Below, one piece after another: positions 1 to 50,438 of a stretch of 50,438 bases of DNA. The notes below the pieces were generated by a model, which was given only the letters and a program-made list of their open reading frames with translations, did no database searches and was not told the origin of the DNA. The translations under genes were made by a program, and so were the position numbers. The DNA lies in contig CAZHRF010000020.1 of NCBI GenBank assembly GCA_964534625.1, forward strand, positions 1-50,438. The letters are read 5' to 3'. The DNA is from an uncultured archaeon (GTDB taxonomy: Archaea; Asgardarchaeota; Heimdallarchaeia; Heimdallarchaeales; Heimdallarchaeaceae). Every line of letters starts with the position of its first letter. Within the stretch, counting starts at the first letter, position 1.

Positions 1-409
1 AAAACATGTTGGGTGCATCTAAGACCTGTCTAAAAAACAGTTTCGTACGGTAGTAATTAACCCAATACATCCGCTAGTGTATCACCTCGCCCAACTGGAC
101 ACGTGACAAAAGGAGAACAACACAAGAATACAAAAGATATTCAGTGCTGTTACACCTGAGAGCGATAAGTGTCAAGATTAAACCAGCAATCTACAAGATT
201 AACGCCAGTGTGTGGGGTCATCGCGATCTTAGTCCCGGGACTCATTACTGGCCCAACTAGGCTTACTTGGCTCTCCTGAGGAAAGCTAACAACTCTGGGA
301 TGATAGTTGCTACGTAAGGTATATACGCACCACTCTATCTTAGTACTGCGAGCATTGCCCGAGTACATGGAATACATGACTGTTTACCCGATACTCGAAC
401 ATCGTCATG

Positions 410-630
410 TTCCGTTTATTATTAACTCGTTAGAGAAACGTCTTGTTTCTCTTCTTGATGAATATGGTTTCCATCAAGTAATTATGTACGAAAAATTTGC
501 TAATTTTGGAGGACAAAAGTCTAAGGGGATGACACAAACCCGAGGTAATGGTATACTCTTACTTTTGGATGATTTATTGGTTTTTGAAATGTTTACTCCA
601 AAAAAACGAATTGAAATTTTCCAACCACTA
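410..630 (+). pseudogene. Fragment of a conserved hypothetical gene (ANFGGQKSKGMTQTRGNGILLL...LVFEMF), apparently truncated at both ends
   Basis: Only the middle of ORF 307..678 looks protein-like and AT-rich. Its 5' part lies in a GC-richer segment with inverted repeats. Confidence 0.35.
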
Positions 631-771
631 CGGGTTCCAATATTTCATTTAATTGAATGTAATCAAAATAATGGGTAGTTGTCCATAGATTTTCTTAATT
701 CTTATAACTTTGTTTTTTTCGCTTTGAAAAATGAAAGAGTGGTTAGTGGTGACTTTTATTTTTTAAACATC

Positions 772-1746
772 TTATTCAAATACTATTTTGCAAAAATTAT
801 CCCTTCCAAGATTATTCAAATAATCTATTTTTCTTTTTTCAAAGAAATCATTTGCATTTCCTCTTTTAAAATACCAAATGCAATCCATTAAAATACTTAA
901 TTTGTAAATATCAAATAAATATTTCTTTTCAGTATTGTTCAATTGCCTATATTTCATGTATTCGGTGACAACCTTTTTTGCTTGTTTGAAATCAAAAACA
1001 TTGTCTGAAGACTTAAATTTATCCCATGTATTCCAATCAAAAGTCGATTTAAATGGTTCTATTAAACAAACTAAATCCCATGACAAAAAGGTATAATTGG
1101 CATCGTCGAAATCAATTAACGCTTTGAAATTTCCGTTCTTGAAAAGGACATTCGAAAAGTAGATATCACAATGGCAAATTCCTTTTGGTAAGGATATTGG
1201 AAGTTTAAGTGTTGCTAACTCGTTTTTTAACCATTTTAGTTTATCTTTAGCATTTTTTGTACCAATTTTATTTGCTTTATCTTCTGCTAGTTTTTTACAT
1301 AATTCAACACTGTAATTCCATCTGAATTTTTTATAGTATGGATTATAATCTTTCGTAATATTTTGTAATTCAGCTACTTTTTCAATAAACTGTTTTCTTT
1401 GTGCTTCACTTGGTTTTTCAATATGTTTTCCTTCAATAAATTCAAAAATAACAAAAGGTTTTTGTTTATACATTCCAATAAAATTACCCTGTATATCTCT
1501 AAAAGGGACTGGGCAAGGATAATTCTTGTCTTTCAAATATTGTAGTAACTTTACCTCAAATAAGACAGAGTTTTTTGAACGACCTTCATAATATCTAAAT
1601 ACACATTTGCTTTTTGTTGTATTAAGTATAATATTTGTTTGGACAATTCCTCTCTTAGTTGATTCAAAACATACCAAATCTCCCAAATTATAATTTGAGA
1701 GAATATTTATCAAATCATTTTTGGTAAATTTAGTTTTTACAGTCAC
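772..1746 (-). CDS. Homoserine kinase type II / aminoglycoside-phosphotransferase (APH) family kinase
   Basis: 324 aa. Brenner motif GICHCDIYFSNVLF, metal-binding LIDFDD, N-terminal NYNLG...GIVQTN pattern. Confidence 0.85.
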   Translation of the reverse strand: MTVKTKFTKNDLINILSNYNLGDLVCFESTKRGIVQTNIILNTTKSKCVFRYYEGRSKNSVLFEVKLLQYLKDKNYPCPVPFRDIQGNFIGMYKQKPFVIFEFIEGKHIEKPSEAQRKQFIEKVAELQNITKDYNPYYKKFRWNYSVELCKKLAEDKANKIGTKNAKDKLKWLKNELATLKLPISLPKGICHCDIYFSNVLFKNGNFKALIDFDDANYTFLSWDLVCLIEPFKSTFDWNTWDKFKSSDNVFDFKQAKKVVTEYMKYRQLNNTEKKYLFDIYKLSILMDCIWYFKRGNANDFFEKRKIDYLNNLGRDNFCKIVFE

Positions 1747-1900
1747 AATATTAAATGTGATAACGATTTTATAAGGGTTTTATATAATGATTTGGTATCT
1801 ATATTATTGAAGTGAATAGTATGTTAGTACCTATGAGTTTTATAGAGGAAAAGAGGAAAATAAGCAATTTGCTTAAGCCGAAAAGTATGTATCACTTAGA

Positions 1901-4084
1901 TTAGTAATTTCCTTGAAGAATTATAATACCTAGATGACCATCGACTGACAATGAATCTCCTGTTTTTATTATGTTGGTTGCATCTTCTATTCCAGTAACA
2001 CAAGGTATTCCATATTCTCTAGCAATAATAGCACCATGGACCAATAGACCACCTCTTCTTTCTACAATTCCAGCAGCAAAAGGTACAATGAAGGTCATAT
2101 TGGGTTCAATGGAATCAACCACTAATATTTCTCCCTCTTTAAATTCAAAAATATCTTCCGTTTGTTTAACAACCCTTGCTTTCCCTTTTGCAATACCTAT
2201 TGATGCTGCATTCCCAACAACTTGTCGGGCTTTGAATCTAAATATATCACTTTCAGTTTTTTGGGGAGAAGATATTTCTGGGTCGTAATTTTTGTTTCTT
2301 AGAAATTTAACAATTGCTTTTCTATCTAATAATTTAGCTTGTTCTATACCTCTATTCTGGAGTCTATCAATACCTTCATTTAAAGATTCTATATACTGTT
2401 TCTCTATTTTTCCAAGTACAATGTTATCATCATCTCGTAGACGATAACAATCCCTACCTAGTTCTAATAGACTTTCAGCAAAATCTCTTTGTTCTAAAGA
2501 AAAACTTGAAAGATAATTGTTTTTCAGTTCTTTTACATTAATTTCCTTCTTATCTCTTTTAAGATCGTCTGATTTTGCCATTTCTGTCAATATATGAAGT
2601 AATTTCTCAAAATCTTTTTCAAAAAACAAAACTGCTGAATTTGCGATAATTTTTTGGTTTAATTCATTAAGGATTGCTTTTACTTGCTCATCTTCCCAAT
2701 TTTTTTCTTCTATTTTCATCTGAAGAGAAGGATTATTTTTAATTTTAGAAGCTAAGACTAGCATAGTCTCATTTCTTTGCGTACTCATCATGTTTGTACC
2801 AGCAAGTAACAAGGTGAATTCAGTTGGATCGTTGGGTTCTACTCGCTCATTGTAAATTTTACCGAATAATCGTATTCCATGAGCTAAAGGAATAAACTCA
2901 TCCCAGTATATATCCTTCCACTTTTCAAATATATTCCAGCGACGTATAATTTCACGGGAAAGTTCATTATCTGTCATTTCACTCAGATCTACTTGTTGCA
3001 ATTCATCAGATACTTTACACATCTCAGGAAAATATTCTTGCTCAACTTTATCTCGTATATCTTTAAGATCCTCAAAGCTTCTTACAAGACTTAAATACCA
3101 GGGTCTTTGATCAGATGACTCATATCCTTGTTCATCTCGGAAGATTGTGGTTATCGGTCTACTTTGAAGAATATATAACTCATTATTTTTAAAAGTCCAT
3201 TCTATCTCTTGTGGGTGATTATAAATCTCCTTAAGGTTGTTTAATGTCTGCAGTATAATTTTCAATTGCTTATCTGTAAGGGGAGGATTATCCTTCAGTT
3301 TAGAGGGGAGTTTTTCATAGATTAAACCACTAGATGTCTCAATAAGATATTTTTCTCTAAGGGGAAACTGGTGTTCAACTAACTGCAGATTCTGTCTATC
3401 AAATACCCATCTATCAGGTTCTATTGAACCATCAACCAACGCTTGATTTAATCCATAGACAGCCTCGATTATCAGAGTGTTTTTACCGGTAGGATCCTTA
3501 CTAAAGGCTATACCTGAAACATTACCCGTGATTATAGGTTGTAAGATAACTGCCATAGTTGCTGTTTCAAAAGATAGACCTAATTCATTTCTATACATTA
3601 AAGACCTATTTGACCAGAGAGAAGCCCATACGAGTTTAATATGCTTAAGTATATTATCCTTTCCAGAGATGTTAATGTAAGATTCATGAAGACCAGCAAA
3701 GGAATGATCAGGAGAATCCTCAAATGTGGATGATGAACGAATAGCTAAATTATTCAACCCCAGATGAGAATCAATGTTATTGAGAATAGTCTGCTTGATA
3801 TTGGAGGGGATTTGTGTTTTTAAAAATAAATTGTCAATAGTAACCGATAAATCCCACAGTTCTTCCCACCGCATGTTCTTTATATTCATTTTATTCAAAG
3901 CTAAAGGAATTTGATACTGTAGGTCAGTTGATTTCACAAATAATTCATATATTTGAGAACCTATGACCAATGTTTTAGGAACATTCATGTGATTTTTTCT
4001 GAGAATAGCTAGATTATACGCTTTACCTCCCACAAATGGTTGTTCTGCTTCTGCAATTTCATCCAATGTAAAAATGTATCTCAC
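1901..4084 (-). CDS. PEP/pyruvate-binding (ATP-grasp) plus C-terminal His-swivel protein, rifampin-phosphotransferase/PEP-synthase-like
   Basis: VGGKAYNL, AIRSSSTFED...SFAGLHES, QEIEW...LQSRPIT, and phospho-His motif GGLLVHGAIIAREYGIPCV at the C-terminus. Confidence 0.85.
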   Translation of the reverse strand: MRYIFTLDEIAEAEQPFVGGKAYNLAILRKNHMNVPKTLVIGSQIYELFVKSTDLQYQIPLALNKMNIKNMRWEELWDLSVTIDNLFLKTQIPSNIKQTILNNIDSHLGLNNLAIRSSSTFEDSPDHSFAGLHESYINISGKDNILKHIKLVWASLWSNRSLMYRNELGLSFETATMAVILQPIITGNVSGIAFSKDPTGKNTLIIEAVYGLNQALVDGSIEPDRWVFDRQNLQLVEHQFPLREKYLIETSSGLIYEKLPSKLKDNPPLTDKQLKIILQTLNNLKEIYNHPQEIEWTFKNNELYILQSRPITTIFRDEQGYESSDQRPWYLSLVRSFEDLKDIRDKVEQEYFPEMCKVSDELQQVDLSEMTDNELSREIIRRWNIFEKWKDIYWDEFIPLAHGIRLFGKIYNERVEPNDPTEFTLLLAGTNMMSTQRNETMLVLASKIKNNPSLQMKIEEKNWEDEQVKAILNELNQKIIANSAVLFFEKDFEKLLHILTEMAKSDDLKRDKKEINVKELKNNYLSSFSLEQRDFAESLLELGRDCYRLRDDDNIVLGKIEKQYIESLNEGIDRLQNRGIEQAKLLDRKAIVKFLRNKNYDPEISSPQKTESDIFRFKARQVVGNAASIGIAKGKARVVKQTEDIFEFKEGEILVVDSIEPNMTFIVPFAAGIVERRGGLLVHGAIIAREYGIPCVTGIEDATNIIKTGDSLSVDGHLGIIILQGNY

Positions 4085-4536
4085 TGGTCTAACCTCAAAA
4101 TTTTGACATTTTGAAAATTGTAAACATATTGATATTTCTCGACGTTAATGGACAGAAAAACACAATTGGGGGAGTTTACAAAATCTTCCAGATAGGGGTG
4201 CTTCTGAAGAAAAAGAGTCCTAAATATAGAAATCTCATCAGTAGTAGGGAATTCTACCTTACCTTCAGCAGTTACTGCAATAGCTTTGTAAAAATCCTTG
4301 GGATTGTTCTTTCTATTGTCAACAAGTAAAGTGACTTTGTTATTATCTTGAATATTAGAAAACTTTCTGGTGTCTTTAAGTGTGGTGAAAAAAATAGAAC
4401 GTAAATCTTCAGTAACAGTAAAAGCAATTAAATTAGTGTAAGGCAAGCCATCCATATCTGTGGCTAAGACACCAACACGTTGTTCTGTTAACAGGTTTCT
4501 AATTATTGATTCATATTTCTGATCTGACTCTGACAT
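4081..4536 (-). CDS. Pyridoxamine 5'-phosphate oxidase-like (FMN split-barrel) protein
   Basis: GVLAT...PYTNLIAF...TRKFSNI..N.KV.LLVDNR. Overlaps the downstream gene by 4 nt. Confidence 0.85.
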   Translation of the reverse strand: MSESDQKYESIIRNLLTEQRVGVLATDMDGLPYTNLIAFTVTEDLRSIFFTTLKDTRKFSNIQDNNKVTLLVDNRKNNPKDFYKAIAVTAEGKVEFPTTDEISIFRTLFLQKHPYLEDFVNSPNCVFLSINVEKYQYVYNFQNVKILRLDQ

Positions 4537-4748
4537 AAAATTAAAACGCCCTTTAATGGTTTATTTATATAATATTAAAAAAGATAGTGAACAAATTTAA
4601 CTATTTTTATTCATCAAACAATCAAAAAATCAAAATCTACACGCAGAAATATGATAACCTTTTGAATTTGTGATCTTTATACTTCTTTAAGATAAAAGTA
4701 TAAATTTAGACGAAGTTTAGAAAAAACAAAAGATACTTATACATTTTT

Positions 4749-5750
4749 TTGCAATCACTCTTTATGAATGATAATTCAATTAAACCCATTATTGTTGTAA
4801 GTACATGTTTGGGTTTTGAAGCAACCAGATACAATGGGGATATGTTAGATAATGCTTTTGTGAGAAGACTAAGAAATACTGATGCAGTGCAATTTAAAAC
4901 AGTCTGTCCAGAGGTGGCAATAGGTTTAGGTATTCCTAGAGAAACATTGCGTATAGTAATGAAAGAAGGTGAAAAACGCCTAATACAACCTAAAACAGGT
5001 AGAGATGTATCAGATGAGATGACAGATTTTGCTAACAAATTCACAAACAATCTTGTAAGTGATGGATTTATATTTAAAGCAGATTCGCCATCTGTAGGAA
5101 CAGATAGAACAAAAGTTTATCCGAGTGAAGATGCGTATGCAGCTCGTAAAGGTGGAGCAGGATTCTTTACTTCACAAATAATAGAAATGTTTCCCAACTA
5201 CCCAATACAAAGTGATCGTAGACTCAGAAATACATTCATACAAGATTCCTTTTTGATTAAAGTATATACTGTAGCTAGGTTTAGAATAAAAATAGAAAAG
5301 AATAAGAATAAACTAGAAGAATTTCATAAAGAAAATTATTATCTACTAGTTGCCCATGATCCCGAGCTAGCAGAAGAATTAGCAAAAATAATACATAAAT
5401 CTTCATCAATAGAAGAAAAAATTGCAGAGTACAAACGGGTTTTATTGGTATTGCTGAAAAATGGTACCAAAAGAGAACATCTGATTACCTCTTTTGAAAA
5501 AATAATCAAAGAACTAGAACTCGCCCTTTCGGATTTTGAATTGCAAATTTATAGAAGAACTTTGGAGAACTTCAAGGTCAATGCAGTGTCAAAAAATGTT
5601 ATGCTTATATTACTAGAATCTTTTGCAAGTAGAACAGGAAATGAAGAACTAGTTAACCAAACTATATTTAAGCCCTACCCGTTAGAACTGGTTATACCAG
5701 AAGATCCTCTAGATGAACGTTTTCTGATTAATGCCTATGATGTTGGATAA
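4749..5750 (+). CDS. DUF523 + DUF1722 (YbgA / thiouracil-desulfurase-like) protein; probable start is ATG 4764
   Basis: VSTCLG...RYNG, VCPEVAIGLGIPRE, KADSPSVG, C-terminal QTIFKPYP. Confidence 0.8.
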   Translation: MQSLFMNDNSIKPIIVVSTCLGFEATRYNGDMLDNAFVRRLRNTDAVQFKTVCPEVAIGLGIPRETLRIVMKEGEKRLIQPKTGRDVSDEMTDFANKFTNNLVSDGFIFKADSPSVGTDRTKVYPSEDAYAARKGGAGFFTSQIIEMFPNYPIQSDRRLRNTFIQDSFLIKVYTVARFRIKIEKNKNKLEEFHKENYYLLVAHDPELAEELAKIIHKSSSIEEKIAEYKRVLLVLLKNGTKREHLITSFEKIIKELELALSDFELQIYRRTLENFKVNAVSKNVMLILLESFASRTGNEELVNQTIFKPYPLELVIPEDPLDERFLINAYDVG

Positions 5751-5869
5751 AACTGTCACATTGGTTGTTGAATAATAAAAATGCAAAATTCTATTAAAAA
5801 GAAGCACAAAAGGAAGATAAAAGAAATATGAGGATTACATGCATTAAAAATTAAAGAGGATGATCCTCA

Positions 5870-7414
5870 ATGGTAAAAAAAACTACACTTACAACGATAC
5901 CTGAAAACTATTCTTTATGGATATTTGCGAATCAACTCCCCTATTATGATCTGGAAAAAGAAAATTTGGATATCCAAGGGCCAATTTTGATGGTAGAAAA
6001 CCCTCTAAGAGCTTCAAAATATGCCTATCATAAAATGAAACTACTTTTCATTTATAGTATTATGAGGGAGTTCAAACAAACCTATGAAAAACAATTCTAT
6101 ATCGATTACTATAACTTAAAACAAAAAATAAACTTTGAACAAGCTCTTGTAGAACATCTAACAACCACCAATAATAAGAAGATTGTTACTTATGAACCAT
6201 TGGAATACCAAACTCTTCATGCTTTAGAAAGAATAGAAAAAAAACATAATATAGAGATACTTTTGCTACGTACAAGACTTTTCTTGGTATCTAAAGAAGA
6301 ATTTCAGAAATGGGCTAGAAACAAGAAAAATTTAGTTATGGAATATTTTTATAGATATGTTAGAAAGAAATACAAAATACTAATTGATGAAAAAGAGAAA
6401 CCTGTCGGAGGGAAATGGAATTATGACAAAGAAAATAGGTTGAAATATACTTCTGAGATAAAACCTGGACCAGTAAATCTTTGTGAACCTACAAAGATAA
6501 CGGAAGAAACAAAAAGAGAGATAAATGAATTTTTTCCAAATAATCCTGGATCTGTAGAAAACTTTTACTATCCAACCACACGAAAACAATCAATTTTACA
6601 TTTAGAAAACTTTGTTGAGTCTAGATTAGATCTTTTTGGTCCATATGAAGACATGATGGCAATCGATGAACCACACCTCTATCACTCAGTCATATCTCCT
6701 TTAATCAATGTTGGATTACTTACACCTAAAGAAATTATTAGAGAAGTATTAGAAGCATATGATGATAATAAAGCGCGATTAAATTCTGTCGAAGCTATGA
6801 TAAGACAAATAATGGGCTGGAGAGAGTTTATGTTTGGGTTATATTGGCTAAAAATGCCTGGTTTCGCTAAAAGTAATTATTTTAATTTTAATAGAAATTT
6901 ACCAAACGTCTATTATACGGGAAATACAAAACTAGAGTGCTTAAAACAAAATATCATGCAAATAAAGAGAGAAGGATATACACACCACATCCCAAGATTG
7001 ATGGTTCTTTCAAATTTCGCTCTATTAAATCAAACAGAACCCAGTCAAGTGTTCAAATGGTTCATGGAATACTTTATAGATGCGTATGACTGGGTGATGG
7101 TACCTAATGTCTATGGAATGGGATTATTTGCAGATGGGGGAGAAACAGCTACAAAACCATATATTTCGTCTAGCAACTATATTAACAAAATGAGTAATTA
7201 TTGTTCAAAATGTGAATATAAACAAAACAAAACAGTTGATTCGAAAGCTTGTCCTTTTAACTATCTCTACTGGAATTTTTTGATAGAAAATAAAAGCAAA
7301 CTCAAAGATAATAATCGTATGCGACTAATGTATAAACTATTAGAGAAGAAAACAACAGAAGAAAAAGAAGAGATACAGAAAATGTCAAGAGGATTCTTGA
7401 AATATCAAAAATAA
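5870..7414 (+). CDS. Cryptochrome/photolyase family protein, FeS-BCP (PhrB/CryB-like) class
   Basis: HKMKL, MEYFYR, GGKWNYDKENR, FGPYED, RQIMGWREF, HHIPRLM, DAYDWVMVPNV, KPYISSSNYINKMSNYCSKC...ACPFN (four Cys including LEC). Confidence 0.92.
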   Translation: MVKKTTLTTIPENYSLWIFANQLPYYDLEKENLDIQGPILMVENPLRASKYAYHKMKLLFIYSIMREFKQTYEKQFYIDYYNLKQKINFEQALVEHLTTTNNKKIVTYEPLEYQTLHALERIEKKHNIEILLLRTRLFLVSKEEFQKWARNKKNLVMEYFYRYVRKKYKILIDEKEKPVGGKWNYDKENRLKYTSEIKPGPVNLCEPTKITEETKREINEFFPNNPGSVENFYYPTTRKQSILHLENFVESRLDLFGPYEDMMAIDEPHLYHSVISPLINVGLLTPKEIIREVLEAYDDNKARLNSVEAMIRQIMGWREFMFGLYWLKMPGFAKSNYFNFNRNLPNVYYTGNTKLECLKQNIMQIKREGYTHHIPRLMVLSNFALLNQTEPSQVFKWFMEYFIDAYDWVMVPNVYGMGLFADGGETATKPYISSSNYINKMSNYCSKCEYKQNKTVDSKACPFNYLYWNFLIENKSKLKDNNRMRLMYKLLEKKTTEEKEEIQKMSRGFLKYQK

Positions 7415-7554
7415 TAATAGGAAAAAAGTTGATCAGAAAAAAGCGACGAGCTACAAAAAAAGGACAAAAATGAACAACCACCAAAATGACGTAAATCAAT
7501 TTTTATTTTTGTAAATACGGATAGTATAAATACAGCCATACTAATTGTTTAAGC

Positions 7555-8283
7555 ATGAATGTTTTAATTACAGGAGCAAATAGAGGAATAGGATTAGAAT
7601 TTACTCACCAATTTTTGAAGGAGGGGTGGAATGTTATTGCAACTGCCAGAGAGTCTAGTCAACAAACTGACCTGATAGAATTAATGAAGAAGTATGAAAA
7701 CAAACTGAAAGTTATACATTTAGATGTTACAAATCAGGAATCTAGGCAGAAGTTATTGGAAAGTTTTACAGAAGAACATGATAAACTAGATATATTAATC
7801 AACAATGCGGGAATAGTTTCAGGGTTAGAAGACTACCAAAATATAGTTGACGCCAAAAAGATAAGATTAGGATCTTTATACAAAGAAAATATGACAAAGG
7901 TTTTTGAAACTAATGCTATTGCTCCCTTATTGATCACAGAATTATTAATGAACCACTTAAAGAAGAGTGAAAATGGAAAGGTTATCAATATTTCAGCAAA
8001 GATGGGTACATTTGCGCATAAGGAATTCGGAGGATATTATAGTTATAGTGCGAGTAAAACTGCTCTGAATATGTTCACAAAAACTTTAGCTGCAGATCTA
8101 AAAAGATACAAAATCACTGTTATAGCTCTTTATCCTGATTGGGTCAGAACTCGAATGGGTAGCGAAAAAGCAAGATTGAGCCCAGATGAATCAGTCAAAA
8201 AAATGATACAAACAATAATGAATGTAGAACTTACACAAACGGGGCAGTTTTTAGATTTAGAAGGAAAAAAACTCGCTTGGTAA
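7555..8283 (+). CDS. SDR family oxidoreductase (CsgA/C-factor-like)
   Basis: TGANRGIG, INNAGI, YSASKTALN. Confidence 0.9.
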   Translation: MNVLITGANRGIGLEFTHQFLKEGWNVIATARESSQQTDLIELMKKYENKLKVIHLDVTNQESRQKLLESFTEEHDKLDILINNAGIVSGLEDYQNIVDAKKIRLGSLYKENMTKVFETNAIAPLLITELLMNHLKKSENGKVINISAKMGTFAHKEFGGYYSYSASKTALNMFTKTLAADLKRYKITVIALYPDWVRTRMGSEKARLSPDESVKKMIQTIMNVELTQTGQFLDLEGKKLAW

Positions 8284-8470
8284 AAATACCAATTATTAAC
8301 CCATTATGGATGAAATTGTATGCTAACACATGTCTATACCCAGCCAATCTTACCAAACACCGCTAAGGAAGGTTGGTAACAACCTAATGAATACGCCTAA
8401 GTGATAACTTGCACTGTGGACAGCCACGTCTTGTTAATTTAACCCTAAATACTGGGTTAGAAAAAAGCAG

Positions 8471-8920
8471 TCAATTGAAATCTAGTAATTCAACAGACTC
8501 AAAGTTGGACACAACATACATTTTTTTTATGGTTACTTGCATAATAGCGGTGTCCGTATCTTTCACGAAATCTTTGATTTTGGGGTGGCGTTCAGCGAGT
8601 AAATTGGAATATTGTATTCTTTTCGCACCTTTGATGTCTATAACTGTTCCTTGGATGGTAACAGAAACTGCTTCATTAACATCAGTAGGCTGATTCATGG
8701 TGTTGTCGATCAAAAGAGCAACCGAGGGATTAGCTTGCATATGCCTATATTTTAAGCGTGCACGTTTGGTCGCGAAGAATGCATATCGAAAATCATCACT
8801 TACAAGAAACGAAACTAAACATAAGTAGGGGGTACTGTTCTTTGAAGTCGCAAGAGCACCATTAAGTTGCGATTCAAATAATTTCCTCAGTTTGTTTTCC
8901 ATGTTCTTTGATATATCCAT
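8471..8920 (-). CDS. Pyridoxamine 5'-phosphate oxidase-like protein (paralog of 4081..4536)
   Basis: GALAT...PYLCLVSF...LKY..M..NP.VALLIDN. Confidence 0.85.
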   Translation of the reverse strand: MDISKNMENKLRKLFESQLNGALATSKNSTPYLCLVSFLVSDDFRYAFFATKRARLKYRHMQANPSVALLIDNTMNQPTDVNEAVSVTIQGTVIDIKGAKRIQYSNLLAERHPKIKDFVKDTDTAIMQVTIKKMYVVSNFESVELLDFN

Positions 8921-9056
8921 TTCTGTATCATCTCATTATGTAAACTTTACTGTTGCATGTATATTCTTTTGGTTATTCTAAAAGCTTGTCTCGTTAGCTA
9001 GAAGATTTTGATACGTCAGTATTAATATCGTTTCTCGGATGGTGTTTAAAGTTGGC
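8886..9056. repeat. Copy 1 of a diverged direct repeat (PNPOx 5' end plus upstream region)
   Basis: ctcagtttgttttccatgttctttgatatatccattt(c/a)tgtatcatctcattat matches 14020..14073. Further blocks (ggttattctaaaa; gaagat.ttgata.gtcagtattaata) match 14154.. and 14223.. Confidence 0.8.
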
Positions 9057-9312
9057 AATAGTTGTTTAGATAGTACGTGCCTAAATAGATGATAAAAACA
9101 AATATGAAACATTTTTTGTTATTAATATGCAGCTAATCGAATATCCATTTAATCAAGAAATATTCCTCCTCAAGCAGAACCTTCTTTTTAGGTTGCTCTT
9201 ACTGAATTTAATCTTGAACAAATCGGTGTTATTGTGAAAAAAATATGGTTTTGGCCAGTCTGTAAGTAAGAATTCTCATTTTTTCTATATGCTTCTAGCT
9301 TTTTTTTATTAG

Positions 9313-11973
9313 TTAGTTGTTCTCTGTAGATTTATGATGGTTGGTTATTTTTTCCAAGTAACAAAAACCGATTTGATTAATAGAATTCATGTTAAGCATC
9401 AACCGCTTTCCATCCTCAAAATCCTCTGCATCGATTATTTTTAGTATCGAAACCCATTTTTCTTCACTAGGAAACATCATAGGAAGTTGATTAACTGCAT
9501 CATGGAAAAATCGCCTATTGAGCACATCTTTATTTTTGTACGGATGCAAAGCAAAATATAATAAATCCAATTCTACCAGATTATTAAAAAAATGTGTTCC
9601 CAAACTAACATCAGGAATTAATCCTTCATGCATTTCAGCTACCTCACAGATAAATTTCATACGATTAATTTCAGCAAAATTAACTGGAATTCCTAAGCTA
9701 GGTGAAGAAGTACCCCAACGACCTGGTCCCATCAATAATATCGATTTTTGATCCGAGGATAAGTGATTATTTATTTTCCCAACTAAGCGCGCAATTTTAT
9801 GACGATCTCGGATAGGAAGCTGGCCATACCCTATCGGATCTATATAGACGATACGATCTACGATTGTTGCAATACTTGTTCCTATAATTGGTCCATGAGA
9901 TTTAATAATTACATCTTTATCAGAGATTTCACCGATTTCTTTAATTTTTTGGGTAGTTTGTTTAACAAGAAACGGGCGACACTGTAGAAGATTAATTTTG
10001 TAGTTTTGATGTTCAAAAAAGTTTATAGTAAATTCTATATCAACAGGACAATTATAAGCTTTTTCTAAAATTTGTAACATGTTTTTCATATCTTCTACAA
10101 ATCGCGTTTCTTTAAGTAACTCATCAAAAGTGATGAGCCAAGCATAAACATCCTCACCATCATTGGCTTTAGCTTTTTCTAAGACTGTTTTATCAATTCT
10201 AGCATAAATTTTAATGGGATATTCTGGTATTTCTGGAATAATCTGGCGTAAAGGATAGGTAATATATCTGTTTTTTTCTAGATCAATTAAATCAATTTTT
10301 TGTTGAGAATATTCGTGGACTTCATTGATATTATGCACGGGTTTTAGTGATGGGGCATTTAATGCTATAATTTGGCTATAATCATCATCTGTTCTATCAA
10401 CTGCACGAGTACCTAAACCTATAACAAGACGAACTAAACCCGCTTTTGGATCAATCTTAGAATCCCATACAAAAGGATTGTAAGAATAACCTACTCCTGC
10501 TGCTTGAGGAAAAAAATAATGGCCATATAACTGACCTGAAACCCGTTGAATTAAAAGGGCCATTTGTTCATCTTTTTTTAATAATCCTCGAACTTTTCGG
10601 TAAGTTAAAGCATCTCTTGCTACAGTACTCGCATAAATTTCACGAATAGCATCAATCAACTTTGCAATTCGATCTTCTAACGATCCTTGATTGGCTAAGA
10701 AGACACTTTTGTATTTTCCAGAGAAAGAATTCCCATAAGCATCTTCTTGTATACTACTCGAGCGTACAATTATTGGCGATTGCCCATAATAATCAAGCAT
10801 ATTCTGAAATTGTTCTATAATATAAGGGGGGAAAGATCCTTGTTTGATTTTTTCTTGAGTTTTTTCGAAACCGTCAAGAAAATGTTCTTCTGTAGAAATT
10901 CTACGGCGATCCCACCAAATATCGTTTTCTACCAAGAACGAATAAAAAACTTCTGAACCTATATAATATGAATCTTGTACTTCCAAAATTTCATCCCATT
11001 GTATATCATTATTACGCAAAATTTTTTGTGCCAATAGCATGCCAACAGATTTACCTCCTATCATTCCAGTACCAACCAGTCTTTTACCAATAGTTAAAAT
11101 ATCTGAGAGTTGAAAATGTTCAACTGCTAAACTAAATAATAAATCTTCTTTAACAATTATCATCTTTAGCAACCGATTTTTAAAGATATCAGCTTGAATG
11201 GGAGAAATCTCGCCAAGAACAATACGTTCAAGAGTGTCTTGAGCCCGATTAAATGTGATATGCCATACATCTCTATGGGTTTGGCCTCGAAAATCCAACC
11301 ATGGTTGATGGCGAGTTGCCAAAATTTTTGAAATAATCGCACTTTCTTTCAGCGGAATAACTACTTCGTTATCTGGTTCCCTAATCCATTGATGGAGTGT
11401 ATACATAGTTGGAGAGTATCTTTGATCTACTTTTAAAGGATAAATATAGAACGATTGCTCACTTTCATATACATCTATAACGACTTGGGCAGTTTTACGG
11501 ATATTATTAACTATGTTCATTGAATGACGATTCCATATCAGAGCAAAATATGCAACGGTATCAAATTTATTCAAGTATGGACAAATCAACATAAAAAAGT
11601 TCCCTACCATTACATCTGAATACCAATCAGCTGATAAATCGCTTAATAAATCAAAAATAAAACATGCCCCATAACCAATATCTTCGATCACAGATATGAT
11701 CTGTGAAATGAATTGCTCAAATCCTTTTTCGGGGTCTAAAGTATATATACGAGCTTTTATATCGTTAGGCAATAAATTTGGATGATTTGCAAATCTGAAA
11801 TAGATTAGCTCCTTTTTTTCAAAGTAAGCTTTTCGGGCAAAACGTTCAACAAAAGGAATATATTGATCGATTGACTCAATCTGGAATACAACATTGTCCC
11901 CAACTAATAAATTATGAAGCACCCGATCTAATGAAGGAATTCCGGAACTAAATTGAAGATTTACATCTTGCAT
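9313..11973 (-). CDS. gdhA-associated PEP/pyruvate-binding (PPDK_N) domain protein with degenerate RecA/KaiC-like N-terminal domain
   Basis: FSSGIPSLDRVL; IGGKSVG; IIVRSSSIQED...FSGKY; GLGTRAV; VDIEF...LLQCRP; GPGRWG...LGIPV; SLGTHFF. Confidence 0.8.
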   Translation of the reverse strand: MQDVNLQFSSGIPSLDRVLHNLLVGDNVVFQIESIDQYIPFVERFARKAYFEKKELIYFRFANHPNLLPNDIKARIYTLDPEKGFEQFISQIISVIEDIGYGACFIFDLLSDLSADWYSDVMVGNFFMLICPYLNKFDTVAYFALIWNRHSMNIVNNIRKTAQVVIDVYESEQSFYIYPLKVDQRYSPTMYTLHQWIREPDNEVVIPLKESAIISKILATRHQPWLDFRGQTHRDVWHITFNRAQDTLERIVLGEISPIQADIFKNRLLKMIIVKEDLLFSLAVEHFQLSDILTIGKRLVGTGMIGGKSVGMLLAQKILRNNDIQWDEILEVQDSYYIGSEVFYSFLVENDIWWDRRRISTEEHFLDGFEKTQEKIKQGSFPPYIIEQFQNMLDYYGQSPIIVRSSSIQEDAYGNSFSGKYKSVFLANQGSLEDRIAKLIDAIREIYASTVARDALTYRKVRGLLKKDEQMALLIQRVSGQLYGHYFFPQAAGVGYSYNPFVWDSKIDPKAGLVRLVIGLGTRAVDRTDDDYSQIIALNAPSLKPVHNINEVHEYSQQKIDLIDLEKNRYITYPLRQIIPEIPEYPIKIYARIDKTVLEKAKANDGEDVYAWLITFDELLKETRFVEDMKNMLQILEKAYNCPVDIEFTINFFEHQNYKINLLQCRPFLVKQTTQKIKEIGEISDKDVIIKSHGPIIGTSIATIVDRIVYIDPIGYGQLPIRDRHKIARLVGKINNHLSSDQKSILLMGPGRWGTSSPSLGIPVNFAEINRMKFICEVAEMHEGLIPDVSLGTHFFNNLVELDLLYFALHPYKNKDVLNRRFFHDAVNQLPMMFPSEEKWVSILKIIDAEDFEDGKRLMLNMNSINQIGFCYLEKITNHHKSTENN

Positions 11974-12161
11974 GAATCTAAAATAAGACAGAGTTTTTGA
12001 TAAAGCTTATCATTAGGTTATTATGATATAATTTGAATAGTTGTATAATAAAACATGAATAGTTGTATCAAGTGATCTAGAGCTGTTTGTATTTTTTGCT
12101 AATTTTTTATCTATTTTGATTAAAATCCAATCCAATTCGTGAATAATCACTCAATTCATAA

Positions 12162-13550
<1,389 letters not shown>

Positions 13551-13646
13551 ATTAGGTCATAATAATTTTTGGTATAGATTTAACAAAACTGTTTGAAATA
13601 CAAAGACATCAATTATATCAAGTATCGTGGCAATCTTGCCATTTAG

Positions 13647-13880
13647 TTGTTGTTGGAACTAGATGTTGTGCTTTATGGTATTCTATTCTATGGACTTATG
13701 GTAGAAACAAATGGAGATGTAGCAGATGGGATATTCACACCAGATGTATTATTCATCTATCCAATTTATTTGCATGTTGTACTTTTTGCTATATCTCTAA
13801 CACTATATACTCAAAAAGAATCGTTTAATAAGGTAAGGGAAGGAATAATAAAAAAGAGAAAAGCAAAATTTGAACGGTAA
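13647..13880 (+). pseudogene. Probable 3' fragment of a small membrane-protein gene
   Basis: Two hydrophobic stretches and a basic tail, with no convincing start. Confidence 0.25.
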
Positions 13881-14019
13881 GAAGATTAGCAAAGAAATGA
13901 AGAGTTTTTAATAGAATGAACTACTAAGAATACGTTTCTGATAATTAGATTCTTCTACTCCACTTAATCCTGCCAAAGTAGGAACTAGCTGCTTTTTTAT
14001 CTCATCAACTGGAAAGTTA

Positions 14020-14278
14020 CTCAGTTTGTTTTCCATGTTCTTTGATATATCCATTTATGTATCATCTCATTATCTATACTTTAATTTTACTATACTTATT
14101 CAGAAAGCCCACTCCTTTAGGATGGATTAGTTCATATGTATACTATCTATTTGGGTTATTCTAAAAACTTGTTTCATTAATTAATTCGTTTATGTTTGAA
14201 TACTTACTGCTTAAATAGAAGAGAAGATGTTGATAGGTCAGTATTAATAAAGTTCCGCGGATAGCGTTTAAAACTAGC
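14020..14278. repeat. Copy 2 of the PNPOx-5' direct repeat; starts a 48-aa chimeric ORF (14054..13908, minus strand)
   Basis: ~54-bp near-identical core plus diverged blocks. The ORF reads MDISKNMENKL, then unrelated SNFPVDEIKKQ... Confidence 0.75.
14104..14134 (+). mobile_element. Isolated IS200/IS605/IS607-like terminal hairpin remnant
   Basis: aaagcccactcctttaggatggattagttca resembles the GAAGCCC..CCTTTAGG..GG.TAGTTCA end motif of TnpB-family elements. Confidence 0.45.
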
Positions 14279-14512
14279 TTGGTAAAATACAACATATTTA
14301 ACGCGAAGTAATGAAAAATCAAAGTTGAGATTTGAAGAAAAAAGAAACACGGGAAAATATTGATGATTTGTTTCTTTCCTTTATTTTTATCTGTTGCTAT
14401 AATTTCGGTAATCAAATAAGCAAAGATACGTTCTAAATGGATAAAATCTTAATCTTTACGTTAATTCGGAAGACCATAATTTCACTTACATAGATAACCG
14501 ATATAGTATGTT

Positions 14513-15214
14513 TTAATCTTGTTTCCAAATGAGGCCACAAGTTAACGGATTATCCTCAATAAGTATCTCTGCTAGTTTTGAACAATCCTTTAAAGGAGAA
14601 AGATCTAAAAAGTGTAATTTGTTACTGCTTAGAAATAAAGAGCTCAAATTGAGACAGTTTTGCAAAGGAGAAAAATCAATTGTTGTTAAGGAGTTTTCTG
14701 ATAATTCTAAAATTTTAAGGCTTACACATCTTTGCAAAGGGGATAAATCAATCTGTGTTAATTGATTAATCCATAAAGAGAGTATTTCTAAATGTAGACA
14801 ACGTTTAAGGGGAAAAAGGTTCACACTTTTCAATTCATTACTAGACAGCCACAATTTTTCCAATTTCAAGCAATTAGCTAAAGGATAAAGATCAATGCAT
14901 TTCAGAGTATTATCGTGTAAAGACAATTCTTTTAATTTTGGACAATATTTTAAGGGGGTAAAGTCTATATCTATTAGACAGTTGTTATCTATGAAAAATT
15001 CTTCTAAATTTGTACAATACTGTAACGGTGAAAGATCAATATTCTTTATTTGATTACAAGAAAGATTCAATATTTTTAGATTCTCACATGCTTGTAAAGG
15101 TAATAGATCTATTGTTTCAATGAATTCTGCTAATTCTAATGCTATGATAGTTTCAGGATTTTCTATATCTTTTTCAAAGAATGATCCATCATTTTTAGTT
15201 CCTATTATCTTCAT
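14513..15214 (-). CDS. Leucine-rich repeat protein (22-aa IDLSPLxxCxxLxxLxLxxNxL repeats)
   Basis: About 9 tandem LRRs visible in the translation. Confidence 0.92.
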   Translation of the reverse strand: MKIIGTKNDGSFFEKDIENPETIIALELAEFIETIDLLPLQACENLKILNLSCNQIKNIDLSPLQYCTNLEEFFIDNNCLIDIDFTPLKYCPKLKELSLHDNTLKCIDLYPLANCLKLEKLWLSSNELKSVNLFPLKRCLHLEILSLWINQLTQIDLSPLQRCVSLKILELSENSLTTIDFSPLQNCLNLSSLFLSSNKLHFLDLSPLKDCSKLAEILIEDNPLTCGLIWKQD

Positions 15215-15379
15215 TCTTATCTTTCCATTAATTAAAACAAATATAACAACTTTGTTTTATTTATTTTATTTTATTTTCCTTTGCTACAGGTAAATCATAT
15301 TCCTCTTCTTCACGTTGCCAGTTGGGTGAAGTGCTATATTTTTAGGAAGGTTCCTAAAACTGCTAAAAAAACTCATCAA

Positions 15380-15575
15380 GCAAATCTTCCATTTTGAGTT
15401 TTTTTTGATGTATATATTTAGGGCCTTTTGCTGATAATTCGAAAAATACTAAATCTGAACAATAAAAAGACCATCATTCATCTTTTAGAAATCGAAGTAA
15501 AGTATTTTGTTGAATTTCTTGTACTTCTACACCAATAAAGGGAAAAAAGAATGAATTATCAAGGAAAAATTTCAT
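15380..15575 (-). pseudogene. VapC/PIN toxin pseudogene
   Basis: Own translation: MKFFLDNSFFFPFIGVEV...LKDE*WSFYCSDLVFFELSAKG. ATG overlaps the antitoxin stop (ATGA); internal stop, truncated. Left coordinate approximate. Confidence 0.65.
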
Positions 15576-15804
15576 TTGCTTGCTTCCTCAGAAAGTTGTT
15601 TCCTGTGTTTTTTCAATTCTTAAAAAGAAACATGTACTTTGGGTTCCTTACTTAAAACTTCATCTATTGTAATGACTTTTTCAACTATTAATCTTCCGTG
15701 AACAATAGTGTATTTGACTTTTTGACCCGGTTTTAAACCCATTTTTCGCGAAAAGCTTTAGGTGGAAATAATTCATCTTTTGACCCAACCTTACCCGTAC
15801 TCAT
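15572..15804 (-). pseudogene. AbrB/MazE/SpoVT-family antitoxin, frameshifted
   Basis: MSTGKVGSKDELFPPKAFREK / MGLKPGQKVKYTIVHGRLIVEKV...SEEASK*. One A is missing in gaaaaatggg. Confidence 0.7.
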
Positions 15805-15856
15805 TTTCACCAGATAAAACATCTTTTTTTCTGATATATTAAGATATCAATAAATA

Positions 15857-15965
15857 TAGTAGTTATAAAATAGTGTTCTAATTGTATGATCTCTGTCATA
15901 GCATAGGTTAAAATTCTCTTTAAATGAATAGAACTTTTGAATATTTTCTTAATTCGGAAGTACTA
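15857..15965. mobile_element. 109-bp MITE, copy A (ISH3-type termini)
   Basis: Collinear with the reverse complement of 43226..43334. Right TIR ttcggaagtacta intact, left TIR decayed; flanks aaata/taata. Confidence 0.8.
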
Positions 15966-16084
15966 TAATACAACAAATTTGTAACAATGACCCATTTTAA
16001 AATATCACAATGAGATATACTGAATTAACAAGATCAGAAAGCATACCTTGTTTCTCTCATGATCCATTAATAGCAAACTTTATG

Positions 16085-17185
16085 CTATTTTTTCTTACCT
16101 GATCTTGTTTTTTCTTGCTCATACCAGGTATTGAAGGCTAATTCAAGGGAATTTAAAACTTCATTAAGCTCTGTGTCCTCAGCAGGTTGTATTTTGTTAT
16201 CTTTAAATTTTAGTTTAAGAGCACCAGACCCTACACTCTCGGCTAGAAAGGTTTTAAGTTCTATTTCTTCCATTTTCATAATTTCAGCAGCTTCGTCAAC
16301 ATCTATCTGTCCATATAATTGTAGTATACCTTTAAAACGGTCAAGTTGTTTCTTTCTAGAATCAACTTGCTCCTCTGAAGAAGGAGTAGAAGAACCAGTG
16401 AATACCCAGGCCAAAGATAAGGCAATTAAAGGGAGAGTAAAAGCTGTTAAAAAAAGAAAAATTAGTGCAGACACCAAAAAAGGAAGCTGAACATTGGAGA
16501 TGGAAAACTTATTCTCTGCTTCTAATCTAAATAGTTCCATCAACGAACTAGATTCATTATTCATGATTACAAGAATTGAAAGAGTTTTAGATAAAACAGT
16601 TAGATAAATAACTAAATTCACAAAAATAAACATTGGGGATTGGTAAAAGAATGGTAATTCATAATTAAACTGCATTATGTAGTCCTTTGAGACAAATTGA
16701 GATAAATTATATGTGAATGTACCTTGTTTATTAAAAAAAGATAAGAAACGATACCCATTAATTAAATAAACTATTAATAAAGGAGTGCCAATAATTTCAA
16801 AAAACAAGTTAGTCTTATCAGTAAGATCCAATGACAAGTGTAAATAACTAGAAGCAAATAATGAAATTAAGAAAATAATATGAAATATTTGAGAAACTTG
16901 ATTATTATAAACAGTAACATTTACTATATTAACTGAATTATATTTGTAAAACTCAAATTGTACATTATAAAATATGATTGTAAGAGTTAAATTTTTAGGC
17001 ACTGTTTCTCCTTGAACTGTTTCTAGTTTGTGTTCTTGTACATAACTATTCAAGAAATTTTCAATTATTCTTGGAGATGGAACAATTAATATAAAAATAA
17101 GACTAATAAGGGCTATCAAACAGAATGTACGATAAAGATATTTTTGAATGGATTTACACTCTCTATTGAATACAAATTTCATCAT
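16085..17185 (-). CDS. Multi-pass membrane protein with C-terminal winged-helix/PCI-like domain
   Basis: Several TM segments, then RKKQLDRFKGILQLYGQIDVDEAA. Paralog of 29588..30688. Confidence 0.7.
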   Translation of the reverse strand: MMKFVFNRECKSIQKYLYRTFCLIALISLIFILIVPSPRIIENFLNSYVQEHKLETVQGETVPKNLTLTIIFYNVQFEFYKYNSVNIVNVTVYNNQVSQIFHIIFLISLFASSYLHLSLDLTDKTNLFFEIIGTPLLIVYLINGYRFLSFFNKQGTFTYNLSQFVSKDYIMQFNYELPFFYQSPMFIFVNLVIYLTVLSKTLSILVIMNNESSSLMELFRLEAENKFSISNVQLPFLVSALIFLFLTAFTLPLIALSLAWVFTGSSTPSSEEQVDSRKKQLDRFKGILQLYGQIDVDEAAEIMKMEEIELKTFLAESVGSGALKLKFKDNKIQPAEDTELNEVLNSLELAFNTWYEQEKTRSGKKK

Positions 17186-17355
17186 TCTTCCTCAGATAAG
17201 GTTTTATAATGAGTAGATATTTTAATTTTACCTTAGTTACAAGATAAAGAAAAAAAACAATATCTATTTGGATTATTATTACTATATTACATAATAGTAT
17301 TAAAGTAGCGTTTACACTAAGTATTTGCACTAAGTATAATGAACAGCAAAAATAA

Positions 17356-17532
17356 AGTTTTCATGTGAAAAAAAGTGATGTAACAGAATTATTACGTATA
17401 ACAGAAGTATATAAAGAAAAAGAAAAACCAGAGAAAGTCGAATTAATAATCATCTCACCCTTTATTGAAGAAAAAGCAGAAGACTTTGCTCAACAAACAG
17501 GAGTTATGGTGTATTCCGAAACAATGAAATGA
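17356..17532 (+). pseudogene. C-terminal remnant of a DUF3782-like PD-(D/E)XK nuclease
   Basis: HVKKSDVTELLRITEVYKEKEKPEKVELIIISPFIEEKAEDFAQQTGVMVY. Confidence 0.5.
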
Positions 17533-17732
17533 TATTTTTTAGTGCTTCCAATTAAATATTTAATACTAAATGAAAAAAAAACAAAAAATCCTTACATGTT
17601 TTTCTTCATTTTTCGAAAAATGTTTTTTCAGTACAAGGTAAATAAAAAAATGTACTCCTCAGGTGGGGTGGCTAGGCGTTTAAGTCGATGTTTACACTAA
17701 TATGAGAACATGCAGATGTTAATTGAAATTTT

Positions 17733-17775
17733 AGATTCTAAAAAAACTACGCTATTGAATTAAAGAAGATCACTA
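17733..17775. repeat. 43-bp direct repeat (second copy 19553..19595; partial copy 20279..20296)
   Basis: agattcta(a/g)aaaaactac(g/c)ctattgaattaaagaa(g/a)at(c/t)acta, 39/43 identical. Confidence 0.85.
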
Positions 17776-18812
17776 TTGATTGGGAGGACAAGTAATAATT
17801 ATTTCATGAGATTTTTTTATATTAGTAATTTTTTCTTTTTCTAATCTATTTTTTCCTATTCGGGTTTCTCCTTGTCCATATGAATATTGCCATGAAGGGA
17901 AAAATTGGTCAAAACCTTTATACATATCCCTGATTTCACTACAATTGTTGTATGTTACTAAAAATCCTCCTTCATGTTTTTTTAACAAATCACATAATAA
18001 TTGATGATTAAAAGCTTCATGATGTATTGCAAAATTACTATTGGGATATATGCCTTTAAACATCTTTGAATCGCCTTTTAAGTAATAAGGTGGATCGCAG
18101 AAAATAAAATCTTGTTTATGCTTTTTTATTACTCTTTCAAAAGAATCACATGTAACTTCTACGTTGTTTGCTCTAAACTTCCTTACACGTTTTAAGATTG
18201 CTTCATATCTTTTAGGATCAAGATATACTGAGGATCCCCAGCCTAAAAACATCGGACCATAAGATAATTGATGGTTATAATAATAGTAAGCAGCCAATTT
18301 TATTGGATCATCATCTAGCATTGTTTTTTCTTTTTCCGTCAAATGAACTTTTTTTTTGTTTCATATTCTAGAGTATCGGGTTTTACTTTTTCCCAATAAT
18401 TAAGAAGTATATGCCTGTTTTTAGTGTAATTCTTTTTATCTGGAATTAGGTTTTTCAATTCTTGATAAAGTTTTTCAGGTTCATTGATTTGAACATTCCA
18501 ATAATTTACTAAAATATCGAATATATCGTACCCTAAAACTTTAAATCCTAATTTTTTACTAGCTACAAATTCGAATGATCCTCCTCCAAAAAAAGGGGAT
18601 ACAATTGTATTTTCTATATTTTTGGGTAAGTATTCTATAATATGACCTATAGCTCTTGATTTGCCTCCTGCGTATCTTAAAGGAGAAAGATGGACCATTT
18701 TGTATTTATTCTTTGTATCTGGATTTGTACTTTTAATAGAATCTAAATAAGAGTTTATTCTAATTTCTTGTTTTTTTTTACTACTTATTTTTAAATAATC
18801 CAGTAAATCCAT
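17773..18812 (-). pseudogene. Dam/D12-class N6-adenine DNA methyltransferase split by a frameshift at an A9 tract (18349..18357)
   Basis: 5' ORF has SPLRYAGGKS and SPFFGGGS; 3' ORF has FCDPPY. One extra A gives continuous ETKKKVHLTEKEK. Confidence 0.85.
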
Positions 18813-18881
18813 AGTTTAAACTCAAAAACTTTTTTTAAAAGCATTACTATTATGAACTAGGCAAGGCTTTCTGTATCAATA

Positions 18882-19535
18882 TAGTACTTTCGAAATAAAG
18901 CTTATCTACCACCTCTTGTGTAAATAAGCGAAATTAGTTGTATTTTAAACATATAAAGCATAATCGAAGATCCTGACCACAAAAATTCCTCCAAGGATTC
19001 GTGGGGAGGTAAACAAGGATGAAAGATGACGAAACGCAAGCAGATATAACACGCAAGCAGTATCGTCGTAAGATAGACTATAGTAAGTGAAGGGTACTGT
19101 TAGTTGTTGTTTTCGAGGGTAAAAGGATTTATGTAATCGGTATGATGTTTCTATTGCTCACCGATGACAATACTCATGAATTTCGTCTGGAGAATTAACC
19201 CTCCAACTAATTGCTAAAAACCATTGTTCCCAAGATTAGTTCCAATAGATATGAAGTGTTACATCCATTGTTTTACCTGTTCCGCTTTTCATGATATAGA
19301 AAACATCAGTAATAGCCCCATCTTTTGGCCACTTTTGCATTATTTTTTTGACTTTCGAGGTTTGTTTTCCACCGATGACAAAGGTTACATTAGGCTTTTT
19401 CAAGACATTAACAACTTCAAAGGTATAAAAATATCTGTCAGCAAACAGTTTTTGGTTTTTTACCTTCTTTTTAAAAAGACTGCCAATCTTTTCATCTTCT
19501 TTAATTGCAGTACGTGTTCATTTTCGTATTGAAAA
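18882..19535 (-). mobile_element. ISH3-family (IS4-like DDE) transposase remnant with one terminal IR
   Basis: Minus strand reads LFADRYFYTFEVVNVLKK..VTFVIGGK and YCHR*AIETSYR. TIR-like tagtactttcgaaat at 18882. Confidence 0.75.
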
Positions 19536-19702
19536 CATACATATTTTAATTGAGATTCTAGAAAAACTACCCTATTGAATTAAAGAAAATTACTAGAACT
19601 TGATGTAAGATACGCTCATCCTCACATGTGTAATTAGAAAGTAGAGAAAAAGGCGATAGTCGAAAGTATTTTTATACCGAACAACAAGTTACTATTACTA
19701 TC

Positions 19703-19936
19703 ATGACTTCAGTTAATCTTGAAAAATCAGAAATTGAAGACTTAATTAGTTATAAGTTAAGAAATATTCAAAGAGAAATTGAAAAAATACTAGAAAGATG
19801 GAACGAAACATCTATTGAAAGGTTTATACAAAAAGCCAAAGATGGTACCTATGAAGAAGCAGAAAATGATGCGATAGATATTAGACAACTAGCTCTAGAA
19901 CAGAAAAAACTGCTGAAAATGAAAGATAAGCTATAA
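19703..19936 (+). CDS. Small putative antitoxin, partner of the DUF6516-type toxin
   Basis: 77 aa, helical. Stop overlaps the start of the downstream toxin-like pseudogene. Confidence 0.6.
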   Translation: MTSVNLEKSEIEDLISYKLRNIQREIEKILERWNETSIERFIQKAKDGTYEEAENDAIDIRQLALEQKKLLKMKDKL

Positions 19937-20307
19937 TGATGAAAATGAGAGCACATATTAACCTTCAACGTGCTTTGGAACATATCTAAAAGGCATTTAT
20001 GGAGTCTATAGTTAGTCTAAAAGTAGATGAAGAACGCCCTCTCTTAACAATTTATTTTAAAAATGGGATTTATCTGTATATCCGATACAATGACTTTGGG
20101 GAGTATTCGTATCAAATTATGGTCTCTCAAGATAAATATGATAGAATATGTTATGACAATTATGATGATCATTGAGATGTATCAACTAAACCACACCATC
20201 TGCATCAAAGAGGGAAGAAAAAAGCTAAAAAAAGTGAAATGATGGGAAAGCCAGATGAAGACATGCACATGTTATTTAAGATTCTAGAAAAACTACTCCA
20301 TAAGTGA
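19936..20307 (+). pseudogene. DUF6516/TumE-like toxin pseudogene with two in-frame stops
   Basis: ...LYIRYNDFGEYSYQ...RICYDNYDDH*DVSTKPHHLH...LEKLLHK*. Confidence 0.7.
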
Positions 20308-20547
20308 AATATTTTTCATTCTCATGCAAAATATACAAATTCCTAATAGATGGTAAATAGAACTAAAGAAAACAATTGTGAATGATATATAGCGTTCCAC
20401 TGGTAATCAAGTAATTTTCCATTGCCCATTAGGTGAGACCTTATTATTTCGGGCACATTACAAGAAGGTAGATAGAATTAAACCAGAGGGTTAAAACAGT
20501 TAATAAGATTTGAATATTTCCTGTCAAAATGGTAAAATTTATTTTCT

Positions 20548-20952
20548 TCAATATCGTCTTTTGAATTCATCATAAAGCCCTTTAAAGTAAGCTCTGAGTT
20601 CATCATAAACAATCTTCATACCCTTGTAATCCTCATAAGATATCATGTCATAATAATATCTTGCTTTCTCACTGGCATTTTTAAGGGTTTGATAATCTTC
20701 CATAACATTCAAAGGAATAAAAGCATTTAATCTTTGTAAAGTTTCATATCTCTGGTTATGGGTATGAGAATGCCTATATTGTTCTCGGATTGGAGAAACA
20801 GATAATGCTTTTTCAATTAAATGTATTATCTCATAAAATAGAATAATTACCCCCCACTGGGGATAGGTTTTGACCAAATTGTGTTTGTGGCAACTCTTTC
20901 TAAAGTTGTTATTAGAGAGATAAGCTCTTTGATGGTCTTTTGTAGTAGGCAT
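20548..20952 (-). CDS. HEPN-domain protein, cassette 1 (probable start ATG 20952; track ORF starts 20997)
   Basis: H..A..N...W...LFY..IH.IE..L...H..R...Y..L...S..ARY pattern. Confidence 0.7.
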   Translation of the reverse strand: MPTTKDHQRAYLSNNNFRKSCHKHNLVKTYPQWGVIILFYEIIHLIEKALSVSPIREQYRHSHTHNQRYETLQRLNAFIPLNVMEDYQTLKNASEKARYYYDMISYEDYKGMKIVYDELRAYFKGLYDEFKRRY

Positions 20953-20956
20953 TAGA

Positions 20957-21382
20957 TCACAATTTGTAAGTGCGTTCAAAATTGATTCTGTATACATTTA
21001 TCTTCTCAAGAATCAATACTTCTTTACGAGCAATTTTCTTTTCTTCATTTAGAGAGGGATTTTTGTTAAAAACATAGCTAACTACTATCCTGTTGCTGTT
21101 ATCTTCATGATATATATCATAGTCAGCTAATGAAACAATTTCGTTTTTTAATGACTTTAATGCTTGATCCACAAAAATAATTAATCTATTGAATTCATCT
21201 ATTTTCTCTTTATTATACCATCTTATTGTTTTTAGCTGTTCAATGAACTTTTCTTGTTTATCATACATGGTTAATGCTATATCTAAATTTAATTCTGTTA
21301 GCATGTCATATTTTTCTTCAGGTTTTTCTACAGATGCTAAATGTTTTTCAGACTCTTGATAATATTCTGGATCAGAACTCAT
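20957..21382 (-). CDS. Hypothetical protein, middle gene of HEPN cassette 1
   Basis: 141 aa. ATGA overlap with the upstream gene; ends 4 nt before the HEPN start. Confidence 0.6.
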   Translation of the reverse strand: MSSDPEYYQESEKHLASVEKPEEKYDMLTELNLDIALTMYDKQEKFIEQLKTIRWYNKEKIDEFNRLIIFVDQALKSLKNEIVSLADYDIYHEDNSNRIVVSYVFNKNPSLNEEKKIARKEVLILEKINVYRINFERTYKL

Positions 21383-22041
21383 TGATTGTCCCTCATTATA
21401 ATATTGTCCAAATGTTTTGTAATGTTTTCTATTTCAGATTGAAATTGTTCAAAATTGTCTCTTCTAATTACAGCTTCTATAACATAATTATCTGAACCAA
21501 ATGCATGTGCAGGAGATATTCTAATTGCGTCCCAATTGAAGGTGACAGCATTATAATTGCTTGTTAACCTGATTCCATGTACTTTCCAAGCCTCATTGTT
21601 AAATAGGTTATTCAAACTTCTTATTGGTTCGATATCTATCTTTTGAAATACTTCTGATATCTTTTTTGAACTGAATTTTGGAATTGTTATAATGCCTTCT
21701 AGGTATTGGATATTTTTTAGATAATCATATTGTGAATTTTGAATAGTTGATAAAATTTGCTTAAAAGCACTAACAACATTGGATCGATTCGATCCAATTT
21801 CTAACATTTTTTTTGTAATATTATAAACCAAAATAAATTCTTCTTGATCTATTAAGGTAATATTGTTAATATTTCTATTTGATAAACCTTGCTTCAATGA
21901 TTCCATTGGAACACTATATCCAGCATCGCTAAAGATATTTATTAAAAAACCAAGTTCTAGAGGATATAAAAAATTAATCATAATCCTAGAATCTGTTAAC
22001 TTAATCTTTTTTGGCTTAATACTTGTTCTATGATCATCCAT
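21379..22041 (-). CDS. Hypothetical alpha/beta protein, possibly TIGR04255-like; first gene of cassette 1
   Basis: 220 aa, operon position, beta-rich pattern. Family call is tentative. Confidence 0.5.
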   Translation of the reverse strand: MDDHRTSIKPKKIKLTDSRIMINFLYPLELGFLINIFSDAGYSVPMESLKQGLSNRNINNITLIDQEEFILVYNITKKMLEIGSNRSNVVSAFKQILSTIQNSQYDYLKNIQYLEGIITIPKFSSKKISEVFQKIDIEPIRSLNNLFNNEAWKVHGIRLTSNYNAVTFNWDAIRISPAHAFGSDNYVIEAVIRRDNFEQFQSEIENITKHLDNIIMRDNQ

Positions 22042-22302
22042 TCTAACTCACATTAAATTTGCCATATGAATTTATAAAGTATTTGTAAACTAAATTTCAA
22101 AATTTTTTCAATACAGTCTTATTAAAAAAAGTTGGGTCGCACCTTACTTAGAGATTCGATTCAATTTTTCTAATATATAGTCTCTTTTTGAAAGATTATT
22201 ATCAGTAATACTTCCTTTTTGTAATTTATCTCCAATATTAACTCTTGACGCCTGTGCTTTTACAATATGTTAATTATGTACTTTTCTTCTATAAGCTGAG
22301 AA

Positions 22303-22503
22303 TTGATGACAGTTAGAAATGTTTCAATCTCTAATGAAACTTATGAAATATTGGTTAAATTAAAACTACCTAATGAAGAAATTGGAGATGTAATTAGAAG
22401 ATTATGTGAGGAGAAAACTGTTAAAAAGTTATTACAAACAATCTCATCACAACCATATTGGAGTGATATGCCTGAAGATGAGTACAAAGCATTCAAAGAA
22501 TAA
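22303..22503 (+). CDS. Orphan VapB-type antitoxin (DUF217-like), possibly truncated
   Basis: VRNVSISNETYEILVKLK..NE.IGDVIRRL. No toxin downstream. Confidence 0.65.
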   Translation: MMTVRNVSISNETYEILVKLKLPNEEIGDVIRRLCEEKTVKKLLQTISSQPYWSDMPEDEYKAFKE

Positions 22504-22645
22504 CCCTAAAAATAAATGATTATGAAAAAAGATAAGGAGAGAAAGGGTAGTGATAAGAATATATTTCTTTTTTGAAAACATTTCCTTGTGTAATTACGAT
22601 ACAACAAGAGTTACAAATAATATTTCTGTCAAAATATATTTTAAA

Positions 22646-24190
22646 TTATTCAAGTATGCTTCCAATTGCTGATGATAATTCATTTAAATTAGAACAAGAA
22701 AAGACATAGTCACAATATTCTACGTACTGGCCAATAATAGAATCACCAGTGTTCCAAAGACCCTTGTCTTCAGGATTTATCCATATAACTTTGTTCACTT
22801 TGCTTTTCCATAAAGATAAGAGATTAGTTCTTGAATCTCTATAATTATTTCTTGCATCACCAATAATAATCAATGATGTTCTTCGAGTAAGAATGTGAGA
22901 ATATAAATCATTAAAGTTAGAGAAAGCAATACCAAAATTACTATAACCCATATGATCTACATTTGTACTCTTGAGAAGTTTTAATATGGAATTGGGATCC
23001 TTTTCCATATTGTCGAATGCTATTTCATCAATTTCACTTACAAAAACAAATGATCTTACTTTTGACACCATATTGTGAAGTTCTGATAGGAACAACAAGA
23101 AAAAACCAACAGAAGAAACAACAGAACCAGAAATGTCACACAATGTAACTATTTCAGGTTTTCTTATTCTTTTTCGTTGCAAGATTATATCAATAGGAAC
23201 ACCACCATATTGAATACTTTTTCTCAGAGTCTTCTTAATATTTAATTTACCATAAATAGACTTCTTTCTTCGATAACTTATTCTTGTTGCCAATTTTTGG
23301 GCTAGAGTGTGAATTAGAACTTTAAACTGAGCTGCATACTCTAAATTCAAATGCTTAAGAGGAGTATTTAGCAGAGTAGAGTAAGAATAACCATACTTGA
23401 TATTGTTTCTATCATTAACGGATTGTGCAGCGAAGTAAGTTTCAAGATAGAATAATAAACGCTCCTTAAAATATACCATATTAGGAATGGCGTTTCGGGA
23501 TAATTCAGAAAGAAGAGTTTGACTCTCATAATGCTTACTAAGATCTAAAAGCAGTTTACTTAACTCAAGATTGAGATTGTTCCAGTCAATAAGATCTATA
23601 TCAATTGATGATGTGGATTGGTTTATTGAACCTATTTCTTCCTCTGTGTATTGTTTTCTCCAAGAGCACTCCTGTTGTTCTTTCTCATTTTTAACATATC
23701 TTTCTGCCATTTCTTGGGCAAGTAAGTCAATCACACCTTTTGGTGATAAAACTAACTGTGTGAGTAAGTGACTATAAGTGAAATTTTCAGCTAATTCGCT
23801 AACTGTTTTTTCAACTTGACGACGATGTTCAGAATACGGTTTTGTATCACTATTATCGCTTTCTCCACCCCTACGTTGATTCTGTCCAAGTTTCTTTTTT
23901 GTTGGTTTTCCTAATCCCTTGAGGTTAAGTTCCTTCCGCAGACCCCTCTTAGATAATTTTCTATTTGCTTTACGCTTGTGTTCTCTGAAAAATTCATTAA
24001 AAATATAGTCAAAAATGGGATATTCTACATGGGATTTTATTAAAGTACACCTCAGAGTTAAATAGAAAATATTACTGTCAAAAACAGATATTTTTTGAAG
24101 GGCTTTGTAACAGTCCATTTTATCTGAAATGGAAATTTTTATTCCTGCTTCCTTCAATAAATCTATGAACTCACTTACTAATTTTTCCAC
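22646..24190 (-). CDS. vWA-domain CoxE-like protein
   Basis: FIDLLKEAGIKIS; GKLNIKKTLRKS..YGGVP; MIDAS CDISGS; IIGDARNNY; WINPE..W.TGDS. Confidence 0.9.
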   Translation of the reverse strand: MEKLVSEFIDLLKEAGIKISISDKMDCYKALQKISVFDSNIFYLTLRCTLIKSHVEYPIFDYIFNEFFREHKRKANRKLSKRGLRKELNLKGLGKPTKKKLGQNQRRGGESDNSDTKPYSEHRRQVEKTVSELAENFTYSHLLTQLVLSPKGVIDLLAQEMAERYVKNEKEQQECSWRKQYTEEEIGSINQSTSSIDIDLIDWNNLNLELSKLLLDLSKHYESQTLLSELSRNAIPNMVYFKERLLFYLETYFAAQSVNDRNNIKYGYSYSTLLNTPLKHLNLEYAAQFKVLIHTLAQKLATRISYRRKKSIYGKLNIKKTLRKSIQYGGVPIDIILQRKRIRKPEIVTLCDISGSVVSSVGFFLLFLSELHNMVSKVRSFVFVSEIDEIAFDNMEKDPNSILKLLKSTNVDHMGYSNFGIAFSNFNDLYSHILTRRTSLIIIGDARNNYRDSRTNLLSLWKSKVNKVIWINPEDKGLWNTGDSIIGQYVEYCDYVFSCSNLNELSSAIGSILE

Positions 24191-26172
24191 TACGCACCAC
24201 CACCTACTATCTCCAAAAGAATTTTTTTCACATTTCCCTTTTCTAGAGGAAGCAAACCTTGAACTAGAACAGGAATATTAGATTGTGGATGATTTTTGTG
24301 AATGTTTAACAAAACTTCTGCAGCTTTTGTTCTCATACTACGCGTCAAAGTACCCCCTAATAATAAAGAAAAAATAAGAGAAGTAAATGATGCGGGTACA
24401 GGATTGGTTAATAACACAGAAAAAATACAGAACCAATCTTTACTAGTTACAGTTTTAAACAGTTCCCCCATAACTTCTGCTAGTTCGTGGTCTAGAATAC
24501 TCCGGATCATTTTTTTCTTGTAAAACACTGGACTAGTGGAAAAGGTAGATAAAATCTGTTCTGATTTCCAGTTACTTAGGTCTGGATTCTGTTGTAAAAA
24601 TTTATCACTATTATTCGCTACTACTCGTCCTTTAGGGGTAAGACAAAGAAGAGGAATGGAATAGGAGTAACTCTTATAGGTTTTAACATAGATGAAATCA
24701 GATGATATGGCCTCATTGATTAGATTAGTAATAATACTCTGGGTTAAATAAGATAACTTTGTATATTGGGAATTTTCTTGAAGGTTATTTTCAGTTACAA
24801 CCTTACTCTTTGACCCATTAAGTATGAGGGATAAAGCGTTCCTACCTACTTTTCCTTCTACCTCACTTAAAGCTAAAAGAATGTAGACTATCTGGGGTGG
24901 AACAGATGGTTCAGTAAAATTATACTCGTCGGCTTTTTCAAGAGCGGTAAGCAATCGCTCCTTTATTTTTTGTAATTTGCTAGTGTATTTTGCTTGATGA
25001 CCATACTTATAACGACACGAACAGACAGGAAATCCCCTATTATGAACAACACTATTGGCATCTAAATCAAATTCCAATTTTCTAATTCCACTATGAACAT
25101 ATTTGAACATCTTTTCAATACGAGATGAAGAGACACCTAATTTCCAAAGAAACAGTTCTTTTTCATGGATATTCTCTTTTATCTGTGTAATTTCAAGGGT
25201 GATATCTTTCAATAGGTTTGCATTTTCATCATGAAACTTGTAATATATGTCCTCATAGTCAGATAGAAGCAAATTGTTTAGATGTTCTAGATTTTCTCCC
25301 AACTTTTCCTTAGAGGGGGAGGGTAGACGATTGTCTACGAACCAGTCCTTGCATTTTTCCCGGAAATGTTTGACATAATCATCAAAACATTTTTTCATAC
25401 TTTGTTTTTTGATCAACCTATAGGTTTTCTTCAGTTTTTTAAATTGGGGGAGGTGACACAAGTCATACTGGTAAGAAAAGTTCAGAAAACTAAGTTTAGG
25501 ATTTATTTCAAAATCATACAATAGAGGTGAAAAATCATCAGTAAAAAAAGCAACTAAATCTTTTATTCTTCTAAAGAGGAAAGATTCCATAGGTTTGGCT
25601 TTAGATACCGTTACTTTGAGTTTGTCAAAAATATCAATGCACATAGAAAGAAGCTCGTCATTCTTGTCCAGCCCAAAATATAACCACTCTTCAAGAACTT
25701 CTTGTCGTTCATCCCATTTAGTAATAATCTCGTTTACAATAGGAAGAAAAGGATCTATTCCTGTATATTCCATATTTTCAAGCATCTCAGTCTTAATAGG
25801 TTTCCCATTAATAGCAGAGAGTAACTGTAACAGATCTTCTCTTTCTTTTTCTCCTAATTGTTCAAAATTCCCCTCGTAATTCGTTGGATCTTGCTCTAAT
25901 TTTTTTCCCTCTTGGTACAACATATACTTGTACATTGAATCTTCAAGATCTATGATTTTTGGTAATGCCTTTAAAAACAAGTCCCAACGCAGTTTAGAAC
26001 GACATGTACTTTTGCTCGAAGACGAAACATAAACATAAACATAGTTGGAATCATGTGAATCATATATACCCAAACGCCTTGAATTCTTATTTCCTCTATA
26101 TCTAAGCAAGACCAACTGACCTTTCTCCAGATTTGGGTCTCTTGAAACAGTTTCTGTACTAGATCCAGTCAA
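24190..26172 (-). CDS. 660-aa protein with RQC (RecQ C-terminal) winged-helix domain and helical C-terminus
   Basis: GKVGRNALSLILNGSKSK...YTKLSYLT...I...I...FI...PLLCLTPKG. SD-like aggtg before the TTG start. Confidence 0.7.
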   Translation of the reverse strand: MTGSSTETVSRDPNLEKGQLVLLRYRGNKNSRRLGIYDSHDSNYVYVYVSSSSKSTCRSKLRWDLFLKALPKIIDLEDSMYKYMLYQEGKKLEQDPTNYEGNFEQLGEKEREDLLQLLSAINGKPIKTEMLENMEYTGIDPFLPIVNEIITKWDERQEVLEEWLYFGLDKNDELLSMCIDIFDKLKVTVSKAKPMESFLFRRIKDLVAFFTDDFSPLLYDFEINPKLSFLNFSYQYDLCHLPQFKKLKKTYRLIKKQSMKKCFDDYVKHFREKCKDWFVDNRLPSPSKEKLGENLEHLNNLLLSDYEDIYYKFHDENANLLKDITLEITQIKENIHEKELFLWKLGVSSSRIEKMFKYVHSGIRKLEFDLDANSVVHNRGFPVCSCRYKYGHQAKYTSKLQKIKERLLTALEKADEYNFTEPSVPPQIVYILLALSEVEGKVGRNALSLILNGSKSKVVTENNLQENSQYTKLSYLTQSIITNLINEAISSDFIYVKTYKSYSYSIPLLCLTPKGRVVANNSDKFLQQNPDLSNWKSEQILSTFSTSPVFYKKKMIRSILDHELAEVMGELFKTVTSKDWFCIFSVLLTNPVPASFTSLIFSLLLGGTLTRSMRTKAAEVLLNIHKNHPQSNIPVLVQGLLPLEKGNVKKILLEIVGGGA

Positions 26173-26192
26173 AGTGATACACCTTTACAAGA

Positions 26193-27104
26193 CTATGTCT
26201 CTATAAATTGCTTAATTTGTCGTTTAGCTTTCTTCAAATCCGTTTTGTGCTTAAGTAAAAGGTTGAGGGTATTCTCTATCATTTCTTTATCAAGTGTGTC
26301 AACATTTAATGAAACAAGAGCAGTAGCTCAATCAATACTCTCTGCTATACTAGGCATTTTTTTCCACTCACGGCGTCGAAGATGTTCAATAAAGGACAGA
26401 ATCTCTTGATTTAACTTCTCAGTCACTCCTGGAACTTTTAGTTTAATAATCTCCATTTCTTGTTCTGATGAAGGAAAATCTATGTAAAGATAAATACATC
26501 TACGCTTTAAAGCATCTGATAATTCACGTGTATTATTGCTTGTTAAAACAACAAATGGATGATGCTTAGCCTTTACTGTCCCAATTTCGGGAATACTAAC
26601 TTGAAAATCACTCAACGCTTCAAGTAAAAAACCCTCAGTTTCTCGATCACTCCGGTCTATTTCATCAATCAAAAGAACTACAGGAGTATCACATACTAAA
26701 GCCTGTAATAAAGGTCGGGGTTGAATAAAGTCAAAACTAAAGAAAGCATCATCTTGATTTTGAACTTTATGGACGGCTTCAATAAGTGAAGAAGTGTCAG
26801 ATAGAAATTCGTTAATTTTGCCACGTAGAACTTCAGCATATAAAAGCTGTTTGGAATAAGCCCATTCATATAATATATGGGTTTCATCAATCCCCTCATA
26901 ACACTGAAGACGGATTAGACGACGATTCATGATAGTAGCAAGGACTTTAGCCAATTCGGTTTTACCAACACCAGGTTCGCCTTCAACCAATAAAGGCTTA
27001 CCCAACTTATGAGCAAGCCATATAGCTGTTGTAATATCAGTACCACAAATATATTTGGCCTTATTTCTAAAATCGTGTTGTATAGATTCGACTGATTCTA
27101 AAAT
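26193..27104 (-). pseudogene. MoxR/CoxD-type AAA+ ATPase with in-frame TGA at 26328..26330 (conserved Trp position)
   Basis: GEPGVGKT, RLQCYEG, LLIDEIDR, ELSDALKRRC, PSIAESID*ATAL. Frame stays open 44 aa to TAG 26193. ggaggt precedes ATT at 27104. Confidence 0.85.
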
Positions 27105-27205
27105 AGTTATACCTCCTTGATAGTAATTTAAAGACATATACATATAAAAACATATCAGAGATAGAAAAGTTAAATGACGGGATGAAGCTTCAGTTACGAT
27201 TTCAT

Positions 27206-29395
27206 TCAAAGTCTAATAATTTCTTTTTTGAGTATCTTTTTCAACATTTTTTGATTCAAACGAGAGAGACCTTCACCACGCCTTGATGAATTGAGAAGCG
27301 TCTCGTTTCTATTTTTATGCTGAAGTAACAATAATGCCCGTTCGAATAAAGATAAAACTGCCTTGTCTCGTTTATTTTCTTGTCTATAGTCATTAAGTTT
27401 GTGTTCAATAATGTCAGCGGTCATCAGTAACTTCTTTTCTACACGTTGATCTGAAGTTAATTTTGCACTATACTTGAAAAAAGTATGCACCCAAATAGAA
27501 CGTATGCCATCATAGAAGAAATTTTGTTCAACAAACTTACGTATCCCTTCATCATTAGTCACTATAACAGGTACGATATCAGACTCATTATATTCAATAG
27601 CATTCTGAATGATATTATAGTCATAATACTCTTTCTTATCAAAAGTGGGGCGTTTAAGGTTCTCATTTATTTCAACAAGAAATTGTTTTTGAGTATCACC
27701 TATGGTATATTGTTGAAAGTTCATCAATGATCTGATAAGAGAAATATTATCTTTATACCGCACAGGTAAATCAGAAAGTATACTTGGAGGAGCAATATAA
27801 TCACTAATGGAGCTCTCTTCATAAAGTGGGGCTATTAGGGACAATACATCAAGTAAAGAATAGTCAATAAGGTAGCACAGAAGATTGGTGTCAAAAATGA
27901 ACAGAAAGTAGGGAGTAGACTCTTTAAGTAATTGCTCTTCTTTTTTGATTTTTAGCATGTATCGTCTAAAATAGCGCTTTTTATAATCAGCAAGAATATT
28001 AGTATATTCTAAGGCTTTAGTAGCATAAATTTTAGCAAGCTTGTATTCTCTATGGAAAAAAGCTTGGCGTTTTAACTGAAGGAAAGCTTCAACAATAAGC
28101 AAGTGATGATAAATTTCCAAATCGATGGAATAATAACCTAGTTTAATACCTATAAAACGATTGATTTTATCAGATATACGACTTAAAGTGCTCTTTCTCA
28201 AGCTTTGTTGAATTTCATTGAAATAGAAAGAATGGAGGGTGAAAAGAGCTTGTAAGGTTGGATCAGATTCAAACCTTTTGCCTAATTCTTTGCCTAAATC
28301 AAAAAATATCTGTTGCAAGGGATTATTTGTCCAATGTTTTAAACCAAGCATAAAGCATAGATGTATGATAAGGTTCAAATTTTCCTCTTTAGATAGATCT
28401 GTACAAGTTAATTCTTGCTCTAATCTATAGATTAGTGTTTTAAATGACCAAGGTTTGAAAAGTTTTTGAAAGAATCCCACATCAGGTTGACAAGGATTAT
28501 CATGTAAATAATGAATAAATTCTTGAAGGGAGCCATCATAATCAGATGTAGAGACAGTTTTAAGAAGGATTAAAAGCCTAGAAACAAGAGAGTATTCGGA
28601 AGACAAATCCAAAATACTCCTGATTTGTGTCCACTCATCTACTTTTATATGTCGTTTTTTTGCTTCGCTATAAATAGCATAAAGCACTTCTTTCAAATCT
28701 AATGTTTCTATGGGTGTATTTAGTTCCAGAAATGTGATATGGTGTAATAGCTCTCGCCTGGACTGAATTTTATGGTATCTTCCACAACCTTTCCATCCTG
28801 TAATCATGTTAACAAAGGTGTTATTGATGCAAGAGGTAAATAGTTGATAATAATCCATGTTATAATGGAGTAAATTGGCTAAATAGAGTACCCAATTATA
28901 AAAGCCATAATTAGAAAAAACCTCATAAGAAGCCTCCAATAAGAGATGAAAAGAATATGATCGATCTAGAAAGTTTCCAGCCAAAACGTACTCTATCTCA
29001 TGGGTTTGGTACCACAAAGAAGCTATCTTATGTTTGACAATCTTACGAGAGAACTTAACCCGGAAAGGTTTAGTCAATTCTTGGTTGTTGACTACATACG
29101 TTAAAATCACAAAAGAGGGAGTATTCTGATTAACAACGAAAGAATTGATGTAAAGATCAACTAGAACCGTTTGATCTACTCCTATAGTTTGTGATTCTTC
29201 AAAATCAATCTCAGCATAGCCACCCTTTATGCGAGAATAAAATTCAATGTTGGAAATGACTAATACCTTGTTAGTCCAATTTTGTATTCTTAGCTGTAAA
29301 TTATAATCAAATCCACCTAATTGTTCTGATGAATCCGAGTATATTACTGAAAGATTTCCTTTAATATCATACTCTTTTTTTTTTGCGTCTACCAT
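27206..29395 (-). CDS. 729-aa protein: beta-sandwich-like N-terminus, helical middle, C-terminal PIN nuclease domain
   Basis: FIFDTNLL, APPSILSDL, YYDYNII, VIVTNDEGI form a PIN-type acidic set. Confidence 0.65.
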   Translation of the reverse strand: MVDAKKKEYDIKGNLSVIYSDSSEQLGGFDYNLQLRIQNWTNKVLVISNIEFYSRIKGGYAEIDFEESQTIGVDQTVLVDLYINSFVVNQNTPSFVILTYVVNNQELTKPFRVKFSRKIVKHKIASLWYQTHEIEYVLAGNFLDRSYSFHLLLEASYEVFSNYGFYNWVLYLANLLHYNMDYYQLFTSCINNTFVNMITGWKGCGRYHKIQSRRELLHHITFLELNTPIETLDLKEVLYAIYSEAKKRHIKVDEWTQIRSILDLSSEYSLVSRLLILLKTVSTSDYDGSLQEFIHYLHDNPCQPDVGFFQKLFKPWSFKTLIYRLEQELTCTDLSKEENLNLIIHLCFMLGLKHWTNNPLQQIFFDLGKELGKRFESDPTLQALFTLHSFYFNEIQQSLRKSTLSRISDKINRFIGIKLGYYSIDLEIYHHLLIVEAFLQLKRQAFFHREYKLAKIYATKALEYTNILADYKKRYFRRYMLKIKKEEQLLKESTPYFLFIFDTNLLCYLIDYSLLDVLSLIAPLYEESSISDYIAPPSILSDLPVRYKDNISLIRSLMNFQQYTIGDTQKQFLVEINENLKRPTFDKKEYYDYNIIQNAIEYNESDIVPVIVTNDEGIRKFVEQNFFYDGIRSIWVHTFFKYSAKLTSDQRVEKKLLMTADIIEHKLNDYRQENKRDKAVLSLFERALLLLQHKNRNETLLNSSRRGEGLSRLNQKMLKKILKKEIIRL

Positions 29396-29587
29396 ACCCT
29401 ATACCAGCCGTATAATTAAGAAAGACAGTTAAAGACTAATATAAACCTAAAACACATAATACCAAGTAAATGCTTACCCTCTAGTGTTCAAGATGTCTAA
29501 TAGTAATATAGGTAACAGAATATATAAGTTCCACGGAATTCCCTCAAAATTATAAAAAAGAGAGTGAAAAATATAATCAACAATACA

Positions 29588-30688
29588 CTACTTCTTTTTA
29601 CCTTTTCCTTTATCTTCTTGTTCATACCATTTGGTAAAGGCGATTTCAAGAGTATCTAAAACATCTGCCAACTCAGCCTCTTCTGCGGGAATTATTTTTC
29701 CATCTTTTAATGTGAGTTTTAAAACTCCAGAACCCACATTTTCTGCTAAAAACTTTTTAAACTCGTTTTCTTCCATTTCCATAGTTTCAATGGCTTCATC
29801 AATGCTGATTTCTCCATAAAGAGAAATCAGTCCTTTAAACCTATCAAGTTGTTTCTTTCTTGCTTCTTCATCAGAAATAGACGGTTGATCAATTGAAGAA
29901 CCAGTAAAAACCCAAGCTAAGGAGAGAGAAACAAGGGGGATGGAGAAAGCACTTAAAAACGAAAATATGAGACTTGCTATAAGAAAAGGAACTCGATCTT
30001 TTGAAACATTAACTTCACCCTCATTTTTCAGTCTAAAAAGACTCAAAATAGAAGTTGTATTATTACTCATGGTTACAAGAATAGATAGAATTTTTGCAAG
30101 TATATTTATAAGGAGAAAAATAATTATGAAAGTAAAATATGGCGAATCATAAAAAATAGGTTTTTCATAAACATATTGCATAATGTAATTATTAGTATAG
30201 ATATATGATACAGGATGTATAAGTATACCAGTTTTTCTTCCTAAAACCAGTAAAATATATTTATGAGTCAAATAAAAAAGTCCTAAAGGGGTGCTGAAAA
30301 TCTCAAAAAGTCGATTTCGTTTATCACTAAGATCCAAGGACAAAAATAAATAATTCGATACAAAAATAACTACTAATATAAGTATATGCACTACTTTCAT
30401 AAAATGGGGATAGAATATTTTTACTTCAACAATGTTATTTGAGCTACCAGCTCGACAATCGAATTCAACTTGATATATACCAAAAAATTTTAAGTTAAAT
30501 GGTTCAGGAACAATTGAACCATTTTCAAATTGTTTTGTTTCCAAATCGTTCTGTTGAGCATAATTATTCACTTGTTTTTCAATTAACCCTGGATACGGGA
30601 TGATAAAAAGCATAATAATAAAAACAAAAATTGTAATACTTAATACTCGATAAATACGCTTGATAATCAAATCTGTCTTTTGCCCCAT
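29588..30688 (-). CDS. Multi-pass membrane protein with C-terminal winged-helix/PCI-like domain (paralog of 16085..17185)
   Basis: Same length (366 aa). Shared LSLDL.DK.N..FEI..TPL, LSLAWVFTGSS, RKKQLDRFKG, LE.AF..WYEQE. Confidence 0.7.
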   Translation of the reverse strand: MGQKTDLIIKRIYRVLSITIFVFIIMLFIIPYPGLIEKQVNNYAQQNDLETKQFENGSIVPEPFNLKFFGIYQVEFDCRAGSSNNIVEVKIFYPHFMKVVHILILVVIFVSNYLFLSLDLSDKRNRLFEIFSTPLGLFYLTHKYILLVLGRKTGILIHPVSYIYTNNYIMQYVYEKPIFYDSPYFTFIIIFLLINILAKILSILVTMSNNTTSILSLFRLKNEGEVNVSKDRVPFLIASLIFSFLSAFSIPLVSLSLAWVFTGSSIDQPSISDEEARKKQLDRFKGLISLYGEISIDEAIETMEMEENEFKKFLAENVGSGVLKLTLKDGKIIPAEEAELADVLDTLEIAFTKWYEQEDKGKGKKK

Positions 30689-31049
30689 TCTAATTCCAGC
30701 CTATTCAACCCATTATCATTATGTGATTAATATAATATCTATTTAAATGTTACATAAAAGGCAAAAGCAAAATAAAAACAACAAAAGTGATAAAAACAAG
30801 TAAAAAAATCAAATTTAGAAAGTGAAAAGAACAGTACTTAGAAAAAGCCTATGAACAGGAAAGAAATTATAACGTATAAGCAATCTCCTAATTCAGCGTG
30901 ATTGTATAAATTTAGAACCATTAGTTCAAGATTTTTGTTCTATTTTTCAATTTGTTGTTCCTGGTAACTTTGCACAGTCCCTTTTTCGTTTTTGATATAA
31001 AACCCTAGCTGATTAGAAGAAAAAATAATGAAAAAAAATATCCCAGTGT

Positions 31050-31250
31050 TTAGCTTTTCTTTTTTGATTTTTCGTACTCTGTATAGGTATTCAATAAATC
31101 ATCAATATATTCCGCCATTTCGGTTACTTGGTTAAAAATAAACATTTGAGACATTGAATCATATTTACCTAACTTTGGTTCTTTTCTAAGGACGAACTCT
31201 AATGCTTTTTCAGTTTATTTTAAATCTAAACTTGTAAGTTCGGATAATCC
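31050..31250 (-). pseudogene. C-terminal gene remnant (winged-helix-like tail)
   Basis: LSELTSLDLK*TEKALEFVLRKEPKLGKYDSMSQMFIFNQVTEMAEYIDDLLNTYTEYEKSKKKS*. Confidence 0.4.
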
Positions 31251-31310
31251 AGGTAGTAAAACAGGAAATTCGGGTTTATAAATGTAAAAAAGCCAAGAAG
31301 TTTCACTCTT

Positions 31311-34300
31311 TTAGTTGCATGGTCCTCCTGCTTTATGATAATATGGACAAGTTTGACATTTTCCATAGGTTGAACAAGATTTACCTTCTATCAGGTAGTC
31401 AAACCCTTTTTTTGGTATAATTTTAGTGTTTTTTAATAGAGCCTTTTCTACTTCCTTTGTAAATTGTTTCAAGTCAATATCTTTCTCTACTAGTTGTATG
31501 TTAGAGCTAATATAAACAACCTTGGTTTTGACATTTGCATATTGAGGATAGTTATTTGTAAACAGCCACTTATATGCTGCCATTTGATAATGGTACACTC
31601 TATCCAGATAGCTAGCTGCGGGTGGAGGAGTACCTGTCTTGTAATCTATCAAGATCCATTCATCAGATTCAGTTTGAAAGAATAGGTCTATATTTCCAAC
31701 AATTATGGAAGAGAGATTTTCTTTTCCTACATCCATCCCCGCATGTAGTTCAAGTTCACAGAAGAATTCACCTTTACGTTGGCTATAGAGACTTTTAATT
31801 GTAGGATTAGTTATATAGTCTTCTATAAGTTGGCTTATTCTTTGTTTGGCAGTCTCATCTTCTATCTCATGTAGAACTTCTTTTTTAATCCTCTCCATTT
31901 CTCCTTCCGCTTGTTCATTTAAACTAAGATGCACCCTTTCCAATATTCTATGTACAATTGTTCCCCATTCTGCCGCTGACATTCCATCTGGTGGATTTGC
32001 TCCTGGAGGGAGATTCTTGAAGTATGGTTGTAATAATTGTGAGCTATCTACTAGATTTAATGTTGAATACGCATATCTTCGTGGACAGGATATAAGATCA
32101 TAAATATGTTTTGCACTCAGAGTTATAGGGGAATAATTAGCATAGTTTAAAGCATCAATTACTGGGGGTAGTGGAGGTTCCTTTTCTTTTATTTCCATCT
32201 CTTTGAAACTCACTTTTTGGGGTATATGCGATTTGAATGGTTCAACATAGAAGTTTATTTTTATCTTCAAGTCTTCTTCTAACTGGACTTCTTTCCCGTA
32301 GAAATTTTGTGTTGGCATACTCTCCGGTAGTTTTTCTTTTATCATTTCATTGAATACCATTAACCATTCAGTTTCCGAACTGGATCTATTCACAGGTAAA
32401 TGAAGAACAAGATGATCTCTAGCTCTTGTCATAGCGACATATAGTATCCTCCAGTTTTCTGCTATCTCTTTTTTTAATATATTATTAACTGGACTATGAA
32501 ATCGGAAATAGCCATTATCCCGTGCTCTACTTAACCAGAACACCCCACCTGACCAGAAACTTTTAGGAAACAATCTTCCATCGCTTGGACCATGGAGATC
32601 TTTTTCATAATTCTTATCCCAGGATGTTTCAACAAAGAAGGGCTTAATATAACAGCCCATTTCTCGATCTAGAACAATCTTTCGTGAGCTAGGGGAATAA
32701 ATGATATCCGCGTTAAACAACTCTGGAATGATAACAACTGGAAATTCTAGACCTTTACTCTTGTGTATAGTCATCAATTTTACTCGTTCTTTTGATTTGA
32801 AATCCCCTAGTTTTTTAACTGTGTAATCCTTTTTATTTTTTAAGCTTCTTTCTCGTAATTTTTTGAGTTTAGTAACAAATTTTCTATAAGAGAGAAGGTC
32901 TTCTTCTTCCCATTCTTTTACTATCTCAACCAGTAACTGAATGTTACCATATCTTTCTAGGGGGTGGTCGTGACTGGTTAAAAGAATAACATCTAACGCC
33001 CCATGATCAACTATTTTTTGAATAAGAACGGATTTTTCTCCTTCTCTATCCCACCTGAGGTCGTCTCGGAGGCGTACTAACGCACGTAACCTATCAAGGT
33101 CTCCGGTCTGGTTAAGCTCTTTTTCTAATTTATCATCTAGTTTGTCTAAAGCAGTAGACAAATCAAAGTCTTTAGAAGATAAATAACGGAGAGTTTGGTC
33201 AGAAAGCGAAATAAGAGGCGAACGCAAGATGTGAAGTAAGGAAAATTTATTATGCGGATTTGAAAACCAGTCCATTACATCCACCATCAGCTGTATCTCA
33301 GGTTGGTCAAACAATGTATCATCAGATATAACAGAATAGGGTATCCCATATACGTTTAATTTTTCAGCAAATAATGGAATGTGCTTTTTATATCTAAATA
33401 GTAAAGTAAAATCACCTGCTAAAGGGTTACGATAGGGAGAACTAGAATTATCAGCACCAGCAGATTCATCTTCTATCCTTAGGGGGATATCCCCATTCAA
33501 AGCATCGTTTATGAATTGTGCAACTTTGAGAGCTTCAGTTTCTCTCATCTCCTTTTTCTTCATTTTTTCAGTAGATAAGAGAAGATGGATATTACTGCTA
33601 GTATCTTCGGTGCAAGAGCTTTGTCTATAAGGTTCCAGAGGTATATATTCAATATTGGTATTAGAGATATTTCCTCTAAAATCACAATCAAAGATAGATT
33701 TAAACAAGTAATTAACCAAGTGGATAATATCAGATTTAGATCTAAAATTGGTTTTAAGAGGTAAATGAGTAGCTTGTTGAATGTCAAAAGCTAGGTCAGA
33801 GTATTGACCGTTTTTAGCTGCTGAGATAATATCAGCAAAGATTTCGGGTTCAGCTGATCGCCATTCATAAATAGACTGTTTAACATCTCCAATAGTTGAT
33901 ATACTATTGAAAGAAGAATCTTTAGCATCTCCAGCTTCGTTATCCTGTTCCTTTCCTTTATTCTCATTATTTACAAATTGATTCAAAATTGAACATTGCA
34001 CAAAACTTGTATCTTGAAATTCGTCAATGAGAATGTAATCAAATTGATTTCTTAGGTGACAACGTAATAGATCAGAATCTTTATCTTCAAGGTAAGAATA
34101 CAGCAAGAAACAGACATCAAGGAAGGTCAAAGTACCTGTCGATTTGATTTTTTCATCGTATAGTTCGCTATATTCTTGTGCTATCCTAGCTATATTTTCA
34201 TACCCTTGAACCATCTGGTAATAAGCTTGTTCCATACTTTCTTTTAGAATATCCTTTTTTTCTTGTGGATAAGCTAGCATATCACTTTCATTATCTTTGT

Positions 34301-35162
34301 TGGTTAAATTAGTTATAATCGTTATAATCTCATCATAGGAAAGGGGAGGTTCATAATCTGAATAGTAAGACCTTACAGCATTTAACAAAATATTGGCATA
34401 AGAAGAAGGTTTCCATGCAAACTCTCGTGCTTTATCATGTAACTTTTCAACTAACTCAAATAAATAACTATTATAGTCATTATAATAATCTTCAGGAAAA
34501 ACTTCTTCTAGCCCAGAGATAACACTTTTCAAGTTGTTATTTTCATAAATTTCAGTAATTATCTCTTCTTTCATAGTATCAATATCAAGCAAAGGAGCAA
34601 TCTCAAACAAAGGATTAAGGTCAATATCTAATGCCACTTCTTTGAGCATGTCTATGAAATAGGAATCGATCGTCTGAATATTGGAAGCTGTACTTAACCA
34701 CCGATAAACATTATCGATTTTAGACGGTGTTAGACCTAAGAGGTGAAGGAGTTGAGTATCATTAAAATAGTCTTGTTTTAATACGCGTTTAAGTCTTGTT
34801 GAGAACTGTTTAGCTGCATCTCGACCGAAAGTTAACACCAATATTTTCTCAAAAGGATTAGAATCAGGTTCAGAAGCCAGTTCAATTACCACTATATTCG
34901 CAAGAATATCAATTAAAGTAGTAGTTTTACCTGTACCTGCTCCTGAATCAACTATAACACGACCAGTAGAATCGAAAAGAAAAGAAGAAACTACGTCTTT
35001 CTGGTCCTGAGATAAGTGGGAGTTGTCAATTCTATTTTCGAGATAATGAATGATTTGAGAGGATAGAGTGGAATTGCCATTCGTAATGGTATGTAAAGTC
35101 TTATTGTCATCCGTATTATTGTCATTATTTTTACTTGTATCAGTATTTGTTTCTTTCTTCAT
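31311..35162 (-). CDS. AddA/AdnB-like SF1 (UvrD) helicase with C-terminal RecB-type nuclease and Fe-S staple cysteines
   Basis: SGAGTGKT, IDEFQDTS, GDVKQSIYEWR, NFRS, TIHKSKGLEF, LYVAMTRAR, GNIDL...IDYKTG, YQMAAY; CPRR and CQTC..C. Confidence 0.9.
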   Translation of the reverse strand: MKKETNTDTSKNNDNNTDDNKTLHTITNGNSTLSSQIIHYLENRIDNSHLSQDQKDVVSSFLFDSTGRVIVDSGAGTGKTTTLIDILANIVVIELASEPDSNPFEKILVLTFGRDAAKQFSTRLKRVLKQDYFNDTQLLHLLGLTPSKIDNVYRWLSTASNIQTIDSYFIDMLKEVALDIDLNPLFEIAPLLDIDTMKEEIITEIYENNNLKSVISGLEEVFPEDYYNDYNSYLFELVEKLHDKAREFAWKPSSYANILLNAVRSYYSDYEPPLSYDEIITIITNLTNKDNESDMLAYPQEKKDILKESMEQAYYQMVQGYENIARIAQEYSELYDEKIKSTGTLTFLDVCFLLYSYLEDKDSDLLRCHLRNQFDYILIDEFQDTSFVQCSILNQFVNNENKGKEQDNEAGDAKDSSFNSISTIGDVKQSIYEWRSAEPEIFADIISAAKNGQYSDLAFDIQQATHLPLKTNFRSKSDIIHLVNYLFKSIFDCDFRGNISNTNIEYIPLEPYRQSSCTEDTSSNIHLLLSTEKMKKKEMRETEALKVAQFINDALNGDIPLRIEDESAGADNSSSPYRNPLAGDFTLLFRYKKHIPLFAEKLNVYGIPYSVISDDTLFDQPEIQLMVDVMDWFSNPHNKFSLLHILRSPLISLSDQTLRYLSSKDFDLSTALDKLDDKLEKELNQTGDLDRLRALVRLRDDLRWDREGEKSVLIQKIVDHGALDVILLTSHDHPLERYGNIQLLVEIVKEWEEEDLLSYRKFVTKLKKLRERSLKNKKDYTVKKLGDFKSKERVKLMTIHKSKGLEFPVVIIPELFNADIIYSPSSRKIVLDREMGCYIKPFFVETSWDKNYEKDLHGPSDGRLFPKSFWSGGVFWLSRARDNGYFRFHSPVNNILKKEIAENWRILYVAMTRARDHLVLHLPVNRSSSETEWLMVFNEMIKEKLPESMPTQNFYGKEVQLEEDLKIKINFYVEPFKSHIPQKVSFKEMEIKEKEPPLPPVIDALNYANYSPITLSAKHIYDLISCPRRYAYSTLNLVDSSQLLQPYFKNLPPGANPPDGMSAAEWGTIVHRILERVHLSLNEQAEGEMERIKKEVLHEIEDETAKQRISQLIEDYITNPTIKSLYSQRKGEFFCELELHAGMDVGKENLSSIIVGNIDLFFQTESDEWILIDYKTGTPPPAASYLDRVYHYQMAAYKWLFTNNYPQYANVKTKVVYISSNIQLVEKDIDLKQFTKEVEKALLKNTKIIPKKGFDYLIEGKSCSTYGKCQTCPYYHKAGGPCN

Positions 35163-35167
35163 TCTTT

Positions 35168-38100
35168 TTACCTCCTTTGAACCTCCACTTGATAATCATA
35201 GGGCAAACACAACCGCCTATAAACACAATTTTTACATTTATCAGCATCAAGTTGTTCAATAGTAAAGACCCCAGCTTTGATTTGCGTGGAAATTTTTTCT
35301 ACTAATTGTTCCAATTGTTCCTTTACAAGTGATTGAAATTGTTGGTAAAGACTATCATCTAAAATAAAGGGATCTCGTTCATCTTTTGATTTTCTAGCGC
35401 GAGCAGGACGTGGATCATTCCATACCTCTTCTGGATAGGTAGAGAAAAGGCCATTAAGAGCTTGGTGAGCGCTTTCAAAATAAATTCCATGAGTTGTTCC
35501 TTGGAAGGGTTCAATATATTCTATGCCTAACAAGGATTTTAAATCATATTTGAGAGTAGCTAACAGAAGTCTAATATCGAAAAAGGGTTTTTTATCTTTA
35601 TGAGAATACAAGCGTATCAAACTCGATAATTTTCTAGAAACAGCAGGCATGAAAACGGGTAAAACATAGTTAAAGGATTCATCACTTTTATCAAGAGAAA
35701 CAATATCTTTTCGATGTTCAGGCAAGTAAGCTTCAATAGAAGAGGTTTCTGAAAGCAGAATTTTACTTTGGTCTTGGACAGTCCAGGTCCTGTTAATACC
35801 TTCTTGTTGTTCTGAAGCTATTTTGTTTAATTCGTGTGATAGAGAACGCCAATAGAAATTAAGATAGAAAGAATTGTTTAACGCACTACGAACATAATTA
35901 TAAGTTAGTTTGTAACTATCAGCTTGTCTATCAAAAAGATCTCTTATAATTTTATGATAGTCTTTGACCATCTTTTTAACTCTAAAACGTTTCCTAACAA
36001 TGTCAGGAACAATTCCAAAACGATAATGGGGGGTCTTATAATTAACAAAAGAGGGTAAATCTCGAGTGATTTTGTCTTCATCATGCCAATTAAAATAAAA
36101 ATTATAGAAATAATACTGTAAAGGACAGTTGCGGATCAAGGCTAATTCATGAACACGATAGGGAGAAGCAATAATTTTAGTCAAAAGAGGTTCTGTAAGA
36201 TAATGGGCATTAGGACAAGCAATAATAGAGTTAATATGAGTATGAAATCTCTCCATCCTGTCTTCCACTTCAGTTGTCTGAATATAATCCTCAGCATATT
36301 GAGCTATAAGCTTAAACTGTTCTTCAGTTACTTCAGGAGGAAGATTACTATTAGGTCGGTGTTTAGCCCAATTATATACTTGTAAAATCTCTTTCTTAGA
36401 AAGATAAGGTAAAACATTTTCTAGAGGTGTTCCGTCCTCAAGATAAAGAAACTCTGAGGAGGGAGAGATAATATTGTCCTGGGAGGGATCAGATAGATAT
36501 TCATCAATAAAACATGACCACTCTATTCTTCGCCCTTCTGTATTTAGATAGGTCCTAAAGAAATGTACCTCTGTTGTAGCACTATTAACAGCTGTAGCAA
36601 AAAAGGCTTTTTCAGCTATATAATCATTTTCAGGATTAACAAGGAAAAGAAAAGGATTATGAGGATCAGCTTGTCTAAAAGAAGGATCGTAAATATTAAC
36701 TTCTTTACGTAAATAGGTGTTGAGAAAGAATGTATCAGGGAATTTGCGGGGAAATTCATCGTTCTGAACACCAAGTAAGAAAAGATAGTCATACTCACGA
36801 TAGAAAATGTTAGCAGCTTCAACAAAAAGAATAGAATTTCTATCAGTATGGTGGGTACCAAAAGATTCTCCACCCACCACCTCACCAATAACTCTAGAAA
36901 TGTCTTCCCAAGATAAAGGAGCCTTTTGTTTGTTTTGTAAATAACTCAAGAAATGTTTGATTTTAGAAACATTCTGTAAAACAATGTTAGCTTTACGAGT
37001 AGGATGTAGTTTGAAATGTTTGAAACGCTCATTTTGAATGGCAGGACCACTAATAGAACGAATAGGGGTCTTACGAGTATGCCTAATATTGTCAGTAAGA
37101 AGCTTCCTTAAGAAAGAAACATAAAAGTCAGGAGAGCGATCAGATGAAAAAGCAACACCTTCTAACCAATTAAGATAGTCACCAAGAACGTTGAAAGAAA
37201 AATTGTTATACCTTTGAGCTTGATGTTTCCAGAAGGAAAGATCTAAATCAGAAGGAGCATTTACATATTCTTCCATTCGAGATAATTTTTCTTCAAGATA
37301 GAGGAAAGCCCTGTCACTTACTGGAAAAGCATTGAAGTAAGAAGTACAAGATGAAGGGAGACACAAACCCAAACGTAGAGGGTCTATCAAATCCTCATAA
37401 TGCAACGGTTCTTTTTGTTCTATCTTAGCTAATAAATCGGCTGTGGCTTTAATGAACCTATAAGAAGGAGTGTAAGCTAGAGGATTTCGCGCTTCAATAG
37501 AGAAAGGGATACCATATGCACCGAAAATATTCTCAATAGAAGATTTATATTTAGAAATAGTACGGGCAGCAACTATAATTCGAGAAGGGTCAACATTCTT
37601 AGTAAAAATTAGAGCTCTGATAATGAGAGAGAGTTTCTTGACCTCACGGTTCATATCAGGAGCTGAATGGAAGAAATAATCTGGAGAATGAGCGCCATAA
37701 CCATTTAATGGAGATGGAAGAGAATGTTTGTCTTCAAAGGAAGAATCTGAATGGTTGAAAGCGCGTAAAGATGTATGAAAGTTAGTGTTATAATCAAGAT
37801 GTAAAGAATCAAATATGAGCTTAAGACGATCCAAAATCCCTTCGGGCCCGAAAATGAACAAGTTAACATCAGCTAAATTCTCAACCAAAGTTTTAATGAG
37901 TCTAAGAAAAATAGAATCGTAAACAGTAAAAGCATCAATAAAAATATTCTTAGCATTAGGAAAGACACGGTCCCATAACTTTTGACCTTCAGAAGAGAAG
38001 AGGGTAGCAACATCACCAGTAAGACTGGTAATAGAAAAATATCTTTTAACACTTAAAGAAGATAAATGCCGGGTGATAAGGTCATCAAGCTCTTTGAAAA

Positions 38101-38614
38101 TTTCTAAGATAGTTGAAGAACGCTCTTGCCAATAAGAGCTGGGGATAAAAGAGGTAACAGCAAGTAATTGAGAATATAATCGAGAGCAATCACAAGAACG
38201 TAAATATTCATTATATTCTTCAATAAAAACAGTAAGAATATCATCATTATCAAGATCTAACTTAGAGAGTAAAGACTGGAAAGAATCAGAAACAAATACT
38301 CTTCCGTCAATGATGTCAGTAAATAAGTCGCTGATTATCTCTAGTTGAAAATCCTCACCAAGAACATAGAAGGGTTGAGAACGATAGACTGACATTACTT
38401 TATGTAAAAATTGGTCCAAAGTTAATAAATCAAGTTCGGAACTGAGATTAGGAATTTTAGTAGAAAGATCCATTTTGAGGTTAGTACGAAGAATAAAACC
38501 AGGAAGAATACAAATAGAACTAGTATCATTAATGGGTTCATTGTTCTTGTTACCAGAATAAACAGTTTCAAGATAATATTTCAGATTTTGTGATAATATA
38601 TGTAAATTAGACAT
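35168..38614 (-). CDS. AddB-like partner: inactive helicase fold plus degenerate nuclease with Fe-S cysteines
   Basis: RIIVAAR...YGIPF, LFLLGVQNDEFP, CPLQYYF, CKNCVYRRLC. Ends 5 nt upstream of the AddA-like gene. Confidence 0.8.
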   Translation of the reverse strand: MSNLHILSQNLKYYLETVYSGNKNNEPINDTSSICILPGFILRTNLKMDLSTKIPNLSSELDLLTLDQFLHKVMSVYRSQPFYVLGEDFQLEIISDLFTDIIDGRVFVSDSFQSLLSKLDLDNDDILTVFIEEYNEYLRSCDCSRLYSQLLAVTSFIPSSYWQERSSTILEIFKELDDLITRHLSSLSVKRYFSITSLTGDVATLFSSEGQKLWDRVFPNAKNIFIDAFTVYDSIFLRLIKTLVENLADVNLFIFGPEGILDRLKLIFDSLHLDYNTNFHTSLRAFNHSDSSFEDKHSLPSPLNGYGAHSPDYFFHSAPDMNREVKKLSLIIRALIFTKNVDPSRIIVAARTISKYKSSIENIFGAYGIPFSIEARNPLAYTPSYRFIKATADLLAKIEQKEPLHYEDLIDPLRLGLCLPSSCTSYFNAFPVSDRAFLYLEEKLSRMEEYVNAPSDLDLSFWKHQAQRYNNFSFNVLGDYLNWLEGVAFSSDRSPDFYVSFLRKLLTDNIRHTRKTPIRSISGPAIQNERFKHFKLHPTRKANIVLQNVSKIKHFLSYLQNKQKAPLSWEDISRVIGEVVGGESFGTHHTDRNSILFVEAANIFYREYDYLFLLGVQNDEFPRKFPDTFFLNTYLRKEVNIYDPSFRQADPHNPFLFLVNPENDYIAEKAFFATAVNSATTEVHFFRTYLNTEGRRIEWSCFIDEYLSDPSQDNIISPSSEFLYLEDGTPLENVLPYLSKKEILQVYNWAKHRPNSNLPPEVTEEQFKLIAQYAEDYIQTTEVEDRMERFHTHINSIIACPNAHYLTEPLLTKIIASPYRVHELALIRNCPLQYYFYNFYFNWHDEDKITRDLPSFVNYKTPHYRFGIVPDIVRKRFRVKKMVKDYHKIIRDLFDRQADSYKLTYNYVRSALNNSFYLNFYWRSLSHELNKIASEQQEGINRTWTVQDQSKILLSETSSIEAYLPEHRKDIVSLDKSDESFNYVLPVFMPAVSRKLSSLIRLYSHKDKKPFFDIRLLLATLKYDLKSLLGIEYIEPFQGTTHGIYFESAHQALNGLFSTYPEEVWNDPRPARARKSKDERDPFILDDSLYQQFQSLVKEQLEQLVEKISTQIKAGVFTIEQLDADKCKNCVYRRLCLPYDYQVEVQRR

Positions 38615-38865
38615 ATGAGTTCATCCAACATCTATGGTGTTCAAGCTTTATAAAGGTAGAAAGTAAACAAACTCCCTTCTTAATAAGATATATAATTAGA
38701 TAATAGATAACTATTAAAGAGTTGCTAAAGCTGAAATGAATAAATAAAAGTAAAAGAACCTTACTTAATCTTCGTCATGAAGAGTTTTTTTCTTACTCAT
38801 TTGTTCACTTTTCTTCCTCCATAGAAGAAAAAAAGATTCAAGACATAACCGCAGTTATCTCCGAG

Positions 38866-39273
38866 TTGATTACTGAAGGTGGGTTTACCAAACCAGTTAA
38901 ACTACTGACTTCTATTCCCGGTATAGGCAAACTAACAGCGATTACAGTCATTGCCGAATATGGGACAGTAAAAAGATTCGATACGGGAAAAGCAGCTGCA
39001 GCAAGTTGTGGGTTAACTCCCCGTCTGAAAGGCTCAGGAGGGAAAACAAGAGGAGGACATATCACAAAACATGGACCCAGTAATGTCCGACGTGTGCTCT
39101 ACATAGCCGCAAAAAACATTATCCGGTGTTCCGATAAATACCAATCTATCTTTACACGAATAAAAGAACGTCGTGGTGGGAAAATTGCACTTGTTACAAT
39201 TGCACGTAAACTTGCGGAACTCTGTTGGCTCTTGTGGTCAAGAGATATAGTCTACTGTGAACAAAGTTACTAA
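38866..39273 (+). mobile_element. IS110-family transposase, C-terminal (Transposase_20) fragment
   Basis: LLTSIPGIG...A...AEYG...RF...CGLTP...SGGK...ITKHG...R..LY..A...IARKL. DEDD domain absent. Confidence 0.85.
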
Positions 39274-39407
39274 TCCCCTCTATTGAGTAATCCCTTAAAG
39301 GTGCTTAATACTCACACATCCATTTTAGTGGAGACTCTCGTTGTTAGAAAGTGTTTACGGAGATATGAAAAAAAGTTAAAAGTAAAAGAAGGAAAGAATT
39401 GAATACT

Positions 39408-42400
39408 TTATTGTTTCTTTTTAAAACTAAATTTGTGTACTACTAAACTAATAATAGTCAGTGATAGAGTAAATAGGAGGAGAGAGATAAACGAAGATTC
39501 CTCAACTTCATCTGTATCGTCATCGATAAGATCATCTGGGTCATCATCAGGATCATCAATTGTTGGATTAACCATAAAGGACTCTGTCTCACTTTCTGCT
39601 TTATTATCAGTTGTATCAGAAGCAGAAATATAGAAATCAATTGTAGAATTACCCTCAAATGAACCTATGATAGAGGAATAGGTACATCCATCGCCACTCA
39701 TAGTTGTTGTATGCCAGTCTCCACCATTAATGCGGTAATAAAGAAGAACAGTAGAAATGAAAATATTATCGGTGACAGTAGCACTAATAGTTACTAGATC
39801 TTGATCAGTAGGTGAAACAGGAGTATATTCAATATTAGTAATAATAGGTTCAAGAGTATCAATAAATGGTTCATCTAAAGGGTAAGGATCGTCTACACTC
39901 CACCAATAGTCATATTCATCATCTATATAATAAGAACCGTCACCTATCCAATCGGACCAATAATTCCCCTTGTTTACTTCTTTATTGTACCACTGATTGA
40001 CTGTTCCATTATCATATGCTTGCGAAGATCTTCCACCATTAATGATGAAATTATTGAAAAATATTTTGTTGGTTTCACCCGAATAAATGTATAGACCATA
40101 CCAAATGTTGTTTTGAACTGTGTTACAAACAAATGTATTAAAGTCAGAATCTTTTAGATAAACACCATAATTAAGACCATTAGTCACATTGTTATTAGCA
40201 AAAATATTAGAATAAGAGTATCTTAGATAGATACCAGCCAAAAAATTATGTGATAAGGTGTTCTTAGTAACTACTGTAGAGCTGCTGTTTCTTAGATACA
40301 CTCCATAATAATTATTGCTAATATTGTTATCAGTTATCACAAGAGAGGTACAAGAAAAAGTGAATAATCCTATTGGGTTCCAAGCTAAATGTTGATTCCT
40401 TATAATACTATCCGCGCAATTGATGAGTATTAATTGACCATAAATAGGTTCAGTAATCTCTAAATTATTTTGATTAATAAACCATCCAAGTTCTTTGCCA
40501 TTAACAATATTATCCGTAACAATATAAGTTTCATAAGCTTCAACAGAAGTTTCACCTACATATAAACCACTATTGGTGAAAACATTATTAGATACTTTAG
40601 AATAACTAGAGTTTATCAAATCGATTCCAGCAAAAATATTATTGGATAAAATATTGTCGGTTATAATGAGAGAGGAAGAAACTATGGCGTATAAACCTAT
40701 GACTGTCCAACTCAAATTTTGATTGCTTATTATACTATGATTACAATTAATGAGTACCAATTGACCATAGATAGGATCCGTAAGTTCTAAATTATCTTGG
40801 TTAATAAACCATCCAAGTTCTTTGTTATTCACAATATTGTTAGTAACTGTATGCGTTTCATAAGCTGCAACAGTATTTTCAACAATGTATAAACCATTAT
40901 TAGTAAAAAAATTATCAGAAACAGTAGAATTACCAGATTCATATAACCATATACCCTCCATGGCATTAAATTCTAAACTGTTACTAGAAATAGTTGAATT
41001 ACTTGAATCTCGCATGTAAATTCCATTACTACCACTATTCTTGATAATGTTGTTGGAAATAATTGAACTATGTGAATCTATCAAGTAGATACCAGTCCAA
41101 TAATTTTCTTCTAGAGTATTATTTGTAATAAGATTAAAAGCAGATTCTTGTTCTAGATAGATACCATGATAGATGCTATTAAATACAATATTGTTAGAAA
41201 TAGTGTTAGAACTAGCTCTATTCAACCAAATACCCACAACATCGTTAGAAACCACAGTGTTATCTAATAGTGCAAAATTATTTGAGTTATACAAATAAAT
41301 GCCTGTCCAACTATTATTTGCTAATAAGTTATTCATCAGAATAATGCTATCTGAATTCCTTATGTATATACCATTACGACTATTATTATTCATTGAGTTA
41401 TTTACTATCTTAGAGCCTTCTGAAGTATCTAAATAGATCCCTTGACCATTTTCGTTATTTATAATCGTATTAGCAAATATAATGGACGAAGGTGAAGAGG
41501 TTAAATATAGTCCATGATCAAAATTATTCATAATTGTATTATTGAAAATAGTTAAATTATGATAGTTCCATGCATAGAACCCATCTCCTTTATTGTTTTC
41601 TATAGTATTATATGTGACATTAATATAAGTAGAACCCCCTATGCTTCCACTTAGATAGATCCCTTCATCATTGCCAGTTAAAGTATTGTTAGTAATAGTT
41701 ACATGGTCAGATGAAGATAAGTATATACTACGATAACCATTGTTTGAAACAATATTATAGGAAATAGTTGAATTATGATAGTTCCATGAATAGATACCGT
41801 CTCTATCATTGTTATCTATAGCATTATATGTAATCTTAAGATAAGCAGAACCACCTGTGCTTCCACTCATATAGATGCCCTCATAGTTATTAGTTATACT
41901 ATTGTTAGTAATAGTTACATGATCAGATGAAGATGAGTAAATACCGCGATAGCCGTTGTTTGAGACTATATTGTTGGATATAGTTGAATTATGATAGTTC
42001 CATGTATAGATGCCATGTCTTTCATTACCAGTTATACTATTATCTGTAACAAGTAGATTGGTAGAACCATAAGAACTTCCACTTAAATAAATGGCCTCAT
42101 AGTTGTTAGTTATACTATTATTAACGATGGTTATGTTATCAGATACAGATAAATAAATACCACGATAACTATTGTTTGCAACTTTGTTGTGAGCAATAGT
42201 CAAATTATGATAGTTCCATGTATAGATACCATATCGATCATTGTTTTTAATAGTATTAGATGTTATATTAAGATAGGCTGATTCAGGAGAACTACTACTC
42301 GCATATATAGCATTATAGTTGTCTATTAGAGTATTATTGAAAACTGTTGAATGTCCAGTTGAATAATAATAAATACCATAGTAGTTGTTTTTGATGACAT

Positions 42401-50438: not shown

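What the first reader, a model, noticed from the sequence alone, without database searches (positions are those of the whole stretch)
22646..29395. PIN-nuclease / MoxR AAA+ / RQC winged-helix / vWA cluster: candidate new conflict system
Seen: four co-oriented genes; the last three are tightly coupled with SD motifs. Known: CoxD-type MoxR and CoxE-type vWA genes form chaperone pairs that are usually adjacent and often serve CO/xanthine dehydrogenases, and MoxR-vWA pairs also occur in ternary conflict systems. Here no dehydrogenase is nearby. A 660-aa RQC DNA-binding protein without a RecQ motor sits between the pair, and a large helical protein with a C-terminal PIN domain lies ~100 nt upstream. 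Inference: the ATPase-vWA pair remodels a DNA-structure sensor and/or releases a PIN effector, in a defence-island setting.
Basis: partly seen in the sequence, partly recalled or inferred. Interest (0 to 1): 0.82.

Follow-up and report, generated by a model that had tools for sequence, protein, structure and literature searches.

The report
Asgard MoxR–RQC–vWA three-gene module
An Asgard archaeon carries a rare three-gene unit I found undescribed (a MoxR remodelling ATPase, a DNA-binding RQC protein without a helicase, and a vWA adaptor) that recurs in at least eight other places, while the neighbouring PIN nuclease gene is not part of it and its role in defence is unproven.

Summary
The four co-oriented genes exist as described, and all four domain calls hold. 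These are the MoxR AAA+, the CoxE-type vWA with an intact MIDAS, an RQC winged helix without a helicase, and a C-terminal PIN fold in the 729-aa protein.

The conserved unit is only MoxR–RQC–vWA. I found the same order, tightly packed, in eight further loci (one partial). These are Asgard MAGs and metagenome contigs. Their MoxRs are 63–79% identical and form one supported group, nested among bacterial two-gene MoxR–vWA pairs. None of 87 other MoxRs examined has the RQC gene.

The PIN gene is absent from every other locus. Its relatives sit elsewhere in related genomes, so it is a separate island gene.

The module is very sporadic, found in 3 of 400 genomes of the phylum. It has no recognisable effector and no PADLOC match, and its neighbourhoods are mixed. 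Toxin-antitoxin or methylase genes lie near four loci and metabolic genes near others.

In this genome the ATPase has an in-frame TGA at a conserved Trp and ATT where homologues have their start codon, so it may be impaired.

Best reading: a new variant of ternary MoxR–vWA systems that remodels a DNA-binding scaffold. A conflict role is plausible but unproven.

The parts
26191..27104 (-). MoxR-class AAA+ ATPase gene of the CoxD/MadB-like type, about 304 codons. It has ATT at the homologues' start position (27104..27102), 6 nt after GGAGGT. It has an in-frame TGA at 26330..26328.
   Evidence: Pfam AAA_5 and AAA hits. NCBIfam MadB_ATPase scores 311.6 bits, below the 475 cut-off. It is 63-79% identical to the MoxRs of the other trio loci. 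The TGA lies on the conserved Trp, and the 44 codons after it are still conserved in frame.
26328..26330 (-). In-frame TGA inside the MoxR gene, at the Trp of ESIDWA.
   Evidence: TGA is an ordinary stop in this genome, ending 279 of 1393 long ORFs. The homologues in all other trio loci are uninterrupted.
24190..26172 (-). 660-aa middle protein. Its parts are an N-terminal beta-barrel (residues 19-72), a variable helical region, a three-helix coiled-coil bundle (about 307-418) with a conserved H...CxC motif at 377-386, an RQC winged helix (421-527), and a HEAT-like helical module (529-660) that ends in a conserved FExGxLKKE-type tail.
   Evidence: Pfam RQC hit. AF2 model at pLDDT 67.5, with the well-predicted parts after residue 290. 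VIA-align Z 11.1 to the WRN RQC-DNA structure. Family alignment A2. The family is small: 11 representatives at E<1e-10 among 1.84 billion.
24592..24912 (-). RQC winged-helix domain of the middle protein (residues 421-527).
   Evidence: The invariant residues of the family cluster here (G443, R444, L447, I450, L451, G453, S454 and others).
22646..24190 (-). 514-aa CoxE-type vWA protein. It has an N-terminal CoxE-like helical domain, a basic linker, a middle region found only in trio loci, and a C-terminal vWA domain with the MIDAS motif (D352-x-S-x-S, G444-D-A-R-N-N).
   Evidence: Pfam VWA_CoxE scores 105.7 bits. NCBIfam MadC scores 126.9 bits, below the 600 cut-off. Alignment A4 covers these features. 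Its start overlaps the RQC stop by 1 nt.
27206..29395 (-). 729-aa protein with a C-terminal PIN-fold domain (residues about 497-689, bases 27329..27907). It is a neighbour, not part of the conserved module.
   Evidence: No family hit in Pfam, NCBIfam or PADLOC. The AF2 domain model has pLDDT 83, and its top Foldseek matches are all PIN domains. Relatives in the same class carry the domain at the N-terminus of proteins of about 530-610 aa, in genomes without the trio. No homologue lies upstream of any other trio.
27105..27205 (-). Spacer of 101 nt between the PIN-protein gene and the MoxR gene. It is A/T-rich, has a TTTTTATATG stretch, and has a GGAGGT 6 nt before the MoxR start position.
   Evidence: Read directly from the sequence and from the alignment of start regions. 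That the trio has its own promoter here is an inference.

Best explanation
The real unit is a self-contained, horizontally mobile three-gene operon, MoxR AAA+ - RQC/HEAT scaffold - CoxE-type vWA. It is a new variant of the 'ternary' MoxR-vWA systems.

Proposed mechanism:
1. The vWA protein holds the middle protein. I suggest the contact is between its intact MIDAS site and an exposed acidic peptide, and the conserved C-terminal FExGxLKKE tail is my candidate. This step is inferred.
2. The MoxR hexamer pulls on the vWA adaptor, as MoxR-vWA pairs do in general. This is inferred by family analogy.
3. The middle protein is thereby switched between conformations or assemblies that do or do not bind DNA through its RQC winged helix. 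This step is inferred.

The rarity, the variable N-terminus and repeat number of the middle protein, and the island-like settings make a role in conflicts with foreign DNA the likeliest use. No effector is encoded in the unit.

The PIN protein next door is a separate island gene. In this genome the ATPase gene has a premature TGA and no canonical start codon at the homologous position, so the module is probably impaired or expressed only by read-through.
For: **Shown**
- The same gene order, with tight spacing, occurs in L015 (a Helarchaeota MAG), L096, L098, L099, L127, L128, one Logan contig and a partial locus L095.
- Their MoxRs are 63-79% identical to the window's. Six of them form one group with SH-aLRT 99 on a quick tree. 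That group is nested among bacterial two-gene pairs and lies apart from the other Asgard MoxR-vWA pairs.
- In all 87 other MoxR loci examined, the vWA gene directly follows MoxR and no RQC gene is present.
- All trio vWAs keep the MIDAS residues. They also share a middle region that the bacterial relative lacks.
- The middle protein's conserved core is RQC plus the helical module plus the tail. In L127 and L128 this core alone makes up the whole protein of 239-263 aa. N-termini and repeat number vary between loci.
- The RQC fold matches WRN RQC bound to DNA.
- The predicted vWA x RQC(290-660) complex gave weak support. The score was 0.44, and the best of 3 controls was 0.00. The runs agreed in at least 83% of contacts, and partner pLDDT was at least 79. 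The pass mark was reached by 58 of 80 solved complexes and by 2 of 110 mismatched pairs. A score of 0.60 or under was seen in only 7 of those 80 solved complexes, and in both mismatches that passed.
- The distribution is sporadic: 3 of 400 genomes of the phylum.
- Toxin-antitoxin or methylase genes lie nearby in the window, L128, L127 and L098. Viperin and a HEPN gene lie in the same window.

**Family knowledge**
- vWA domains capture a peptide through the MIDAS site, and MoxR ATPase action remodels the bound partner (PMC7159879 section 8; NorQD, PMC13036017).
Against: - None of the three conserved proteins has a nuclease, protease, NADase or other effector domain. There is no PADLOC hit beyond generic AAA matches.
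- The nearest named relatives, MadB/MadC and CoxD/CoxE, are enzyme-maturation chaperones. One bacterial pair sits beside an NDMA-type alcohol dehydrogenase gene.
- Several trio loci lie among metabolic or unknown genes: aconitase, amine oxidase, a radical SAM enzyme and a serpin.
- DNA binding by this RQC domain is untested.
- The complex prediction is only weak support.
- The sample is nine loci, some on short contigs and not all phylogenetically independent.
- The tree is a quick tree.
Confidence: 0.5

Rival explanations
1. Client maturation. The MoxR-vWA pair does here what its closest relatives do, which is to insert or repair a metal site. The middle protein is simply the client, and its conserved H...CxC motif before the RQC domain is the site. 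The matured product would be a DNA-binding factor of unknown use, with no link to conflict.
For: - The MoxR and vWA are nearest to MadB/MadC and to CoxE-type families.
- The trio clade is nested among bacterial two-gene pairs. One of those pairs lies next to an NDMA-type Fe alcohol dehydrogenase gene.
- H377, C384 and C386 are conserved in all full-length members of the family.
- MoxR-vWA pairs are known metal-insertion chaperones (PMC13036017).
Against: - The minimal middle proteins in L127 and L128 lack the H...CxC region altogether, yet keep the trio.
- Only three candidate ligands are conserved.
- That segment is a low-confidence loop in the model.
- Extreme rarity and a variable N-terminus are unusual for a simple enzyme-client pair.
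Confidence: 0.2
2. The PIN protein is the effector, and the MoxR-vWA pair releases or activates it after the RQC protein senses DNA.
For: - The four genes are co-oriented, and the PIN gene ends 101 nt before MoxR.
- The PIN fold and its acidic residues are real.
- PIN domains occur among the effectors of known ternary MoxR-vWA systems (PMC7159879).
- In L128 a classical MazE-PIN pair lies about 1.1 kb upstream of the trio.
Against: - No homologue of the 729-aa protein lies next to any other trio. The upstream genes differ each time: an unknown membrane-like protein, a HEAT protein, a divergent TPR protein, or nothing for 1 kb.
- Relatives of its PIN domain occur in 24 other genomes of the class, in loci and genomes without the trio.
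- The spacer has its own A/T-rich, TATA-like stretch and an SD.
- The PIN pair in L128 is an ordinary two-gene toxin-antitoxin module.
Confidence: 0.08
3. A housekeeping or stress-related DNA-metabolism accessory. The RQC protein would be a DNA-end or fork-binding factor loaded or unloaded by MoxR-vWA, working with repair enzymes such as the AddAB-like pair nearby.
For: - RQC domains bind DNA ends and forks in RecQ helicases, and the model matches WRN RQC on DNA.
- An AddAB-like helicase-nuclease pair lies 7 kb away.
- Earlier notes of this scan report other Asgard MoxR-vWA pairs joined to SMC complexes (unchecked).
Against: - The trio is present in only 3 of 400 genomes of the phylum and in none of 30 genomes of the same family.
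- The AddAB-like pair is itself sporadic and is not next to the trio elsewhere.
- The ATPase gene is broken in this genome, which shows the module is dispensable.
Confidence: 0.1

Closest known systems
Ternary MoxR-vWA conflict systems (VMAP, iSTAND, FtsH and beta-propeller types; Kaur, Burroughs, Iyer, Aravind 2020, PMC7159879)
   Same: - A MoxR ATPase, a vWA protein with a CoxE-like N-terminal helical domain, and one large, variable third protein in one operon.
- A patchy, mobile distribution.
- Descent from CoxD-CoxE-like pairs.
   Different: - The third protein here is an RQC winged helix plus a HEAT-like scaffold, not a VMAP or an inactive STAND protein.
- It sits between MoxR and vWA.
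- No effector domain is present.
- The carriers include Asgard archaea (at least two of the MAGs; other contigs are unassigned), not multicellular bacteria.
- 'RQC' does not occur in that paper.
CoxD-CoxE and MadB-MadC-type MoxR-vWA chaperone pairs (NCBIfam NF047784, NF047783; Pfam PF05762)
   Same: These are the best-scoring named families for both proteins. The AAA+ motifs and the MIDAS site are intact.
   Different: - Both scores fall below the equivalog cut-offs: 311.6 against 475, and 126.9 against 600.
- There is no dehydrogenase client nearby.
- An extra gene is inserted between the pair.
- The trio vWAs have an additional middle region.
RQC domain of RecQ-family helicases (WRN, BLM, bacterial RecQ; Pfam PF09382)
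   Same: The winged-helix fold and the sequence signature are shared. Pfam scores above its cut-off. The model matches WRN RQC-DNA at Z 11.1 and D. radiodurans RecQ at Z 9.2.
   Different: There is no helicase core, no Zn-binding subdomain of the RecQ type and no HRDC domain. TIGR01389 recQ scores 13.7 bits against a 640 cut-off.
RQC-minor-1 family DNA-binding proteins (NCBIfam NF041107)
   Same: These are stand-alone RQC-type winged-helix proteins without a helicase. They are the best NCBIfam hit for every member of the middle-protein family.
   Different: All scores are 34-59 bits against a cut-off of 115, and only the winged helix aligns. The C-terminal helical module and tail are not covered.
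NorQ-NorD (MoxR-vWA metal-insertion motor; PMC13036017)
   Same: It is the mechanistic template: a vWA adaptor engages the AAA+ ring, and ATP-driven force is passed through a linker to a bound target.
   Different: The target there is a membrane nitric oxide reductase. No such enzyme is present here, and no finger or linker equivalence was tested.

Membership tests
MoxR-class AAA+ ATPase | AAA+ core with Walker A, Walker B, sensor 1 and arginine residues, and a match to MoxR-type AAA models | tested here: met
   GEPGVGKT, LLIDEID, TSNN and KRRC are present. AAA_5 E 4.8e-14, AAA_3 E 2.9e-10.
MadB family AAA ATPase (NF047784, equivalog) | Score at or above the curated cut-off of 475 bits | tested here: not met
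   311.6 bits. The other trio MoxRs score similarly, for example L015 at 313.2 bits.
CoxE-type vWA protein (PF05762) | Pfam match above the gathering score, plus an intact MIDAS (DxSxS ... D) | tested here: met
   105.7 bits against 26.4. D352-I-S-G-S and G444-D-A-R-N-N are invariant in alignment A4.
MadC family vWA protein (NF047783, equivalog) | Score at or above the curated cut-off of 600 bits | tested here: not met
   126.9 bits.
CoxD-CoxE CO/xanthine dehydrogenase maturation system | Molybdo-flavoprotein dehydrogenase genes (coxMSL-type) in the same locus | tested here: not met
   No such domains in the ORFs of the window that I scanned, nor in the trio loci elsewhere.
RQC domain (PF09382) | Pfam match above the gathering score, and a winged-helix fold like that of RecQ-family RQC | tested here: met
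   33.3 bits against 23. Z 11.1, rmsd 3.1, 103 of 109 residues aligned to WRN RQC-DNA.
RecQ helicase | SF2 helicase core preceding the RQC domain | tested here: not met
   No DEAD or Helicase_C hit. TIGR01389 scores 13.7 bits against 640.
PIN domain nuclease (729-aa neighbour) | PIN alpha/beta fold with three to four conserved acidic residues | tested here: met
   The AF2 model has pLDDT 83. The top Foldseek hits are Rrp44 PIN, Nmd4, Utp24, VapC and HARP (best E 2.9e-4, TM by target about 0.5-0.66). D502, D592 and D615 are conserved or invariant, and D542 aligns with E. The Pfam PIN models gave no hit for this protein. Nuclease activity was not tested.
Ternary MoxR-vWA conflict systems (Kaur et al. 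2020) | The third component is a VMAP, iSTAND, FtsH-like or beta-propeller protein carrying or recruiting effector domains | tested here: not met
   The third protein has only RQC and helical modules. There is no STAND NTPase, protease or effector domain.
Ternary MoxR-vWA conflict systems (Kaur et al. 2020) | A MoxR, vWA and third-gene operon that is mobile and patchily distributed | tested here: met
   Nine loci. Present in 3 of 400 genomes of the phylum. The MoxR clade is nested among bacterial pairs.
Known anti-phage defence systems (PADLOC-DB 2.0) | A specific match of any component to a defence-system model | tested here: not met
   There are only weak, generic P-loop matches for MoxR (best is TRIP13 at 24.7 bits). 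There are none for the other three proteins.

The most novel reading that the evidence does not exclude
The trio is a new kind of archaeal immune sensor, known so far mainly from Asgard MAGs. In this reading, a helicase-less RQC domain recognises ends or branched structures of invading DNA. The MoxR-vWA pair acts as an ATP-driven threshold switch on that sensor. The output is either direct blocking of the bound DNA or activation of effectors encoded elsewhere in the island, such as PIN or HEPN proteins.
Probability: 0.3. Interest if true: 0.7.

Novelty: new variant of a known kind. Interest (0 to 1): 0.5.

Why it matters
MoxR-vWA pairs are widespread remodelling motors, but few of their targets are known.

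Here the likely target is encoded between the two genes and is a DNA-binding domain otherwise tied to RecQ helicases. This gives a compact, testable case of an AAA+ motor controlling a DNA-binding protein.

If it proves to be a defence module, it would add a system that current archaeal and Asgard defence surveys do not list. MoxR is not mentioned in the surveys I found.

The PIN gene should not be included when the system is cloned or searched for. The copy in this genome is a poor choice for experiments because its ATPase gene is interrupted.

Tried and rejected
- **Word-index homologue searches.** For the 660-aa and 729-aa proteins these returned only the proteins themselves. The exhaustive HMMER search and genome searches were needed to find relatives.
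- **PIN-domain profile against PDB sequences.** Nothing significant. Only the fold search showed PIN.
- **Foldseek with the whole 660-aa model.** No match at E<=0.001. The wide VIA-align search then resolved the RQC domain.
- **ESM Atlas feature search of the 729-aa N-terminal part.** Scores of about 0.81, at noise level.
- **Meaning of 'MadA/B/C'.** Not found in the paper library.
- **Alternative genetic code (TGA=Trp).** Rejected. TGA ends 279 of 1393 long ORFs in this genome.
- **Composite-transposon idea.** Two 366-aa genes bracket the region, but they are only 47% identical membrane-protein paralogues and no inverted repeats were found. Rejected.
- **The VapB-like 66-aa ORF as antitoxin of the PIN protein.** No such ORF lies beside PIN relatives elsewhere. 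Not supported.
- **Rfam scan of the window.** No RNA family found.
- **Same-order Asgard MoxR-vWA pairs (G020-G030).** They looked like orthologues at first. They are 41-47% identical two-gene pairs in a separate clade.
- **Earlier scan notes.** A search by sequence and by words found no earlier finding of this trio on other DNA.


Full report
**What is in the sequence.** Between 22646 and 29395 the minus strand carries four consecutive ORFs.

- A 729-aa protein at 29395..27206.
- A MoxR-type AAA+ gene.
- A 660-aa protein at 26172..24190.
- A 514-aa protein at 24190..22646.

There are 101 nt before the MoxR gene, 18 nt between MoxR and the 660-aa gene, and a one-base overlap of that gene's stop with the GTG start of the last gene.

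The MoxR frame contains a TGA at 26330..26328. Read through, it lies on the Trp of an ESIDWA motif that is W in seven of eight aligned homologues. The 44 codons after it remain conserved in frame.

TGA is a normal stop in this genome, ending 279 of 1393 long ORFs. This is therefore a lesion, a read-through site or an assembly error, not another genetic code.

I also found ATT in the window at the position where all homologues have ATG or GTG. It lies 6 nt after GGAGGT, and in-frame ATGs lie 12-14 codons upstream. The read-level check was not possible.

**Domain calls.**

- MoxR has AAA_5 and AAA hits and all the nucleotide-binding motifs. Its best named family is NCBIfam MadB, but at 311.6 bits against a cut-off of 475.
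- The last protein is a CoxE-type vWA at 105.7 bits against 26.4, with an intact MIDAS. MadC scores 126.9 against 600.
- The 660-aa protein has a Pfam RQC domain at residues 431-525 and no helicase domain.
- An AlphaFold2 model built on ten family members has mean pLDDT 67.5, good after residue 290. It shows a small N-terminal beta-barrel, a poorly predicted helical region, a three-helix bundle, the winged helix and a C-terminal helical repeat module.
- A Foldseek-independent search put WRN RQC bound to DNA first, at Z 11.1, rmsd 3.1 and 103 of 109 residues.
- The 729-aa protein matches no family in Pfam, NCBIfam or PADLOC.
- Its C-terminal 190 residues have relatives in the same archaeal class.
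- A model of this part has pLDDT 83, and its top matches are all PIN domains: Rrp44, Nmd4, Utp24, VapC and HARP.
- Three Asp residues are conserved or invariant, and a fourth acidic position is kept.

**What is conserved elsewhere.** The genome is an Asgard MAG (3.37 Mb, 120 contigs, about 90% complete). The closest MoxR in species-representative genomes is in a Helarchaeota MAG at 65% identity.

In that contig (L015) MoxR is followed by a 710-aa RQC protein and a 567-aa CoxE-type vWA protein, tightly packed.

An exhaustive HMMER search with the 660-aa protein found a very small family: 18 representatives at E<=0.001 and 11 at E<=1e-10, among 1.84 billion.

Every member whose contig I could inspect lies between a MoxR gene and a CoxE-type vWA gene. 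These are L096, L098, L099 (where the middle protein is split into two genes), a Logan contig, L127, L128 and a partial locus L095. The one exception is a distant XPD-like helicase that shares only the RQC domain.

The MoxRs of these loci are 63-79% identical to the window's. On a quick maximum-likelihood tree, six of them form one group with SH-aLRT 99 (the careful search did not finish; L127, L128 and the Logan contig were not included). This group is nested among bacterial two-gene pairs from Binatota, Syntrophales, Roseiflexaceae, Geobacterales and actinomycetes.

The MoxR-vWA pairs of other Asgard genomes of the same order form a separate, distant group. In all 87 of those other loci the vWA gene directly follows MoxR.

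**The PIN gene fails that test.** Upstream of the other trios I found:

- an unrelated protein in L015;
- a HEAT-repeat protein in L096;
- a divergent TPR gene in the Logan contig;
- a 1-kb gap and then aconitase genes in L098;
- a divergent methylase in L127;
- two ordinary toxin-antitoxin pairs in L128.

Relatives of the 729-aa protein's PIN domain occur in 24 other genomes of the class. Usually the domain is at the N-terminus of proteins of about 530-610 aa, several of these genes are broken by stops, and the genomes have no trio.

In the closed genome G004 a broken copy lies within about 75 kb of a viperin, a NERD-like gene and an AddAB-like pair. I read the PIN gene as a member of a variable island, not as a component of the module.

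**Distribution and setting.** A profile of the middle protein found it in 3 of 400 genomes of the phylum and in none of the 30 genomes of the same family.

The window does contain bona fide defence genes:

- a viperin (PADLOC pVip, E 2e-81);
- a HEPN protein;
- a large protein whose N-terminus resembles PDC-M16A;
- a split D12 methylase;
- a VapB-type antitoxin ORF just downstream of the vWA gene.

Toxin-antitoxin or methylase genes also lie near the trio in L128, L127 and L098. Other loci are surrounded by metabolic or unknown genes.

With nine loci and abundant archaeal toxin-antitoxin genes, this is suggestive only.

**How it most likely works.** Established knowledge of MoxR-vWA pairs is that the vWA MIDAS captures a peptide of a partner, and the MoxR ring, acting through the vWA protein, remodels that partner (PMC7159879 section 8; NorQD, PMC13036017).

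The only conserved partner here is the middle protein. Its invariant core, which makes up the whole protein in L127 and L128, is the RQC winged helix, a helical repeat module and a conserved C-terminal FExGxLKKE-type tail.

I propose that the vWA protein holds the middle protein, and the acidic tail is my candidate MIDAS ligand. MoxR would then switch its conformation or assembly, and hence its DNA binding. All of these steps are inferred.

A complex prediction of the vWA protein with residues 290-660 of the middle protein gave weak support.

- The score was 0.44 against 0.00 for the best of three controls.
- The runs agreed in at least 83% of contacts, and partner pLDDT was at least 79.
- The pass mark was reached by 58 of 80 solved complexes and by 2 of 110 mismatched pairs.
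- A score of 0.60 or under was seen in only 7 of those 80 solved complexes, and in both mismatches that passed.

The prior for binding was already fair, because the two genes are translationally coupled and co-conserved. This therefore raises my odds modestly.

The variable N-termini and repeat numbers, the rarity, the apparent transfer from bacteria and the decay of the ATPase gene in this genome fit an accessory, conflict-type module. The lack of any effector and the chaperone ancestry argue for caution.

**Rivals.**

- The middle protein could be a client whose conserved H...CxC site is matured by the pair. The minimal forms lack that site, however.
- The four-gene PIN system is not supported.
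- A housekeeping DNA-repair role is unlikely given the distribution.

**Comparison with what is known, and novelty.** The closest concept is the ternary MoxR-vWA conflict systems of Kaur et al. 2020. This unit shares their logic and their CoxD/CoxE ancestry. It does not share any of their defining third components, and that paper does not mention RQC.

A full-text search for papers combining the RQC domain with MoxR or vWA showed none among the top results. The Asgard and archaeal defence surveys I found do not mention MoxR. Earlier notes of this scan contain no copy of this trio.

I therefore class it as a new variant of a known kind. It is real and conserved, but its function is unproven. 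The copy in this window is probably impaired.

Noticed in passing
window 22303-22503 (+): A 66-aa ORF matches the VapB-type 'putative antitoxin' family (PF02697, 30.3 bits against a 27.9 cut-off). It is convergent with the vWA gene and has no toxin gene next to it. Weak paralogues lie on contigs C105 and C49 of the genome.
   Followed up: partly
window 27102-27104 (-): The MoxR gene has ATT where all aligned homologues have ATG or GTG. A GGAGGT lies 6 nt upstream, and in-frame ATGs lie 12-14 codons further up. Together with the TGA, this makes two possible lesions in one gene.
   Followed up: partly
window 16085-17185 (-) and 29588-30688 (-): Two paralogous 366-aa multi-pass membrane proteins (47% identical, with a conserved charged C-terminal domain) bracket the stretch that holds the methylase, a three-gene cassette, the trio and the PIN gene. 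Neither has a Pfam hit.
   Followed up: partly
window 17730-17775, 19550-19595, 20256-20301: A roughly 46-nt sequence with the core AGATTCTAGAAAAACTAC recurs three times in intergenic DNA, at 83-89% identity. Its function is unknown.
   Followed up: no
window 31311-38614 (-); G004:C1:2526509-2533667: The AddAB-like pair consists of a UvrD helicase with a PD-(D/E)XK nuclease and a 1148-aa partner without any Pfam hit. It is itself sporadic, found in only 1 of 30 genomes of the same family. In that genome it lies within about 40 kb of a viperin and a NERD-like gene.
   Followed up: partly
window 46342-47190 (-), 43598-44005 (-), 47335-50436 (+): PADLOC confirms a viperin (pVip, E 2e-81) and a HEPN_IX-type protein. 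The N-terminal 190 residues of the open-ended 1034-aa protein resemble candidate system PDC-M16A.
   Followed up: partly
window 14513-15214 (-) and 39408-43007 (-): A 233-aa leucine-rich-repeat protein and a 1199-aa protein made of right-handed beta-helix/NosD repeats lie in the same variable region.
   Followed up: no
L099:1280-3646: In a soil-metagenome trio, the middle protein is encoded as two genes of 325 aa and 429 aa. The break falls just before the coiled-coil/CxC/RQC part. This shows that the variable N-terminal half is a separable module.
   Followed up: no
L103, L105, L106 (G007, G004, G010): Several relatives of the 729-aa PIN protein in sister genomes carry in-frame stops (TGA, TAG, TAA). 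This suggests frequent decay of the family.
   Followed up: no
L021:6663-10344: In Aneurinibacillus danicus, a MadB/MadC-like pair lies directly downstream of an NDMA-type Fe alcohol dehydrogenase-like gene (TIGR04266, 398 bits, below its cut-off). This hints at the client of the bacterial relatives.
   Followed up: no
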